Source of the DNA: a virus
Taxonomy: Duplodnaviria > Heunggongvirae > Uroviricota > Caudoviricetes
Length of the DNA: 41,465 nucleotides
Direction: 5' to 3' (one strand)
IMG/VR virus record: IMGVR_UViG_2917881069_000006
Part shown: positions 1 through 41,465 of the stretch, one piece after another
Layout of the letters: each line of letters opens with the position of its first letter
Position numbering within the stretch: position 1 is the stretch's first letter
The notes under the pieces: model-generated
Database searches by the model: none
Told to the model about the DNA's origin: nothing
What the model saw: the letters and a program-made list of their open reading frames with translations, nothing else
Made by a program: the position numbers and the translations under genes

Positions 1-318
1 TCATCGAAACAACAGCCAGACCAGCAGACACGCTATCACCGGCACAGCAAAATCCATCAGGCTTGCCACATCCCATGCACGAGGATCAAAACCGCCCCAC
101 CACGGCATATTCATACGCTTGCCATGCCCGAACATTTCAATCCAGCGATATTCTGCCTGGGTATGTTCACGAGCGATGAAGAACGTACAACCAGCTATCG
201 CACCGTAAGCCCAGTTTCCGGTAAAAAGACCAACCAGTACCTGCGCAGCCACAGCACAAAGCGCGTGAAGGAAAGGTGTTATATCCATTTTCATCCTACC
301 CAATAAAACGGGACTCAC
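1..318 (-). CDS. hypothetical small hydrophobic protein (family not recognised)
   Basis: 105-codon ORF whose stop codon is window positions 1-3; two hydrophobic stretches (CAVAAQVLVGLF, AVPVIACLLVWLL); start ambiguous (Met codons at 318, 294, 288). Confidence 0.35.
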   Translation of the reverse strand: MSPVLLGRMKMDITPFLHALCAVAAQVLVGLFTGNWAYGAIAGCTFFIAREHTQAEYRWIEMFGHGKRMNMPWWGGFDPRAWDVASLMDFAVPVIACLLVWLLFR

Positions 319-330
319 GGCCCCTTAATA

Positions 331-1372
331 TTATTTAGACGCAAGCGCCGCCTCAATTGCAGATAATCTTTGTCTTAATTCTGCGTTTTCTTCTTCCAGT
401 GCTGTTATTCTGTCGTCTGACTCTCTGGCTACCTGAACAAGCAAGCCAGTAACACCAGAATAATCTACTGTGTAGTAACGCTCGCCTTCTTCCCCTTCCG
501 AGCCGTTTCCACCGTCCTGATATTTCATTGCGGAGCCTACAACTTCCGGGATTGCTTCCAGAGCTTCCTGTGCAATGACACCTGCATAGGGCATACCGTT
601 TTCCTTAAGGGTATAGGTATAGCCGTTCATCTTGCGGATACGATCTGTTGCATTATCAATCACCTGAAGATTATCTTTCAGATCCCGGTCGGAAGCCTGG
701 TTAAAGGCGGTGGCATGACATGCACCATTAACAGCGAACGCATAGGTATTATCGGTTTGTTTCTGACCGTAGAACATATAAGCGCCACCATCAACACCGA
801 CTTCATAAACAACAGGACGGCTGGAGTTGCCCCACAATTTAGCAGTAACACCAGCATAAGCGGTTCCCTGTGTGTTTAATGTCATGGTTGACCCATGATT
901 AGCGTATTTGATTTGTAATGTGTCTGTGTAGTCAAACTTAATAAGCGCGTTACTTCCCCGCACACCATACGACATGAGACAGTTCCCCATCTTAAGGTAA
1001 CCATCACTGCCTGGAAAAATTAATGTTCCGCCGTAAAGATTACTAAAGTCCCACCAAATACCCTTTTCGCCATCTTTTACGTGTAGTCGCGCCATTGCAG
1101 CTTCATCGCCTGCAACATTTTTTTCGGGTATAAAACTCAGTATATACATCGATTTTATCGGCAGTCTTATGAATTGAACGATGTTTACCACCAAAGACAG
1201 TACCAGTTGTCGGCAAGGTATTATCTTTTTTGGTAGCATCCCAATCACCTAAAACCTCGCGTTTACCATCAACATAGGATTTTGTTGCGTAGCTTTCTTG
1301 ATCGGTTTTTAATTTACTAACATCGGATTTTAGCGTTTTGATGTCATCAGGAATTACTGTTACGCTCGCCAT
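331..1372 (-). pseudogene. tail fiber protein with C-terminal intramolecular-chaperone (peptidase S74-like) domain; frame broken at an A7 run
   Basis: Protein-like N-terminal frame (MASVTVIPDD...TVFGG...DVYTEFYTR; RBS GAGGGG before ATG at 1372) stops just after the homopolymer at 1118-1124 (T7 on plus, A7 on minus). The adjacent frame continues KNVAGDEAAMARLHVKDG... to a C-terminus with S74-chaperone-like signature (SDRDLKDN...YTVDYSGVTGLL...ALEEENAELRQRL). Span is 1042 nt (3n+1); A6 would give one ORF of about 346 aa. Confidence 0.5.
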
Positions 1373-1382
1373 GTATTGCCCC

Positions 1383-1661
1383 TCAAGCCCATTCACGAAG
1401 CGGAGCATCAAGAATCACTACATTTCCGGAAAATGGTGATGCGTCCAGCTTTTCATCTAAGATTCTAATATTTACAAAATAACCGTCGCGTCGTTGATAA
1501 ATTGGTTCGTCGTCGGCAGTTCTGCCGACTTCATCGAAAGCGAATCCAATTTCATCAATCAGGAGTTGATCTTGCAATACTTCGTTATCTTCCCAATTAA
1601 TTTCATTCAAGAATGCTTTATAGTCTTCCCGATCTCGAAATTTCAGTGTTAAATCTTTCAT
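1383..1661 (-). CDS. hypothetical protein, translationally coupled to stf (possible fiber assembly or accessory protein)
   Basis: 92-aa ORF; its ATG overlaps the stf stop codon (ATGA junction at 1658-1661); acidic protein, no recognisable motif. Confidence 0.4.
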   Translation of the reverse strand: MKDLTLKFRDREDYKAFLNEINWEDNEVLQDQLLIDEIGFAFDEVGRTADDEPIYQRRDGYFVNIRILDEKLDASPFSGNVVILDAPLREWA

Positions 1662-3738
1662 TCTACTGATTCCCCCATTTGTGCATCAGTTAACGCTTTA
1701 TGCCAAATCCTGAAATTTCGGATGTGTCCGAATATATGACGCTCACCAGTACTGGTTTGCCCACCAAATCTTATCGTAGCAGTTGGTGCTACATGAATAT
1801 AATCTGTCCTTGCAGACGATGAAAAAACAGAATTGCAAAACGCTTGAGTATCTCCATTTTCTTTACACCTAAATCCAGAGATAAACTTTCGATTTGTTGT
1901 TTTTACATACTTATTAATTCTTGTAGCGCCATCACCCATATCAACATAGGGCGATCCAGTATCAACCGCAGTCCCACCACGTAGACCATAAATTATGGCC
2001 TGCCCCGCTTTTTGACCAGTAAAATCCATTATTCTAGGTGCGGCATTTGGCGGAGAATCCCATTCCCAATTAAGATTGGTTTCGCACATTACAGTAAGCG
2101 GTAAATTGTAGATGTTGTTTTTGATTGGGATCGTAACTAAGTCACTCGCTCTTGTCGTTGTCGCAGATCCAGAAATAATAAAAGAAGAAGCACTGCTACC
2201 AACTTCAAATTGCGGTGTCGTTATCATCCACTGATCACCAATCTGTATATCTCGTTTATGCGCACCAACTTCAATTCGACCATAAAATGTTTTGTCTTCT
2301 GCGGTTTTATAAGTCAAAGATACAAACAACCATCCATTGGATTCAATTTTAGTATATACTTTCGTCGAGCTTCCGCCTGCAGGAGTTCCTAAAACTTCGC
2401 CCGTTTCCGCATTTATATAGGCATTCGAAGAAAGAGTATTACTAGAGCCATCCTCATTTACATAAGCAATCCTCGGATATACTGTCAGAATCCCATCACC
2501 AGCAACTTTTTTAACTCGGAAGGATATTGTAAGTGATTCCCCTGCCTTTGCTGGCATGGATCTTGGATATCCAGTTGAAATAAATGTAGCGCGTCCGGTA
2601 GTGCTTGTTTCGGCTGCAACATTAATAAGACCATAGGTAAAACCAAATTCATCTTTACCATTGGTTATATTCAATTGTGCGGCTTTATTCCATAACGACG
2701 GATTATTAGAATCTGCAAATGAATTGCTTCGTTGTCCTTCAATCAGTAAACCATCTTTTTCAAATCGTGGTTCGTCGATTGCTGCAATTTTCAGTTCCCC
2801 GGATTTATTGATATATGTAGCAGTTGATGCACGTTTAAACTTAACAATCTTGTCGCCAGGCATCGTTATTTCATCGTCACCAATAACAATCTTTTTATAT
2901 GATGGCGAAAAGCCCGTAATCATATCCAGCGAATCATTAAACGGAATCCAGACATCAGGCAACGGCGGAACTATATTCACATATGGTTTTACAGTCACTT
3001 CCGCTGCCGCTTCTGCGCGGTCTGCCGCCGCTTCCGAACGTGTCGCCGCCGCGACGGCTTCATCCTTTTTCTGCCCGGCCTTTGTTGCGTCTGCTGCGGC
3101 CTCCTGCGCTTTTGTGGTGGCGATTCCGGCATTTTCAGCGGCTGACTCTGCATTACGGCGGGAAGCCTCTTCACTGTTTGCGGAGGCTTCTTCTGACGCT
3201 CGGGCATTTGTCTCTGAACGTTCTGCTGCTGTTGCTGCGTTTTGTGCGGCTGTTTTTGAAGAGGCTGCCGCTTTCGCGCTGTTACCTGCATTCGTCTCTG
3301 ACGTTTTCGCCGCGTTCTTCGATGATTCCGCTGCAGTTTCGGATTTCTTTGCCGCCGCTGCGCTCTGAGAGGCAGCTTCAGCGTTTCGTGCCGTTTCTTC
3401 CAATATTTCCTCAAAACGGCGCAATGCCTCAGGCATGACATCATCTTCCGTCATGGCACCGAGAAAATCATTCAGCGTACCTGGTCTGGAACCTTCATAG
3501 ACGGTAATGATCCCGGCATGTGAAGGCGGAAAACCTTCAACCAGCAGGGTGACGCTGTACTGGCCATACTCAACATCCATGCTGTACGCCCGGCTTCATC
3601 CGGATTTTCAGAGGCTACCGTGTTCACCAGTACCGTGGTGCTGTTACGCTTTGCCTTCAGTTGAATAGTGCAGTTCTGTATTGGTTTTCCCGCACCATCT
3701 TTCAGCACACCTGAGATTTTTACTGCTGCCATATCCAC
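1658..3738 (-). pseudogene. stf: side tail fiber protein Stf, N-terminal 50 codons out of frame with the body
   Basis: N-terminal fragment MAAVKISGVLKDGAGKPIQNCTIQLKAKRNSTTVLVNTVASENPDEAGR matches the lambda Stf N-terminus, then changes frame near 3584-3588; the body (640-aa ORF from MDVEYGQYSV...) carries the Ala/Ser/Glu-rich KSETAAESSKNAAKTSE repeats typical of Stf and a divergent C-terminal receptor-binding region. Confidence 0.6.
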
Positions 3739-3796
3739 TCCACAAAAAAGCCCGCCTGAACCGGCGGGCTGTCATAACACTGTGTTACCTGGCTAA

Positions 3797-4396
3797 TCAG
3801 AATTTATAACCGACACCCACGATAAAACCGTCAGTGCGCCAGTCGCCACTGCCGGAGCCTTCATAAGCAAGGTCAATGGCCACGGATTCGGTCGGGTTAA
3901 ACTGCACGCCAGCCCCCCACGCCAGAGACGTGTTGCTGTGGCGACCGTCATCACTTCCGGTCAGCACATCGTGCGTTTTCCCCTTGTTATCAGTTACGCG
4001 GAGATAATCCCCGGAAAACGTCGAAACACGGCTGTAAGCCACACCCGCCATCGCATAAGCACTGAACCATTCATTCACGCGCACAGATGGCCCCGCCATC
4101 ATGCTGAACCAGCGGTTACGCACTGAATCTTCATGCCAGCGGGTATCGCTGTAACGGGTAATCTGGCGATTCTTGTCTCCGGCATAGCTGAATGACGTCA
4201 CCAGCCCCAGCGTGTTCGTAAATTCATAACGGTATTTCACGTTAATTCCCTTCAGGTCATCGTTGCCGGGCATATCTGTATGGGACTGAAGATACCCGGC
4301 GCTTAGTGTGGACTGATGCTCTGCTGCACTCGCTGGCGTACCAGCGGCGACCAGCCAGACTACTGCAGACAGAATAACAGCACATAATTTACGCAT
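3797..4396 (-). CDS. lom: Lom outer-membrane protein (Ail/Lom family)
   Basis: 199-aa ORF with signal peptide ([24 protein letters not shown]) and beta-barrel-like alternating pattern ending in aromatic residue (GVGYKF); lies between J and stf as in lambda. Confidence 0.85.
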
Positions 4397-4463
4397 AATT
4401 ACCTCTCGCTTTTCTGCAATAAAAAAGGCGCCATTTCTGGCGCCCGTATTTGGGTTATAAAAT

Positions 4464-7400
4464 TCAACTGATACTGATACCGGCGGTTGATTTCTTCATC
4501 ACGACAACCAGCAAATCGCTGATGCTTGCGGTGGGATAATATTTTCCATTTGAAGCTGAAACTGAAAACTCCAGAGTTATCCCTCCATAACCTGCTGGCA
4601 TATCCATGATGCCTGTGTAAATGGCTGTAACATCGGTGGTCGAGTTATCATAAATTACAGTGCCATTCTTTTTTACAATAAGGCGACAGGATGAATAGTA
4701 TTCACTGTTTGTGGATGCCTGCCGGTGCTTCGCCCCACAAAACGCGACAGCAGGAATAACAATTTGCCGGTCAAAAGGTTGATCGTCATAAATCCTGACG
4801 GTAATGGTCCCTGATGGCCAGCGTTCCGGTGCTCGGGGATCTCGCGGGAAAGCCTTACCTACCGTTTTAACAATATCGCCTTCAATCTGGTTGGCAGACA
4901 GTTTTCCCAGAATCCGACAGTTCTCGTTAATCGTGACATTATTGAGCGTCCCGGAGTTCGCATTCACGTTACCGCTGATATCGGCATTTTTCGCCGTCAG
5001 CCGCCCGTCCGGTGTCAGGGAAAATACCGGCGGATTGCCGCCGCTGGTAATGGTGGGAGCCGTCAGATACTTCAGGAACACTTCGTTCATGAATATCTGG
5101 TTGCCCTGCGCCACAAACATCGGCGTTTCATTCCCGTTTGCCGGGTCAATAAACGCGATACGGTTAGCGGCAACCAGGAACTGGCTCAGTTTACCTTCCT
5201 CCGTATCCTCCATGCTGAGGCCAAGCCCCGCGACATAATGCCTGCCGTCTTCGGTCTGCTCAATTTTGACGCCCCACATGGCATTCCATTTATCGTTGGC
5301 GTCTTTCCACTCTTTCGAAAACTCCTCCAGTTTGCTGGCGTTATCCTCCGTCAGCTCGACTTTTTCCAGCAGCTCCTTGCCGAGATGGGATTCGGTTATT
5401 TGGCCTTTGAAAAAATCCAGGTAACCTTCCGCATCATCGCTCGCCCGACCGACAGCTTCCACGAATGCCGATTTGCCAACGGTGTTCACACTGCGAACGT
5501 AAAAATAATAATCATGGCCCGGTTTGATATTGATACTGGCGGCTATCCAGTACAGCGCCGTGCCAAGATAGCGGGCTGTGGTTTCAACCTGCCTGATATC
5601 CGCAATCCGCTTTTCCGAGAACCAGAACTCAAACTGTACCGTCTGGTCATAAACGGCAAGATGCGGCGTTGCGGTTATCTGAAAATAGCCCGGCGTCAGC
5701 TCAATCCGCGACGGTGCTGCCGGTGCGGCAATCCGGAACGATACCGACGCCGGATCGCCCTGCTGCCCCCAGGCATTTACCGCCCGGACTGTCAGCCTGT
5801 AGTTTCCCAGCGCCAGTTGCGTGAAGCGGTATGTGGTTTCCGTCGTCCGGGCCGTGCTGACCAGCCGCTCACTGCCGTCATCCGCTGCCACGGTCAGGCG
5901 AAGCATAAAGCTCACACCCTTCACCACCTTCGGCGTGTCCCATCGCGCCAGTACCTGATATTCCCCGCTGTCTGCGGTGACTTCGGCAGTCAGGTGCTGC
6001 ACCGCTGGCGGCGTGACACCATTCACCGTGCCGCTCTGGTCGCCGTCAAAGTGCGCCCCGTTATCCACGATGGCTTCTTTTTCCGGTACATGCTGCACGG
6101 CGGTGATGGCATACGTGCCGTCATCGTTCTCACGGATACTCACACAGCGGAACAGGCGCTGACGCAGCGTCGGCAGCTTCAGCCCCCACACGCTGTATTC
6201 GGCAACGCCGTCAGGAACACGGCTCACTTTTACCTTCACGCCGTCGGTGACGGACTGGACCTCCACGCTGACCGGATTGCCATTTCCGTCTACCAGGCTT
6301 ATCAGCGTGGTGCCGGAGGATGGCAGCATGATTTCACGGTCGAGCGTCAGTGTCCGCGTCTGGCTGTTCACCGCCAGCACGCGCCCGCCGATGCTGATCC
6401 CCGCATAGTCATCATCACAGATTTCAATGACATCACCCGGTACATGGCGAAGCCCTTCTGCACCCACGCTGAAGTCCACGGTCTGCGTTTCCAGCAATTC
6501 CGTTTTAATCAGCCACAGCCCGGCGCGGTGCGCCTGCCCCCGGCTGGTACAGCCAAAGGCATCCATCTTCGTGACGTTACGACCGTAACGGGCAATGGCC
6601 TGCGTGTCCTCCACAAGCTCTGTTGCCGTTTCCCAGCCGTTATTCGGGTCAATCCAGTTCACCTCAACGGCATTATGGCGGTCCTTCAGGGCGCTGAAAC
6701 TGTAGCGGAACGGCGCGCCATCATCCGGCATCACCACATTACTGCGGTTATAGGTCCACACCTTATCCGACGGTCGGTCCTGCACGAACGTCAGCGTCTG
6801 CCCGTTCCATACCGGCATACAGCGCATCGCCGAGCAGAAATCACTGAGAACATCCCACGCCTTACGCTGTGTGGTCAGGTAGGCATTACAGGTGATGCGC
6901 GGCTCCGTGCCACCAAAGCCATCCGGCACCGACTGGTCGCAATTCTGGCCGATGACATACAGCGCCCATTTGTCCACATCCGCCGCACCGAGACGCTTCC
7001 CCATGCCGTAGCGCGGATGGGTCAGCATATCCCACAGACACCAGGCCATGTTGTTGCTGTATGCCGGTTTAAACGTCCCGTCCCAGATACCGCTGTATTG
7101 CCGCGTCTGCGGGTTATAGTTCGACGGCACCTGCAGAATGCGCCCGCGCAGATGATAATTACGGCTCACCTGCTGGCTGCCGAACTGCTCCGAATCCATC
7201 TGCACGCCGACCAGTGCCGTGTTCGGGTAGCACTGTTTCACATCGATGATTTCGGTGTATGACGACCAGAGTGTTTTGTTCTGCAGCTGGTCTGTGGTGC
7301 TGTCCGGCGTCATCCTGCGCATCCGGATATTGAACGGGCGCGGCGGCAGGTTATCCACCACCACCGAGGCCAGATACTGCGAGGTGGTTTTGCCCTTAAT

Positions 7401-7862
7401 GGTGATGTCTTTTTCTGTCACCCAGCCACCGTTACGCTGGATCTGAACCAGCAGGCGGACTTCCGATGGATTCCGGTCCCCCTTTGAGGTGGTTTCCACC
7501 AGTGCCTGCACACCGAAGATAAAGCGCAGACGGTCGATGTTTGCAGACGTGATGGTCCGGGTGATCGGCGTGTCATATTTCACTTCCGTACCCAGCACCG
7601 TCTCGGATCCGGAGGATTCAAAACCCTCCGGCGGAGTCTGCTCCTGCTCACCTGCCCGGAACACCACTGTGACACCGGAGATATTGGTATTACCCTCACT
7701 GTCCAGCACCGGCGTACTGTTCAGCAGCACGCTTTTTAATCCATCTACCGGACCTTCAATCGGCCCTTCGCTGATGGCATCGATCACACTCAGCAACTGC
7801 GTGGACTTCAGGTTATCCTTCGCTTCGCGCGGGGTATGCCCCTTACTGCTGCCTTTACCCAT
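4464..7862 (-). CDS. J: tail tip host-specificity protein J
   Basis: 1132-aa ORF, same length as lambda J; position after I; fibronectin-III-like central region and C-terminal receptor-binding part. Confidence 0.93.
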
Positions 7863-7922
7863 TCCTCACGCTCCATAAACGACAAAACCGCCCGGAGGCG
7901 GTTTCACATAAAACATTTTGCA

Positions 7923-8594
7923 TCAGCGACCAATCACCACAACCTGACCACCGTCCCCTTCGTCTGCCGTGCTGATCTCCTGAGAAACCACCCGCGACCC
8001 CACGCGCATTTCACCGTACAGAACAGGCAGGACATTGCCCTGGGCAACCATGTTATCCAGTGAGGAGAAATAGGTGTTCTGCTTACCGTTATCCGTTGTC
8101 TGTGTGCGGGGAGTTCTGGCTTTTGGTGCCAGCATCTGAGCCACACCGCCGAGCACCATACTGGCACCGAGAGAAAACAGAATGCCGGTCATACCACCGG
8201 CACCAATGGCAGCCCCCCATGCTGCAAGGGTGGCTCCGGCGGTAAAGAATGATCCGGCAATGGCGGCTGCCCCCAGGACAATCTGGAATACGCCACCTGA
8301 CTTGGCCCCTGCGACTCTGGGAACGATATGAATCACAGCGCCATCAGGCAGAGCCTCATGTAACTGCGCAGTTAATCCGGACGTGCTGACATCCTGCCCG
8401 GCAATCCGTACCTGATACCAGCCGTCGCTCAGTTTCTGACGAAACGCAGGGAGCTGCGTGGCCAGCGCCCGGATGGCTTCGGCCCCCGTTTTCACTCGAA
8501 GGTCGATGCGGCGGCCAAATCGTTGCAAATCCCCGTAAAGGCAGATGCGTGCCATGCCCGGTGACGCCAGAGGGAGTGTGTGCGTCGCTGCCAT
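7923..8594 (-). CDS. I: tail assembly protein I
   Basis: 223-aa ORF, same length and position as lambda I; overlaps K by 103 nt as in lambda. Confidence 0.85.
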   Translation of the reverse strand: MAATHTLPLASPGMARICLYGDLQRFGRRIDLRVKTGAEAIRALATQLPAFRQKLSDGWYQVRIAGQDVSTSGLTAQLHEALPDGAVIHIVPRVAGAKSGGVFQIVLGAAAIAGSFFTAGATLAAWGAAIGAGGMTGILFSLGASMVLGGVAQMLAPKARTPRTQTTDNGKQNTYFSSLDNMVAQGNVLPVLYGEMRVGSRVVSQEISTADEGDGGQVVVIGR

Positions 8595-9235
8595 TTGTCG
8601 GTATACCTCTCTCGTTTGCTCAGTTGTTCAGGAATATGGTGCAGCAGCTCGCCATCACCACAGTAAATGGCGGCATGATTCGGCACCGATGAACCAAAAC
8701 AGCACAGCAGCACATCGCCCGGCTGCGCCGCTGACAACGGCACCTGATACAGCCCTGTGGCCTCCAGATTATCCAGATAGAGATTCTGACCGTTACGCCA
8801 CCAGTCATCCTCACGATGAAAATCCGGCATCTCAATCCCCGCCAGATGGTAAGCATCCCGGAACAGCGTGTAACAGTCCGTCACCCCGTGCTCAAAGAGC
8901 CGCCCGGTGAGATGCGGCACGCAGCGGAACTTATGAATCGCCCCCCGGCAGACCAGCCACCACTGCAAATCACTCTGCACCTGCAGTCGCCGGTCGGCCT
9001 CACTCAGCCAGGGCAGACCACCGGGATGGCTGTGCACCAGCGCCACAATCTCACCCTGCATTTCTGCCCGCAGCCAGTCCTCCGGCGACATCCGGAAATA
9101 ATCCTCCGGCTCACCGGAGATATTCACGCAGGGAAAATATCTTTCCCCCTCCGGCGTTCTCACCACGAAGCCGCACGACTCCGCTGGCGCACATCGCCGG
9201 GCGTGCGCCAGAATCGCTGATTCTGTCTCTGTCAT
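8492..9235 (-). CDS. K: tail assembly protein K (JAB/MPN plus NlpC/P60-like)
   Basis: 247-codon ORF; the 199-aa form as annotated in lambda would start at the internal Met at 9091; Cys/His motifs of JAB and NlpC/P60 domains (HSHPGG, CGFVV). Confidence 0.85.
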   Translation of the reverse strand: MTETESAILAHARRCAPAESCGFVVRTPEGERYFPCVNISGEPEDYFRMSPEDWLRAEMQGEIVALVHSHPGGLPWLSEADRRLQVQSDLQWWLVCRGAIHKFRCVPHLTGRLFEHGVTDCYTLFRDAYHLAGIEMPDFHREDDWWRNGQNLYLDNLEATGLYQVPLSAAQPGDVLLCCFGSSVPNHAAIYCGDGELLHHIPEQLSKRERYTDKWQRRTHSLWRHRAWHASAFTGICNDLAAASTFE

Positions 9236-9240
9236 GGGAT

Positions 9241-9939
9241 TTACTGCGAAAGTTTGTTAATGGAAAGGAAGCCGCCAAAGTTGCCGACGTTATTGCGAAA
9301 CTTACAGCCACTCAGGCATTTGCTGCATTTATCCTTCGTGATATCGGACGTCGGCTGGTCATATTCATCCGCGACAGCCGGACCATTATAACCGCACTCA
9401 TCACCGCGATAGGTCCAGGTGCAGGTGTTGGCCAGCATGATGCGCCCCGGAAAAACGGCACCATCCGTTTCCGTCGGTGTGGACAACACAAAGGAGGCAC
9501 TGACCGCGCTCAATTCGCTGCACTGCTCGATGCGCCAGCGGCTAATCACCTCCTGCTCCGGATCGGCGTCGCTGTTTCCGTTGACGAAGTTCACCGCATC
9601 CAGAAAACGGGCATAAACCTTACGCCTGACCACCGTTCCGCCGACCAGACTCTGCAGATCTTCCGCCATCCCGGTGACCATGCCATACAGGTTAGAAACC
9701 GTCAGCGTGGGGCGCGTACTGGTGCCTTTGCCATTCAGTTCGAAACCACTCCCCTGAATGGGATACGCCTGATACTGCCGCCCCTGCCAGGTGACCGGCT
9801 CACCTTTTTCGTTCTGCTCATTACAGAAAAAATAACGTTCTCCATCGACCTCTGTCAGATCGATCTCCCAGAGCACCACGCTGGCCGACTGCTCCGCACG
9901 GGTGCATTCATTCAGTGTTTCCTGCCGGATATCCTGCAT
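9241..9939 (-). CDS. L: tail tip protein L
   Basis: 232 aa, MQDIRQETLNECTRAEQSA..., lambda L-like with C-terminal Cys cluster; stop/start junction with M. Confidence 0.9.
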   Translation of the reverse strand: MQDIRQETLNECTRAEQSASVVLWEIDLTEVDGERYFFCNEQNEKGEPVTWQGRQYQAYPIQGSGFELNGKGTSTRPTLTVSNLYGMVTGMAEDLQSLVGGTVVRRKVYARFLDAVNFVNGNSDADPEQEVISRWRIEQCSELSAVSASFVLSTPTETDGAVFPGRIMLANTCTWTYRGDECGYNGPAVADEYDQPTSDITKDKCSKCLSGCKFRNNVGNFGGFLSINKLSQ

Positions 9940-10268
9940 CAGTTCACCACCTGTTTAAACTCTGCGCTGAACTCAACACGCAACATACTGACCCGCGACG
10001 TCCATTTTGCGCAGGTCACCTTTATCTGCCGCCAGTCATAAGGCGGCGTCCACAGAAAGGCTTTCCAGCCTCCGTGCTCTGCCAGAAACGATTCCAGCGC
10101 CGTGGCCTCCCAACGGGGGACAGAAATCGTCACGCTGTACGTTTTCAGGTTGGCATTCAGCCCGGCAGGCGCGCGCTGGGAGTAACCATCACCAAAGCGC
10201 ACCTCCCTGACGGAAGGAGCCGAAGCCACATCCATACCCGGTTTCACTTTCCAGCGGAAGGTTTTCAT
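9939..10268 (-). CDS. M: tail tip protein M
   Basis: 109 aa, same length and position as lambda M. Confidence 0.9.
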   Translation of the reverse strand: MKTFRWKVKPGMDVASAPSVREVRFGDGYSQRAPAGLNANLKTYSVTISVPRWEATALESFLAEHGGWKAFLWTPPYDWRQIKVTCAKWTSRVSMLRVEFSAEFKQVVN

Positions 10269-12826
10269 CGCCCACCTCCGGAGAACAGACCACCATCACG
10301 CATCTGCCCGGTCACGACATCCATTGCCGCCTTACGGGCTACGTCATAAACCGCCTTCAGCGCCTGTGGCCCTATCTGACCGTTCGTGCCGTCGTTATTA
10401 ATCACCACATGGTTATTCTGCTCAAACTTCCCGGACGCCTGCGACCGGCTGTCCGCCAGACTGCCCGGTGTACCGACATAACCACCGGTGGCATAGCCGC
10501 GCATCAGCCGGTAGAGATTCCCCACGCCAATCCGGCTGGTTGCCTCCTTCGTGAAGACAAATTCACCACGGTGAACAATCCCGGCAGGCTCATATTTGCC
10601 ACCGGTTCCCGTAAAACCTCCGGTCGCAAAATGGAATTTCGCCGCAGCAGCCTGAATGGCTGTACCGCCTGACGCTGATGCGCCGCCACCAACAGCTCCG
10701 CCAATGGCGCTGCCGATACTCCCGACAATCCCCACCGTTGCCTGCTTAAGCAGAATTTCTGTCATCATGGACAGCACGGAACGGGTGAAACTGCGCCAGT
10801 TCTGCTCACTGCCGGTCAGCATCGCCGCCATATTCTGCGCAATACCATCAAAGGTCTGCGTGGCAGCACTTTTAACCTGCGACATACTGTCCGTGGCACT
10901 CTCTTTCCACTCGCTCCAGCCGGACTTCAGGCCAGCCATCCAGCTCCCGTTAAGCTGGTCTTCAGCCGCCCAGGTCTTTTTTCTGCTCTGACATGACGTT
11001 ATTCAGCGCCAGCGAATTATCGCCATACTGTTCCTTCAGGCGCTGTTCTGTGGCTTCCCGCGCTGCCTGCCGGTCAGTAAGCCCCCGTTTTTCGCATCAA
11101 TGGCTGTCCGTTTTGCCCGTTGTTGCTGTGCGAACTTATCCGCCTGCTGCGCCAGCGCATTCAGGTGCTCCTGATACGTGACCTTATCGCCAAGTGCAGC
11201 CAGCTGGCGTTTGTACTCCAGCGTCTCATCTTTATGCGCCAGCAGGGATTTCTCCTGTGCGGACAGCTGGCGACGTTGTGCCGCCTCCTCCAGTACCGCG
11301 AACTGATTTTCCGCCTTCCATAAATCCCGGCGCTGCTGGCTGATTTTCTCATTCGCTCCGGCATGCTTCTCCAGCGTCCGGAGTTCTGCCTGAAGCGTCA
11401 GCAGGGCCGCATGAGCACTGTCTTCCTGACGATCGCCCGCAGACACCTTCACGCCGGACTGTTTCGGCTTTTTCAGCGTCGCTTCATAATCCTTTTTCGC
11501 CGCCGCCATCAGCGTGTTGTAATCTGCCTGCAGGATTTTCCCGTCTTTCAGTGCCTTGTTCAGTTCTTCCTGACGGGCGGTATATTTCTCCAGCGGCGTC
11601 TGCAGCCGTTCGTAAGCCTTCTGCGCCTCTTCGGTATATTTCAGCCGTGACGCTTCGGTATCGCTCTGCTGCTGCGCATTTTTGTCCTGTTGACTCTGCT
11701 GTTCAGCCTTCTTTCTGGCGGCTTCAAGCGCAAGACGGGCCTTTTCACGATCATCCCAGTAACGCGACCGCGCTTCATCGTTAACAAAATAATCATCCTT
11801 GCGCAGATTCCAGATGTCGTCTGCTTTCTTAAACGCAGCCTCTGCCTTAATCAGCATCTCCTGAGCGGTATCAGGACGACCAATATCCAGCACCGCATCC
11901 CACATGGATTTGAATGCCCGTGCTGTCCTGTCTGCCCAGGTTTCCAGCGTGCCCATGTTCTCTTTCAGGCGTCGGGTCTGGTCATCAAACCCTTTCGTTG
12001 CGGCCTCGTTCGCCGCCTGCAATGCCCCGGCTTCATCGCCGGAACGCTGCAACTGAGCAACATACGCAATCTGCTCCGCCGTCACGTTATGGAACTGGCG
12101 CGCCATCGCCGTCAGCCCCGACGTCGGGTCAGTGGTCAGCTTCCCGAAGGCTTCAGCAACCTTGTCCACCTCCACGCCGGATGCAGAGGAGAAACGCGCC
12201 ACACTCTGGCTGATGGACGCAATCTGAGCCTCACCGCTTACCCCCGCCTTAACCAGTGCACTGAGTGACTCGCTGGTCTGGTTAAACGTCAGCCCTGCCG
12301 CCTGCCCGGCTCTGGACAGGACCAGCATACGATCTGCCGTCAGACCTGACTGATGACCGGAAAGGACCAGCGTTTTGTTGAACTCAGACAGGGTTGAGTT
12401 GCCCTGATACCAGGCATACGCCAGCGCACCGGTCGCCACTGCCAGCGAGGTGGCCCCGACCATCGGCAGGGTGATCGCACCGGCAAGCCCCCTGAACATG
12501 GGGATCATCCCGCCGAAGGAGTCCTTAACCTGACCACCCTGTTGCAGCAGGATCAGCCACGGACTTTGCCCGCCTGCAAGCTGCGTGGCCACGTCGGTGA
12601 ACTGTGCAGGAAGCATACGCATGGCGGCTTTATACTGTCCGACGGAAATCCCCGCTTTCTGTGCAGCCAGCGCCTGCCGGTTCATCGACTGTTCAACGAC
12701 TGCCGCTGTTTTTTTCGCATCACTTTCCGTACCGGAAAAATGACGCCTGACTCTGGCCATCTGCTCGTCAAATCTGGCCGCATCCAGACTTAAATCAACG
12801 ACCAGATCGCCTACCGGTTCAGCCAT
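10265..12826 (-). pseudogene. H: tail tape measure protein H, reading frame interrupted by two compensating single-base indels
   Basis: Total span 2562 nt equals an 853-codon gene, but the frame from ATG 12826 hits TGA at 11036-11038. The middle frame is open only between two homopolymers (plus-strand C5T5 at 11082-11092 and T6 at 10977-10982) and reads RGLTDRQAAREATEQRLKEQYGDNSLALNNVMSEQ; the original frame resumes as KKTWAAEDQL...MAGLKSGW to the C-terminus. Confidence 0.75.
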
Positions 12827-13253
12827 ACCGGACTCCTCCTGCGATCCCTTCTGATACTGTCATCAGCATTACGTCATCCTCCGTCATGTCCGCCACATCC
12901 GGGGAAGCGGGGATAACTTTATTCCCGTCCGGACCAAAGCGGACGCCTCCGGCAAGCCCTGCCGCTTTCTGCATCAGCACATCATCTTCAGGCTCTTCGT
13001 CAGCCTCACACCGATTCAGCAGACTGAAATCCAGCGGATGCATCTCCGGATCGCTGAAAAACAGGCTGAGCACGGTGTACGTCAGCCCGGAAAAGTGCAT
13101 ATCCAGCAGAACATCATGAAAATAATGGGTACTGTAAAAACGGTGCCAGTCGGCATACTCCGTGGATGACATCCCGGCAAGCATGGCGCGCCAGTCGGGT
13201 CGCCCCATCTCACGCGCCAGTTTCAGGGCAAAACTCAGCTCACCGTCGAACAC
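12819..13253 (-). CDS. T: tail assembly chaperone T segment, expressed as G-T fusion by -1 frameshift
   Basis: ORF FDGELSFALKLAREMGRPDW... has no ATG start (the track start is GTG inside the slippery site); lies in the -1 frame relative to G immediately after GGGAAAG. Confidence 0.85.
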   Translation of the reverse strand: MFDGELSFALKLAREMGRPDWRAMLAGMSSTEYADWHRFYSTHYFHDVLLDMHFSGLTYTVLSLFFSDPEMHPLDFSLLNRCEADEEPEDDVLMQKAAGLAGGVRFGPDGNKVIPASPDVADMTEDDVMLMTVSEGIAGGVRYG

Positions 13254-13648
13254 TTTCCCGCAGAAACAGGCTCTGCAGGCCCGGCGTCCTCTGCCTGTTC
13301 AGGGGCATTATTCACCACAAACTCATACATACCGGACAGCCGGTACACCACGTTTTCAGCATGAGAAATTGCCTCTGTGGGCCAGGTGGTAAGCACTTCC
13401 TGCTCAATCTGTTTAACGGCTTCATTCATGGACGGCATCTGCGTCTTCTTCGGATGGTTATGCCACAGAGACATCGCCACCACAAAAGCGCCGGTTCTGA
13501 TGACGTCTTCCACAGTAAACTTCCGGTTACTGTCGGATTCTGCCTGCTGTTTCATCAGGGCGAGATGCTCAATACGCTGCAGGGCTGACAGTTCAGAAAG
13601 CGTGACGGTCACGCCGTTATATTCAAATGATTCGGTTTTCAGGAACAT
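13235..13648 (-). CDS. G: tail assembly chaperone G
   Basis: 137 aa, MFLKTESFEYNGVTVTLSELSALQRIEHL..., lambda G-like; contains the slippery site near its 3' end. Confidence 0.9.
   Translation of the reverse strand: MFLKTESFEYNGVTVTLSELSALQRIEHLALMKQQAESDSNRKFTVEDVIRTGAFVVAMSLWHNHPKKTQMPSMNEAVKQIEQEVLTTWPTEAISHAENVVYRLSGMYEFVVNNAPEQAEDAGPAEPVSAGKCSTVS
13253..13259 (-). promoter_or_regulatory. programmed -1 ribosomal frameshift slippery heptamer G GGA AAG (G to G-T)
   Basis: Plus strand ctttccc at 13253-13259 is GGGAAAG on the coding strand, 18 nt before the G stop; downstream -1 frame is the T ORF. Confidence 0.75.
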
Positions 13649-13663
13649 CGCTGACTCTCCGGA

Positions 13664-14404
13664 TTAACTGGCGGTGACGGTGATTTCTGCAACCGCAGCA
13701 AACTCACCATTACCGGATACAACCGGAATGTTGACCTTGCCTGCAGCAACGCCGTTCACGGTGATAGTCATACCACTGACCGACACGGTGGCTTTTGTTT
13801 TATCCGCAGACACCGCACGGAAGCTCTTGTCGGTTACACCTTCCGGCTGGAATGCCACGGTCAGCGTGGTGCTCTGCCCTTTCACTACAGAAGCACTGGC
13901 TGGCGTTACCGTCATGCCGGTTGCTGCCGTCACCGTACTGCGATCTTCAGCCATCGACGGGCGTCCCACATTGGTGACCTTCACCGTGCGGGTGATCACT
14001 TCCTTCGCCGTCACCGCTTTACCGATACTGCTGACCCAGCCACGGAACACATCGACCGTGCCGTTCGGGAAGCGGATTTTATAGGCACGGGTATCACCTT
14101 CATTAAACCACGCCAGCAGCGCCTGCTGCCCCTGCTCTCCGGGCATCCACGCCAGCGTGAAGCTGGTATCTCCGGCTGATTTCTGCCCCTGCCCGGTCGC
14201 AGTCCAGTCCGCATCTTCATCATCGAGATAGCTGTCGTCATAGGACTCAGCGGTCAGTTCGCCGGGCGTCAGGTCTTTAACTTTTGCCAGACGCGACCAG
14301 TCAACGTCTGAAAGCGGGTTCGCATAAGGGTCACCGTTCCCCTTATAAACCCACAGTGTGGTCCCGGCACCTTTCACCGGCATTACTGGATTTGGTACAG
14401 GCAT
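13664..14404 (-). CDS. V: major tail protein V
   Basis: ORF track gives 13664-14434; lambda-type start [22 protein letters not shown] at 14404 gives 246 aa; C-terminal Ig-like region. Confidence 0.92.
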
Positions 14405-14411
14405 ATCGTCC

Positions 14412-14807
14412 TCACATTTCATAGGTAATGACATAAGTCAGATCGGCTGAACTCCACAGGCCCGCATCATCGTCGCGTCGGTAGTCATAGCCACTGGCCA
14501 CCATACTGGTGATCAAATCTGACAGTGCCGGAATATCGCTCATCACCGGATAAATCCGGGACTCCATCCACGAATCCAGCTCTGAATCCGGCACCTGAGC
14601 AGGCAGGAAAACTTCAATATGCAGCTCCGCCTGCCAGGTATCGCTGTCCAGCTCTTCGCCCGTGTATTCAGCGCCGGTGAGATAAACGGCAATTGCCGGA
14701 AAATCTTCCTCATCAAAAACAGCGGGGCGACCATCAAAAAGCGTCGCCCCGGTGTCATGCTTCTCCAGTGCATCCAGTACGGCTGCACGGAGTTCAGTAT
14801 GTTTCAT
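14412..14807 (-). CDS. U: tail terminator protein U
   Basis: 131 aa, [26 protein letters not shown]..., lambda U-like; 4-nt overlap with Z. Confidence 0.9.
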
Positions 14808-15382
14808 CGCTTTATTACCATTCTCAGTTGATGCTGCAGCGCATAGCCCAGCTCTTTCGGAAGACGCTCACGCCGTATCCGTTCAATATTCTGTTTAAAT
14901 GCCGTGGTCAGCGGCACCGCCATCGGGATTTTCACCACATCAATGGGGTAACGGTTTTTCCCGGCCACACGCTGCATGACATGCCACCGGCCATTTTTCA
15001 GTTGCTGAATAAACGCGCCGGGAATACGACGGTTACCCACCACAAGCACGCTGCCGCCACCTTTCAGGGCTGAACGCTGCCCCTTTTTACGACGCCTGCG
15101 GCGGGACAGGACAACCCGCGCGTTACCCAGCTTGATTACGGGCAAATCCCCCCGGTTAACCTTGATTCTGGCCTGCGGATTTTTAACCGTGGCCCTTTTC
15201 AGCCAGGCCCTTTCCTTTACCAGTTTCCGGCGTACCTTTGTCTCACGGGCAACCTGTGACGCCGACTGCGATATCGCGGATGAAGCAACGCGGTTAATGG
15301 CCATTGCGGCGGCACCAGGCACCGCCGTTTTGCTGATACGGCTGAGGTTTTCAACGGCCTGCTCAAGACCTTTTATGGCCAT
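14804..15382 (-). CDS. Z: tail completion protein Z
   Basis: 192 aa, lambda Z-like, basic RRRRRKKGQRS stretch. Confidence 0.9.
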   Translation of the reverse strand: MAIKGLEQAVENLSRISKTAVPGAAAMAINRVASSAISQSASQVARETKVRRKLVKERAWLKRATVKNPQARIKVNRGDLPVIKLGNARVVLSRRRRRKKGQRSALKGGGSVLVVGNRRIPGAFIQQLKNGRWHVMQRVAGKNRYPIDVVKIPMAVPLTTAFKQNIERIRRERLPKELGYALQHQLRMVIKR

Positions 15383-15393
15383 ACATCCCCCTT

Positions 15394-15747
15394 TCAGCGG
15401 CGACGGTTAACTGCAGGCGGTACCCCCCGCCCAAGCCAGAGATGACAGCTTCCGCCATCATCCGGCGTAACCCGATCTACCCAGAAGTTTTCCTCACCGA
15501 TGGTCAGTGTGTCTCCGCGCCGCAGCTGCTGCACATCATCAGTCCGGACAAACAGGGACGGGCTGGAGCCTTCAACGCGCACGCCCTGTCCGGCATAGCT
15601 GATATTTTCAGGGTCATCAAAAACACCACGTATCACAGCACCGGACTGCTCACCGGATGTAATGGTGGCTGACGTTCCCATGTACCCGCGTATCGTTTCA
15701 TCGGCGCGGGCAATGGCGGCATCGAACAGGTTATCGAAATCAGCCAC
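15394..15747 (-). CDS. FII: head-tail joining protein FII
   Basis: 117 aa, MADFDNLFDAAIARADETIRGYMG..., lambda FII-like. Confidence 0.9.
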   Translation of the reverse strand: MADFDNLFDAAIARADETIRGYMGTSATITSGEQSGAVIRGVFDDPENISYAGQGVRVEGSSPSLFVRTDDVQQLRRGDTLTIGEENFWVDRVTPDDGGSCHLWLGRGVPPAVNRRR

Positions 15748-15758
15748 AGCGCCTCCCG

Positions 15759-16154
15759 TTATTGCATTCTGGCCAGGCCACGTTCTGTCATTTCAGCTGC
15801 CATACCGGCAGAGACACGAAACGCCGTTCCCGGCAGCACAAATGCCACAGGTTCATCCCGCGTGGCGTGAAGTGCATCAGTATGCAGCGTCACCAGTGCC
15901 ACGACCGTGACCAGAGCAGCCGTATCAATCATGGTATCCGGCTGCGCTGATACCACCTCATTTTCATGTCCGGTCAGCGCATTTTCCGGTCTGAGAGGGG
16001 TATCCTGACCGGCAGCGTCATCCGTGTCATCAAGCTCCTCTTCCAGCTCTGCCACACGGAGCGCCAGTTCTTCTTTCGTCCCCGTCAGGCTGACATCACG
16101 GTTCAGTTGCTCACCCAGCGACCGGAGACGGACAATCAGTTCATCTTTCGTCAT
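15759..16154 (-). CDS. FI: DNA packaging accessory protein FI
   Basis: ORF track 15759-16193; lambda-type start MTKDELIVRLRSLGEQLNRD at 16154 gives 131 aa. Confidence 0.88.
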   Translation of the reverse strand: MTKDELIVRLRSLGEQLNRDVSLTGTKEELALRVAELEEELDDTDDAAGQDTPLRPENALTGHENEVVSAQPDTMIDTAALVTVVALVTLHTDALHATRDEPVAFVLPGTAFRVSAGMAAEMTERGLARMQ

Positions 16155-16195
16155 GGACTCCTCCACAGAGAGAAAATGGCCCCGAAGGGCCACGA

Positions 16196-17221
16196 TTACG
16201 CCAGTTGTACGGACACGAACTCATCAGGGTCAGCCAGCAGCATCAGCGGTGCTGACTGAATCATGGTGAACTCACGCGCCGGATCGCCGGTGGTCACCCA
16301 GTTTTTCGGGTAACGGGCAGAGGCGTTAATGCCTTCGCGCTGTGCGTCCGCATCCTGAATGCAGCCATAGGTGCGCAGACCGCGTGCCTGAGTGTTCCCC
16401 AGTACCATCGTGTTGTCCGGCAGGAAGTTCTTTTTGACGCCGTTTTCCACGTACTGTCCGGAATACACGACGATGGCCACATCGCCATACATCCCCTTAT
16501 AGGACACCGCTTTACCCAGGTCTTTCACCGCTGTCTCCAGCTCGGAATGAGAGCCGCGACGGGTATCCAGCTTCTCCTTGACGGCTTTGAAGGAACGGAA
16601 CAGCGCCCAGCCTTTCGGATCAAACACGATGATATTCACCACACCGCTGGCGTTCAGCGCGTAGGCTTCGATATCATCGGTCGGGTCATACGTGGACTTG
16701 TCGCGCTTGCTCCACTCCGTGCCACCGGACTGTGTGATGTTGTTCGCCGCACTGCGCCCCATATCCACCTCAACCGGATCAAAGGCTTCACCGGTCATGG
16801 TGTATTTGCCCTTAAGCACGGCAGAAACTGCCTGCATCTCTTCGACCTGGGCAATGGCCAGCTCTTCATCACGCATGTTCTGCATGATGATGCGACGGCG
16901 GCGGTAAGCCGGGTCCGCCAGATTCTGCGGATCTTCATCCGGCAGGCGACGCAGGGTCATCTGCGGATTCACCTCATGCTTCGGCTTGACATATCCCGGC
17001 GTAAATTCAGAGGTGGAGCCGCCACGGGAACGGATAACCTCACCGGAAACAATCGGCGAAACGTACAGCGCCATGTTTACCAGTCCCGGAATTTGTGAGA
17101 GATAGACTTTCTCCGTGGTGAAGGGATAGCTCTCACGGAAAAAGAGACGCAGAAACAGCGGATCAAACTTAAATTTCTGCTCATTTGCCGCCAGCAGCTG
17201 GGCGGTTGTGTACATCGACAT
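16196..17221 (-). CDS. E: major capsid protein E
   Basis: ORF track 16196-17248; start MSMYTTAQLLAANEQKFKFDP at 17221 gives 341 aa as in lambda E. Confidence 0.95.
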   Translation of the reverse strand: MSMYTTAQLLAANEQKFKFDPLFLRLFFRESYPFTTEKVYLSQIPGLVNMALYVSPIVSGEVIRSRGGSTSEFTPGYVKPKHEVNPQMTLRRLPDEDPQNLADPAYRRRRIIMQNMRDEELAIAQVEEMQAVSAVLKGKYTMTGEAFDPVEVDMGRSAANNITQSGGTEWSKRDKSTYDPTDDIEAYALNASGVVNIIVFDPKGWALFRSFKAVKEKLDTRRGSHSELETAVKDLGKAVSYKGMYGDVAIVVYSGQYVENGVKKNFLPDNTMVLGNTQARGLRTYGCIQDADAQREGINASARYPKNWVTTGDPAREFTMIQSAPLMLLADPDEFVSVQLA

Positions 17222-17276
17222 AAAAAAATCCCGTAAAAAAAGCCGCACAGGCGGCCTTTAGTGATGAAGGGTAAGG

Positions 17277-17609
17277 TTAAACGATGCTGATTGCCGTTCC
17301 GGCAAACGCGGTCCGTTTTTTCGTCTCGTCGCTGGCAGCCTCCGGCCAGAGCACATCCTCATAACGGAACGTGCCGGACTTGTAGAACGTCAGCGTGGTG
17401 CTGGTCTGGTCAGCAGCAACCGCAAGAATGCCAACAGCAGCACCGTCGGTGGTGCCATCCCACGCAACCAGCTTACGGGTGGAGGTGTCCAGCATCAGTG
17501 GGGTCATTGCAGGCGCTTTCGCACTCAATCCGCCGGGCGCGGTTGCGGTATGAGCCGGGTCACTATTGCCCAGCGGCTGGTAATGGGTAAAGGTTTCTTT
17601 GCTCGTCAT
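17277..17609 (-). CDS. D: head decoration protein D
   Basis: [27 protein letters not shown]..., 110 aa, lambda D-like. Confidence 0.95.
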
Positions 17610-17618
17610 AAACATCCC

Positions 17619-18224
17619 TTACACTGGTGTGTTCAGCAAATCATTAACGGCATCAGATGCCGGGTTACCTGCAGCCAGCGGTGCCGGTGCCCCCTGCATC
17701 AGACGATCCAGCGCAGTGTCACTGCGCGCCTGTGCACTCTGTGGTGCTGCGGCCAGAATGCGGCGGGCCGTTTCCACGGTCATACCGGGGGTTTCTGCCA
17801 GCACGCGTGCCTGTTCTTCGCGTCCGTGAGCCTCCTCACAGTTGAGGATCCCCATAATGCGGCTGTTTTCTGCCGCAACCGCTGCGGTGATCTGCGCGTT
17901 CACGTCCGGCTGCGCCGCGCTGGCGTTTTCGCCCTCCGTCGCTGGCACCACGTCAGTAACGTCAGCCTGCGAAGCAGTGGCTGAAACAGTTGTTGATTGA
18001 GTCTCTTTGGTCATTCGCCCTCCTGAGAGACGGGATTTACGTGCATCCAGTGCATCACGCATAACGGTGATCGCATCGGTGCTGTTGACAAGTTCATCAG
18101 CCAGTCCGGCATCAATGGCCTCCTGACCGCTGTACACTGCAGCCTCGGTATCCAGCACAGCCTGCACGGACAGGCCGGTATATGCCGACACCTTCTGCGC
18201 AAACATCTGGCGGGTTGCATCCAT
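17619..18224 (-). CDS. nu3: scaffolding protein Nu3 (in-frame internal start within C)
   Basis: Internal Met (MDATRQMFAQKV...) at the position where lambda Nu3 starts, giving the 201-codon C-terminal nested product; inferred from lambda organisation. Confidence 0.6.
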   Translation of the reverse strand: MDATRQMFAQKVSAYTGLSVQAVLDTEAAVYSGQEAIDAGLADELVNSTDAITVMRDALDARKSRLSGGRMTKETQSTTVSATASQADVTDVVPATEGENASAAQPDVNAQITAAVAAENSRIMGILNCEEAHGREEQARVLAETPGMTVETARRILAAAPQSAQARSDTALDRLMQGAPAPLAAGNPASDAVNDLLNTPV

Positions 18225-18918
18225 CCGGGACTGCAGTGTCTCCCGGACGTCATCCGGAAGATGGCTGTAGGGGTTGCCATCCACCTTATGGCTGCCGCTG
18301 TAAATCAGCGTGATTTCCACACCCTGTTTCTCCAGCGCAGCACCGTAATTACTGTGAGCCATCATGACGCCGATGGAGCCTGTCCGGGCGGTCTGTGTGA
18401 CCAGACGCCGGGAGGCGGCACTGGCAAGCAGCTGACCTGCGCTGCAGTTCATGTCATTGGCCAGCGCCCATACCGGCTTTATGTCACGCACACGGGCGAT
18501 GATGTCAGCGCAGTCAAATGCCCCCGCCACCATTCCGCCTGGCGTGTCCATATCGAGCAGAATGCCGTCCACCATCGGGTCGCTGGCAGCCTGTTGCAGA
18601 CGGGCGATAATGCCGTTGTAACCGGTCATCCCCGAGTACGGCTGCAGCGCCCGCGTCCGGCTGACCAGCGTGCCGGACACCGGCAGCACGGCGATGCCGT
18701 TCATGACCTGATAACTGCGGGCCTGTCGTGGTCCGTCATCATCACCGGATAACGCCAGCGTCGCGGGTGCCTCCGGGGCAGTCAGGCTGTCACCGGACAC
18801 CGCATCCGTCAGGCGGCTGATCCCAAGCTGGCCTGCAAGCGCACAAAAGAAAACCCGCGCATAGGCGGGTTCAAGCATCAGCGGCTCATTAAAGGCCATG
18901 CTGGCAATATGCGGGAGA

Positions 18919-18938
<20 letters not shown>
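17619..18938 (-). CDS. C: head maturation protease / minor capsid protein C
   Basis: ORF track 17619-19052; lambda-type start at GTG 18938 (VTAELRNLPHIASMAFNEPLM) gives 439 aa; ClpP/SppA-like serine protease fold residues. Confidence 0.9.
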
Positions 18939-22619
<3,681 letters not shown>

Positions 22620-22645
<26 letters not shown>

Positions 22646-23165
22646 TCAGCAACCCCGGTATCAGTTCATCCAGCGCGGCTGCTTTGTTCATGGCTTTGAT
22701 GATATCCCGTTTCAGGAAATCAACATGTCGGTTTTCCAGTTCCGGAAAACGCCGCTGCACCGACAGGGGGATCCCGTCGAGAATACTGGCAATTTCACCT
22801 GCGATCCGCGACAGCACGAAAGTACAGAATGCGGTTTCCACCACTTCAGCGGAGTCTCTGGCATTCTTCAGCTCCTGTGCGTCGGCCTGCGCACGCGTAA
22901 GTCGATGGCGTTCGTACTCAATAGTCCCTGGCTGCAGATCTGTCTCGCTGGCCTGCCGCAGTTCTTCAACCTCCCGGCGCAGCTTTTCGTTCTCAATTTC
23001 AGCATCCCTTTCGGCATACCATTTTATGGCGGCGGCAGGGTCATAAAGCACCTCATTACCCTTGCCGCCACCCCGCAGAACGGGCATTCCCTGCTCCTGC
23101 CAGTTCTGAATGGTACGGATACTCGCGCCGAAAATGTCAGCCAGCTGCTTTTTGTTGACTTCCAT
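22620..23165 (-). CDS. nu1: terminase small subunit Nu1
   Basis: 181 aa, MEVNKKQLADIFGASIRTIQNWQEQGMPVLRGGGKGNEVLYD..., winged-HTH N-terminus as in lambda Nu1. Confidence 0.95.
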
Positions 23166-23179
23166 TGTTCATTCCACGG

Positions 23180-23365
23180 ACAAAACAGAGAAAGGAAACG
23201 ACAGAGGCCAAAAAGCCCGTTTTCAGCACCTGTCGTTTCCTTTCTTTTCAGGGGGTGTTTTAAATAAAAACATTAAGTTACGGCGAAGAAGAACGGAAAC
23301 GCCTTAAACCGGAAAATTTTCATAAATAGCGAAAACCCGCGCGCCTTCCGCCCCGTAACGCTCCG
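23180..23365 (-). other. cos packaging site (cosB with cosN core near 23335-23360)
   Basis: Sequence upstream of nu1 closely resembles the lambda left end from memory (CGCGGGTTTTCGCTATTTATGAAAATTTTCCGGTTTAAGGCGTTTCCGTTCTTCTTCG on the minus strand); the cohesive-end core reads GGGCGGAAGGCG instead of the remembered GGGCGGCGACCT. Confidence 0.6.
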
Positions 23366-23402
23366 GATCACCGGAAAGGACCCGTAAGACAGAAGATCAG
23401 GT

Positions 23403-23612
23403 TTACCTACTGTGTAAATCTCCATCCTTCAGCCCTGTCATCAGCGCCTGATTAACTAACGGCATCAGTTCGTGAACGATGGCAAGAAACTCCAGGAAAA
23501 GTTCGTTCTGAGTCTTCTCATCTGCCTCAGCCTGTCGCTGCTCGTATTCCTTCACCTTACTTTCAAGTTGGTTAATACGTGCATTGAGTGCCTCGAAAAC
23601 AGCTACTGACAT
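23403..23612 (-). CDS. hypothetical small coiled-coil protein next to cos
   Basis: 69-aa ORF from internal Met (MSVAVFEALNARINQLESKVKEYEQRQ...) with RBS GAGG 5 nt upstream; longer 105-codon track ORF has an implausible N-terminus. Confidence 0.45.
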   Translation of the reverse strand: MSVAVFEALNARINQLESKVKEYEQRQAEADEKTQNELFLEFLAIVHELMPLVNQALMTGLKDGDLHSR

Positions 23613-23990
23613 ATCTACCTCAAAGCAATAAAAGAAATGCGTGCGGCCACGGTCGCACAGACCTGAATACACGTCCTGTTTCTTCCACCCCCGCACAGGA
23701 CTGGCGAGCATGAGGGACAACCCCGCGAATCATAAACGCGGTAAAAACCCGGTGTGCATCGTTTTTGATTATTCCCGCACACTCGCGCAGAAGGAGTTCC
23801 CCGTCGGGCTACGGTCATGGTTAATGCGGGAATACAGCGACGATACAGCGCATGATGTGTCAGGCTTGAATACCTTTATCGAATCCCGGTAACGAATTCT
23901 CCTGACGTTCCAGTCAGGTGATGATATGCATGGTGAGATTCAGATATGAAAAAGCCCCGCTAAAAGCGAGGCCATAAATCACTTAATATC

Positions 23991-24365
23991 TTATTGAGGA
24001 CGCTGGAGTAATCCGTGCTGAGCGAGAGTTAGAGCAATGTCATAAGACCCTTGCCTGTCTTTATAGCAAGTTTTATCAACTAGCTCAGCTTTGCTAATTC
24101 CGGGTAAATCAAGAATCAGATTCGCAACTTCAATTGCCCTTTGGTACAACTTACCGATCTTTTTCTCCCCATGATGTGGTTTTACATTCTTCAGATAACC
24201 GCTATCCGCCAGAGCGAGAAACGTTGCCCTTGGGCATCCCTTCTTTCTTGCCGATTCGCTTTCTGTAACCTCAGCGACAGCAGCATCCCATGCATCACGC
24301 GGGGATATTGAATTATCAGCAACCAAATAATAAGCAATTAAAGCGGCGCGCGCGTATTGAGACAT
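23991..24365 (-). CDS. hypothetical protein (moron position between spanin genes and cos)
   Basis: 124-aa ORF from MSQYARAALIAYYLVADNSISPRDAWDAAVAEV...; same strand as lysis genes; imperfect stem-loop plus T-run just downstream (about 23945-23975); no family recognised. Confidence 0.5.
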   Translation of the reverse strand: MSQYARAALIAYYLVADNSISPRDAWDAAVAEVTESESARKKGCPRATFLALADSGYLKNVKPHHGEKKIGKLYQRAIEVANLILDLPGISKAELVDKTCYKDRQGSYDIALTLAQHGLLQRPQ

Positions 24366-24403
24366 AATGCATCCATATACAAAAATCTTATGATAAGACT
24401 TTT

Positions 24404-32648: not shown

Positions 32649-32727
32649 CATTCAATATATTTGCCCCAAGCATTATATGCTGGGGCATGTAATTATATGA
32701 CCATTGATAATTCCATTTTGTAAATAT

Positions 32728-33039
32728 TTAGGTTGTCATCAATGATAGTGCGTTTACTTTTCCATACACAGCCAACACTCGTTTCATCGCGACACTCTGG
32801 CGACACTCTTGGAAAATCAGGTTCGTGCTCACCTTCCCTTCCCGTTCTTCCCTAGTAGCGAACCGGTAATACACCGTTCGCCAGACCTTACCATCAATGA
32901 CTAAGATTCCTGCCCGCGCCATTTTAGCCGCAGCCTGATTTATGCTGGTTACTGTTGCGCCTGTTAGCGCGGCAACGTCCGGCGCACAGAAGCTATTATG
33001 CGTCCCCAGGTAATGAATAATTGCCTCTTTGCCCGTCAT
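32728..33039 (-). CDS. ren: Ren protein
   Basis: MTGKEAIIHYLGTHNSFCAPDVAALTGATVTSINQAAAKMARAGILVIDGKVWRTVYYRFATREEREGK..., lambda Ren-like; ATG overlaps P stop. Confidence 0.85.
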   Translation of the reverse strand: MTGKEAIIHYLGTHNSFCAPDVAALTGATVTSINQAAAKMARAGILVIDGKVWRTVYYRFATREEREGKVSTNLIFQECRQSVAMKRVLAVYGKVNALSLMTT

Positions 33040-33737
33040 ACACATGCTCCTTTCAGTCCGAACTTAGCTTTAATTTCTGCGATCTTCGCCAGAGCCTGTG
33101 CACGATTTAGAGGTCTACCGCCCATGACAGGAAGTTGTTTTACTGGTTCAGGTATAGCCTCACCACGGTTAATTCGCGCTGTCATACAGGTCAGTTCATC
33201 GGCAGCCTTACGCCGTAATTCCGCGTCAGTCAGCGCATTGGCCCGCATGTTCTGGTACAGGTTGGTAACCAGCCAGTAGTGCGCGTTTGATTTCCACGGA
33301 TAAGACTCTGCATCCGGATACAGGCCACGCTTCCGGCAATACTCATAAACCATATCAACCAGCTCGCTGACGTTTGGCAGCCCGGCGTTAACGGACGCTT
33401 CTTCCCGGCACCAGGCGACAAACTGCCCAGGTGATGGCAGGAACGGTCGATTCTGCCGACGGGCTACGCGCATTCCTGCGTTAACCTGCTCCATCGTGGT
33501 GATCCCGTTTTCCCGGAAAGCCAGAACCCACTGGCGGCGGATTTCGTTCAGTTCGTTCTGGTCACGGTTAGCCAGGCTCGCCGGGAAAGTTGCCAGTAAC
33601 TGGCTGAATACACCGTTGATTATCTGCGCCACCTGCTGTACCTGCGGCTTTTCGTCGTACTGTTCCGGCATATTGTTGGCGATCCGGCGCATCTGCTCAC
33701 GGTCAAAATTAATCATCTGTGCGGCGATGTTTTTCAT
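33036..33737 (-). CDS. P: replication protein P (DnaB helicase loader)
   Basis: 233 aa, MKNIAAQMINFDREQMRRIANNMPEQYDEKPQVQQVAQIINGVFSQLLATF..., lambda P-like. Confidence 0.93.
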   Translation of the reverse strand: MKNIAAQMINFDREQMRRIANNMPEQYDEKPQVQQVAQIINGVFSQLLATFPASLANRDQNELNEIRRQWVLAFRENGITTMEQVNAGMRVARRQNRPFLPSPGQFVAWCREEASVNAGLPNVSELVDMVYEYCRKRGLYPDAESYPWKSNAHYWLVTNLYQNMRANALTDAELRRKAADELTCMTARINRGEAIPEPVKQLPVMGGRPLNRAQALAKIAEIKAKFGLKGACV

Positions 33738-34663
33738 AGCTCCACCCCGTAAATCCAGTCAGTGTTCGTCAGGTCGAGTTTTAGTTTGCCAGCTGTCACG
33801 CCAGCCTGCTGCTTGTTTCGGTTGATTTCGAGCTGTGTCCACTTATCGCGGAGTTTGGCCGGACACAACACGTTACCGGACCAGAAGTTGTCCTGGCATG
33901 CCCAGCGGAACAGCACGCACATGTCGCGGTGGTTACGTCCGTCACGTTCACGCATCAGGCGGATATCGTTAGCCCACCCTGCAAAATTCGGTTTTCTAGC
34001 TGATGGCGCGATGGTCTTCACCATGTCAAACATCCACTCTGCGGCGGTCAGGTCTTCTGCTGTCCCCCACTTGCTGCCGCTCTGAATTGCAGCATTCGGT
34101 TTCTCCACAGGAAGATCGTTTTCTGGCTGGTCAGAGGATTCGCCAGAATTCTCGGACGAAAAAGGTTTTATATTGTCTTTTGTTAGTTTGTCTTTTGTGT
34201 TTACCTGATTCGGGTAAACGCCTTTACCTGATTTAGGTAAACTTTTCTTACCTGATTCAGATAAATTTACCTCTTTCAGGTAAACTTTATTTTTCTTACC
34301 TGATTCGGGTAATGTTGACCATTCACTGACCACATTATTGATGCCGATATTCCGCCCGCTCTGAATTAAAATCCCACGCTTTACCAGAACACTTTTTGCA
34401 GCAGAACACTTGTGCGGCAATATCCCGGTTAACTCGGAAAGTTGCTCGTTGCTCACCCAATCCAGTTTTTTATTAAAGCCATATGTTTTGCGCATGACAG
34501 CCAGGAAGACCAGAAGCTGGTGCTGTGTTAATCCGGCCAGCATTACAACTTCCAGCAACTCATTTGCAATGCGCGTATAACCATCATCGAGATCTGCCAC
34601 GCGCGGCTCCTTTTGTGCCACATCCGGCACTGGAAAATTGAATATCTCAGCAGTGTTTGCCAT
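33734..34663 (-). CDS. O: replication initiator O (non-lambda iteron-binding N-terminal domain, lambda-like C-terminal domain)
   Basis: 309 aa from MANTAEIFNF... (RBS GGGAGGA); contains the iteron array; C-terminal part resembles the P-interacting domain of lambda O. Confidence 0.85.
   Translation of the reverse strand: MANTAEIFNFPVPDVAQKEPRVADLDDGYTRIANELLEVVMLAGLTQHQLLVFLAVMRKTYGFNKKLDWVSNEQLSELTGILPHKCSAAKSVLVKRGILIQSGRNIGINNVVSEWSTLPESGKKNKVYLKEVNLSESGKKSLPKSGKGVYPNQVNTKDKLTKDNIKPFSSENSGESSDQPENDLPVEKPNAAIQSGSKWGTAEDLTAAEWMFDMVKTIAPSARKPNFAGWANDIRLMRERDGRNHRDMCVLFRWACQDNFWSGNVLCPAKLRDKWTQLEINRNKQQAGVTAGKLKLDLTNTDWIYGVEL
34201..34314. repeat. replication origin iterons (five copies of an ~19-bp palindromic unit) with adjacent AT-rich segment
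   Basis: TTACCTGATTCGGGTAAAC, TTACCTGATTTAGGTAAAC, TTACCTGATTCAGATAAAT, TTACCTCTTTCAGGTAAAC, TTACCTGATTCGGGTAATG at 34201-34314 inside the O coding region; AT-rich stretch at 34150-34200. Confidence 0.8.
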
Positions 34664-34749
34664 AATTCCTCCCGCAATGAGTGCGTTACGATTTGCACCT
34701 GAAAGTCGGTTCTGTTCCCGCAGACCGACTTTCGCCATTTCTGAACCTG

Positions 34750-35289
34750 TCATATTGCCCCCAGCATGGTGGTAACCATCGCCATTAATGGACCAGCCAG
34801 ATCCGGGTCCACACGAAACATCGACACAATACCTTCACTCATTTCCTTCAGTTTCTGGTGGCGTGGTGCGTTGAGAATGACCGCCTGCTTTGCCTCACTG
34901 AGTTCCTTTTCCATTTCAGCCAGCCGAGCCATGAAGCTATCCTGCTCAACCAGGTGGCCGCGATATTCCAGCGGTAGTACCGCCAGAATTGCCGGGGTCA
35001 GTTCACGCACGTTATTTCGGTATTTTTCAGAATCGAATTTGTTATCGAGGAAGCGGAACAACTTCTGGCGTGCACGGCTGACATCATCAGGGAAATCGAT
35101 GGTGCCGCCGCCCAGCTCCCGATACTCATTCACAATGAGTGCGGCAACAACATCCTGATTATCTGCAGCCGACCAGGCGCGAACGGCATCACGGATTTTT
35201 TCGTGGCCTGGCGCCTGTTTTGTTTGAGAACGATTTATCACCGCAGTCGGGGTAAATCCGCTAGTCTGTTGGTATGTAATTGGTTGCAT
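34750..35289 (-). CDS. CII-like regulatory protein (phage CP76-type CII)
   Basis: 179-aa ORF in the cII position between cro-like and O, RBS AAGGA; family assignment from memory of the CP76-type CII proteins. Confidence 0.55.
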   Translation of the reverse strand: MQPITYQQTSGFTPTAVINRSQTKQAPGHEKIRDAVRAWSAADNQDVVAALIVNEYRELGGGTIDFPDDVSRARQKLFRFLDNKFDSEKYRNNVRELTPAILAVLPLEYRGHLVEQDSFMARLAEMEKELSEAKQAVILNAPRHQKLKEMSEGIVSMFRVDPDLAGPLMAMVTTMLGAI

Positions 35290-35370
35290 AATTGATTCCT
35301 TTAGTTTGAATTGACTGTTAATCAGTCTGTTAAGTTGATTGCTTATTGTTAAAGAGCGTGAAATGGAAAT

Positions 35371-35601
35371 TTAAGCTGCGTTCTTTTCGGTGTGTGGAAA
35401 CAACTTCGGAAGATCCGGGCGAATCTGGTATGCCTTCACAACTCCACCAGTAGCCGTAACAATGCTGCCGACATGTTCAGGGGATACCTTTGCTTTGTTG
35501 TGAAGCCACTTATAGACGGCCTGCTGTGAAACTTCGCAGGCATCGCCCAGTTTCTTTTGTGAACCAACTATATTGATCGCTGTTTTGATTGCTGGGTTCA
35601 T
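35371..35601 (-). CDS. Cro-like HTH regulator
   Basis: 76 aa, HTH QKKLGDACEVSQQAVYKWLH; RBS GGAGG; divergent from the CI-like gene. Confidence 0.7.
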   Translation of the reverse strand: MNPAIKTAINIVGSQKKLGDACEVSQQAVYKWLHNKAKVSPEHVGSIVTATGGVVKAYQIRPDLPKLFPHTEKNAA

Positions 35602-35705
35602 AACAACCTCCGTGGTTAATCTGAACCAAGATTAAAACTATGGTTGTTTTTAGTCAACAACCATTTTCGTTTGATGGAATAAAACCTTGGTTGTACATTT
35701 GGTCT
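35602..35705. promoter_or_regulatory. immunity-region operator/promoter segment between the cro-like and cI-like genes
   Basis: Palindromes with GTTGTT/AACAAC and TGGTT/AACCA half-sites, e.g. ATGGTTGTT-n7-AACAACCAT (35640-35664) and TGGTTAATCTGAACCA (35613-35628). Confidence 0.6.
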
Positions 35706-36395
35706 ATGAAAACAACACTCTCAGAAAGACTTAAAGAAGCCAGATCAGCGCGAGGCCTTACACAAAAGGCACTTGGGGATTTGGTTGGGGTTAGCCAGGC
35801 TGCTATTCAGAAAATCGAAACAGGGAAAGCTAACCAAACAACTAAAATCGTGGAGATCGCGAACGCTTTGGGTGTGCGCGCAGAATGGTTATCTTCTGGC
35901 ATTGGAAATATGTCAGACAGTACAGTGCAACCAATACAATCAACTCTCAGCCATTCCAAATACTTCAAGATTGACGTTCTTGATATAGAAGTCAGTGCTG
36001 GGCCGGGAGTCATCAACCGTGAGTTTGTAGAAGTTCTACGCTCGGTTGAGTACTCGTTTGACGATGCTCGTCACATGTTCGATGGTAGGAAGGCGGAAAA
36101 TATCCGCATCATTAACGTGCGTGGTGACAGCATGTCAGGAACTATCGAACCAGGTGATCTGCTGTTCGTTGATATCACTGTTAAATCTTTCGACGGTGAT
36201 GGTATCTATGCGTTTCTGTACGACGACACAGCCCATGTAAAGCGCCTGCAAATGATGAAGGATAAGCTGCTGGTCATCTCTGATAACAAAAGCTACTCAC
36301 CGTGGGACCCGATCGAGAAAGACGAGATGAACCGGGTGTTCATCTTCGGTAAGGTTATTGGGAGCATGCCGCAGACATATAGGAAGCATGGGTAG
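35706..36395 (+). CDS. CI-like repressor (HTH_XRE N-terminal domain, LexA-type S24 peptidase C-terminal domain)
   Basis: From MKTTLSERLKEARSARGLTQKALGDLVGVSQAAIQKIETGK...; C-terminal GDSM (Ser) and downstream Lys of the S24 autocleavage domain. Confidence 0.85.
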   Translation: MKTTLSERLKEARSARGLTQKALGDLVGVSQAAIQKIETGKANQTTKIVEIANALGVRAEWLSSGIGNMSDSTVQPIQSTLSHSKYFKIDVLDIEVSAGPGVINREFVEVLRSVEYSFDDARHMFDGRKAENIRIINVRGDSMSGTIEPGDLLFVDITVKSFDGDGIYAFLYDDTAHVKRLQMMKDKLLVISDNKSYSPWDPIEKDEMNRVFIFGKVIGSMPQTYRKHG

Positions 36396-36516
36396 TACCA
36401 ATTAAAAATTATCAACTGGGCATTGTGCTCATTCAGTAAAGAACTAATTCCTATCTTTGCTCTAGGTAGTAATATTAAGCCACCGCAATAATATCTTTAC
36501 CTAACGGCGTAAGAAT

Positions 36517-36544
36517 CCCGGTCACCGTGCCGGGTTTTCTTTTG
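36517..36544 (+). terminator. intrinsic terminator downstream of the cI-like gene
   Basis: Stem CCCGG-tcaccgtg-CCGGG followed by TTTTCTTTT. Confidence 0.65.
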
Positions 36545-36988
36545 CCCTCCCCTCATCACACACACCGTTAAAAAAACCACCATAACCTCGCTTCAGTTAT
36601 CGCTATGCGATTCAAGTCACAAAATAAATCCATCCTAAATACAACCAGTTATATCTAAAACAACCAATAAAACAACTTTTGTTGTTGACGATAAAACAAC
36701 TATAGTTTTAAATAAGTTCATCGCAACAACACAACGATACGGCAACCACCTGATTCACCGTTGCGATGACCGCTTAGATCCGCAGCTTGAATTTCAGCAG
36801 GCTCCGGGGAGTGCGAGGGGTGAAACGGACGCGTGAACGTCGGTGTGACCAGCTGAAATCAACTCAACACCTCATACCTCAGTCGCTTCAACAAGGCGGC
36901 TTAGTTATGACAACCGGCGGCCATCCACCGCCAGATACTGCGCAACCCCTCATTTGTTCAGCAGCCCAGCTTACGGGCAGGAGTTTTT

Positions 36989-37195
36989 ATGGTTCATCAA
37001 CATTACGGAACGCAGACCGTTAATCGCGGTGCGGTCATGCCAGGAATGCTGGTCAAACACAAAGATGGTACCTGGACAGCATCAGCTAATTTACGCGGAC
37101 GGCTTTATCTGCATCGCGGCATCGAGCGCACTTATACCCGTGACTTGCTCGTGGAAGTTTTTCTTGACGGACGCGGCAACGGCCTGAATCACTAA
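36989..37195 (+). CDS. hypothetical protein immediately upstream of gam
   Basis: 68-aa ORF with strong RBS AGGAG 5 nt before ATG (MVHQHYGTQTVNRGAVMPGMLVKHKDGTW...); no family recognised. Confidence 0.45.
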   Translation: MVHQHYGTQTVNRGAVMPGMLVKHKDGTWTASANLRGRLYLHRGIERTYTRDLLVEVFLDGRGNGLNH

Positions 37196-37270
37196 TCCCC
37201 TTTCCTGTTTTTCTAATCAGCCTGGCATTTCGCTGGCGATATTTTCACAGCCATTTTCAGGAGTTCAGCC

Positions 37271-37567
37271 ATGAACGCTTATTACATTCAGGATCGTCTT
37301 GAGGCACAGAGCTGGGTGCGTCACTACCAGCAGATCGCCCGTGAAGAGAAAGAGGCAGAACTGGCAGACGACATGGAAAAAGGTCTGCCCCAGCACCTGT
37401 TTGAATCGCTATGCATCGATCATTTGCAACGCCACGGGGTCAGCAAAAAAGCCATTACCCGTGCGTTTGATGACGATGTTGAGTTTCAGGAGCGCATGGC
37501 AGAACACATCCGGTACATGGTTGAAACCATTGCTCACCACCAGGTTGATATTGATTCAGAGGTATAA
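37271..37567 (+). CDS. gam: Gam (RecBCD inhibitor), short GamS form
   Basis: 98 aa, [47 protein letters not shown]...; the upstream in-frame extension is closed by a stop at 37214-37216. Confidence 0.9.
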
Positions 37568-37572
37568 AACGA

Positions 37573-38358
37573 ATGAGTACTGCACTCGCAACGCTGGCAG
37601 GGAAGCTGGCTGAACGTGTTGGCATGGATTCTGTCGACCCACAGGAGCTGATCACCACTCTTCGCCAGACGGCATTTAAAGGTGATGCCAGCGATGCGCA
37701 GTTCATCGCATTGCTGATCGTCGCCAACCAATACGGCCTTAATCCGTGGACGAAAGAAATTTACGCCTTCCCTGATAAGCAGAACGGCATCGTTCCGGTG
37801 GTGGGCGTTGATGGCTGGTCCCGCATCATCAACGAAAACCAGCAGTTTGACGGCATGGACTTTGAACAGGACAACGAATCCTGCACATGCCGGATTTACC
37901 GCAAAGACCGCAATCATCCGATCTGCGTTACCGAGTGGATGGATGAATGCCGCCGCGAACCATTCAAAACCCGCGAAGGCAGAGAAATCACGGGGCCGTG
38001 GCAGTCGCATCCCAAACGGATGTTACGGCATAAAGCCATGATTCAGTGTGCCCGTCTCGCCTTCGGATTTGCTGGTATCTATGACAAGGATGAAGCCGAG
38101 CGCATTGTCGAAAATACCGCATACACTGCAGAACGTCAGCCGGAACGCGACATCACTCCGGTTAACGATGAAACCATGCAGGAGATTAACACTCTGCTGA
38201 TCGCCCTGGATAAAACATGGGATGACGACTTATTGCCGCTCTGTTCCCAGATATTTCGCCGCGACATTCGCGCATCGTCAGAACTGACACAGGCCGAAGC
38301 AGTGAAAGCTCTTGGATTCCTGAAACAGAAAGCCACTGAGCAGAAGGTGGCAGCATGA
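37573..38358 (+). CDS. bet: Bet (Red-beta single-strand annealing protein)
   Basis: 261 aa, [59 protein letters not shown]..., lambda Bet-like. Confidence 0.95.
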
Positions 38359-39035
38359 CACCGGACATTATCCTGCAGCGTACCGGGATCGACGTGAGAG
38401 CTGTCGAACAGGGGGATGATGCATGGCACAAATTACGGCTCGGCGTCATCACCGCTTCAGAAGTTCACAACGTGATAGCAAAGCCCCGCACAGGAAAGAA
38501 GTGGCCTGACATGAAAATGTCCTACTTCCACACCCTGCTGGCTGAGGTTTGCACCGGTGTGGCTCCGGAAGTTAATGCTAAGGCGCTGGCATGGGGAAAA
38601 CAGTACGAGAACGACGCCAGAACTCTGTTTGAATTCACTTCCGGCGTGAATGTTACTGAATCCCCGATCATCTATCGCGACGAAAGTATGCGCACCGCCT
38701 GCTCTCCCGATGGTTTATGCAGTGACGGCAATGGCCTTGAGCTGAAATGCCCGTTTACCTCCCGGGATTTCATGAAGTTCCGGCTCGGTGGTTTCGAGGC
38801 CATAAAGTCGGCTTACATGGCCCAGGTGCAGTACAGCATGTGGGTGACACGAAAAGATGCCTGGTACTTTGCCAACTATGACCCGCGTATGAAGCGTGAA
38901 GGACTGCATTATGTCGTGGTTGAGCGGGATGAAAAGTACATGGCGAGTTTTGACGAGATGGTGCCGGAGTTCATCGAAAAAATGGACGAGGCACTGGCTG
39001 AAATTGGTTTTGTATTTGGGGAGCAATGGCGATGA
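38355..39035 (+). CDS. exo: Exo (lambda exonuclease, 5'-3' dsDNA exonuclease)
   Basis: 226 aa, [40 protein letters not shown]..., lambda Exo-like. Confidence 0.95.
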
Positions 39036-39190
39036 CGCATCCTCACGATAATATCCGGGTAGGCGCGATCACTTTCGTCTACTCCGTTACAAAGCGAGGC
39101 TGGGTATTTCCCGGCCTTTCTGTTATCAGAAATCCACTGAAAGCACAGCGGCTGGCTGAGGAGATAAATAATAAACGGGGGGCTGTATGA
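39032..39190 (+). CDS. small ORF downstream of exo (lambda orf60a-like)
   Basis: 52 aa, [56 protein letters not shown] junction with exo stop and with the methylase start. Confidence 0.5.
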
Positions 39191-39744
39191 CTGATTTCAC
39201 CGGAAGCAATACTCCTGCCGAACATCGCGACAGCTGGCGCACACCACCAGAGATTTTTGCTGCGCTTAATGCAGAGTTCGTTTTTCAACTTGATGCTGCA
39301 GCCAGCGAAAAAAACCGACTATGTCGGCTTTTTATCTCACAGGAGCAGAACACATTAACCACTTCATGGCCTGAAGCAATGGGATATGCCTCTGGTTATG
39401 TCTGGTTGAATCCACCATACAGCAATATTTCCCCTTTTGTGAAAAAGGCAGCCACTGAAAACAAATTCAGTAGTGTGGGATGTGTAATGTTATTGCCTGC
39501 TGACACATCTGTCGGATGGTTTCATGAAGCGATACAAACCGCCAGTGAGGTCAGATTCATCACGGCAGGACGACTGGCATTTATTAACCCACTCACCGGG
39601 AAACCCGTCAGTGGAAATAATAAAGGCTCGATGCTCATTATCTGGCACCCATACCCCCGTACACACTGCCACTTTACGACCGTTGATCGTGGAGAGTTGA
39701 TGGCGTTCGGCTCAAGGATTCTTGCCCGTCGGGAGGCTGCATGA
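39187..39744 (+). CDS. phage DNA N6-adenine methyltransferase (Dam-like)
   Basis: 185 aa with NPPY catalytic motif (VWLNPPYSN) and upstream SAM-binding-like region. Confidence 0.8.
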   Translation: MTDFTGSNTPAEHRDSWRTPPEIFAALNAEFVFQLDAAASEKNRLCRLFISQEQNTLTTSWPEAMGYASGYVWLNPPYSNISPFVKKAATENKFSSVGCVMLLPADTSVGWFHEAIQTASEVRFITAGRLAFINPLTGKPVSGNNKGSMLIIWHPYPRTHCHFTTVDRGELMAFGSRILARREAA

Positions 39745-39824
39745 CAACCACGGAATACATTTTTCTGGCAGCGGGCTTCATATTCTGTGTGCTTATGCTT
39801 GCCGACATGGGACTTGTTCAATGA
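39741..39824 (+). CDS. 27-aa hydrophobic micro-ORF, translationally coupled
   Basis: MTTTEYIFLAAGFIFCVLMLADMGLVQ; ATG overlaps the methylase stop (ATGA) and its stop overlaps the next ATG (ATGA). Confidence 0.3.
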   Translation: MTTTEYIFLAAGFIFCVLMLADMGLVQ

Positions 39825-40036
39825 CACCTCAGCAGGAAAACGCCCTTCGCAGCATTGCCCGTCAGGCTAATTCTGAAATCAAAAAAGCCAGACAGCAGTT
39901 TCCGGATAAAAACGTCGATGACATTTGCCGTAGCGTACTGAAGAAGCACCGCGAAACGGTAACGCTGATGGGATTCACACCGACTCATTTAAGCCTGGCG
40001 ATCGGCATGTTAAACGGCGTCTTTAAGGAGCGATGA
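39821..40036 (+). CDS. hypothetical protein
   Basis: 71 aa from MTPQQENALRSIARQANSEIKKARQQFPDKN...; followed by a terminator. Confidence 0.45.
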   Translation: MTPQQENALRSIARQANSEIKKARQQFPDKNVDDICRSVLKKHRETVTLMGFTPTHLSLAIGMLNGVFKER

Positions 40037-40058
40037 ACATGAAAAGCAAAATCATCAG

Positions 40059-40079
40059 GGAGCTACAGGCTCCTTTTTT
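40059..40079 (+). terminator. intrinsic terminator
   Basis: Stem GGAGC-tacag-GCTCC followed by TTTTTT. Confidence 0.7.
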
Positions 40080-40134
40080 ATTATTCGCATTCACCCTCAA
40101 GCGTATTAACCAACAATTCAGGGATTAATGAAAG

Positions 40135-40353
40135 ATGGCAGACATCATTGATTCAGCATCAGAAATTGAAGAATTACAGCGCAATACAGCAATAAAAATG
40201 CGTCGTCTGAACCACCAGGCTATATCTGCCACTCATTGTTGTGAGTGTGGCGATCCCATAGATGAACGAAGACGCCTGGCCGTTCAGGGTTGTCGGACTT
40301 GTGCAAGTTGCCAGGAGGAGATCGAACTTAAGAACAAACAATGGGGATTGTGA
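40135..40353 (+). CDS. TraR/DksA-family C4 zinc-finger protein
   Basis: 72 aa; CCECGDPIDERRR...CRTCASC four-Cys motif. Confidence 0.75.
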   Translation: MADIIDSASEIEELQRNTAIKMRRLNHQAISATHCCECGDPIDERRRLAVQGCRTCASCQEEIELKNKQWGL

Positions 40354-40400
40354 TGGCCTCAAAGCAGCAAATTTCAACATCGTCCAACTGAGGTGTAAAA

Positions 40401-40679
40401 ATGTTCAGAATCATTTTTCCTAACACCTGGTACGTCGACCACCACGGCACTCCCTGCAAAATCCTGCGTTCTACCCACAACAAAGTTCACTACATCCGAA
40501 AAGGCAGAACATGTATCGCCAGCATGTTCCGCTTTAATCATGACTTTGAACCTGTGAATAAAGCTGATGCAGATCGGATAGCAGAAGAGATCGAAACGGC
40601 AGAACACATTAAGAAGTTACGTGACATGCGTTCAAAAAGCAGAGGTAACCATGGAATCATACAGCCTCACACTCGATGA
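40401..40679 (+). CDS. hypothetical protein
   Basis: 92-aa ORF with RBS GAGGTG; overlaps the xis-like start by 29 nt. Confidence 0.4.
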   Translation: MFRIIFPNTWYVDHHGTPCKILRSTHNKVHYIRKGRTCIASMFRFNHDFEPVNKADADRIAEEIETAEHIKKLRDMRSKSRGNHGIIQPHTR

Positions 40680-41022
40680 GGCCTGTCAGTTTCTCAAGAT
40701 ATCCAGACCTACCGCTACCAACTGGATACGAACAGGCCGCCTACAGGCAACACGCAAAGATCCCACTAAACCAAAATCTCCTTACCTCACAACACGGCAA
40801 GCCTGCATTGCGGCGCTTCAGTCTCCGCTGCATACTGTCCAGGTGAGCGCGGGTGATGGCATAACAGAGGAAAGAAAATGTCACTCTTCCGCAGAAATGA
40901 AATATGGTATGCCTCGTACTCGCTCCCGGGCGGGAAACGAATTAAGGAATCTCTTGGCACAAAGGACAAGCGGCAAGCTCAGGAGTTGCACGACAAGCGA
41001 AAAGCAGAACTCTGGCGAGTAG
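40651..41022 (+). CDS. xis: excisionase-like HTH protein (Xis/AlpA-like)
   Basis: From [36 protein letters not shown] (RBS GAGG); C-terminal extent uncertain, frame overlaps the int start by 145 nt. Confidence 0.6.
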
Positions 41023-41465
41023 AAAAGCTAGGGGATTTACCTGATGTCACTTTTGAAGAGGCCTGCCTAAGATGGCTTGAGGAAAAAGCTGATAAAAAAT
41101 CTCTCGATTCAGATAAAAGCCGGATTGAGTTCTGGCTTGAACATTTTGAGGGTATAAGGCTTAAAGATATCTCGGAGGCAAAGATTTACTCTGCTGTAAG
41201 CAGAATGCATAACAGAAAGACGAAAGAAATATGGAAACAGAAAGTTCAGGCCGCCATCAGGAAAGGTAAAGAACCGCCTGTTTATGAACCAAAGCCAGTA
41301 TCAACTCAGACAAAGGCAAAGCATCTTGCCATGATAAAGGCCATTCTCCGTGCTGCAGAACGCGACTGGAAGTGGCTGGAAAAAGCGCCTGTCATCAAGA
41401 TACCAGCGGTCAGAAACAAGCGAGTCAGATGGCTGGAAAAGGAGGAAGCAAAAACGCCTTATTGA
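40878..41465 (+). pseudogene. int: tyrosine integrase, N-terminal 195 codons only (reading frame ends in TGA at the window edge)
   Basis: [69 protein letters not shown]... is the N-terminal arm-binding/core-binding part of a lambdoid integrase (Rac IntR-like from memory); stop at 41463-41465; catalytic domain with R-K-H-R-H-Y residues not present. Confidence 0.7.

Follow-up and report, generated by a model that had tools for sequence, protein, structure and literature searches.

A tail-fibre gene split at an A7 run in an Escherichia prophage record: one gene of a known family and a probably artefactual frameshift

Judged from its sequence, the pair of open reading frames lying between positions 331 and 1,372 of the window (the whole stretch of DNA that was analysed, 41,465 nt) is a single lambdoid-prophage tail-fibre gene belonging to a known family, phrog_4563, and thus to a type of gene that has already been described. 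The two ORFs almost certainly make up one gene that is interrupted at a homopolymeric tract, and the split amounts to a commonplace homopolymer frameshift in a known gene type, which is probably artefactual. The gene lies on the minus strand, where a GAGGGG ribosome-binding site precedes its ATG (1372-1370) and the TAA at 333-331 ends it. Its features, as read from the record, are the following.

1372..331, minus strand: tail-fibre gene, frameshifted in the record; 346 aa when read with A6
1118..1124, minus strand: A7 homopolymer within the gene (T7 on the plus strand); A6 in all intact relatives, where it codes for R-K-N
1103..1372, minus strand: ORF of the N-terminal fragment, 89 aa (MASVTV...YTRKKCCRR*); hypothetical protein TGC04943.1 in the source record
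1105-1103, minus strand: premature TGA reached in the shifted frame after 89 codons, 7 nt upstream of the Met93 codon
331..1095, minus strand: downstream part, called as 254 aa from the internal Met93; TGC04942.1, annotated as 'peptidase S74'
538..693, minus strand: Pfam match to Peptidase_S74 (PF13884), residues 227-278; the full chaperone region extends to position 334

The preliminary description had given these limits for the split gene and had stated that frame continuity needs A6 instead of A7, and both statements proved exact when the sequence was re-read. The second frame is open from the homopolymer through to the terminal TAA, and deletion of one A joins the two frames into a continuous 346-aa ORF reading ...EFYTRKNVAGDEAAMARLHV..., in agreement with the proposal that A6 restores the reading frame. 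Runs of A or T of at least 7 nt occur 13 times in the whole window, against an expectation of 8.0 +/- 2.8, and the A7 run is therefore unremarkable by itself. The non-random feature is the occurrence of the A7 run exactly at the frame break, together with the presence of A6 at the same place in relatives. As a matter of speculation, termination followed by reinitiation at Met93 could, if the A7 is real, give an N-terminally truncated product of 254 aa.

The location of this second fibre gene downstream of stf, also put forward in the preliminary description, was confirmed (stf 3738..1658, fibre gene 1372..331), and the gene forms part of a conserved cassette with the following other members.

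1658..3738, minus strand: stf side-tail-fibre gene (phage_tail_N, phrog_1419), frameshifted in the record by a TT to T change within 3577-3591
1383..1661, minus strand: 92-aa gene (phrog_1361) between stf and the fibre gene, a conserved cassette member
1..288, minus strand: 95-aa gene (phrog_1443) downstream of the fibre gene, the last member of the conserved cassette

The order stf, 92-aa gene, fibre gene and gene of about 95 aa is kept in E. coli GIMC1405, 142, C4, 15.TR.026_OXA and CFT073. The fibre gene is a single 1041-nt CDS in GIMC1405, 142, C4 and CFT073 and a shorter CDS of 705 nt in 15.TR.026_OXA; intact relatives encode one fused 346-aa ORF, and not two separate genes with intact frames. 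The family is widespread, the fibre-gene region being matched in 735 of 5,426 complete E. coli genomes. In a related contig (L004) that reaches beyond the left end of the window, a 429-aa flagellin gene (Flagellin_N, Flagellin_C; contig positions 7427-8716) adjoins the fibre end of the prophage and is followed by dinI-like and emrE-like genes.

At the tract itself, the GIMC1405 and strain-142 alleles read ACC AGA AAA AAT (A6, coding T-R-K-N). The C4 sequence matches the window without a difference over about 100 nt on either side of the tract, yet it carries A6, and its product is an intact protein of 346 aa. The closest relative, an independent Logan contig from run SRR9333243 (L013), carries an identical 92-aa neighbour gene and shows 99.5% identity across 2.7 kb; inside the fibre gene it differs from the window by A6 versus A7 and by three substitutions near the 3' end, and is otherwise identical. 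The presence of A6 in intact relatives indicates that the fused frame is ancestral and that the window has exactly one extra A. The gene is also mosaic. Over its first ~340 nt it shares 95.6% identity with E. coli C4, with nucleotides 100-330 showing just ~60-70% identity to the strain-142 and GIMC1405 alleles, and the remaining ~700 nt are far nearer to the latter two alleles than to C4 (79%). Compared with the phrog_4563 proteins WP_073461898.1 (C4) and WP_001306186.1 (CFT073), which carry the E. coli annotation 'tail fiber domain-containing protein', are likewise of 346 aa, are encoded in the same cassette and share 74-82% identity with it, the window copy therefore differs in two respects: it has A7 instead of A6, and so is split in the record, and it combines an N-terminal third resembling C4 with a remainder resembling GIMC1405 and 142 (L001, L002).

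The repaired protein matched the phrog_4563 profile ("tail fiber protein") over positions 1-346 of 346 with E=5e-194. The preliminary description had further predicted an intramolecular chaperone domain of the S74 type, and a match to the PF13884 profile was found: Peptidase_S74 scored 49.8 bits on the repaired protein, against a cutoff of 22 (E=4.1e-13; profile positions 1-57 of 58). In an alignment of 13 sequences, the protein and 12 homologs with identities down to 40%, Ser227, Asp228 and Lys232 of the sequence SDRDLK (S-D-x-x-x-K motif) are invariant, as are, wholly or almost, several positions of an N-terminal T-x-I-P-x-D-I...L-K segment; on the minus strand, the codons of Ser227 (693-691) and Lys232 (678-676) were checked directly. 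An alignment-profile search against the PDB returned the distal subunit of the S16 long tail fibre (6f45) across the chaperone region (E=1.6e-7), where SDRDLK aligns with SDRRIKK, as well as the fibre repeats of T4 gp34 over residues 172-221 and the auto-processing domain of MYRF (7dc3). The S74 region occupies the C terminus (residues 227-346), with predicted helices at 229-248, 263-273 and 305-345. An AF2 monomer model of a homolog (P0001) reached a mean pLDDT of 58, with values below 50 over residues 218-310, and a Foldseek search of this poor model against the PDB gave no match at E<=0.001. A beta-strand predicted in the same low-confidence model at residues 73-85 spans the codons of the tract, which suggests that the break would not fall at a domain linker.

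By its domain content, the intact 346-aa product would consist of a conserved N-terminal helical segment, a beta-rich fibre or receptor-binding region (approximately residues 38-214) and the C-terminal S74 chaperone (227-346). S74 domains act as intramolecular chaperones that are released by autoproteolysis. If endosialidase and T5 pb1 fibres are a guide, the C-terminal domain would assist the trimeric folding of a fibre of about 226 aa and would then cleave itself off at Ser227 using Lys232; the roles of these two residues at the cleavage site come from published endosialidase work. The arrangement resembles that of known S74 chaperones (K1F endosialidase, T5 pb1, S16 6f45 and the eukaryotic MYRF) in placing at the C terminus a PF13884 domain that bears the S-D-x-x-x-K motif and leads into a long helix; in contrast to K1F endosialidase and T5 pb1, the passenger here is a short fibre of ~226 aa rather than a large endosialidase or an L-shaped fibre. 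Experimental characterisation of this family (phrog_4563) was not found in the literature. Several distant homologs (P0042, P0061, P0079, P0084, P0100 and P0114) carry a variable number of 7-residue repeats of the 'TLKSDVS' type in the N-terminal helical segment (alignment columns 20-60), a pattern that suggests length variation of a coiled-coil stalk.

Two explanations of the extra A have to be weighed above all, namely that it was introduced by sequencing or that it is a genuine mutation. Homopolymer-length miscalls are the characteristic error of Ion Torrent sequencing. The data of Escherichia sp. E2661 (PDIG00000000, SRX3260346), from which the window comes, were generated on this platform as single-end reads of 35-400 nt at 40x coverage, and were assembled with MIRA and SPAdes (PMC6639607). 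A separate de Bruijn assembly of run SRR6148326 contains a contig (L014) that is 100% identical to the window from 2906 to 1119 and stops after the sixth A of the tract, as it would if some reads had A6 and others A7; the other contig ends of SRR6148326 that were viewed do not lie at homopolymers. This run shares with E2661 an exact Lom protein found nowhere else, and hence probably represents the reads of E2661 itself or of a sister strain. In addition, comparison with intact relatives, which for the five lesions outside the fibre gene are only 90-97% identical to the window (97% for the nearest tape-measure relative), revealed six frame-breaking lesions in the whole window, all of them changes of +/-1 in short runs. 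The five lesions in other genes, in plus-strand coordinates, are listed below.

~3584: stf, TT to T; window 3577-3591 reads GGGCGTACAGCATGG, relatives GGACGTTACAGCATGG
~11087 (11081-11095): tape measure (gene 12826..10265, minus strand), CC to C, adjoining A5 and G5 runs
~10979 (10973-10985): tape measure (same gene), A5 to A6
~27718 (27711-27723): ylcG, C4 to C3, relative to E. coli SCU-102
~29974 (29965-29979): ybcK recombinase, A4 to A5, relative to E. coli SCU-102

The lesion in stf splits the phage_tail_N domain over two frames, and the two tape-measure indels, 105 nt apart, are compensating, with two stop codons in the out-of-frame segment between them. Look-ups of the shortened products of the tape measure (596 aa) and ybcK (466 aa) returned no record. 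The other genes compared each align in one frame across practically their entire length, and neither an IS insertion nor a large deletion nor a nonsense substitution was detected when the window was set gene by gene against two intact relatives. A GGGAAAG heptamer, the classical lambda G/GT site of -1 programmed frameshifting, lies where the gpG-like and gpT-like ORFs overlap (window 13253-13259, minus strand) and appears intact.

Given the 40x single-end Ion Torrent data and the five further single-base run-length changes in this 41-kb prophage, a miscall is the most probable explanation. On the basis of assemblies and relatives, we consider it likely that the split is a sequencing or assembly artefact, in which a homopolymer-length miscall would have been carried into the consensus, and strain E2661 probably has an intact A6 fibre gene. 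A genuine replication-slippage mutation, which would make the gene a recent pseudogene in a prophage decaying together with its stf, tape-measure, ybcK and ylcG genes, appears rather unlikely. Two of the changes, TT to T and CC to C, affect short runs in which consensus errors are less typical, and real +/-1 slips have taken place at the homologous tract in other lineages (A7 in P0155, A5 in P0151), each being found in an assembly and in a sequencing run. This reproduction in independent samples makes a genuine mutation plausible, as does the occurrence in the database of other single frameshifts scattered over the N-terminal region. Accessory fibre genes are moreover dispensable: in lambda PaPa, a frameshift mutation in stf removes the side fibres without killing the phage (Hendrix and Duda 1992, as cited in PMC12617516). 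The case at hand is similar in that an accessory lambdoid tail-fibre gene is split by a frameshift, but in lambda PaPa the mutation is verified and lies in stf, whereas here it is the gene after stf that is affected and the change is probably a sequencing artefact. Against true slippage stand the Ion Torrent origin of the data at 40x, the restriction of all six lesions in an otherwise complete 41-kb prophage to single-base changes in run length, with no insertion sequence, deletion or nonsense change found alongside them, and the break of the other assembly (L014) exactly at the tract. Only the tract and three substitutions separate the gene from the intact L013 allele, so that any mutation would have to be very recent.

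The preliminary description had also raised the possibility that the tract is biologically meaningful, on the grounds that tail-fibre genes are classical phase-variable or fast-evolving loci. This suggestion found no support. Proteins identical to the 89-aa and 254-aa products are confined to one contig, that of the source record (Escherichia sp. E2661, GCA_004745185.1), and A6 is present in the 494 copies of sister alleles in complete genomes: complete E. coli genomes contain 112 copies of allele 2, none with A7, and 382 copies of allele 1, none with A5. Slipped alleles do exist, and were located by a search with the N-terminal fragment. One protein cluster (P0155, 14 members, ...RKKY*) corresponds to allele 2 with A7 and is found in GCA_012375035.1 and ERR10498628, and a second (P0151, 2 members, ...LKNG*) corresponds to allele 1 with A5 and is found in GCA_027903135.1 and SRR32610249. 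Slipped products therefore number 14, 2 and 1 sequences, compared with intact clusters of 2132 and 906. Other rare N-terminal fragments are shifted elsewhere, among them one at another A6 run of the fibre gene (P0174).

Other candidates for split alleles were examined and rejected. The 254-aa clusters P0024-P0030, with hundreds of members, are not widespread split alleles, because their representative contigs either start at a contig end (L005, L006) or follow an IS10-like insertion and have an intact A6 (L007-L010). In several E. coli assemblies (L007-L010), this IS10-like element (terminal ...AATCATTAGGGGATTCATCAG, with a DDE_Tnp_1 transposase) interrupts the fibre gene near codon 27, some 170-180 nt upstream of the tract, and results in an annotated product of 254 aa. 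An IS insertion was also considered for the contig starts of L005 and L006 and was dismissed, since the identical sequence lies in an intact gene in CFT073 and in more than 350 complete genomes; paralogous prophage copies and read-level length variation are possibilities for these breaks. The 84-85-aa 'partial' proteins on ~255-nt contigs, tried as N-terminal pieces, turned out to be C-terminal chaperone fragments representing collapsed repeats. For a Pin/Gin-type inversion site at the tract, considered because pinQ lies nearby in some relatives, no palindromic crossover-like sequence was seen by eye, and no invertase adjoins the window copy.

The distribution of slipped alleles bears directly on the idea that the tract is a contingency switch, with A6/A7 slippage turning a second receptor-binding fibre on and off. 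The homologous position has undergone three independent changes of length in three alleles (the window included), and three draft contigs, each from a different assembly, have one end within the homologous A-tract (L005 1-30, L006 1-30 and the last 10 nt of L014, at window 1119). The end of L014 at the sixth A would fit on and off lengths occurring together in a single culture, but Ion Torrent sequencing gives rise to just this type of length noise. These observations are outweighed by the lack of slipped copies among the 112 and 382 complete-genome copies and by the rarity of slipped products relative to the intact clusters. A tract of A6-7 is short for high-rate switching in a mismatch-repair-proficient enterobacterium, A6 is accounted for by the coding of R-K-N or L-K-K, and slippage of the second A6 run of the same gene (P0174) points to generic homopolymer behaviour. 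The resemblance to the homopolymer contingency loci of Haemophilus, Neisseria and Campylobacter is that the frame is set by the length of a mononucleotide run; the difference is that the tract here has just 6-7 nt, that hundreds of genomes stably keep it at A6, and that close relatives are not polymorphic for an on and an off state. We thus regard such a switch as exceedingly improbable in the window. More generally, it is very unlikely that the A6 at codons 83-85 is a genuine low-rate on/off switch of a second receptor-binding fibre in lambdoid prophages; on that reading, the alleles that arose independently in three lineages (A7, A5 and A7) and the draft contigs broken inside the tract would reflect real length heterogeneity within populations. 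The tract is instead an ordinary slippage hotspot with rare, lineage-restricted events.

A deliberate split would mean that the A7 run is used for +1 ribosomal frameshifting or transcriptional slippage, so that an 89-aa protein is made alongside the complete fibre, or else that each ORF is a gene of its own. As read from the sequence, the wild-type R-K-N would be restored if tRNA-Lys re-paired in the +1 frame on CGA AAA AAA U, and Met93, which lies 7 nt after the premature stop, is conserved among close alleles (at least 70% identical). The out-of-frame arrangement, however, is conserved in no relative, all those examined having A6 in frame except for the rare slipped alleles; the full-length phrog_4563 match shows one protein, and the beta-strand predicted at residues 73-85 in the low-confidence model runs across the tract codons. 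A programmed or two-gene arrangement is accordingly the least credible of the readings considered, with hardly any probability left to it.

For users of the record, the outcome is that GenBank lists two proteins for E2661 (TGC04943.1 and TGC04942.1) that almost certainly belong to a single tail-fibre gene. Caution is warranted in taking gene splits in the E2661 Ion Torrent assembly as biology in the absence of resequencing. If all six lesions were errors, no detected inactivating lesion would be left, and the prophage could be functional rather than defective.

Follow-up and report, generated by a model that had tools for sequence, protein, structure and literature searches.

The window analysed here is a 41,465 nt stretch of viral DNA (IMG/VR record IMGVR_UViG_2917881069_000006). 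It derives from strain E2661 of Escherichia cryptic clade II (contig PDIG01000005); positions 1-17862 are 100% identical to contig PDIG01000005.1 of assembly GCA_004745185.1. The DNA is that of a lambdoid prophage at the DLP12 site (argU/intD). The side tail fibre gene stf (1658-3732) lies on the minus strand, as do lom (3797-4396) and J (4464-7862), and this gene order is that of a lambda-type stf. Between lom and stf there is a GC-rich hairpin with a T-run (3745-3770, minus strand). Read by eye, this sequence (gcccgccggttcaggcgggctttttt) is terminator-like, and it is followed by GGAG and ATG. A 92-aa ORF (1383-1661, minus strand) overlaps the stf stop codon by 4 nt and takes the position occupied by tfa in lambda. 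The encoded protein matches phrog_1361 (E 1e-35) and is a conserved fibre partner. In 182 phage records its homologues adjoin a side or lateral fibre gene; these include phage 21 and T1-like, T5-like, Dhillonvirus and rV5-like phages. A second tail fibre gene (331-1372, minus strand; phrog_4563) encodes a C-terminal Peptidase_S74 chaperone domain (Pfam PF13884); in this sequence its frame is broken at 1118-1124, where a run of 7 bases is one base too long.

In the deposited sequence the stf reading frame is lost after codon 49 (R49). Two minus strand ORFs in different frames are found: 3472-3738, encoding 88 aa from a GTG, and 1658-3580, encoding 640 aa (MDVEYGQ...). The annotated start of the intact Stf of E. 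coli A1_136 corresponds to an ATG at 3732 (MAAVKISG...) and not to the GTG. Counted from this ATG, the stf 5' fragment (3472-3732) consists of 49 native codons (MAAVKISG...NPDEAGR) and 37 out-of-frame codons, with a stop at 3472-3474. The stf body (1658-3580) runs for 640 codons from a natural internal methionine, Met52, to the normal stop. There is no other disruption, and the C-terminus ends as that of A1_136 Stf does. In alignments with the intact A1_136 gene and with EcPF15, the sole gap is one missing T, and the same one-base gap is present against MS15052. The relatives read CGTTACAGC at this site and the window reads CGTACAGC; CGTTAC has become CGTAC, and the lone T is at position 3586 (A on the plus strand). 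This confirms the proposal of an earlier note that stf is frame-shifted after about 50 codons by loss of one base around CGT-ACAGC. Re-insertion of a T at 3586 gives a single stf ORF of 691 aa. The break cuts the Pfam domain PF08400 exactly: profile positions 2-50 are in the short ORF (E 8e-22) and positions 51-131 open the body ORF. The best 6 E. coli matches to the 471-nt start of stf, and the best 12 to an 81-nt segment that spans it, are each one base longer than the window. Hence, the one-base loss is not due to chance.

With the base restored, the Stf N-terminus proved to be lambda-like, as the earlier note had it. Over residues 3-116 it shares 82% identity with a 774-aa reconstruction of Ur-lambda Stf, and it matches PDB entries 9e7m and 9mgh (lambda Stf residues 1-94; E 3e-50). 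The N-terminal PF08400 collar domain of a lambda-type Stf is thus present, though split in the sequence as given. An Ala/Ser/Glu-rich stretch follows (2999-3388, minus strand; approximately residues 117-244). Its matches to Ur-lambda Stf, to approximately residue 244, are of low complexity, and it is the putative equivalent of the proximal coiled coil of lambda Stf (for the coiled-coil assignment in lambda see PMC12617516). This shaft is shorter than, and unlike, that of 796-aa relatives, and the central stretch of stf encoding it does not align with EcPF15 DNA.

The last ~447 residues (~245-691) do not align to Ur-lambda Stf, and no tfa gene is found downstream; a gp37-like tip with its Tfa partner is therefore absent. 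This bears out the earlier note, which described roughly the last 400 residues as unlike lambda Stf. The C-terminal receptor-binding module (1661-2998, minus strand) is 446 aa long (VTVKPYVNIVPPLPDVW...GESVE). A domain search of the body, which the earlier note had asked for, identified PHROG 1419 (E 2.6e-251) and the NCBIfam domain NF048003 'phage head spike fiber'. The latter covers body residues 279-478 (2147-2746, minus strand; 58.3 bits against a cutoff of 36, E 1.4e-15) and overlaps a high-confidence beta-sandwich in an AlphaFold model (pLDDT 81-96 over model residues ~90-270). The last ~147 residues form a predicted distal LamG/ConA-like jelly-roll domain (1661-2101, minus strand), with a beta-rich model of block-mean pLDDT ~61-90, a moderate confidence. 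Homologues of the module carry Pfam PF13385 (Laminin_G_3), which is not significant for the window sequence. Foldseek matched the module to neurexin LNS, galectin, CBM4/22/40 and the Pa193/E217 tail fibre, consistent with lectin-like jelly rolls. Because a PDB sequence search with the stf body matched the lambda collar domain alone, the function suggested for the module derives from an AlphaFold monomer model of moderate quality (mean pLDDT 74.6), in which the first ~88 module residues are poorly modelled.

The module is 96% identical to that of cluster P0001, whose representative, a prophage Stf of 796 aa from E. coli, is intact. With the lateral fibres of T1-like phages the module shares ~50% identity. 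The P0001 cluster was absent from the matches of a homologue search with the module. The suggestion in the earlier note of a swapped receptor-binding module holds in so far as the module differs from that of lambda. Conversely, the module is not specific to this locus. It is a common cassette of an already known type, catalogued in PHROGs (PHROG 1419) and NCBIfam with thousands of homologous sequences, and in phage 21, too, a side tail fibre is annotated beside this partner ORF.

Among the closest known proteins are prophage Stf proteins of the PHROG 1419 type (WP_094158907.1, A1_136, cluster P0001). These share PF08400, a coiled coil, and the head-spike-fibre and LamG-like domains; the 96% identical module is followed by the same 92-aa ORF and S74 fibre gene. 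Unlike the window gene, they are intact single ORFs of 674-796 aa, and the window shaft is a shorter, different variant. The searches run returned no copy of the exact intact 691-aa combination, and the best match was 74% identical overall. Lateral fibres of T1-like Drexlerviridae (PeterMerian/Bas05, SLUR29, tinuso, swan01 and EC125) are ~50% identical over the whole 446-aa module, and a homologue of the 92-aa ORF adjoins them. However, they have a different N-terminal anchor and lack PF08400. The head spike fibre of the Rhodobacter capsulatus gene transfer agent (RcGTA) shares the NF048003 domain; ~200 residues are homologous, and the score exceeds the curated cutoff. That protein is on the capsid rather than the tail, and only the one domain is in common. 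The best structural match of the predicted module is the Pa193/E217 tail fibre (PDB 9b45 and 8env; Foldseek E 2e-5, probability 1.0), a myovirus baseplate fibre; the sequence identity is 14-16%, and the TM-scores are low at ~0.3.

In lambda biology, exchangeable receptor-binding modules are textbook material, and so are frameshifts in stf. Compared with Ur-lambda and lambda PaPa, the J - lom - stf locus, the collar and the Ala/Ser-rich shaft are alike in the window, whereas the C-terminus of lambda Stf is gp37-like, binds OmpC and depends on Tfa. The deposited stf of lambda PaPa is also split by a single-base frameshift. As the earlier note stated, this lies at a different place: the laboratory phage has orf-401 and orf-314 in NC_001416 (PMC12617516). 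The lambda shift, near codon 395, is an established laboratory mutation, while that after codon 49 in the window is probably a sequencing error.

With the missing base restored, the 691-aa Stf would be expected to work like known side fibres. Residues 1 to ~94 would form a collar domain, 12 copies of which clamp the junction between tail tube and tip in lambda; the 82% identity suggests the same arrangement here. The Ala/Ser-rich coiled coil of ~130 residues would form the shaft. In place of the OmpC-binding lambda tip, domain and fold matches point to lectin-like beta-sandwich domains in the last ~447 residues. The ligand of these domains is most probably a polysaccharide of the cell surface, for instance O-antigen or capsule, so that adsorption would be fast and reversible. 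The RcGTA head spike fibre binds capsular polysaccharide (PMC10218006). For lateral fibres of small siphophages, including the T1-like phages, binding to O-antigen as a non-essential primary receptor has been proposed (PMC8594841). Downstream of the module come the 92-aa gene that usually partners it and then the second fibre gene with its S74 chaperone domain.

The window contains at least six further one-base indels, mostly changes in the length of homopolymer runs. They affect the tape measure gene H (twice), the second fibre gene, intD, ybcK and the DUF1317 gene, and are located at 10977, 11087, 1118-1124, 41450-41454, 29970-29974 and 39177-39182. In H, an extra T in the run 10977-10982 and a G in place of GG at 11087 enclose 110 nt that are read out of frame and contain two stops; the original frame then resumes. 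The S74 fibre gene has A7 where A6 is expected. The other genes have A5 for A4 (intD, with a stop at 195 aa), T5 for T4 (ybcK) and G6 for G5 (DUF1317 gene). Run lengths also differ in intergenic DNA, at 17222 and 23182. Downstream of each indel the frame is fully conserved, and neither nonsense mutations nor IS elements were seen in the regions compared. We rejected a restriction of the indels to tail genes, a pattern suggestive of selection, because intD, ybcK and the DUF1317 gene are broken as well. A specific loss of side fibres would leave the rest of the phage intact, and in this sequence it is not.

One Logan contig (L007), an independent assembly, is identical to the window over 2,380 nt except for A6 rather than A7 at the S74-fibre site. 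Run SRR6148326 carries the exact lom and 92-aa proteins of the strain; one of its Logan contigs (L008) terminates inside this A-run and another in an A4 run. Contig ends within A-runs are what noisy homopolymer calls yield. Near-identical relatives were also sought for the stf 5' end and the H indel region. Since the best matches were only 97.9% and 97.0% identical, the argument from an indel unaccompanied by substitutions applies only to the S74-fibre site.

In the 1,694 complete E. coli genomes that contain the segment we found no exact match to the stf deletion allele, the best 12 matches being one base longer. A 25-mer across the deletion had no match in IMG/VR or in GTDB species representatives. 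Its sole metagenome match was an uninformative, 91% identical contig of 1x coverage, rich in indels. Look-ups of the exact 640-aa body and 86-aa stub returned nothing, and so gave no second assembly to confirm or deny the deletion; a look-up with protein M was too conserved to discriminate. On these sequence comparisons, the deletion allele looks private to the E2661 assembly. Neither stf nor H has a protein in the NCBI records of the contig, which fits their having been called pseudogenes.

The E2661 genome (PDIG00000000) was sequenced by Ion Torrent at 40x with single-end reads of 35-400 bp. MIRA and SPAdes assemblies were merged and reference-scaffolded, and gaps were closed by hand (PMC6639607). 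'High-frequency indel' errors of this platform arise roughly once in every 1-2 kb of reference, are mostly single-base, and cause frameshifts in assemblies; 82% of strand-asymmetric indels are in 2-3-base runs (PMC3623719). Given the platform, and several other genes broken likewise within 41 kb, the stf frameshift is most likely a one-base undercall, with TT read as T. We consider this probable. The biological meaning that the earlier note implied for the frameshift is accordingly doubtful. The stf site is a 2-base run without an adjoining long homopolymer, and of all the indels in the window it has the least typical context. Run context does not separate an error from a real mutation, because genuine slippage mutations also favour runs.

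The deletion could instead be real, which we regard as the main rival reading but a clearly less likely one. Here, stf would be a recent pseudogene, arising by slippage in a decaying DLP12-site prophage or by a loss of side fibres, like that of lambda PaPa, tolerated by a J-dependent phage. The 49-residue stub with its 37-residue nonsense tail could not then build a collar, and a product restarted at Met52 would be missing half of the beta-sheet of the collar and so be unable to attach to the tail. The frameshift does stand in the deposited sequence, the NCBI contig records lack stf and H proteins, and intD, H and the second fibre gene are broken too. Furthermore, DLP12-site prophages are commonly defective. 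In prophages, stf is frequently a truly broken gene: fragmented copies are known in complete E. coli genomes, and those of EcPF15 and MS15052 are annotated as pseudogenes. A run-length variant in ylcG is also shared by the window and MS15052. In lambda, side fibres are dispensable for plaque formation (PMC12617516, which also gives the collar structure). Against this, all of the breaks seen are one-base indels, with no nonsense mutation, deletion or IS element, and every downstream frame is conserved. There are no substitutions in the 2,380 nt around the S74-fibre indel, the stf allele has no exact match in the 1,694 genomes, and the platform is known for exactly such errors. It is unlikely, and slightly more so, that every indel is real. 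A structurally complete lambdoid prophage in an environmental clade II strain would then have acquired, very recently and with almost no substitutions, at least seven frameshifts by slippage (two in H and one each in stf, the second fibre, int, ybcK and DUF1317). Such a pattern would suggest a burst of homopolymer slippage, for instance from a transient mismatch-repair defect, or rapid disarming of tail and excision functions.

An undercall also accounts for the site better than a fault of assembly. The stf 5' end is repeated across prophages (in E. coli genomes, the places that match a 2.6-kb stf query number 2 in the median and 14 at most), and merging of two assemblies, reference scaffolding and manual closure might have produced a faulty consensus of paralogues. 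The Logan contig bearing lom stops 48 nt into stf. However, the other indels sit in single-copy contexts and are plain run-length changes, which points to base-calling, and there is no mosaic of substitutions beside the stf site relative to the nearest relatives. We thus think an assembly fault very improbable. The body ORF opens with an ATG (3580) directly after the shift, so programmed -1 frameshifting or re-initiation at Met52 might in principle join the ORFs into a functional product. We rejected this reading as scarcely credible: GCC GGG CGU ACA contains no X XXY YYZ slippery heptamer, the ATG has no upstream Shine-Dalgarno sequence, and the best-matching relatives all have a single continuous ORF. 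In addition, the break bisects one folded domain (PF08400, lambda Stf residues 1-94).

The biological significance of the finding is low, and its practical value is as a caution on this draft. In this Ion Torrent draft, one-base frameshifts are to be read as pseudogenes or host-range switches only after confirmation at the level of reads.

The window is a lambdoid prophage, and its late genes are on the minus strand: Nu1/A near 23 kb, the head and tail genes, J (4464-7862) and lom (3797-4396). A GC-rich hairpin with a T-run (about 3770-3745), then GGAG, is present on the same strand upstream of an ATG at position 3732. This ATG opens the minus strand stf 5' ORF, which begins MAAVKISGVLKDG, falls out of the conserved frame beyond codon 49 and has its stop at 3472. 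The same protein is carried on in another frame by a body of 640 codons (3580-1658, minus strand; MDVEYGQYSV...). When aligned with its intact counterpart in E. coli A1_136 and with EcPF15, stf showed only one gap; the relatives read CGTTACAGC and the window reads CGTACAGC, with the lone T at 3586. Restoring a T generates a single 691-aa protein. The prophage tail fibre N-terminal domain (Pfam PF08400) is cut exactly at the frameshift, the stub covering profile positions 2-50 and the body positions 51-131. The single-gap alignment bears out the proposal, made from the sequence alone in an earlier note, that stf is frameshifted by loss of one base at this site.

We found no exact match to the deletion allele among 1,694 complete E. 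coli genomes holding the segment; the best E. coli matches were all one base longer than the window. Similarly, a 25-mer spanning the deletion had no match in IMG/VR or in GTDB representatives. Its sole metagenome match was a 1x-coverage, indel-rich contig with 91% identity. Judged by these searches, the allele looks private to the PDIG01 assembly. In the finished E. coli genomes EcPF15 (L001, 3169-5010) and MS15052 (L003, 3616-5988), the annotation of the homologous stf consists of several pseudogene fragments, so broken side-fibre genes are common in resident prophages. EcPF15 also has an IS3-family insertion in its tail-tip genes.

Window positions 1-17862 are 100% identical to contig PDIG01000005.1 of GCA_004745185.1. 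Neither the stf nor the H protein is present in that record. PDIG00000000 belongs to E2661, an intertidal-sediment strain of Escherichia cryptic clade II (PMC6639607). The E2661 reads were exclusively single-end Ion Torrent (35-400 bp, 40x); assembly used MIRA and SPAdes, and finishing was both reference-guided and manual (PMC6639607).

The whole window was compared with E. coli relatives, and further one-base indels were evident. The tape measure gene H (10265-12826, minus strand) has an extra T in the run at 10977-10982 and G for GG at 11087. The 110 nt between these indels are out of frame, with two stops inside; the frame then returns, and H has the lambda length of 2,562 nt. In the S74 fibre gene (minus strand), A7 replaces A6 at 1118-1124, and the frameshift splits the product into 89 and 254 aa. 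The intD gene (40878-41465, plus strand) has A5 for A4 at 41450-41454 and stops at 195 aa, the premature stop codon being the last triplet of the window. The ybcK recombinase gene (29939-31339, minus strand) has T5 for T4 at 29970-29974 and encodes 466 aa versus 508. The DUF1317 gene has G6 for G5 at 39177-39182, altering its C-terminal end. Two intergenic A-runs are also one base off. At every one of these indels the displaced downstream frame is still open and conserved, and no nonsense mutation, deletion or IS element was seen in the regions compared. A G3 run in ylcG (27716-27718) differs from relatives by one base as well; E. coli MS15052 has this same variant, and its ylcG is annotated as frameshifted. 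Only the S74 fibre site has a near-identical comparator. Here, an independently assembled Logan contig (L007) has 6 A versus 7 and no other difference over 2,380 nt. A second Logan contig (L008, run SRR6148326) terminates within this A-run; contigs of the same run also carry the exact lom and 92-aa proteins of E2661.

Run-length miscalls are a known weakness of Ion Torrent data. "High-frequency indel" errors, mostly single-base, occur about once per 1-2 kb of reference; strand-asymmetric examples fall mainly in 2-3-base runs, and assembly frameshifts result (PMC3623719). The TT to T loss in stf fits this class, and we infer that the stf frameshift is probably a sequencing or assembly artefact. 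It is appreciably less likely that stf was truly, and very recently, inactivated by mutation, whether through decay of the prophage at the DLP12 site or through loss of side fibres like that of laboratory lambda PaPa. Stf is not the only gene hit: indels of the same kind affect H, the S74 fibre gene, intD, ybcK and the DUF1317 gene. As caveats to the artefact reading, finished E. coli genomes do contain genuinely fragmented stf genes, and of all the window's indels the one in stf looks least like a homopolymer change. The chance that the frameshift is programmed in any way is negligible: there is no slippery heptamer at the shift site, no SD before ATG 3580, and the stf of relatives is uniformly a single ORF. 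The lambda-type fibre and the frameshift of the earlier note both stand as features of the sequence, but the frameshift is probably not a property of the organism.

Lambda NC_001416 annotates its own frameshifted stf as two halves, orf-401 and orf-314; the earlier note mentions such a frameshift in laboratory lambda. We joined the halves into a 774-aa Ur-lambda Stf to serve as reference. The repaired Stf is 82% identical to lambda over residues 3-116, confirming the expected lambda-like N-terminus. The Ala/Ser-rich region, to about residue 244, gave low-complexity matches. Conversely, residues ~245-691 did not align to Ur-lambda Stf at all, consistent with the suggestion of an unlike C-terminal region. 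The N-terminus matched PDB 9e7m/9mgh, lambda Stf 1-94 (E 3e-50). These residues form a six-stranded sheet with a helix, and a collar of twelve copies surrounds the gpV/gpM junction (PMC12617516). Side fibres speed lambda adsorption 10-30 fold, and plaques can form without them (PMC12617516). Since lambda Stf 1-94 is one attachment domain, a break after residue 49 would bisect it. By analogy, the stub could not attach to the tail, nor could a product restarted at Met52.

The body matched PHROG 1419 (tail protein; E 2.6e-251) and phrog_5939 (E 7.6e-77). The domain search placed NCBIfam NF048003, "phage head spike fiber domain", at body residues 279-478, scoring over the curated cutoff. Homologue searches with the body and its C-terminal module (1661-2998, minus strand) returned thousands of relatives, including Stf proteins of 674-796 aa from prophages of E. 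coli, E. marmotae and cryptic clades. The 446-aa module is 96% identical to that of the 796-aa A1_136 type (cluster P0001). With lateral or side tail fibres of the T1-like phages PeterMerian/Bas05, SLUR29, tinuso, swan01 and EC125, which differ in the N-terminus, it shares ~50% identity. With proteins whose N-terminus is of the P2 fibre type (PF12571 and PF03406) the identity is ~48%, so the module is a widely shuffled cassette. On these matches the module is already known, not novel. Hence, of the swapped receptor-binding module proposed earlier, the difference from lambda holds, but the module itself is a known and widely exchanged one.

An AlphaFold model of the module, from an alignment of 50 sequences, was all-beta with mean pLDDT 74.6, very confident at residues ~90-270 and poor over the first ~88. 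The best structural match was the Pseudomonas phage Pa193/E217 tail fibre (E 2e-5); galectin-8, neurexin LNS domains, botulinum toxin binding domains and CBM4/22/40 modules came next. The predicted picture is of ConA/LamG-like lectin domains in tandem. Capsular polysaccharide is a ligand of the RcGTA head spike fibre (PMC10218006), and for the lateral fibres of small siphophages O-antigen is the presumed primary receptor, a dispensable one (PMC8594841). From these precedents, the most likely function of the module would be glycan binding. Taken together, stf is a known kind of lambda-type side fibre with a known, widely exchanged, lectin-like module. Compared with the shaft of the 796-aa relatives, the Ala/Ser/Glu-rich shaft here (2999-3388, minus strand) is shorter by about 105 residues, and the DNA of the two fails to align. 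The shaft, like the tip, is therefore a cassette that varies.

A 92-aa ORF of unknown function (phrog_1361; 1383-1661, minus strand) overlaps the stf stop, in the position held by tfa in lambda. Homologues directly adjoin genes for side or lateral fibres; the 182 phage records in which they do so span lambdoid (phage 21), T1-like, T5-like, Dhillonvirus and rV5-like phages. The ORF is a candidate fibre chaperone or adaptor and appears uncharacterised. It is followed by the second tail-fibre gene (331-1372, minus strand), with a Peptidase_S74 chaperone domain. Just beyond window position 1, the prophage's tail-fibre end directly adjoins a 429-aa flagellin gene (Flagellin_N and Flagellin_C; 17917-19206 of PDIG01000005.1), which is unusual to find beside a prophage at the DLP12 site. 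After the flagellin gene come dinI, an SMR-type transporter gene, an invasin-like fragment and nfrA.

Follow-up and report, generated by a model that had tools for sequence, protein, structure and literature searches.

Two one-base indels split a lambda-type tape measure gene in a prophage of Escherichia cryptic clade II strain E2661 and are probably sequencing errors

The window, as the whole stretch of DNA analysed here is called, comprises 41,465 nucleotides and corresponds to positions 138029-179493 of contig PDIG01000005.1 in the assembly GCA_004745185.1, which represents Escherichia cryptic clade II strain E2661. The exact J protein of the window is on record on this one contig only. The minus strand of the window carries a row of tail genes in lambda-like order, namely V, G, T, H, M, L, K, I, J, lom, and stf. 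The tape measure gene H occupies its usual place in this row, 3' of the G/T chaperone genes with their slippery heptamer and 5' of the genes M-L-K-I-J. The canonical heptamer for the -1 programmed frameshift of G/GT, GGGAAAG, is located at 13259-13253 on the minus strand, within the G/T overlap and just upstream of H. The gene itself, the pieces into which the deposited sequence divides it, and the two sites at which it departs from its homologues are as follows.

10265-12826, minus strand: full span of H, a lambda-type tape measure gene, 2562 nt, as long as its intact 853-codon homologues
11036-12826, minus strand: 5' fragment of H as deposited, a 596-residue open reading frame ended by TGA at 11038-11036
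10983-11081, minus strand: segment of H between the two indels, open in the ancestral frame only, 34 of 37 residues matching intact homologues
10265-10939, minus strand: 3' fragment of H, a 224-residue open reading frame in which the start frame is regained, with the lambda tape measure C-terminal domain
11082-11092: site 1, plus-strand CCCCC-G-TTTTT, coding AAAAA-C-GGGGG, one base short relative to intact homologues according to alignments and blastn gap lists
10977-10982: site 2, plus-strand T6, coding A6, one base too many, with A5 in all intact homologues

Frame translation of the window bears out the extent that an earlier note on this DNA had given for H: the span from 12826 to 10265 on the minus strand begins with ATG, ends with TGA, and measures exactly 2562 nt. 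The start frame, as that note also stated, stops at 11036-11038 after 596 residues. The note further described the start frame as open outside the two sites, which holds for the sequence as far as 10265 once the stops are passed; a second TGA in the start frame, at 11005-11003, has to be added to its account. The first ATG after these stops, at 10939, opens the frame of 224 residues. In other words, the deposited sequence does not contain one continuous open reading frame of about 853 codons.

Both pieces of the gene are nevertheless readily recognised. The 596-residue fragment contains the N-terminal domain, matching Pfam TMP_2 (PF06791) with E = 1.6e-69 over profile positions 2-207 of 208, and its final 17 residues (GGLLTGRQRGKPQNSA) are out-of-frame sequence. 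The 224-residue fragment matches Pfam Tape_meas_lam_C (PF09718) from its residue 1 onwards, with E = 6.2e-20 over profile positions 4-75 of 76. Between the two sites, the sole open frame encodes GLTDRQAAREATEQRLKEQYGDNSLALNNVMSEQKK, in which 34 of 37 residues are those of intact tape measure proteins, and the claim that this frame yields a sensible tape-measure segment is thereby upheld. When one C is added and one A is removed in silico, an open reading frame of 853 residues results. This repaired protein shows 98% identity at 100% coverage to a tape measure protein cluster of 26,172 members, while in DNA the gene is 96-97% identical to its intact counterparts in phages PhiR46_1, 434, and DE3. 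By its sequence, the gene is an ordinary tape measure gene of the lambda gpH type.

The two indels were defined against a panel of intact H genes from phages PhiR46_1, 434, and DE3 and from E. coli DEC5B and NMBU-W13E19. On the plus strand, site 1 consists of a C5 run (11082-11086), a single G (11087), and a T5 run (11088-11092); the earlier note located this site correctly but took the tract for C5T5 rather than C5-G-T5, whereas its T6 at 10977-10982 stands as described. The deposited allele of site 1 reads AAAAACGGGGG, and intact homologues have AAAAACCGGGGG, AAAAGCCGGGGG, or AAAAAACGGGGG. Compared with them, exactly one base is gone, which on the coding strand can be written AAAAA[C]CGGGGG. 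The contig coordinates are 149110-149120 for site 1 and 149005-149010 for site 2. By alignment, the two sites are about 104 nt apart, in line with the roughly 100 nt reported before, and each lesion adds or removes one base within a run of five identical bases or between two such runs. Their description as compensating is true only of the total length, which cancels. The TGA at 11036 sits in the shifted frame of every aligned homologue, so the pair of indels was never able to rescue an open frame, and their zero net length is a coincidence.

In nearly all homologues examined, H is one open reading frame of about 853 residues, with CC (or an equivalent) at the first site and A5 at the second. 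The only exceptions are two assemblies, IMGVR_UViG_2617271072_000003 and GCA_900449925.1, both of which are fragmented in several genes. The former, an unrelated viral contig, also has A6 in place of A5 in H (positions 6223-6252), without the upstream deletion, with Z and the 3' part of H also broken in frame; the A5 tract of H seems to cause repeated trouble, either in sequencing or through slippage. In the latter, an E. coli assembly (contig UGEM01000004.1), the lambda-like tail module is split into many short open reading frames, with H in four pieces, which suggests an assembly rich in errors and not a biological state. Recurrence of the same lesion in independently sequenced relatives, which would be a mark of a pseudogene, was not found, A6 alone being present in one unrelated contig.

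A scan for the exact pattern of the site 1 deletion allele gave 0 matches in the genome, metagenome, and viral collections. Among the 5,426 complete genomes of E. coli and the 50,697 records of phages searched, none has a copy identical to the H of the window; the best matches reach 96-97% identity and are all intact. Exact look-up in a collection of 15 billion proteins returned neither the 596- and 224-residue fragments, nor the repaired protein (two variants), nor a protein repaired at site 1 only (two variants). This absence speaks neither for nor against the two indels. The K and L proteins adjoining H are recorded, in their exact form, from the GenBank contig alone, so that no second assembly of E2661 with complete flanking genes is on record.

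The closest local allele of H is found in the viral contig IMGVR_UViG_2623620496_000002, which differs by one SNP in about 210 nt and in which AAAAACCGGGGG and A5 are accompanied by an intact 853-residue H. As run lengths that would restore a single frame of 853 codons, the earlier note had named CC or G6 at site 1 and A5 at site 2; CC and A5 are what this allele carries, but G6 was not seen. Substitutions private to the window in the first panel are clustered near the H indels, and a low-quality or chimeric patch was considered on account of this cluster. That explanation was rejected, since IMGVR_UViG_2623620496_000002 has the same allele in intact form. Moreover, this contig shares the patch contiguous with intact flanks, and upstream of site 1 the allele stays the same over about 100 nt. 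The patch is a natural mosaic allele, of which two run lengths only are specific to the window.

A miscalled homopolymer length is the characteristic error of Ion Torrent sequencing. Strain E2661 (PDIG00000000) was isolated from Hong Kong intertidal sediment, and its reads (SRX3260346) are Ion Torrent only, single-end and 35-400 nt long, with a coverage of 40x that is the lowest in the table of that study (PMC6639607). The reads were assembled with MIRA and SPAdes and gaps were closed manually; no other read type is mentioned, and the only further data are optical maps, which served for scaffolding (PMC6639607). The E2661 sequence is, in effect, built from flow-based reads without polishing by another technology. 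In a comparison of Illumina and Ion Torrent data from the same isolates, the runs in which single-base indels occurred had a mean length of 5.5 and adenine was the base affected most, and Ion Torrent genomes are over-represented among those excluded from RefSeq for 'many frameshifted proteins' (PMC12046094). In the GenBank record of PDIG01000005.1, no gene is called over H, stf, or int, which fits their annotation as pseudogenes.

Frame breaks on this contig are not confined to H. Altogether, PDIG01000005.1 contains nine frame-breaking one-base indels in 57.65 kb, three in host genes, four in phage genes other than H, and two in H itself. Those outside H are given below, with positions in the flanks of the window counted in the flanking stretches L010 and L032.

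3580-3732, minus strand: stf (side tail fibre), one-base deletion after 3586, plus-strand AA to A, near codon 50
About 27718: ylcG, G4 to G3, frame switch, with the homologous frame resuming beyond the indel
About 29974: ybcK-like recombinase gene, T4 to T5, frame switch, with the homologous frame resuming beyond the indel
41450: int, A4 to A5, frame switch, with the homologous frame resuming beyond the indel
L010 22156, flank of the window: ybcH, host gene, A6 to A7, frameshift
L032 17797, flank of the window: ppiB, conserved housekeeping gene of the host, CC to C, frameshift
L032 19533, flank of the window: purK, conserved housekeeping gene of the host, one extra C, frameshift

In stf, one frame encodes the first 49 residues, with 100% identity to homologues, and the remainder follows in another, while the match to Pfam phage_tail_N begins at profile position 51; this deletion probably belongs to the same class of artefact. 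In the three host genes ybcH, ppiB, and purK, amino-acid identity is 92-100% before as well as after the shift. In contig coordinates, the lesions fall at 141614 in stf, 179478 in int, about 184179 in ppiB, and about 185915 in purK. The same class of lesion is therefore present in conserved genes of the same assembly (ppiB, purK, ybcH, and int), and because these are broken in a like manner, frameshifts in this assembly are weak evidence of inactivation. Within the 18 kb of structural genes, which align at 97% to PhiR46_1, no single-base indel other than the two of H breaks a coding frame. An initial view that the assembly was clean, with only H broken in these 18 kb, was dropped after the early region and the host flanks showed more breaks. 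Nonsense mutations, insertion sequences, and large deletions were not seen in the phage genes compared, and the structural and early genes among them have their full length except for the one-base indels.

An independent assembly from raw reads is provided by the Logan contigs of run SRR6148326. These contigs encode proteins otherwise found only in E2661, and one of them is 100% identical to positions 1119-2906 of the window; from this we infer that the run represents E2661 itself and not a clonal sister strain. Contig SRR6148326_83 aligns with the GenBank contig over 9.67 kb with 0 mismatches and 4 single-base indels, the H sites being outside this stretch. At window position 41450, it restores an intact integrase of 387 residues, whereas at a disagreement in DUF4222 it is the GenBank version that is intact. 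Since each of the two assemblies is intact at different sites, the underlying reads appear to be ambiguous in run length. A further candidate lesion, in DUF1317 (G5 to G6 at 39177), was set aside, as the Logan assembly and several other genomes share the 52-residue form.

Selection on the repaired H was estimated against five intact homologues. Before the premature stop, the ratio dN/dS is 0.06-0.11, and after it 0.07-0.17; nothing in these values suggests that the downstream part of the gene is drifting as dead sequence. Relaxed constraint and other types of lesion, which would characterise a decaying prophage, were found neither in H nor in the phage genes compared.

The proximity of the two indels can be set against chance. 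At nine lesions per 57.65 kb, 0.4 would be expected in H, and the probability of at least two in this gene is 6%. For six lesions in the 41-kb window, the probability that some pair falls within 110 nt is 8% under uniform placement and 14% under weighting to longer runs, and the opposite signs of the pair, with their net-zero length, are a further 50:50 outcome. The pairing of the indels in H is a mild coincidence (6-14%) and not a signal.

Taken together, these findings make it quite likely that both indels of H are Ion Torrent consensus errors and that the true gene is intact. Miscalls of homopolymer length at both sites would have survived into the consensus of a low-coverage draft, and the real DNA of E2661 would carry AAAAACCGGGGG and A5 and encode an ordinary, intact lambda-type tape measure protein of 853 residues. 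The step that we infer here is that these two particular sites are miscalls; it draws on the platform, the contexts of the indels, the lesions in host genes, the disagreement of two assemblies in run length only, the intact allele elsewhere, and the purifying selection on the gene. Where the earlier note left a choice between a prophage unable to build tails and errors of assembly, the second is strongly favoured by the Ion Torrent draft, the indels in host genes, the disagreements in run length, and the intact allele. An unlikely alternative is that H is a genuine and very recent pseudogene, in which one or both indels arose by real slippage and the protein is truncated to 596 residues, leaving the prophage without tail assembly, for which gpH is essential. 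Homopolymers are true hotspots of slippage mutation, a one-base deletion is also present in the stf of this prophage, and the exact repaired, single-indel, and truncated products of H are alike absent from the 15-billion-protein collection. However, ppiB, purK, and ybcH in the host chromosome are broken by the same class of lesion, int is broken here but intact in the second assembly, constraint is not relaxed downstream of the stop in H, and the phage genes compared are free of nonsense mutations, insertion sequences, and deletions. The change from A5 to A6 in an unrelated contig may mean that this tract of H is prone to slippage, but that contig has other frame breaks and fits a hotspot of sequencing error. 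Similarly, it is a mild coincidence under consensus error (6-14%) that H alone is affected in the 18 kb of structural genes, and twice within 104 nt; two independent real lesions 104 nt apart, with the rest of the 18 kb untouched, would in their turn be improbable.

Local mis-assembly is a much more remote explanation, according to which reads from a second, paralogous lambdoid prophage were merged over H and left the indels at the edges of the patch. It is made conceivable by the E. coli genomes, in which the median copy number of this H segment is two, by an assembly that merged the output of two assemblers and was closed manually, and by the clustering of window-private substitutions of the first panel around the indels. 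Yet those substitutions form a natural allele, from which IMGVR_UViG_2623620496_000002 differs by two run lengths and one SNP, and the indels lie inside the shared allele, which extends without change about 100 nt beyond site 1 in the upstream direction. Mis-assembly driven by a paralogue would, moreover, be an artefact too, and the practical verdict is the same. Programmed recoding, in which ribosomes would shift at the first tract and back at the second to make full-length H from the deposited sequence, is effectively excluded. The two shifts cancel, they fall at slippery-looking homopolymers, and a -1 programmed frameshift does operate in the adjacent genes G/T (GGGAAAG, 13259-13253), but nearly all homologues have a single H reading frame, and neither the two-frame architecture nor the shift site is conserved. 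A double shift would require two efficient events in series, and recoding explains nothing beyond what consensus error explains.

Several further features of the prophage and its surroundings were recorded. Just outside window position 1, beyond the tail-fibre end of the prophage, L010 17917-19726 contains a gene for a 429-residue flagellin and a dinI homologue. These are followed by emrE, ybcH, and nfrA, and constitute an extra flagellin locus by the prophage at the argU/DLP12 site. At 35315-35326, between the ydaT-like and cro-like genes, the window has a 12-nt stretch, CTGTTAATCAGT, that is absent in the relative E. coli CB7453. This stretch resembles the adjoining CTGTTAAGT and may be a duplicated operator-like element. 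Another segment, of about 1.26 kb (25556-26814), extends from the holin gene to the Q antiterminator gene and contains no open reading frame of at least 90 residues and no tRNA; a tRNA scan of the window found none. The ompC/nmpC-like porin gene that is present at this location in relatives has no match in the window. The feature that bounds this segment is:

26814-27596: Q antiterminator gene, Pfam Antiterm

The likely presence of consensus errors in H has consequences for the use of this assembly. Apparent homopolymer pseudogenes in E2661, such as ppiB, purK, int, and H, should not be taken at face value, and the same caution probably applies to the 15 sister genomes (PDHW-PDIL) that were sequenced by Ion Torrent under this BioProject. 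The measured rate is roughly one false frameshift per 6 kb, and inferences from these drafts about prophage competence, pseudogene load, and gene loss in Escherichia cryptic clade II would be inflated. There is a small chance that at least one of the indels is real, in which case the E2661 prophage would just have lost H (perhaps stf as well) by homopolymer slippage, and the inactivation of a prophage would have been caught at its first step, before other decay. Even so, prophages with a frameshifted tail gene are common, and one more would carry little biological weight.

The closest known counterpart of the gene is gpH of phage lambda, with which the H of the window shares its length of 2562 nt and 853 codons, both Pfam domains (TMP_2 and Tape_meas_lam_C), and its position between G/T and M-L-K-I-J. 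Identity to the H of lambda-like phages is 95-97% in DNA, and the repaired protein shares 98% of its residues with intact homologues. In contrast to lambda gpH, the reading frame in the window is split into 596 and 224 residues by one missing and one extra base. In its errors, the E2661 assembly resembles Ion Torrent and 454 drafts with false frameshifts: it has the platform, the low coverage, the runs of about five bases, and the affected adenine in common with them, as well as many frameshifted conserved genes and a second assembly that disagrees in run length only. Unlike typical errors of these platforms, two of the nine lesions lie outside long runs, namely the single C inserted in purK and the change from AA to A in stf.

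A different kind of precedent is offered by stf of lambda PaPa, a genuine and experimentally verified frameshift of a laboratory strain, which splits the gene into orf401 and orf314 and leaves the phage viable. As in the H of the window, a one-base frameshift affects a tail gene of lambda type and both halves can still be recognised, and the stf of the window likewise has a one-base deletion, near codon 50. Unlike the frameshift of lambda PaPa, the lesions in the H of the window are located in an error-prone assembly and in an essential gene.

Follow-up and report, generated by a model that had tools for sequence, protein, structure and literature searches.

The conserved parts of cos in lambda-like phages are the CG pairs that flank cosN, the left half of cosN (bp 1-6) and cosQ (Feiss et al. 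2015, PMC4669245). cosQ acts in packaging termination, and R3 of cosB is the critical binding site of Nu1 (the small subunit of terminase, TerS) and positions gpA (PMC4669245, PMC9026076). Differences at bp 7-12 are described as "common": the departures from lambda are at bp 9 and 12 in N15 and phiD326, and at bp 8, 9 and 11 in Gifsy-1 (PMC4669245). Many mutations of bp 7-12 have a minimal phenotype, while symmetric changes in the left half are severe; G2C reduces the yield tenfold and C11G is without effect (Xu & Feiss 1991, cited in PMC4669245). The asymmetry between left and right halves depends on the proximity of cosB (Hang, Catalano & Feiss 2001, cited in PMC4669245). The burst obtained with lambda gpA is the same for cosN-lambda as for cosN-N15, and a 2-bp mismatch between the ends (lambda/N15) is not lethal, although the viable yield falls about fourfold (PMC4669245). 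[quoted passage not shown]

cos site and terminase genes of the window

The window, i.e., the whole stretch of 41,465 nucleotides that was analysed (IMG/VR record IMGVR_UViG_2917881069_000006), is a lambdoid genome in prophage order, with an internal, uncut cos. Its gene order is: tail fibre, J, head genes, A, Nu1, cos, lysis genes, Q region, O, P, immunity region, bet and exo. Lambda-like phages, among them 2G7b and PhiR46_1, match about 81-86% of the first 25 kb at 95-96% identity. The window is opposite in direction to the lambda map, and all the features below lie on the minus strand. Base pairs are numbered from the inferred top-strand nick, and both nick positions were placed from the conserved spacing to cosQ and R3.

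23377..23383, minus strand: cosQ (GGGTCCT), packaging-termination element, bp -29 to -23, same sequence and distance as in lambda/DE3
23340..23355, minus strand: cosN, 12 bp between the inferred nick sites plus a 5'-CG on each side, CG/GGGCGGAAGGCG/CG, from alignment to the annotated lambda cos
23353..23342, minus strand: 12-nt overhang, from alignment to lambda/DE3
23348..23353, minus strand: conserved left half of the overhang, bp 1-6 (GGGCGG), from alignment to lambda
23342..23347, minus strand: variant hexamer, bp 7-12 (AAGGCG), from alignment to lambda
23288..23303, minus strand: R3 of cosB (GGCGTTTCCGTTCTTC), bp 51-66, same sequence and position as in lambda
23230..23245, minus strand: R2 of cosB (inverted R element), bp 109-124, same sequence and position as in lambda
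23189..23204, minus strand: R1 of cosB, bp 150-165, same sequence and position as in lambda
22620..23165, minus strand: Nu1 (TerS), 181 aa, 177/181 identical to Nu1 of lambda/DE3
20720..22645, minus strand: A (terminase large subunit, TerL, the nicking enzyme), 641 aa, 636/641 identical to gpA of lambda/DE3 in an ungapped alignment

On the minus strand, 23365..23330 reads CGTTACG GGGCGGAAGGCG CGCGGGTTTTCGCTATTTATG. The lambda sequence was taken from phage DE3, a lambda derivative whose record annotates a "cos site", and reads GGGCGGCGACCT at the same place. The overhang of the window thus begins with the same GGGCGG as that of lambda, and its bp 7-12 are AAGGCG versus CGACCT: five of these six bases differ (bp 7, 8, 9, 10 and 12) and C11 is kept. 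The first-pass annotation of this DNA had claimed that the cosN core departs from the canonical sequence while Nu1 and cosB are lambda-like. The alignment bears this out on each point, including the lambda cosN bases and the lambda-matching flanks that it quoted; the two 7-mers that it opposed, AAGGCGC and CGACCTC, correspond to bp 7-13, of which bp 13 (C) is common to both.

The change is very local. Five of the six positions differ in bp 7-12, versus six substitutions and one 1-nt indel over the approximately 177 bp that separate bp 13 from the start of Nu1. Four substitutions lie in the I1 interval, where the IHF site is expected, and the 1-nt length difference falls in a run of T. R3, the inverted R2 and R1 are at the lambda distances from cosN, with the I1 interval between R3 and R2, i.e., cosB is of the complex type. 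Together with cosQ at the lambda spacing, the conserved CG/GGGCGG....../CG (23355..23340, minus strand) and the adjoining Nu1 and A genes of the lambda family, this makes a lambda-like cos. All the differences within cosN are in the right half, as in natural right-half variants; the left half, the flanking CG pairs and cosQ are unchanged. Two of the five symmetric base-pair positions of lambda, (3,10) and (6,7), are lost.

Outside cosN, (i) the run of T between R1 and the start of Nu1 (23166..23190, minus strand) has one base fewer than that of lambda/DE3 or of the E. coli SF-468 prophage, which puts the ATG of Nu1 at bp 189 and not at bp 190; this is the third homopolymer-length difference in the window; (ii) the cosQ-cosN spacer (23354..23376), to the left of the top-strand nick, contains GGAGCG in the window versus GACAGG in lambda. 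This spacer is a second small hypervariable patch, with at least 15 haplotypes over the loci, some of which bear both cosN alleles.

Comparison with named cos sites

The window shares with the lambda cos (i) cosQ, bp 1-6 and both flanking CG pairs, (ii) R3, R2 and R1, in sequence and in spacing, and (iii) the terminase subunits (Nu1 98%, gpA 99%). It differs from it at bp 7, 8, 9, 10 and 12, by a few substitutions in the cosQ-cosN spacer and in I1, and by the shorter run of T. The overhang common to lambda, 21, phi80 and 434 (GGGCGGCGACCT) is thus absent, with differences at 5 of 12 positions.

N15 and phiD326 (GGGCGGCGTCCG) likewise have a right-half variant with a conserved left half, and have G at bp 12 as in the window. 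Their allele is not that of the window: the N15 record begins with GGGCGGCGTCCG (GTCCG at bp 8-12) and departs from lambda by two changes (bp 9 and 12) instead of five. Moreover, N15 has a simple cosB and a TerL that is 65% identical, whereas the window has the cosB and the TerL of lambda. Gifsy-1 (bp 8, 9 and 11; PMC4669245) and mEp213/LLS (GGGCGGCGCGCT; bp 9 and 10; PMC12315714) are also natural right-half variants, with other bases and fewer changes than the window; these two alleles are given as published.

Two deposited phage records carry exactly the 12-nt allele of the window together with a cosB and a Nu1 of the lambda type, i.e., PhiR46_1 (PV340565; propagation host ECOR13) and YDC107_1 (CP025712). 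PhiR46_1 matches 86% of positions 1-25000 of the window at 95% identity. Both differ from the window by the cosQ-cosN spacer (GCAGGC versus GAGCGT). YDC107_1 is in addition an N15-like plasmid prophage with a protelomerase and a lambda-type head and terminase module, and not an integrating lambdoid. The PhiR46_1 record is in prophage order and does not state the virion ends, and no public phage record begins at the variant end. The accession of PhiR46_1 falls within PV340536-PV340577, a run of lambda-related temperate phages which we take to be the panel of Brenes & Laub. That panel was used in plaque and efficiency-of-plating assays (PMC13190303, citing Brenes & Laub 2025). From the host field of the record and this use of the panel, PhiR46_1 presumably forms plaques.

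A full-text literature search for GGGCGGAAGGCG and its reverse complement brought up no phage paper, the hits being unrelated work on plants and on Streptomyces; a reportedly dedicated survey of cosN (Vahanian et al. 2017, Virology 509:140) lay outside that search. No experiment on this exact allele was found, and the published natural or mutant cases change one to three of the six positions, not five.

Recurrence of the allele

The variant is a common and recurrent natural allele. Among 5,426 complete E. coli genomes, it was found at 166 places in 155 genomes (150 chromosomal and 16 plasmid places), compared with 7,405 places in 4,097 genomes for the canonical sequence; these counts were made with a 37-mer centred on the variant and with the canonical 37-mer. 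The exact variant is also present in 78 IMG/VR viral contigs, in 23 PLSDB plasmids (phage-plasmids) from E. coli, Shigella sonnei, E. albertii and E. fergusonii, and in the cryptic-clade Escherichia sp. E1V33 (scan of species representatives, 12 hits). In a sample gathered by similarity of Nu1, i.e., not chosen by the cos sequence, the variant is present at 11 of the 76 sites and the canonical 12-mer at the remaining 65. The allele is old and has a wide distribution.

The variant is strongly enriched on plasmids. In the complete E. coli genomes, the plasmids have 16 variant and 19 canonical places, versus 150 and 7,386 on the chromosomes.

In the same set of genomes, in which the window itself is absent, the best match of the window is in SF-468 (84% of a 12-kb query at 98.2% identity). 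This closest chromosomal relative bears the same 12-mer within an integrated prophage whose cosQ-cosN spacer is quite unlike that of the window.

The plasmids that bear the variant are non-mobilizable, N15-like protelomerase phage-plasmids of approximately 46 kb with a packaging module of the lambda type. Several of the hits among species representatives are lambda DNA in non-enteric assemblies and are uninformative on the allele. Likewise, the canonical lambda cos with lambda flanks was met in assemblies of non-hosts, i.e., Raphidiopsis brookii D9, Aeromicrobium sp., Archangium violaceum and a plasmid of Alicyclobacillus fastidiosus; lambda or cosmid-vector DNA carried into these assemblies is the most likely origin.

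Allelic series at bp 7-12

Rarer alleles were obtained by pattern scans of IMG/VR that left out the two main alleles. The states found at bp 7-12 between lambda-type flanks are the following.

CAGGCG: 4 IMG/VR contigs
CAGACG: 3 IMG/VR contigs
TGACCT: 2 IMG/VR contigs
AGACCT: 2 IMG/VR contigs
CTGACG: 1 IMG/VR contig
CGACCG: 1 IMG/VR contig
AAGGCT: 1 IMG/VR contig

In two other states, C11 is also changed.

GAGCGT: 2 IMG/VR contigs
AAGCGT: 1 IMG/VR contig

AAGGCG is the second most common state, and CAGGCG and AAGGCT are each one step from it. The IMG/VR scans for C7/T12 with a base other than A at bp 9, and for G12 with a base other than C at bp 7 and other than G at bp 9, returned nothing. The left half is invariant in all the lambda-type cos sites gathered by pattern, which is not independent evidence since the patterns fixed those bases. 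In the Nu1-anchored sample, where the left half was left free, GGGCGG is present at 76 of 76 sites. Such a distribution is what would be expected of a hexamer (bp 7-12) that is under weak constraint and lies between fixed blocks.

An origin of the variant by local inversion was considered and rejected: AGGTCG, the reverse complement of CGACCT, matches AAGGCG at 4 of 6 positions, which has a probability of about 4% by chance (binomial estimate, uncorrected for the alternatives).

Flanks, Nu1 and gpA at the variant loci

The variant is found on at least 15 different left-flank haplotypes, that of lambda itself among them, and adjoins at least five types of Nu1 (about 35, 53, 77, 83, 93 and 98-99% identity to lambda). 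Since its Nu1 partners are so diverse, the allele has persisted and moved among packaging-specificity types.

At loci with at least 2,850 nt of downstream sequence, an uninterrupted full-length gpA, 98-100% identical to that of lambda, is encoded at 36 of 43 variant loci versus 42 of 63 canonical ones. At one variant locus, the encoded gpA is the lambda protein without a single change. No gpA substitution separates the variant from the canonical class, and the most skewed ones (N9D, S21A and I459V) are found in both. As judged from these sequences, the nuclease gpA does not seem to have had to adapt to the allele.

It should be added that some canonical-overhang sites beside a Nu1 that is 98-99% identical to that of lambda have an altered right flank, a part thought to be conserved. 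Bp 13-14 are CT at loci L260, L270 and L288, i.e., the 3' flanking CG loses its G (bp 14, G to T). A changed right flank is also present at the canonical-overhang loci L239, L292-L294 and L296 (CGCGGTTTTTCAC).

Interpretation of the variant cosN

The best explanation is that the window has an ordinary, functional cos of the lambda type, in which the right half of cosN is present as a natural allele (AAGGCG for CGACCT); we give it a probability of roughly 0.88. The analysis shows the sequence, its recurrence, the contexts in which it occurs and that gpA does not co-vary with it, whereas the positions of the nicks and the competence for packaging are inferred from the conserved spacing and the published genetics of lambda. 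Nu1 would bind R3, R2 and R1, aided by the bend that IHF induces, and the bound Nu1 would anchor gpA at a fixed distance from R3. One gpA would then nick the top strand within the conserved CG^GGGC, between bp -1 and 1. The nick in the bottom strand would be made by the gpA anchored by cosB, between bp 12 and 13 and with little influence of the local sequence. The expected products are 12-nt 5' overhangs, GGGCGGAAGGCG and its complement. As both ends would come from the same duplex, they would be complementary and should cyclise as well as those of lambda. The predicted stability of the self-annealed ends is -18.6 kcal/mol for the variant and -19.0 kcal/mol for lambda, both with 10 G+C of 12. 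Normal packaging is the most likely outcome. Two limits have to be kept in mind: (i) the public occurrences are mostly in prophages, and a prophage can be maintained without being packaged; (ii) the window's own element may be defective on grounds that have nothing to do with cos (gene H), so that it is no testimony to the function of its cos.

The sole functional consequence that is predicted concerns the ends themselves, which would match canonical lambda ends at the first six bases only. In the heteroduplex between a variant and a lambda end, pairing extends over bp 1-6 only, with a predicted -9.5 kcal/mol. Cyclisation should therefore be poor in a chromosome with two unlike ends, and much worse than in the lambda/N15 case.

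Other readings

The first-pass annotation had left three options for the altered core: a variant cos, a mutation that blocks packaging, or an artefact in the assembly of a cos junction. The variant cos is the one retained, the same 12-mer being present in hundreds of independent public sequences, on many flanks and beside intact terminase genes. An artefact from circularising or permuting a linear genome at the cos junction has a negligible probability. The accuracy of the bases may be imperfect, as homopolymers of the window differ in length from those of its relatives at three places, of which two are in H and one precedes Nu1. However, these do not affect the five changes in cosN, which are substitutions and not indels; the sequence is continuous and in prophage order on both sides of the site; and the allele is identical, base for base, to that of the integrated SF-468 prophage, where cos is never a physical end. 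The recurrence of the allele, including in this prophage of a complete chromosome, thus excludes a junction artefact for practical purposes. A lesion in a decaying prophage, after which cos would no longer be cut properly, would agree with the clustering of the five changes beside the bottom-strand nick site, with the loss of the symmetric positions (3,10) and (6,7), and with the interruption of gene H, which may be a sign of decay. This reading is nevertheless very improbable: the identical allele is found in hundreds of sequences from four Escherichia/Shigella species, with diversified flanks and several types of Nu1, and in deposited phages, i.e., it is too widespread and too diversified for a dead end, and an intact gpA is at least as frequent beside it as beside the canonical overhang. 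Moreover, bp 7-12 are naturally variable and nearly without phenotype when mutated, and lambda gpA is without specificity for cosN (PMC4669245). The claim that nicking depends on cosN, from which the three options were drawn, agrees with published work for the left half and the flanking CG pairs and not for the right half.

One further reading would add to the explanation by a natural allele rather than replace it. The hexamer might not be neutral and might define an incompatibility group of cohesive ends, i.e., a lineage partly isolated from canonical lambdoids, as its ends could not join canonical ends and chromosomes from hybrid concatemers, or recombinants with mixed cos sites, would fail to cyclise. 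The stability predicted for the heteroduplex over bp 1-6 (-9.5 versus about -19 kcal/mol) points in this direction, and so do the roughly fourfold loss of viable yield already caused by the 2-bp lambda/N15 mismatch (PMC4669245), the discreteness and fair frequency of the allele (11/76 of the closest Nu1 relatives) and its enrichment in phage-plasmids. On the other hand, the rare alleles with the same flanks fit drift in an unconstrained hexamer, and the enrichment could reflect a single successful lineage. The many flank and Nu1 backgrounds, some of them common to the canonical allele, make exchange around cosN evident. Such exchange is easy in the prophage state. This addition is thus unlikely, and quite unlikely is the stronger proposal that AAGGCG marks a second end-compatibility type in the lambda-like phages of Escherichia, kept because it blocks joining and cyclisation with the canonical type. 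If the latter were true, it would amount to partial reproductive isolation, clearest in the phage-plasmids, where the variant accounts for about half of the lambda-type cos sites.

Significance

With 5 of 6 positions changed, more than in any case found in the literature examined, the window is a further natural example of how the right half of cosN can change freely next to a left half, flanking CG pairs, cosQ and cosB that do not change. For annotators and for cos-finding tools, it calls for caution: a search for GGGCGGCGACCT misses about 2% of the lambda-type cos sites in complete E. coli genomes, about 14% of those in viral contigs that encode a close relative of Nu1 and about half of those in phage-plasmids. 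The prediction that variant ends will not anneal to lambda ends is relevant to the use of cosmids and of packaging in vitro, and the mismatch of the ends also bears on recombination between co-resident lambdoid prophages. The biological significance at large is little.

Other features of the prophage

The tail tape-measure gene H (10265..12826, minus strand) is interrupted, especially in 10940..11090. Two runs of A that lie approximately 105 nt apart are altered, by a 1-nt deletion in one and a 1-nt insertion in the other. As a result, about 35 codons are read in the wrong frame, which contains two stop codons, before the frame is restored. These indels are either homopolymer sequencing errors or the mark of a tail-defective prophage.

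The lysis cassette (24404..25556 and 25778..26445) is of the phage 21/DLP12 type and not that of lambda. In the near-identical prophage of SF-468, this cassette is annotated as the essD holin, the rrrD lysozyme and a lysis protein. Genes similar to ynfU and to cspB (cold-shock) come after it.

Follow-up and report, generated by a model that had tools for sequence, protein, structure and literature searches.

The 124-amino-acid protein encoded between the spanin genes and the cos site of this prophage belongs to the DUF6979 family, and its gene forms a moron-type cassette of about 475 bp (approximately 23930 to 24403), made up of a single gene plus a terminator of its own and joined to Rz at its 3′ end. 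The protein is neither a lysis nor a structural protein, and we regard it as cargo outside the lysis and packaging machinery. Since its relatives often lie in anti-phage defence islands, it is a reasonable candidate for a factor in phage-host conflict. Our preferred reading, to which we give a probability of roughly 40%, is that of a nucleic-acid-binding conflict or exclusion factor. Four features of the family are described here as new: an internal duplication, the absence of structural relatives, moron behaviour in several different phage slots, and neighbourhoods within defence islands.

A one-gene cassette behind the spanin genes

The window, that is, the whole stretch of 41,465 nucleotides that was analysed, is a lambda-like Escherichia coli prophage lying on the minus strand, on which holin, endolysin, Rz/Rz1, the DUF6979 reading frame, a hairpin, small ORFs, cos, Nu1 and terminase A follow one another (Table 1). 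The earlier note had described a 124-amino-acid gene on the same strand, after Rz/Rz1 and before cos, and our analysis confirms it, with a start 38 nt past Rz and a strong terminator some 600 bp ahead of cos.

Table 1. Features in and around the DUF6979 cassette (window coordinates)
Feature	Position	Strand	Details
Terminase A	20720-22645	-	
Nu1	22620-23165	-	
cosN, 12-nt cohesive end	23342-23353	-	reads GGGCGGAAGGCG
Small ORF between terminator and cos	23403-23720	-	105 aa from TTG or 69 aa from ATG 23612
60-aa ORF	23711-23892	+	translation begins MRDNPANHKRGKNPV
Approximate right-hand cassette junction	23930-23944	-	3′ flanks of L130, L141, L153 and L171 compared with the window
Intrinsic (rho-independent) terminator	23945-23973	-	GGCCUCGCU-UUU-AGCGGGGCU then UUUUUCAUA
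DUF6979-family CDS	23991-24365	-	124 aa; ATG start, TAA stop
Spacer, Rz stop to DUF6979 ATG	24366-24403	-	38 nt; weak Shine-Dalgarno (GGA)
Imperfect palindrome, A+T-rich, in the Rz-DUF6979 spacer	24378-24406		
Rz i-spanin	24404-24847/24859	-	Pfam Phage_lysis, E 4e-40; PHROG 13 / PHROG 3198 (Rz + Rz1)
Rz1 o-spanin, embedded in Rz	24457-24648/24654	-	
SAR endolysin (SAR-type lysozyme)	24835-25341	-	
Holin, S21-type (phage-21-type)	25341-25556	-	
Second low-G+C cargo region	25600-26500		G+C 0.34-0.40; upstream of holin
Four-cysteine zinc-ribbon-like small ORF	25778-25948	+	
CspA-family cold-shock ORF	26230-26445	-	KGFGFI and VFVHF motifs, by eye

A longer reading of 141 amino acids from the in-frame GTG at 24416 was rejected: the GTG is changed to GTA in one relative (L152), and a 1-nt deletion breaks the frame in another (L153). 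As neither this start nor its frame is conserved, the start is placed at the ATG at 24365, which is also where RefSeq and the annotations of phages 4A7 and SfI put it. Exact copies of the 124-residue protein are encoded on 117 E. coli contigs. Among related viral contigs, all 19 distinct alleles are intact or read through solely at the stop codon, and the median dN/dS is 0.24 (pairwise Nei-Gojobori, 153 pairs). The gene is under purifying selection, and the intact alleles together with this ratio establish the ORF as a real gene.

The hairpin that the earlier note had assigned to the gene is borne out both by a terminator scan, which gives a 9-bp stem with six G-C pairs, a 3-nt loop and a T-run at 23953-23973, and by the predicted RNA fold (-17.1 kcal/mol, z = -4.1, none of 200 shuffles equally good). 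It is kept with the gene throughout the 92-100% clade, even with differing sequence further downstream. Homology among relatives with different downstream modules ends about 60 nt past the stop codon, and in the SfI-like clade the flank diverges directly after it. On the other side, in 45 of the 48 IMG/VR loci with a close relative the distance from the end of Rz to the DUF6979 start is exactly 41 nt, whatever the holin and endolysin upstream and whatever the packaging module downstream, be it lambda Nu1/A (98-99% identity), a variant at 53%/67%, a TerL with no more than 24% identity, or the SfI type. The three exceptions are an IS66 element in the spacer (L151), a disrupted Rz and a truncated copy. 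It is this fixed offset, together with the end of homology beyond the stop codon, that sets the limits of the cassette and ties it to the Rz 3′ end.

The spacer between Rz and the gene is close to invariant in 45 of the 48 related viral loci. Its palindrome was rejected as an operator or RNA element, being no better than shuffled sequence (z = -0.96) and showing one-sided substitutions in relatives. No sigma-70 site with at least 9 of 12 consensus matches was returned by a promoter scan upstream on the gene's strand; the best candidate by eye, TTCATA-N17-TAAGAT, reaches 8 of 12, and some relatives carry mutations in its -10 element. Expression may come simply from the late transcript. The IS66-family element of L151 occupies positions 3330 to 5945 of that locus and ends just upstream of the start codon; its ORFs of 523, 115 and 225 amino acids look by eye like a transposase and two accessory genes, and the DUF6979 ORF there is intact despite the insertion.

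Cargo of the slot between Rz and cos

The earlier note placed the gene in a moron slot between the spanin genes and cos, a position that indeed carries variable cargo in related lambdoid phages: Bor on the opposite strand in PhiR34_1, an anti-repressor on the same strand in IdasGreatGrand and a KilA-N protein in PhiR49_1. This alternation of cargo supports the moron reading. The DUF6979 gene is present in some close relatives and absent from others at the same position, it has its own terminator, and its base composition deviates, with a modest difference in G+C between the gene (0.44) and the lysis (0.50) or terminase (0.53-0.57) genes. It does not belong to the Bor family, having no Bor Pfam match, no lipobox and the same strand as Rz.

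Members of the close clade occur in 248 of 5,426 complete E. coli genomes (4.6%), always single-copy and chromosomal, with no homologue on the plasmids searched, and nine of 50,697 isolated-phage records carry the gene (4A7, Lambda_4C10, 1W, 3W, D2, mEp460_4F5 and SfI). Such low prevalence, the lack of a known function and the tolerance of IS66 right at the start codon in one relative would suit a hitch-hiking passenger of no current benefit to phage or host. We consider this very unlikely in view of the low dN/dS and the intact frames in all alleles, and of a family deeply conserved over bacteria and archaea with near-invariant residues.

Some part of a 1,151-bp query (23300 to 24450) is matched by 4,769 of the 5,426 E. 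coli genomes. This query runs from the cos-proximal spacer through the DUF6979 gene into the 3′ end of Rz, and the cos-proximal part of the region at 23711 to 23892 may explain the matches. The 60-residue ORF on the plus strand corresponds to a hypothetical gene that the annotations of phage 4A7 and of E. coli prophages show here. The small minus-strand ORF next to it, with a coiled-coil-like prediction and weak PHROG matches, is annotated as hypothetical in strain Rb-50 and is found in one of the 48 related IMG/VR loci; at least 80% of the query that contains it is covered in 2 of the 5,426 genomes.

The cohesive end of the window also departs from that of lambda, which canonically is GGGCGGCGACCT. 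Among close relatives, the variant is found in L129, L132, L133, L135-137, L179 and L180, and the canonical end in L140, L144, L146, L148, L152, L177 and L178. The Nu1 and terminase A proteins that were detected in these loci share 97-99% identity with those of the window, so that 6 of the 12 overhang positions differ with an almost unchanged terminase. Upstream of the holin, the second low-G+C region encodes the cold-shock and zinc-ribbon-like ORFs of Table 1; in related prophages the slot between Q and holin is filled instead by a porin or DUF3800 gene.

A full-length DUF6979 protein with a duplicated helical domain

The earlier note had found no recognisable motif in the protein, which proved wrong: over its full length it belongs to Pfam DUF6979 (PF22399; 102.7 bits against a cutoff of 27, E 2e-29, residues 1-121 on positions 1-127 of the 127-position profile) and to PHROG 5039 (E 7.9e-69, residues 1-124 aligned with positions 1-124 of the profile), and it is already listed in RefSeq as 'DUF6979 family protein'. 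Its description as unassigned was right, as both families are catalogued without function. Scans of NCBIfam and PADLOC-DB v2 gave nothing (for PADLOC, no family at E up to 0.1), PDB sequences yielded no significant match in profile searches, and a literature search retrieved no paper containing 'DUF6979' or 'PF22399'.

Conservation was computed relative to the window protein over 92 representatives clustered at 50%, and identified A8, A11, A25, W26, A29, K42, C44, P45, F49, L52, G56, L95 and L114 as near-invariant. The window protein has the length typical of DUF6979 (120-140 residues) and these residues, including A25-W26 and K42-x-C44-P45. The enterobacterial prophage clade to which it belongs differs from the rest of the family in reading 'ALAD' and 'RQGSYDI' where 'GLCE' and 'NGQMDVV' are common.

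AlphaFold2 confidently predicts a compact all-alpha domain, both from 11 close sequences (pLDDT 91.2, pTM 0.86) and from 92 diverse ones (pLDDT 95.6, pTM 0.89), with identical secondary structure in the two runs: helices at residues 3-18, 22-33, 37-40, 43-54, 72-86, 92-99 and 107-116, and strands at 58 and 120. No solved or viral structural relative of the model was found. Comparison of the N-terminal with the C-terminal half of the family alignment (hhalign) gave a probability of 91% and an E value of 1e-6 over 48 columns, and from this homology of the halves we conclude that the domain is an internal duplication of a three-helix-plus-strand unit. Each of the two homologous units, of about 60 residues with three helices and a short strand, resembles a helix-turn-helix. 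The near-invariant Lys-x-Cys-Pro motif begins the third long helix of the first repeat. With a pI of 8.9 (family median 9.2) the protein is basic, and on inspection its sequence has no transmembrane segment, signal peptide or lipobox; it is a small, soluble, cytoplasmic protein.

Homology to a lysis or structural protein, the outcome that would have counted against a cargo role in the earlier note, was sought in Pfam, NCBIfam, PHROGs, PADLOC and PDB profiles and was not found; the protein matches no lysis family, and its model is soluble and helical. These results bear on the proposal of a lysis or DNA-packaging accessory, a partner of the spanins or of cos and terminase, which would account for the 41-nt offset behind Rz in 45 of 48 close relatives and for the position just upstream of TerS/TerL in several unrelated prophages. 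Such a role is very improbable, however: membrane and export signals are missing, the protein resembles no lysis or packaging family, the gene is absent from many related phages that share the Rz or terminase, and homologues occupy non-phage chromosomal loci in bacteria and archaea.

The 90%-identity cluster containing the DUF6979 protein also contains an unrelated 147-residue Rz 'lysis protein', which is its representative. This mixture is a clustering artefact, to which a read-through or mis-called Rz-DUF6979 ORF might have given rise, and it could mislead name transfer by putting 'lysis protein' on DUF6979 proteins.

Relatives in other phage slots and in distant hosts

With E values up to 1e-3, an exhaustive HMM search recovered 602 clusters (50% identity), almost all of them stand-alone proteins of 120-140 residues, and a word-indexed profile search recovered 899 clusters at 90% identity. 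Hosts include Flavobacteriia, Paenibacillus, Halomonas, Acidobacteriota, Treponema, Saccharimonadales and Pectobacterium, as well as methanogenic and other archaea, a sparse and very wide spread that is typical of horizontally moving genes. The profile scan of genome contigs used a 20-sequence subset and samples only members with the motif CP[RK]xAF[LF]GLC.

In unrelated prophages, distant homologues are found in several other slots of the classical moron type. The L097 group and L106 lie between the Q antiterminator and the endolysin or holin, and the L112 group follows an Rz-like spanin, upstream of TerL. The L120 group is placed inside a baseplate/PAAR module, with baseplate-assembly genes on one side and PAAR/baseplate-wedge genes on the other, and L116 separates a minor tail gene from TerS/TerL. 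The nearest non-phage relative lies in Kluyvera, in an island bounded by an integrase.

Neighbours in cellular genomes

Gene neighbourhoods were surveyed by ORF calling and all-against-all BLASTP at 80 genome loci, 72 of which had a callable gene. No neighbour family recurred in more than 5 of the 72 loci, and the gene therefore has no obligate partner. In 6 of the 72 (L016, L022, L055, L015, L083 and L045) the gene is followed on its own strand by a McrB homologue, with McrC confirmed in four of these (L016, L022, L015 and L055). The gap from DUF6979 to McrB is 5-142 nt in the three Flavobacteriia loci (L016, L022 and L055); in L015 the gene lies about 1.1 kb upstream of McrB-McrC, with two small ORFs intervening. 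DUF6979, McrB and McrC may thus form a recurrent three-gene arrangement. Genes for McrBC are rare on a per-gene basis, and it is from this general rarity that we infer an enrichment near defence genes, six loci of 72 lying far above chance.

In the sixth McrB locus, from a Bacillota MAG (L045, 8007-9437, = P0075), a 476-residue DUF6979 fusion is encoded upstream of a short McrB homologue of 493 residues. The C-terminal region of the fusion, about 350 residues, has no Pfam or PDB match; a PD-(D/E)xK-like 'PDF...VEVY' stretch in the fusion was seen by eye only and is not taken as evidence.

Other nuclease genes adjoin the family in several ways. HNH proteins are encoded at a distance of 0-30 nt in L020, L058 and L026/L008, and a homologue of the L020 protein lies 146 nt downstream in L024; in Methanolobus the HNH gene is 30 nt upstream, and in Paenibacillus the gap is 0-3 nt. 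In L031 a GmrSD gene overlaps the DUF6979 3′ end, with ZorC-like EH_Signature and ZorD-like SNF2-Mrr_cat proteins encoded upstream. A KAP NTPase and an AAA_15 ATPase also adjoin the gene, further immediate neighbours include HerA/DndH-like, PtuB-like and type II restriction endonuclease matches, and MrcB_N, SIR2_2 and HsdM adjoin it in single loci. L183 has an HsdR with Hypoth_Ymh, and L181 a UvrD-PDDEXK helicase-nuclease with HEPN, Cas1 and AbiJ_NTD5. Defence-type neighbours are thus present in at least about 15 of the 72 loci and in 3 of 9 looked-up contigs, and a sizeable share of relatives sits in housekeeping contexts (Tex, GNAT, DegT, trp operon).

The HNH neighbours raise the question of an orphan immunity protein against an HNH or colicin-type DNase toxin, which would protect the lysogen from bacterial competitors. 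An HNH or endonuclease gene indeed adjoins or overlaps the family in the Methanolobus and Paenibacillus loci and in L108, where the endonuclease overlaps, and a sporadic distribution is what an orphan gene would show. Yet most loci have no nuclease partner, the order relative to HNH is inconsistent, a basic pI is atypical of DNase immunity proteins, and the adjacent HNH proteins carry no recognisable toxin-delivery domain in the scans run, all of which makes this role highly unlikely.

The same neighbourhoods could also be read as signs of counter-defence, with a phage protein, made late or carried over, that blocks host nucleases such as those of type IV restriction (McrBC, HNH, GmrSD), its adjacency to nucleases in cellular islands then marking a built-in inhibitor or regulator. 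Recurrence beside McrBC, HNH and GmrSD genes agrees with this, as do the placement in the late operon, with late-gene orientation in every phage context found, and the lack of a detectable promoter of its own. Anti-defence genes are usually early genes; the protein is basic rather than an acidic DNA mimic, and its tight same-strand operons with McrBC (gaps of 5-40 nt) and its presence on archaeal chromosomes fit cooperation better than inhibition. We therefore hold counter-defence to be unlikely.

The helix-turn-helix-like repeats of a basic protein are, in turn, what would be expected of a pure regulator, a small DNA-binding protein that would repress or activate transcription of neighbouring genes or of a phage, whether resident or incoming, much as the anti-repressor, Rha and KilA-N cargo of the same slot, and would have no direct defence activity. 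Anti-repressor and KilA-N genes do occupy this slot in related phages, and in some loci the gene lies directly upstream of McrB or HNH genes, as a regulator might. No target or partner is conserved, however, the gene is often in the middle of an operon and not at its head, the palindrome in its leader is neither significant nor conserved, and a near-invariant cysteine and lysine are unusual for a plain repressor. A purely regulatory role is accordingly unlikely.

A candidate conflict factor

Our preferred reading, a nucleic-acid-binding conflict or exclusion factor, combines the two kinds of context. As the gene turns up both in moron slots of several phage lineages that are unrelated and next to genes of nuclease-based immunity, we infer that the protein binds nucleic acid, or an enzyme that acts on it, and functions in phage-host or phage-phage conflict. 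Mechanistically, it would be a stand-alone accessory in such conflicts. In the prophage, the gene is transcribed at least within the Q-antiterminated late transcript. Its most likely role there would be to shield the lysogen, or the prophage's own late development, from competing phages or foreign DNA, and in cellular defence islands it would act as a partner to nuclease systems such as McrBC or HNH proteins.

Several observations count against this reading. The family has no PADLOC match and no paper devoted to it, no neighbour family exceeds 5 of the 72 loci, and many contexts are housekeeping ones. An exclusion factor would be expected to need expression in the lysogen, and no consensus promoter lies upstream; furthermore, the tight linkage to Rz in the close clade could mean a role late in lytic growth.

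A more specific version, possible though improbable, would make DUF6979 a stand-alone nucleic-acid reader, in which the duplicated helix-turn-helix-like fold and a Lys-x-Cys-Pro pocket serve as the accessory or specificity component of a type IV-like restriction activity, the nuclease and NTPase modules being supplied separately (McrBC, HNH proteins or the nuclease-like C-terminal domain of the fusion). As a late-operon moron it would then provide single-gene exclusion of competing phages, possibly those with modified DNA.

For the present, the main gain is a cleaner annotation, with the ORF recognised as a real gene of a catalogued family, carried as cargo. Should the protein prove to act in defence or exclusion, the anti-phage repertoire would gain a very small, single-gene and structurally new component. 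If so, temperate phages would be moving DUF6979 between hosts in their moron slots, with bacteria and archaea keeping it beside type IV restriction, and a function would be assigned to a family of several hundred sequence clusters.

Comparison with known systems

The moron concept comes from Hendrix and colleagues, with bor and HK97 gp15 as lambdoid examples; the Hendrix/Juhala definition also asks for a promoter of the gene's own that serves expression from the repressed prophage. The DUF6979 cassette resembles lambda bor and other morons in occupying the cargo slot between Rz and cos, in consisting of a single gene with a terminator, in its deviating G+C content and in its presence in only some relatives. 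It differs from bor in that it lies on the late-gene strand, bor being on the opposite one, and in that it encodes a cytoplasmic all-alpha protein and not a lipoprotein; no promoter reaching the scan threshold was detected upstream of it.

At the level of fold, the bipartite (paired-like) helix-turn-helix region of Tc1/mariner transposases (Tc3, Sleeping Beauty, SETMAR) offers a comparison, with scores at the noise level of three-helix bundles. In contrast to these proteins, the two DUF6979 units are homologous to each other and packed as one compact domain, and the gene has no transposase context.

In type IV restriction, winged-helix readers of DNA modification are combined with HNH, PD-(D/E)XK, GIY-YIG or NTPase modules (Helbrecht et al. 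2024, PMC11037411). As no homology to these readers was detected, the analogy is one of context, and in that respect the likeness extends over several points: DUF6979 too is a small, helical, helix-turn-helix-like and basic module, encoded beside HNH or McrBC genes, joined in one case to a C-terminal extension of 350 residues, and at home in defence islands.

Follow-up and report, generated by a model that had tools for sequence, protein, structure and literature searches.

A conserved structured RNA in the PL leader of an N-less lambdoid prophage of E. coli as a candidate cis-acting antiterminator

The early control region and its immunity module

The DNA considered here is a stretch of 41,465 nt (the window; IMG/VR record IMGVR_UViG_2917881069_000006), and the part under study controls the early genes of a temperate prophage of the lambda/DLP12 type that is very common in E. 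coli. On the plus strand, a cI-like repressor gene (35706-36395) encodes an HTH_3 domain together with an S24 LexA-type autopeptidase (Pfam Peptidase_S24, E 1e-18; HTH_3, E 1e-11; phrog_4, E 7e-73), and the identical 690-nt coding sequence is annotated by RefSeq. Divergent from it, on the minus strand, lies a cro-like gene of the YdaS family of HTH proteins (35371-35601; Pfam YdaS_toxin, E 7e-17; P22_Cro, E 7e-5; phrog_35). In the rightward operon, cro is followed directly by a cII-like gene of the YdaT family (34750-35289, minus strand), whose product matches Pfam YdaT_toxin (E 7e-30) and phrog_163, "CII-like transcriptional activator" (E 9e-67). The layout is that of a lambdoid immunity module, with a divergent S24 repressor and small HTH Cro, operators common to PR and PL, and replication genes downstream of cro. 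An earlier interpretation made from the letters of the DNA (hereafter the sequence-only reading) had called the module non-lambda, and this is supported by the YdaS-type cro, the YdaT-type cII-like gene and the S24 repressor.

The same reading had described a 104-nt gap with palindromic operators between the two regulatory genes. The OR region (35602-35705) is indeed exactly 104 nt long, and both it and the OL/PL region (36641-36716, plus strand) carry AACAAC/GTTGTT operator repeats. The motif ACAAC/GTTGT occurs four times in the 104-nt OR and five times in the 117-nt OL region as against 1.76 per kb window-wide, an enrichment of about 20-fold over the whole window. Palindromes are present on both sides, one of 25 bp in OR (ATGGTTGTT-N7-AACAACCAT, 35640-35664) and a perfect one of 16 bp in OL (AACAACTTTTGTTGTT, 36671-36686).

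Three early promoters are predicted. PR (minus strand; -35 TTGACT, 35652-35657; -10 TAATCT, 35629-35634) was assigned by consensus match and by its similarity to PL, with which it has in common a core of about 35 nt (GTTGTTGAC.A.AAAACAAC.ATAGTTTTAA) and the 17-mer AAAACAACTATAGTTTT, mismatched between the two at only one of its 17 positions. PRM (plus strand; TTGATG, 35671-35676; 17-nt spacer; TACATT, 35694-35699) was assigned by consensus match, and its hexamers place the predicted +1 at the cI ATG, so that the cI transcript from this promoter is probably leaderless. PL, proposed earlier as TTGACG-17-TTAAAT to the left of the cI-like gene, was recovered there on the plus strand (-35, 36685-36690; 17-nt spacer; -10, 36708-36713) with a predicted +1 at about 36719-36720; the consensus scan had missed it because that scan accepts only A as the second base of the -10 hexamer. 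In phages with unrelated operators the common sequence begins exactly at 36720/36721, which is the predicted PL +1, and the spacing from the -10 to CATCG at PL equals that at the annotated PL of phi80. A terminator-like hairpin and T-run follow cI (36517-36543, plus strand), and 36396-36640 is an insertion site of accessory genes in relatives.

The PL leader and the leftward operon

From the predicted +1 (about 36720) to the start codon of the next gene, the ATG at 36989, lies an ORF-poor stretch of about 270 nt. The sequence-only reading had put this at roughly 250 nt without a convincing ORF; the estimate was a little short, and ORFs do exist (one of 78 aa with a TTG/GTG start at 36787-37023 and one that begins with ATG at 36907), but neither frame is conserved. 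The gene at 36989, known to that reading as the gene upstream of gam, is kil of the FtsZ inhibitor family (36989-37195, plus strand; phrog_294, E 1e-37), the first conserved gene of the leftward operon, with the Shine-Dalgarno sequence AGGAG at 36979-36983. Its RefSeq coding sequence is the 68-aa form, which is backed by PHROG as well, while the long "Kil" ORFs (128-139 aa) of some phage records are artefacts of a frame opened by a 2-nt difference. Farther along the leftward operon, an intrinsic-terminator-like hairpin and T-run (40057-40085, plus strand) stands 5' of a TraR-like gene, an excisionase-like gene and the integrase gene.

The 271-nt leader (query 36720-36990) is identical to that of E. 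coli WP5-S17-ESBL-11, and of the 5426 complete E. coli genomes, 2222 (41%) contain the leader with the element that we call core A. The leader is modular. In its 5' arm (36718-36764, plus strand), TCATCGCAAC (36718-36727) can pair with GTTGCGATGA (36760-36769) in the minimum free energy (MFE) fold; the arm differs in some relatives, one group (L124) having a different sequence up to about 36753. Core A follows and is treated below. At the 3' end, module B (36866-36935, plus strand) consists of CAUACC, hairpin 1 (36879-36904), GUUAUGA and hairpin 2 (GGCGG-CCAUCCA-CCGCC, 36916-36932). Of 43 Enterobacteriaceae kil loci, 18 carry it 5' of the gene and on the kil strand (E <= 0.014). Covariation in hairpin 1 is extensive, and among the 17 upstream flanks listed, 14 have a hairpin-plus-T-run no more than about 10 nt from module B. 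A leader peptide that overlaps module B, MTTGGHPPP, was considered as a proline-stalling uORF and rejected because frame and peptide vary between genera while the hairpins are kept. The reported prophage sRNA svsR was likewise considered as the leader and maps to the 3' end of cI instead (PMC12803456).

Searched against Rfam, the leader matched no family at gathering score, and E-value mode returned only chance-level hits (E 1-9); the phi80 leader belongs to no Rfam family either. The MFE stability of the whole leader has a z of -1.45 against shuffled sequences, which lends the fold no thermodynamic support.

As an alternative to RNA, a small unannotated protein had been suggested for this interval. 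The candidate is an arginine-rich ORF with a GTG start (36820-37023, plus strand; MKRTRERRCDQLK...), and its frame is not conserved among relatives. A TAG at 36880, after codon 20, interrupts it in 33 of 90 unique variants, a 5-nt duplication shifts the frame in four, and two extra nucleotides near 36943 put the C-terminal part in another frame in 86. Enterobacter-type variants reach a stop after one to four codons (GTG-AAG-CGG-ACG-TGA or GTG-TAA). Moreover, the changes show no bias (about four synonymous and about five non-synonymous), and the product has no Pfam or PHROG match. Since relatives have a truncated or frameshifted version or lack it, the ORF (MKRTRERRCDQLKS...) was rejected as an N-like gene, and the protein alternative is not supported.

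Core A, a conserved structured RNA

Core A (36765-36863, plus strand) is a conserved structured RNA of 99 nt which starts about 45 nt 3' of the predicted PL +1 and is annotated nowhere. The covariance model built here scores 127 bits in the window and 111 bits in an Enterobacter prophage. Stem-loop I is formed by 36771-73/36813-15, 36780-82/36805-07 and 36784-89/36798-803, and stem-loop II by 36819-21/36848-50, 36825-26/36843-44 and 36828-30/36839-41; a possible loop-tail pseudoknot (36792-97/36853-58) is 100% paired. Over the alignment, 98.8% of cells are paired, and sliding the 3' partners lowers this figure to 25-39%. Changes on both sides occur in four pairs (AU with CG, GC with AU, and twice AU with GC), and two helices carry compensatory changes, the others being invariant or unsupported. 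These compensatory changes stem from few related lineages, namely the Enterobacter-type variants. The helix 36819-21/36848-50 shows no covariation and is broken by G36820A, found in 19 loci. The fold is not more stable than that of shuffled sequence (z = -0.19), and the density of polymorphic columns is about half that of kil.

At least 17 unrelated PL/operator types precede core A and at least 10 different contexts follow it, and its orientation is always that of the promoter. In Enterobacter/HK639-type contexts it is separated from kil by 0.6-1.5 kb with other genes between, and it stays with PL, not with kil. Some of the IMG/VR prophages may be defective.

Exchange with put and phi80-type cassettes

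The put RNAs of HK022 and HK639 (putL/putR) are cis-acting, protein-independent antiterminators that bind the beta' zinc-binding domain (PMC9378689). In an HK639-like prophage, L303, the flanks of the leader element agree with those of HK639, the 5' flank in 52 of 56 nt and the 3' flank in 582 of 600 nt. Between these flanks HK639 has an 81-nt RNA, identified as put by its GenBank feature "putL-like antiterminator RNA" and the literature (PMC9378689), and L303 has core A (101 nt). Core A and put are therefore alternative occupants of one slot, each being found in HK639-like prophages between near-identical flanks.

The exchange extends to other RNAs. Among 148 loci that carry the common 5' leader, pooled from all scans, the occupant is put in 50, boxA with phi80-type RNA in 58 and core A in 15, while the remaining 25 match none of these three. 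Among those of the 25 that were listed, most carry a fourth sequence, and one is a phi80-type variant that the search patterns missed. The phi80-type leader, annotated as "nutL boxA" and "nutL core" in JX871397, consists of boxA and then a multi-helix RNA of about 110 nt, common to phi80, HK225, KO-TP1, Stx2a phages, APSE-1 and Edno5. It follows the same 5' leader, and sometimes the very same phi80-type PL and operators, as core A, yet it differs from core A in sequence and fold and is the only one of the two with boxA. An nhmmer profile of seven phi80-type members matched 7 of the 43 Enterobacteriaceae kil loci and nothing in the window.

Mutations in the zinc-binding domain of rpoC, such as rpoC-Y75N, block put. 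Like put, core A lies just 3' of PL in a lambdoid phage without N, and on its predicted fold it would be a compact RNA with two irregular stem-loops, but it measures 99 nt rather than about 72 nt and has neither sequence nor covariance-model similarity to put. A put covariance model from 21 put sequences scores HK022 putL at 96.7 bits, HK639 putL at 88.6 and HK022 putR at 50.1, but with a cut-off of E <= 10 it has no match within 36700-37000. Core A also lacks the put signatures GAACGGCGCG, UAAACCAUGCGUCGG and CGGCAAU. Short ACGG.CAA-like motifs, seen by eye, had pointed to homology of core A with put or the phi80-type RNA, for which the covariance model and nhmmer were negative. In addition, HK022 has both putL and putR, whereas the core-A covariance model finds core A in single copy in the window, with no second copy in the rightward operon and a next best hit, elsewhere, at E 0.21. 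Literal membership of the put family is thus not supported.

Absence of N and the boxA of the rightward operon

Core A corresponds in position to nutL of lambda, which is likewise found between PL and the first gene. Unlike lambda, however, this phage has no N gene, no boxA in the PL leader and no conserved boxB. The sequence-only reading had seen no obvious N gene downstream of PL and had named an N homologue, to be sought with profile methods, as evidence that would count against it. Pfam, PHROGs and tblastn agree in finding none, whether in this interval, elsewhere in the window or across the complete genome of PhiR34_1, a near-identical viable phage; the tblastn queries, lambda N and phi80 N, were run against the window and the whole PhiR34_1 genome. 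No lambda-type N with an arginine-rich motif is found just 3' of the nutL position, and the annotation of PhiR34_1 lists no N, nor does that of the early regions examined in PhiR47_2 and Perceval. Phages that have core A and no annotated N (PhiR34_1, Turner, Perceval, 4A7 and 1W) have been deposited as isolates on E. coli hosts.

The rightward operon does resemble lambda in one respect, a boxA between cro and the cII-like gene in the position of nutR. This element, CGCTCTTTAACAA (35346-35358, minus strand), lies in the cro-cII spacer, 56 nt 5' of the cII-like ATG, and contains the sole exact GCTCTTTAACAA in the window. It agrees at 12 of 13 positions with what we take to be the rrn boxA sequence. 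Likeness to the rrn-type boxA/Nus system (NusB-NusE-NusA-NusG-SuhB) is limited to this element and does not extend to the PL leader. Here its effect may be anti-Rho or, as in suhB, repressive. By sequence, the predicted rightward leader fits the boxA consensus, GYTCTTTAANA, perfectly at 35346-35358 (PMC5725501). The element is present in 47 of 116 core-A loci with at least 2.5 kb upstream, and comparison of these 47 revealed no conserved boxB 3' of it. A hairpin at the nutR position (GACTG-ATTAA-CAGTC, 35313-35327) was considered as boxB and rejected, being a 12-nt duplication present in only two of the 47. In place of boxA and boxB in both transcripts, there is boxA on the PR side only and no boxB in the PL leader. 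With boxA only and without an RNA of the core A type, the rightward operon probably depends on the Nus complex of the host to counter Rho.

Proposed mechanism and alternatives

In the mechanism that we propose, the LexA-type cI and the YdaS-type Cro would compete at the AACAAC/GTTGTT operators in OR and OL. Upon derepression, transcription from PL would start at about 36720 and proceed through a 270-nt untranslated leader into kil-gam-bet-exo and later xis/int. Core A would fold into its two irregular stem-loops on emergence and stay in cis with the transcribing RNA polymerase, which would become resistant to pausing and termination. PL transcripts could then pass terminators such as that at 40057-40085 and reach xis/int. 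The need for antitermination is suggested by that terminator-like element, which stands between PL on one side and the xis-like gene and int on the other. We favour an N-independent mechanism based on RNA, since core A, which is conserved, sits in the HK639-type put slot; to this extent the put-like RNA suggested earlier stands, and its assignment to the put family does not. Judging from position, we give even chances to core A being an antiterminator RNA that works in cis and independently of N, put-like in action and outside the put family. The slot match with put is circumstantial, and some other RNA function at the head of the operon could be selected.

One such function is that of an ordinary 5' UTR. 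Core A and module B would then govern the stability, processing or translation of kil mRNA, or Rho-dependent attenuation, without modification of RNA polymerase, and read-through would be achieved by other means or xis/int would have a promoter of its own. This would suit a leader after which the toxic Kil is the first protein encoded, a module B that travels with the kil-proximal region in many genera, a C-rich, G-poor segment (36857-36893) that by eye resembles a Rho loading site, and an unremarkable fold energy for core A. However, core A is linked to PL and remote from kil in the Enterobacter/HK639-type contexts, and it replaces a proven antiterminator, put, with the flanks kept. Its ten different downstream contexts also argue against a gene-specific UTR, and we regard this explanation as unlikely.

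We find it decidedly unlikely that core A is instead a nut-like recruitment site for an unrecognised trans factor, whether a phage protein with its gene elsewhere or host NusA, NusG or others. The phi80-type phages do hold a boxA element annotated as nutL in this very slot, and the perfect boxA of the rightward operon indicates that Nus factors are probably used by this phage. Against recruitment stands the PL leader itself, in which the best candidate for a boxA (TCGCTTCAACAA at 36883) has three mismatches, is poorer in most relatives and was rejected. Moreover, core A has no consistent partner among the genes downstream of it, and an N-like protein is absent by the profile and tblastn searches.

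It is highly improbable that the conserved block acts as DNA, whether by binding a protein, by serving as a pause element or as a recombination joint at a mosaic boundary; it does sit at a junction of exchangeable modules, but the compensatory changes keep RNA-type pairing on one strand, G-U pairs included, and the block always has the orientation of the promoter. Scarcely credible is a small arginine-rich protein (GTG 36820) encoded by the leader as a miniature analogue of N, for although GGAG lies 7 nt 5' of the GTG, ATG replaces that start in 12 of the 90 unique variants and the N-terminal KRTRERR resembles what we take to be the arginine-rich motif of lambda N, the comparative data (stops, frameshifts and no family match) contradict it.

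Significance

We know so far of no enterobacterial phage RNA other than put that by itself renders RNA polymerase resistant to termination. The EAR RNA of the Bacillus subtilis eps operon is also a cis-acting structured RNA within an operon and promotes read-through of distal terminators; its relation to core A is a functional analogy only, the organism, sequence and context being unrelated. As a key model for a nascent RNA that reprograms RNA polymerase (PMC9378689), put would gain a counterpart in core A if core A acts in antitermination. A second, unrelated RNA with the same job would reveal which features of such RNAs are essential and would open another way to probe the RNA exit channel and the zinc-binding domain. 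It would also explain the early expression and excision of many N-less lambdoid prophages of E. coli.

More tentatively, and with somewhat less than even confidence, we suggest that core A represents a second, structurally unrelated class of protein-independent antiterminator RNA that would bind and modify RNA polymerase, a put-interchangeable cassette heading lambdoid early-left operons and present in about 40% of sequenced E. coli genomes. The slot would then be a hotspot of at least four RNA solutions, namely put, core A, boxA with the phi80-type RNA, and the fourth type. RefSeq leaves the 590 nt between cI and the 68-aa kil without annotation, and this gap, blank in thousands of genomes, carries a conserved and presumably functional RNA.

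The early control region and its promoters

This part of the window holds the early control region of a lambdoid prophage; its 'left' operon is read on the + strand. A cI-like repressor gene (HTH_3 plus Peptidase_S24; 35706-36395, +) is followed after a gap of 590 nt by kil (phrog_294; 36989-37195, +) and then by gam, bet and exo on the same strand. On the - strand are a cro-like gene of the YdaS family (35371-35601), a cII-like gene of the YdaT family (phrog_163; 34750-35289) and O/P-type replication genes. Phages PhiR34_1 and Turner share 98% identity with this early region (35327-37270); the virion module of PhiR34_1 is lambda-like and its nin region DLP12-like.

The sequence-only reading had proposed palindromic operators flanking cI, a cI/cro pair 104 nt apart and a leftward promoter beyond cI, all of which are borne out. 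The two start codons lie exactly 104 nt apart, and ACAAC/GTTGT motifs occur four times in this right operator region (OR) and five times in the 117-nt left one (OL), about 20 times as densely as in the window overall (1.76 per kb). A 25-bp palindrome lies in OR (35640-35664); in OL a perfect 16-bp palindrome, AACAACTTTTGTTGTT (36671-36686), overlaps the -35 of the leftward promoter PL. PL itself (TTGACG-17-TTAAAT, 36685 to 36713) was missed by a consensus promoter scan only through that scan's -10 hexamer rule. PL receives independent support from mosaicism: in Perceval, 4A7, 1W and others, whose operators are unrelated, homology to the window sets in precisely at the predicted +1 (36720/36721). 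The spacing from -10 to CATCG is also that of the annotated phi80 PL. The rightward promoter PR (TTGACT-17-TAATCT, -) has a core of ~35 nt in common with PL, as expected of promoters under one repressor. A PRM-like promoter (TTGATG-17-TACATT, 35671-35706) is predicted to start transcription at the A of the cI ATG, so the cI message would be leaderless, as is lambda cI mRNA.

Many otherwise unrelated lambdoid phages begin the PL transcript with CATCG(A/C)AAC(G/A)A(A/C)ACA.CGA (window 36719-36738; phi80 locus L007 2009-2027; locus L008 2002-2020), hinting that the first ~20 nt of early-left RNA serve a conserved function. The interval from cI to OL (36396-36640), corresponding in position to lambda rexAB, is empty except for a terminator-like hairpin (36517-36543). 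In relatives accessory or defence-like genes occupy it: GevT/GevA in PhiR47_2, a HipA-family kinase plus DUF3037 in E. coli EC2341, and two genes in Perceval. At the cI 3' end of a lambdoid E. coli prophage the sRNA svsR has been reported (2026, PMC12803456); the cI 3' end in the window is at 36300-36395.

An exchangeable slot in the PL leader

The ORF-poor stretch noticed before the gam-upstream gene exists, although it measures ~270 nt rather than ~250 nt and the gene that follows is kil. The predicted leader consists of exchangeable parts: a 5' arm (36718-36764), a conserved 99-nt RNA that we call core A (36765-36863), module B (36866-36935) and the kil ribosome-binding site. Many lambdoid PL transcripts open with the same ~56 nt, CATCGAAACGAAACATCGA...GCCAGCGGCG, and we classified what comes after it in 148 loci pooled from all scans. 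The occupant is put, the antiterminator RNA of HK022 and HK639, in 50 loci; 58 have the phi80 'nutL' type, in which a multi-helix RNA of ~110 nt comes after a boxA; and 15 have core A. The other 25 have no put, phi80-type or core A motif; most of those shown hold a fourth sequence, and one is a phi80-type variant that the patterns missed. Prophage L303 and phage HK639 have nearly identical flanks around the slot (5' flank, 52 of 56 nt matching; 3' flank, 582 of 600 nt), and where HK639 carries an annotated 'putL-like antiterminator RNA' of 81 nt, L303 carries core A, here 101 nt long. The phi80 PL and operators also occur in other prophages with core A in place of the phi80 element. Since core A swaps with both, it is one allele at a slot otherwise occupied by early antitermination elements that are known (put) or annotated as such (nutL).

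The fourth type (L445, L449, L458, L172) lies about 60-260 nt after the CATCGAAACG anchor and has a degenerate boxA (TGCTCATTAAGAA), then a different GC-rich sequence ending at the same TTTACCAGCAGCTCTTTGCGAGGGGCTGACGG hairpin. Two hybrid leaders, L360 and L377, have put stem I (…TAAACCATGCGTCGG) and then directly a consensus boxA (CGCTCTTTAACAAT) in place of put stem II. The phi80-type RNA (phi80 locus L007 2060-2215; L004, L005, L009-L013, L165-L175) shows clear covariation, includes a GAGA tetraloop hairpin, matches no Rfam family, and is common to phi80, HK225, KO-TP1, Stx2a phages such as TL-2011c, Hamiltonella phage APSE-1 and Edwardsiella phage Edno5. A phi80 N homologue is absent from the fetched HK225 and KO-TP1 loci.

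Distribution and structure of core A

Of 5426 complete E. coli genomes, 2222 carry the 271-nt leader containing core A, nearly always as a single copy; the E. coli WP5-S17-ESBL-11 chromosome has it at 100% identity to the window. Divergent core A copies come from an Enterobacter prophage and from IMG/VR contigs. At least 17 unrelated PL/operator sequences precede core A and at least 10 different contexts follow it, and the density of polymorphic columns in core A is about half that of the adjacent kil gene. The consensus of 26 distinct sequences forms two adjacent irregular stem-loops, with 98.8% of cells paired as against 25-39% when the partners are slid. Four pairs, belonging to helices 36784-89/36798-803 and 36825-30/36839-44, change on both sides, and these changes come from a few related lineages. 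Loop and tail may also form a pseudoknot (36792-97/36853-58), which every sequence can pair but which varies only by one-sided G-U changes; one further predicted helix lacks covariation support and is disrupted in a common variant. Fold stability shows no excess over shuffled sequence (z = -0.19).

Module B, on the kil strand upstream of kil, runs CAUACC, hairpin, GUUAUGA, hairpin (loop CCAUCCA). Of 43 kil loci taken from various Enterobacteriaceae species (L135-L177), 18 contain it, as do L004 (2501-2561) and L005 (2501-2546), and it is not specific to the window's phage type. In 14 of 17 flanks shown, a terminator-like hairpin precedes it within ~10 nt. Hairpin 1 is rich in covariation, the overlapping small ORF is not kept as a peptide, and no Rfam family matches.

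The proposed role of core A and its alternatives

The phage appears to need an antitermination device, as a terminator-like hairpin plus T-run (40057-40085) separates PL from the TraR-like, excisionase-like and integrase genes. We give about even odds that core A is an antiterminator RNA acting in cis and independently of N. Position provides the main evidence, and we infer all steps from transcription to RNA polymerase modification; core A would act as put does without belonging to its family. The suggestion of N-independent, put-RNA-like antitermination finds support in the absence of N and the exchange with putL, but core A is no put family member: a covariance model of 21 put sequences scores HK022 putL at 96.7 bits, HK639 putL at 88.6 and HK022 putR at 50.1, and finds no match in the window leader.

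Core A may instead recruit a factor that has escaped recognition. The case for an ordinary regulatory UTR of kil is weakened by core A remaining at PL, rather than at kil, in other contexts. A mini-N peptide encoded in the leader is contradicted by comparative data. The impression of no obvious N gene after PL was confirmed: neither Pfam nor PHROG profiles match any leader ORF, tblastn with phi80 N and lambda N finds nothing in the window or the whole PhiR34_1 genome, no N gene is annotated in PhiR34_1, and RefSeq has no annotation between cI and the 68-aa kil. The small unannotated protein offered as an alternative has one candidate, an ORF from GTG 36820 reading MKRTRERRCDQLKS..., which resembles the arginine-rich motif of N. 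Among 90 unique leader variants from IMG/VR, 33 have a stop at its codon 21 (36880), four a 5-nt duplication, and 86 two extra bases that shift its 3' part into the kil frame, the source of the long 'Kil' ORFs in some phage annotations; in divergent Enterobacter-type variants it ends after one to four codons. We rejected it as a gene on these stops, the duplication and the frame differences. The window is of a minority type (4 of 90) with a 20-nt patch replaced and 2 nt shorter at 36933-36954; majority variants have a small ORF from ATG 36907 in frame with kil. A DNA-level element is contradicted by the compensatory and G-U changes, which are RNA-type.

Comparison with known systems

Core A also lacks the put signature motifs, is present as a single copy in the window, and is not a member of the phi80 type; unlike lambda-type nut, the PL leader has neither boxA nor boxB, and the window no N. 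N-less lambdoid phages and RNA-mediated antitermination are already known (HK022 and HK639; PMC9378689), and 'put-like' is routinely guessed by authors where N is missing (PMC12315714). What appears undescribed is the core A RNA itself, which has no Rfam family match, is unannotated in all 16 phage records carrying it and in the RefSeq records inspected, and of which our literature searches found no description. It is common, compact and directly testable.

In the rightward operon, a boxA, CGCTCTTTAACAA (35346-35358, between cro and the cII-like gene), perfectly matches the consensus GYTCTTTAANA (PMC5725501) and is kept in 47 relatives with the same cro/cII module. A boxB-like 5-bp/5-nt hairpin, GACUG-AUUAA-CAGUC (35313-35327, -), follows 18 nt after it, made by a 12-nt tandem duplication found in only 2 of 47 related loci and so probably a recent accident. 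With a consensus boxA and no conserved boxB, the right operon probably relies on the host Nus complex rather than on N. Further along the - strand, C4 antisense RNA (67.5 bits) and the IsrK Hfq-binding sRNA (54.8 bits) lie side by side in the nin region (31946-32127), and a cspA-type thermoregulator leader (158 bits) lies near the Q region (26214-26606), all by Rfam gathering score.

Follow-up and report, generated by a model that had tools for sequence, protein, structure and literature searches.

The window analysed here, the whole 41,465-nucleotide stretch of the caudoviral record IMGVR_UViG_2917881069_000006, contains a block of small genes already known as the exo-xis region, which in this lambda-like prophage forms the distal part of the pL (early-left) operon. 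The ORF list and PGAP annotation give the gene order gam-bet-exo ... HTH/xis-like-int with all genes on the + strand, and the block, as in lambdoid phages, lies between exo and xis/int and is co-oriented with the pL operon. In the literature it reads orf60a-orf63-orf61-orf73-ea22 and is transcribed early from pL (PMC8614690, PMC4195576, PMC6213356). The genes bet (RecT-like annealase, 37573..38358) and exo (lambda exonuclease, 226 aa, 38355..39035) were identified from the ORF list and from the PGAP annotation of a 99.5% identical locus (L001). Directly after exo comes an orf60a homologue of 52 aa (DUF1317, 39032..39190; Pfam PF07026, E = 6e-35, covering profile positions 1–52 of 60) with the Shine–Dalgarno (SD) sequence GGGGAG 7 nt upstream (-7.7 kcal/mol). 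The slot of orf63 follows, and then orf61 (39821..40036, 71-aa form; phrog_303, E = 5e-36), an ORF of 29 or 31 aa and orf73 (40135..40353), which encodes a TraR/DksA-type C4 zinc-finger protein of 72 aa (Pfam PF01258, E = 1e-8; phrog_54; TIGR02419, E = 1e-14 and below the curated cut-off).

The orf60a, orf61 and orf73 genes are shared with lambdoid exo-xis regions at 95–99% nucleotide identity, and small ORFs of 27 and 31 aa and a predicted terminator are also common to both. The window differs from those regions in that DUF1382 (orf63) is absent after orf60a, with a Dam methyltransferase (PF05869) in its slot; in that orf60a is eight residues shorter; and in that ea22 is missing, with DUF4222 and an HTH gene coming next instead. 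Published gene maps of the region are without the 27-aa ORF and show a long orf61. The sequence-only reading of this DNA had correctly seen a series of coupled small genes, but had overlooked their exo-xis identity (orf60a/orf63/orf61/orf73) and the copy of the 27-codon micro-ORF in lambda.

That reading had described four ATGA junctions in which the stop codon of one gene overlaps the start codon of the next, and the sequence and the matching ORF list agree on all of them: exo to the 52-aa ORF (39032–39035), the 52-aa ORF to Dam (39187–39190), Dam to the 27-aa ORF (39741–39744) and the 27-aa ORF to the 71-aa ORF (39821–39824), all on the + strand. The proposed extent of the chain, from exo to the 71-aa ORF, is sound as far as it goes, but two further + strand junctions at its ends had been missed, bet/exo (38355–38358) and orf61/31-aa ORF (40033–40036), both present in the sequence and the ORF list; at six successive junctions the stop and start codons have bases in common (ATGA at 38355, 39032, 39187, 39741, 39821 and 40033). 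The ATGA tetramer is not enriched in the window (152 on the + strand versus 139 expected) and in one related prophage 15 of the 55 same-strand junctions annotated by PGAP are four-base overlaps; the chain therefore represents the tight packing typical of phages, with no anomaly, and as an ordinary feature it calls for no special explanation.

Termination–reinitiation at overlapping stop/start codons (ATGA/TGATG type) operates in the trp operon and in many phage operons. The genes of the window are indeed physically arranged for such coupling; like the established pairs they have overlapping stop and start codons, and the SD of orf61 itself is weak, an indirect hint that its translation may depend on that of the gene upstream. 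Given these overlaps, ribosomes ending one gene could restart on the next, and restart could proceed from gene to gene along bet, exo, orf60a, Dam, the 27-codon ORF, orf61 and the 29/31-codon ORF.

The gene in the orf63 slot (39187..39744) encodes a predicted orphan phage DNA N6-adenine methyltransferase (Dam) of 185 aa. It matches Pfam PF05869 over its full length (E = 1.8e-56; 190.9 bits against a cut-off of 28.1) and the NCBIfam equivalog TIGR01712 (168.2 bits; cut-off 97.05), and its translation contains the catalytic (D/N)PPY motif as WLNPPYS. It resembles the small phage Dam methyltransferases of these families in its size (~185 aa), its NPPY motif and the lack of a restriction partner nearby. 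Characterised PF05869/TIGR01712 members (phages T1, HP1 and VT2) methylate GATC. The family assignment agrees with the initial description of a Dam-like methylase; what had escaped notice is that the gene takes the place of orf63 (DUF1382) as an exact cassette, start codon to stop codon, as identity with phage 21 and lambda ends right after the common ATG and returns at the ATGA of the micro-ORF. Of the 3669 matching E. coli genomes, 244 have this Dam variant (~7% of those carrying the region); at the DNA level the nearest phage relatives of the methyltransferase are in Enterobacter phages, with only about 70% identity. The ATGA at the orf60a/Dam boundary is specific to the Dam variant. By comparison with phage 21, orf60a of orf63-type phages is 60 aa long and extends 28 nt into orf63; here a TGA made in the orf60a frame by the second codon of Dam cuts it to 52 aa.

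Between Dam and orf61 lies the 27-codon micro-ORF (39741..39824, + strand), which has an ATGA overlap at both ends and encodes the peptide MTTTEYIFLAAGFIFCVLMLADMGLVQ, as originally read. None of the 189 related loci has a disrupted copy: across 19 haplotypes ATG...TGA stays in register with no stop and no lost start. Of 5426 complete E. coli genomes, 3144 (58%) contain the micro-ORF sequence, as does lambda (30925–31008, minus strand), in which it lies wholly within the annotated, frameshifted orf61. PGAP annotated it in none of the loci inspected and its peptide strings had no match in the searchable literature; the two additional ORFs that the ribosome-profiling study of Liu et al. 2013 is reported to have named in this region are of 7 and 31 aa, not 27 (PMC8614690). 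Members of 428 aa in the 90% cluster of the peptide were unrelated proteins and a clustering artefact. An origin of the micro-ORF as the C-terminal remnant of an upstream methyltransferase was also rejected, the upstream C-termini (...REAA, ...TEAA) having no resemblance to it.

Substitutions in the micro-ORF numbered 22, most genomes having at least 95% nucleotide identity and so offering little divergence; 12 were synonymous, at third codon positions, and 10 non-synonymous. The synonymous bias was confined to the ORF's own frame (permutation P = 0.012; P = 0.88 and 0.83 in the other two), and pN/pS was about 0.23–0.24 compared with 0.17–0.25 for orf60a, orf61 and TraR. All changes present in more than eight loci were synonymous; the commonest replacements were T3A (8 loci), A10V (6) and F8L (4), and those in the hydrophobic core (F8L, A10V, A11V and V26I) exchanged one hydrophobic residue for another. 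RNA-level explanations of this conservation were dropped because the stretch matched no Rfam family (E up to 1) and had no unusual fold (z-score -0.9). The peptide sequence is most likely under purifying selection.

The encoded peptide has the highest 15-residue hydropathy among the 187 ATG-ORFs of 20–40 aa in the window, with an uninterrupted hydrophobic run of ~16 residues, Asp22 near the end of that run and no basic residues, flanks included. Its start codon is preceded at 4 nt by the SD sequence GGGAGG (39731..39736, + strand), which lies within the 3' end of Dam and at -10.3 kcal/mol surpasses every other SD of the chain and ranks in the top 2.5% when all ATGs of the window are compared. 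With its conservation, intact frame, own-frame synonymous bias, strong SD and extreme hydrophobicity, the earlier suggestion of a single-helix hydrophobic micro-protein gene is supported: we regard the 27-aa ORF as a probable real gene that is most likely translated, and its short and very hydrophobic product is probably embedded in the membrane.

Alternatively, the 27-codon ORF could be a chance, untranslated reading frame in a stretch that belongs to the 5' end of a longer Orf61 or serves as a spacer, untranslated or regulatory. A long orf61 is annotated in lambda (61 aa), in Phi24B (93 aa, beginning at base 15 of the micro-ORF) and in many GenBank records; the phrog_303 profile has 22 extra N-terminal positions; the upstream, long-form ATG is present in 188 of the 189 loci; and a weak promoter was predicted here by BPROM (PMC4195576). 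By a rough estimate an in-register ORF would arise across a 76-nt gap by chance in ~1% of gaps. The N-terminal extension of the long form, MHFSGSGLHILCAYACRHGTCS, however, has no coding signature, with 4 of 22 changes synonymous in its frame (P = 0.83) and a stop just upstream of the long-form ATG in one common variant. The window itself has ATA in place of that ATG, for which the SD is -1.7 to -3.8 kcal/mol and poorly spaced, and the stretch has no RNA family or stable fold. Distant orf61 homologues are all of 69–75 aa and align Met1 to Met1 from the downstream start, PGAP picks the 71-aa form, and AlphaFold2 models that form as three helices (pLDDT 92.7), and residues 1–23 of the 93-aa protein are reported to model inconsistently (PMC8614690). 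We therefore consider a chance ORF distinctly improbable; the true Orf61 is most likely a 71-aa three-helix protein and not the N-terminally extended form of lambda or Phi24B.

The lambda orf61 carries a 1-nt frameshift, as seen in a contig scan of genomes in which the matches were mainly lambda spike-in contamination in unrelated genomes. Two apparently divergent orf61 homologues (P0119 and P0125, ~51% identity) owed their divergence to poor, indel-ridden assembly of the same sequence and were unusable for selection tests. NCBI names the 71-aa protein ZapA, but the Pfam ZapA match (E = 0.014, 16.1 bits) is under the cut-off of 23.8, there was no NCBIfam match, and the label fails because a Foldseek search of the confident Orf61 model against the PDB gave no significant match (nothing with E < 1 and no ZapA). 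A published homeodomain suggestion for Orf61 likewise found no support, in this case from Foldseek only.

In contrast to that of the micro-ORF, the SD of orf61 is at -3.9 kcal/mol the weakest in the chain; the orf61 start codon is ATG in 186 of the 189 related loci and GTG in three. Orf61 homologues of other phages are informative here: in 10 of 12 non-E. coli-type contexts a DNA methyltransferase lies immediately upstream, with an ATGA overlap in nine of these pairs and a 2-nt gap in one (L203), and GGAGG stands about 4–8 nt before the ATG of the methyltransferase-linked homologues. Across enterobacterial phages, orf61 homologues are tightly coupled in this way to four different kinds of DNA methyltransferase. 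As these homologues couple directly to the upstream gene, it is the coupling that is the conserved feature; and since the micro-ORF is absent from every non-Escherichia orf61 module, expression of orf61 can in general do without it. The junction GGAGGCYGC-ATGAC, as found before the micro-ORF, precedes orf61 homologues in other phages, and the incoming Dam cassette probably brought with it this GGAGG...ATGAC junction, by which methyltransferases of other enterobacterial phages are coupled to orf61 homologues. Here the strong, Dam-borne ribosome-binding site would feed the micro-ORF, and termination at its ATGA would pass ribosomes on to orf61, weak in its own SD; we infer such relay re-initiation from the micro-ORF onto orf61. 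In orf63-type phages the SD of the micro-ORF is weak (-3 to -5 kcal/mol) and, judged from the sequence, ATGA coupling would have to serve the micro-ORF in its place.

This arrangement raises the question of whether the micro-ORF is translated as a relay or spacer only, its peptide being functionless and degraded. The ATGA overlaps at both of its ends, kept in all loci, would suit such a role, as would the weak SD of orf61, the direct coupling of orf61 homologues elsewhere and the lack of basic residues flanking the hydrophobic run. A pure spacer, however, should accept amino acid change, whereas pN/pS (0.24) is as low as in the real genes around it, the replacements in the core are conservative ones and the widespread variants are all synonymous; it would also leave the extreme hydrophobicity unexplained. 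A relay without a functional peptide thus appears rather unlikely. We hold with moderate confidence that the best overall explanation is an exo-xis block with a Dam swap, a translated micro-gene and a relay to the 71-aa Orf61. Against it count the small divergence among the genomes, with 22 changes behind the selection test, the ~16-residue hydrophobic run with its Asp22 and no basic flanks, the weak SD in the orf63 context, the lack of the micro-ORF in non-Escherichia modules and its omission by PGAP.

Among small hydrophobic proteins, KdpF, AcrZ and MgtS are partners of membrane proteins and TisB, Ibs and Hok are type I toxins. The micro-peptide is like them in its scale of 27 aa, its one hydrophobic helix and the lack of a recognisable domain, but is unlike them in having no basic flanks and no antisense RNA and in lying inside a coupled operon; no sequence similarity to any of the six is known. 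The sequence-only reading had raised the possibility of a host-killing or exclusion factor, taken here as a type-I-toxin-like or superinfection-exclusion peptide. Its size and hydrophobicity are those of small membrane toxins, its early-operon location is beside Kil, Gam and similar genes, and exo-xis genes are reported to reduce the survival of infected hosts (PMC6213356, PMC5575149). Searches of Pfam, PHROGs and NCBIfam, however, gave no toxin or defence family match; the locus has no Rfam match and no conserved antisense promoter or RNA, the sole nearby minus-strand promoter-like site having its -10 element inside Dam-specific sequence. Moreover, the peptide is without basic residues, the ORF is carried silently by 58% of complete E. 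coli genomes, and no phenotype of this kind has been mapped to it in lambda. On these comparisons the proposal lacks support, and we regard it as very improbable.

The micro-gene and the link between methylase and orf61 are modestly new, the chain itself being ordinary. The recurrent coupling of orf61 to methyltransferases provides a first testable functional lead for Orf61. If the micro-gene is real, a gene is missing from the map of lambda and from hundreds of Stx phage records, orf61 is annotated with the wrong start, and published orf61 deletion phenotypes are confounded, because replacing the annotated long orf61 would also remove most of the micro-ORF. Only tentatively do we extend this further: a membrane micro-protein of 27 residues, encoded between orf63 and orf61 in lambda-like and Shiga-toxin phages, would have gone unnoticed, being hidden in lambda under a mis-started, frameshifted orf61, and part of the orf61-deletion phenotypes (host survival, lysogenisation and Phi24B adsorption) would belong to it. 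Separately and just as tentatively, Orf61 proteins might be dedicated to phage orphan DNA methyltransferases as their partners or regulators.

The 31-aa ORF that overlaps the orf61 stop codon by ATGA (40033..40128, + strand) would be 29 aa long if started at the ATG at 40039, which follows the SD sequence AAGGAG at a distance of 7 nt. It is identical in lambda, and both the ORF and its ATGA coupling are kept in the diverged Enterobacter phage ENT1. It is probably the 'orf2313, 31 aa' reported as detected by ribosome profiling (PMC8614690). Within this ORF lies an intrinsic-terminator-like hairpin with a T-run (40057..40085, + strand), the 't2' of the literature, where a terminator was predicted between orf61 and orf73 (PMC4195576); both arms of its stem differ from those of ENT1 with the pairing kept.

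In its structural half the window is similar to lambda-like siphoviruses. The 36.5-41.1 kb region shares ~96% identity with an E. coli AR_0061 prophage that is annotated in the order Kil, Gam, Bet, exonuclease, DUF1317, phage N-6-adenine-methyltransferase, hypothetical (71 aa), TraR/DksA, DUF4222, HTH and integrase. Profile searches identified the 52-aa ORF (39032-39190, + strand) as DUF1317, lambda orf60a; the 185-aa ORF (39187-39744, + strand) as a Dam methyltransferase (PF05869/TIGR01712) that exceeds curated cut-offs and has an NPPY motif; the 71-aa ORF (39821-40036, + strand) as phrog_303, orf61; and a 72-aa ORF with a TraR-type zinc finger as orf73. The exo-xis region, to which these small genes belong in lambdoid phages, is transcribed early from pL, and pro-lytic roles have been ascribed to orf60a, orf63 and orf61, pro-lysogenic ones to orf73 and ea22 (PMC8614690, PMC6213356, PMC5575149, PMC4195576). 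Within orf60a there is a terminator-like 9-bp GC-rich hairpin with a T-rich tail (39096-39127, + strand), which may be the 't1' of this literature. The integrase ORF (40878-41465) encodes 195 aa, its stop codon falling right at the window's end, against ~372 aa in the related prophage, with which similarity ceases at 41146; the gene may be truncated here, or a junction may lie at the window end.

The sequence-only reading had described a chain of small ORFs linked by ATGA, and both this description and all of its coordinates were borne out by the sequence and a mechanical ORF list. The final ATGA of exo (38355-39035, + strand) is common to the exo stop and the start of the 52-aa ORF; the same tetramer joins the 52-aa to the 185-aa ORF, the 185-aa ORF to the 27-aa micro-ORF (39741-39824, + strand; MTTTEYIFLAAGFIFCVLMLADMGLVQ) and the micro-ORF to the 71-aa ORF. 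Two further ATGA overlaps extend the chain, between bet and exo (38355-38358) and between the 71-aa and 31-aa ORFs (40033-40036). ATGA is not enriched in the window (152 versus 139 expected), and in a related prophage annotated by PGAP, 4-base overlaps account for 15 of the 55 junctions between same-strand genes. Tight packing of this sort is typical of phages; the chain is no anomaly and, as such, is already known biology.

Comparative evidence favours the earlier suspicion of a real micro-ORF. When the phage collection was searched in translation, 175 records matched it at 80% identity or more, among them lambda (J02459, 30928-31008, minus strand), phage 21 and Stx phages of the 933W/Sakai type. 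Of 5426 complete E. coli genomes, 3144 contain the 96-nt stretch. PGAP annotations have a 76-nt 'intergenic' gap at this position; some GenBank records have a hypothetical protein, and in lambda the micro-ORF lies wholly within annotated orf61 in a different frame. The 189 loci compared fall into 19 haplotypes, all with the ATG, no internal stop and an in-register TGA. Twelve of the 22 distinct substitutions are synonymous and at third codon positions, and a permutation test that keeps the mutation spectrum gave P = 0.012 in the micro-ORF frame, with 0.88 and 0.83 in the other two. In the same loci pN/pS was 0.23-0.24 for the micro-ORF, matching its neighbours (0.25 for orf60a, 0.17 for orf61 and 0.24 for TraR). 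Every substitution found in more than eight loci is synonymous; the commonest replacements are rarer (T3A, 8 loci; A10V, 6; F8L, 4), and those in the hydrophobic core are conservative (F8L, A10V, A11V, V26I). Among the window's 187 ATG-ORFs of 20-40 aa, this peptide ranks first in 15-residue hydropathy. Neither an RNA family nor an unusual fold was found that would account for the conservation, and profile searches returned no protein family match. Taken together, these results make the micro-ORF probably a coding gene; a killing or exclusion role for its product, as had been raised, found no support. What is modestly new is a conserved, unannotated micro-gene that is present in lambda too. 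At 39756-39758 the window itself reads TAC (Tyr6), whereas a Cys codon stands at this position in the other 188 loci (TGT in four of them, TGC in the rest); this change also removes the ATG (to ATA) of 'long orf61', the N-terminally extended annotation. The exact 27-aa sequence was absent from a 15-billion-protein collection.

The micro-gene confounds orf61 annotation and, by inference, orf61 deletion phenotypes. An exhaustive profile-free search recovered orf61 homologues at 35-65% identity, all of 69-75 aa and aligning Met1-to-Met1 with the 71-aa form; a profile search gave 195 such proteins from Enterobacter, Citrobacter, Cronobacter, Klebsiella, Leclercia, Dickeya and others. Because the homologues align from Met1, the N-terminal extension in the 93-aa form of many records, the phrog_303 profile and the 61-aa lambda ORF is, on sequence grounds, an annotation artefact. 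Annotated lambda orf61 (61 aa; 885-1197 in its comparison locus) starts within orf63 in a frame without coding signature, and carries an additional one-base frameshift with the remainder of the real protein open in another frame; only 22 residues of real Orf61 are therefore in the annotated product, in agreement with its description as "truncated, unstructured" (PMC8614690). AlphaFold2 with a 46-sequence alignment gave a confident three-helix Orf61 model (pLDDT 92.7; helices 3-26, 32-49 and 54-64), for which Foldseek found no significant match, and no ZapA, in the PDB. NCBI/PGAP often labels the 71-aa protein (39821-40036) 'cell division protein ZapA', a name we reject given a Pfam ZapA E-value of 0.014, under the cut-off, and a model without a ZapA neighbour.

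Ahead of the micro-ORF, phage 21, 4A7 and lambda carry orf63 (DUF1382, 63 aa), whereas the window has Dam in this slot. Upstream identity reaches the common start codon, with GGGGCTGTATG followed by ACTGAT in the window and by CACAAA in phage 21, and downstream identity restarts exactly at the ATGA opening the micro-ORF; by this comparison Dam has replaced orf63 precisely, as a cassette. As the second Dam codon begins with A, orf60a ends at 52 aa, whereas in orf63-type phages it reads through to 60 aa, and the orf60a/Dam ATGA is thus specific to the Dam variant. This variant occurs in 244 of 3669 E. coli genomes matching the region and in one isolated coliphage, PhiR30_1. The closest phage relatives of the cassette (39191-39740) at the DNA level are Enterobacter phages ENT1, BHUENT3/6 and CobraSix (~70% identity); these relatives, together with the single coliphage, suggest import from another enterobacterial phage lineage.

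Twelve contexts of orf61 homologues outside the E. coli lambdoid type (loci L119, L120 and L201-L212) were compared, with homologue starts at 1135, 1243, 901 and 1801 across L119, L120 and L201-L211. In ten a DNA methyltransferase lies directly upstream, in four architectures: stand-alone PF05869 Dam (L120, from ENT1, and L202); Dam fusions (L119, from CobraSix; L208, PAPS-reductase-like + Dam; L209, C5 methylase + Dam); a C5 + D12-class methylase fusion (L203); and MT-A70 enzymes (L201, L204/205, L206, L210/211). L207 and L212 have a small ORF of no known family in that position. Nine of the ten methyltransferase junctions are ATGA overlaps, the exception being L203 with its 2-nt gap; GGAGG lies ~4-8 nt ahead of the orf61-homologue ATG (typically CGGGAGGCCGC-ATGAC). 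The micro-ORF is absent from all of these contexts. The 3' end of the window's Dam has the same junction (CGGGAGGCTGC-ATGAC), but there it is joined to the micro-ORF start (ATGACAACC) rather than to that of orf61 (ATGACACCT), and the cassette probably derives from a Dam-orf61 module. The coupling of methyltransferases with orf61 is also modestly new, and this synteny suggests that Orf61 may work with, or regulate, orphan methyltransferases.

Shine-Dalgarno (SD) strengths were scored against the 16S 3' end. Within the window's chain they range from -10.3 kcal/mol for the micro-ORF (GGGAGG, 4 nt upstream), the strongest, to -3.9 kcal/mol for orf61, the weakest. In orf63-type phages the micro-ORF SD is weak (-3 to -5), and that of the 'long orf61' ATG weaker still and badly spaced. 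A strong SD brought with the Dam cassette would now drive the micro-ORF, and the pattern fits a putative termination-reinitiation relay from orf63 or Dam through the micro-ORF to orf61.

Between orf61 and orf73, the TraR-like gene, lies the 31-aa ORF (40033-40128, + strand), or 29 aa if read from the 40039 ATG, whose strong AAGGAG SD lies at 7 nt. The ORF is identical in lambda and is probably the 31-aa lambda 'orf2313', detected by ribosome profiling according to PMC8614690. Its coding sequence contains an intrinsic-terminator-like hairpin with a T-run (40057-40085, + strand), which is the predicted t2 of PMC4195576. ENT1, at ~70% identity, keeps a counterpart (L120, 1796-1888; MKELITRSLSRPFLLLAFTFNRINRQFREH) that is also ATGA-coupled to its upstream gene, and its hairpin arms differ from those of the window on both sides with pairing retained by compensatory change.

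Follow-up and report, generated by a model that had tools for sequence, protein, structure and literature searches.

The apparent truncation of the integrase gene (int) at the right end of the window, i.e. the whole 41,465-nucleotide stretch of DNA analyzed here, is very probably an artefact and not the mark of a locked-in cryptic prophage. The latter was the reading preferred in the first-pass annotation of this DNA, and it is not supported by the intact continuation of the gene beyond the window and by an assembly built from Ion Torrent data only. The frame is interrupted by one surplus adenine, which is most likely an Ion Torrent homopolymer-length miscall absent from the real DNA, as we infer from the assembled sequence and its provenance. 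A miscall is favored because the downstream part of int is intact, the two att copies are exact, the allele with five adenines is unique, a host gene is broken as well, and Ion Torrent was the only platform used.

The integrase reading frame and the surplus adenine

The open reading frame (ORF) at the window end (40878-41465, plus strand) runs over 195 codons from an ATG start to a TGA stop at 41463-41465, exactly as the first-pass annotation had described it. Its residues 1-192 form a genuine integrase N-terminus, with 99.5% identity over 192 aa to the PhiR30_1 and T-HYM1 integrases by tblastn, and for this reason we regard the ORF as a genuine integrase gene and not as a chance ORF. Codons 1-192 (40878-41453, plus strand) constitute the authentic part and would correspond to the N-terminal arm-binding and core-binding part of a tyrosine integrase of the IntD/DLP12 type; judged by its sequence, int is assigned to the IntD/DLP12 group of argU integrases. 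The last three residues (T-P-Y, encoded by ACG-CCT-TAT) and the shift-made TGA stop (41454-41465, plus strand) result from a one-base insertion and lie out of frame. In the +1 frame, the same bases give CGC CTT ATT GA... (41455-41465, plus strand), that is R193-L194-I195-D196 of intact IntD, and the gene continues past the window edge.

The catalytic domain PF00589 occupies residues 184-355 of the 387-aa full-length IntD (E=5.5e-47 for the MB15 protein), and a shift at codon 193 therefore leaves almost nothing of it in the frame. Indeed, the 195-aa ORF gave no match to PF00589 (Phage_integrase catalytic domain), which bears out the earlier statement that the catalytic domain is absent from this frame, and none to the NCBIfam models; its sole Pfam match was a weak one, to DUF6538 at the N-terminus. 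Lambda Int is made of N-terminal arm-binding, core-binding, and C-terminal catalytic domains, and the break falls at the start of the catalytic domain; by analogy with this architecture, the 195-aa ORF would comprise the DNA-binding domains only. In an exact look-up of protein records, neither the 195-aa product nor a 596-aa fragment of the tape-measure gene H was on record, the source annotation calling no protein for the broken genes; the ORF of Q was not on record either, and the start codon used for it may be wrong. The J and O proteins, both intact, each had a record on one contig, PDIG01000005.1, which identified the source of the window.

Alignment to intD of Escherichia coli MB15 places the frameshift in a homopolymer of five adenines (A5) at 41450-41454 on the plus strand, 11 nt before the window end, where the window reads GC-AAAAA-CG and MB15 reads GC-AAAA-CG (A4). 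The rest of the last 166 nt is identical between the two, and the window int DNA is 99.4% identical to MB15 intD. The intact codons GCA AAA CGC CTT ATT GAT (A-K-R-L-I-D) are turned by the surplus base into GCA AAA ACG CCT TAT TGA (A-K-T-P-Y-stop). The final 11 bases of the window continue to track full-length intD, so no insertion or deletion is found there. Furthermore, the final 866 bases of the window align with annotated intD of many E. coli genomes at 99.0-99.4% identity, the subject being always one base shorter. A frameshift interrupting int just here, which had been offered as an alternative to a cryptic prophage, is thus what the sequence holds.

The four-adenine form is found in 118 of the 118 loci in a pile-up of all aligned loci, and the corresponding 30-mer is present in at least 120 IMG/VR contigs. 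The exact A5 30-mer had 0 matches in IMG/VR, in 185,579 species-representative (GTDB) genomes, and in JGI metagenomes. With a 200-nt query centered on A5, 1,699 records from complete E. coli genomes were at least 99% identical; A5 was present in none of them, and the best one (99.5%) differed by a single gap. These counts make the uniqueness of A5 look stronger as evidence than it is, since the prophage is a mosaic without a close sister in the collections, its closest relatives there showing 95-96% identity over most of its length.

Upstream of int and overlapping its start, a Xis-like ORF of the HTH_17 family (40651-41022, plus strand; Pfam E=4e-9) shares 145 nt with the int coding sequence, in a different frame. 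Its equivalents in E. coli relatives appear as a partial pseudogene in the RefSeq annotation, and the PhiR30_1 record annotates no gene in this stretch. From 39182 to 41450, the Xis-like ORF included, the window has zero indels relative to the isolated phage PhiR30_1.

The gene and the attachment sites beyond the window

The window is 100% identical to contig PDIG01000005.1 (352 kb; GCA_004745185.1, strain E2661) over the 35.6 kb compared (1-17862 and 23734-41465), and the sequence just beyond 41465, which the first-pass annotation had recommended examining, contains the remaining int domains in the +1 frame and, after them, argU and an att repeat. The contig reads on as TGAGTGCCCCGAACC... and encodes 195 more intact codons (RLIDEC...GIMEDIKKA, codons 193-387) with zero amino-acid changes, and then a stop. 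The whole gene extends from 40878 to 42042 on the plus strand (window numbering, as for the following features). When the surplus adenine is removed, the product is identical at 386 of 387 positions to the integrase of the isolated phage PhiR30_1, and this repaired Int matches Xer-type as well as integrase-type NCBIfam models; its similarity to solved structures is confined to the catalytic half (HP1 Int, XerC, XerD, and XerA).

The tRNA-Arg(TCT) gene argU (42058-42134) lies 15 nt after the int stop on the opposite strand, and folD follows about 290 nt after argU. An exact 75-bp direct repeat, made of the 3' end of int and the 3' end of argU, is found at 42028-42102 (right copy) and again some 2 kb to the left of the window, at -2097 to -2023 (left copy); the att core sought within the window is absent there, both copies lying outside. 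The prophage is therefore about 44 kb long with both att sites intact, and the window stops short of both its ends. In E2661, the fimZ-sfm fimbrial operon that E. coli carries between argU and folD is absent (L127 2250-2620), the gap holding only a remnant that resembles the 5' region of fimZ.

The coincidence of a stop codon with the window edge has a simple origin. Positions 1-3 of the window (TCA) are the stop codon of its first ORF (1-318, minus strand), which corresponds to the called gene at L126 17575..17862. Both window ends being gene ends, the cut was made at a gene-call boundary on either side, and the stop at the edge is no coincidence. Trimming of proviruses at gene-call boundaries usually gives records that start at the int stop. 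Among the matches listed, about half of 80 IMG/VR proviruses have the A4 pattern at 578-607 on the minus strand, which means that these records begin exactly at the int stop codon. Here, the last gene call was the artificial 195-codon ORF, so that the cut was made there. A circular permutation with int resuming at position 1 was considered and rejected, this position being the end of an unrelated minus-strand gene.

The following scenario most probably accounts for these features. An ordinary IntD (DLP12-type) tyrosine integrase would be encoded by a complete lambda-like prophage inserted at argU, and the A4 run at codons 191-193 would have been recorded as A5, shifting the frame into T-P-Y and TGA. 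The gene caller would then have seen a 195-codon ORF, and the prophage window would have been trimmed at the stop of that ORF, so that it excludes argU and the right att site together with the intact catalytic half of int. The same miscall would thus have cut the window 0.6 kb short of the true right end (the 3' half of int, att, and argU) and helped a probably complete prophage to look cryptic.

Companion indels and sequencing provenance

Six additional single-base indels break five other conserved genes of the window, all on the minus strand. A gene with a tail-fibre domain has one T too many in a T7 run (1118-1124) and is split into ORFs 331..1248 and 1103..1411, with a tblastn frame switch at about 1120; minus one T, it forms a single 360-codon open stretch, in agreement with E. 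coli N3, where one gene of 346 aa is found. In stf, the side tail fibre gene, a lone A at 3586 stands for the AA of relatives and shifts the frame. The tape-measure gene H carries two indels of opposite sign, an extra T at 10977-10982 (T6 for T5) and a missing G at 11087 (G for GG), and the out-of-frame stretch between them contains two stops, the first at 11036-11038; repair of both yields an 864-codon open stretch, comparable with the 853-aa H of PhiR30_1. No E. coli record exceeds 96.7% identity across this stretch of H (10977-11087). Furthermore, ylcG is frameshifted by one base missing in GGGAAA (27716-27721), and the recombinase gene ybcK has T5 at 29970-29974 against T4 in the T-HYM1 relative, an extra base with respect to both relatives that shifts the frame of the C-terminus. 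In-silico repair gave full-length ORFs for all four genes tried (the tail-fibre-domain gene, stf, H, and ybcK).

Two more indels are located in non-coding DNA, one at 23182-23185 upstream of nu1, with A4 against A5 in 11 relatives, and a single-base one at 31390-31393. The coding and non-coding indels alike are private to this sequence, and most of them fall in homopolymer runs. A G6 run at 39177-39182, before the methyltransferase start, was examined as a candidate insertion and rejected as natural allelic variation: two relatives have G5, and others carry 21-nt alleles of equal length (GGGAGG, GGGGAG). Between 36.5 and 41.4 kb the window also has 17 private substitutions, and the divergence of the prophage is genuine.

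[quoted passage not shown] Its cysS-folD flank is about 95% identical to E. coli, which fits a cryptic clade. The genome was sequenced by Ion Torrent only, with single-end reads of 35-400 nt at 40x coverage, and assembled with MIRA and SPAdes (PMC6639607). Assemblies of this kind are known for homopolymer-length errors that result in frameshifts and inflated pseudogene counts, adenine runs being the worst affected (PMC12046094). Beyond the left att site, in the approximately 9 kb of host flank that was inspected for assembly errors, the chromosomal gene ybcH (L126 21559-22450) is split into ORFs of 114 aa and 207 aa at a T7 run (L126 22150-22156), and deletion of one base of this run restores a 296-aa ORF. 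The ybcH break is evidence that homopolymer errors occur outside the prophage too.

The "other frame breaks" that the first-pass annotation had called consistent with a cryptic prophage do not support that reading, as they belong to the same class of single-base indels, which also affects the host gene ybcH. They bear the signature of the int frameshift and are probably Ion Torrent artefacts as well, in which case the prophage may be intact. Frame breaks in this window and in others from Ion Torrent-only assemblies should receive no biological reading without a read check, and the present case is a caution that one homopolymer miscall can make an intact integrase look truncated.

Competing explanations, known systems, and prophage make-up

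The enrichment of the indels in homopolymers is compatible with error and with real slippage alike, and the indel pattern alone fits decay as well as error; provenance is what separates the two. Against an artefact it may be said that real slippage mutations also favor homopolymers, that the indels at 3586 and 11087 are in two-base runs, where Ion Torrent errors are less usual, and that true point frameshifts are known in lambdoid prophages. The surplus adenine could be a genuine and very recent +1 slippage in E2661, in which case Int would lack its catalytic domain, the prophage would be grounded, and the other frameshifts would represent decay. The int frameshift and several ORF-breaking indels do stand in the deposited sequence; int, H, stf, and ybcK are without a called protein in the contig gene table, probably because they were treated as pseudogenes; and homopolymer slippage is a true mode of mutation. 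We nevertheless consider this explanation unlikely in view of data that are Ion Torrent only, of the like lesion in a host gene outside the prophage, of 195 downstream int codons without an amino-acid change, of att copies exact over 75 bp, and of an A5 allele seen nowhere else. Furthermore, the 44-kb prophage has no large deletion, IS element, or nonsense substitution, and it retains the full lambda gene order. An older, inherited lesion of int finds no support either, as A5 is not shared by related genomes in the collections searched and the downstream half of the gene and the att sites are undecayed. If the frameshift were real, it would represent routine prophage grounding by int inactivation. 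It is very improbable that A5 is real and that a stable 195-aa product, with the arm-binding and core-binding domains but no catalysis, is made from it, acting as a dominant-negative "anchor" on attL/attR that blocks excision by related integrases; if so, a flagellin-carrying prophage would be fixed in an environmental Escherichia clade II lineage.

Programmed recoding, either by +1 ribosomal frameshifting or by transcriptional slippage on the A run, would produce a short N-terminal protein together with full-length Int. Both halves of int are intact, and tRNA-Lys could in principle re-pair +1 on A-AAA-A; however, A5 is conserved in no relative and all homologues examined are single-frame with A4, functional phages encode int in one frame, and like indels affect unrelated genes. 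It is established that five adenines are too few for efficient transcriptional slippage. Recoding, effectively refuted by the non-conservation of A5, retains almost no probability in our view. The same is true of a physical truncation, by which a deletion, an IS insertion, a rearrangement, or a contig end would have removed the 3' half of int: nothing but the appearance within the window speaks for it, while just past 41465 the 352-kb contig, in which we found no IS element, deletion, or contig end at this place, runs on colinearly through full-length intD, argU, and folD. A miscalled run length remains the best explanation, and the truncation seen in the window is most probably no feature of the biology.

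IntD of the K-12 cryptic prophage DLP12 and the integrases of the lambdoid phages that use argU (PhiR30_1, Turner, ev243, and 2G7b) resemble the window int in sequence and in position: in these systems as here, 15 nt separate int from argU, the two genes are on opposite strands, and an att repeat overlaps the 3' end of argU. The arrangement of DLP12 at argU, with the 3' end of the tRNA gene duplicated at the far side of the prophage, has been described (PMC6379469). The present case departs from these systems in that A5 instead of A4 splits the deposited gene and that the host belongs to Escherichia cryptic clade II and not to E. coli. Homopolymer errors of Ion Torrent (and 454) sequencing agree with our observations in the platform, in the single A added to an A run, and in the scatter of similar indels over unrelated genes, a chromosomal one included; the two companion indels in runs of only 2 bases differ from the typical error. 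Grounded or defective lambdoid prophages, such as the cryptic ones of K-12, are similar insofar as the deposited sequence shows an interrupted int and breaks in several structural genes. However, large deletions, IS insertions, and decayed att sites are typical of such prophages (PMC6379469, and partly established knowledge), whereas the present one keeps a complete gene order and exact att copies and carries no lesions but single-base indels.

The gene order is of the complete lambda type when compared with phage PhiR30_1 and with the prophages of E. coli N3 and T-HYM1, and most prophage proteins are 92-100% identical to those of relatives, with lower values in the divergent modules kil, cro, Rz, lom, and the immunity repressor. 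The gene ylcJ carries a stop. Between the tail-fibre genes and the att site, a gene for a 429-aa flagellin (Flagellin_N/C) and a DinI gene are found (L126 17917-19726, window approximately -1863 to -54); they appear to be prophage cargo left out by the trimming of the window, and our literature search on prophage-borne flagellin at argU returned nothing useful. Between Q and the lysis genes (25778-26445), the porin (nmpC/ompD) of relatives is absent; a small zinc-finger ORF (25778-25948) and, on the minus strand, a CspA-family cold-shock gene (26230-26445) are located there. DLP12-type relatives carry emrE between ybcK and ren. The prophage lacks this gene (window 31400-32750), and an emrE-like gene of 110 aa lies just outside the left att site (L126 20210-20542), possibly left behind by an element that had occupied the site earlier.
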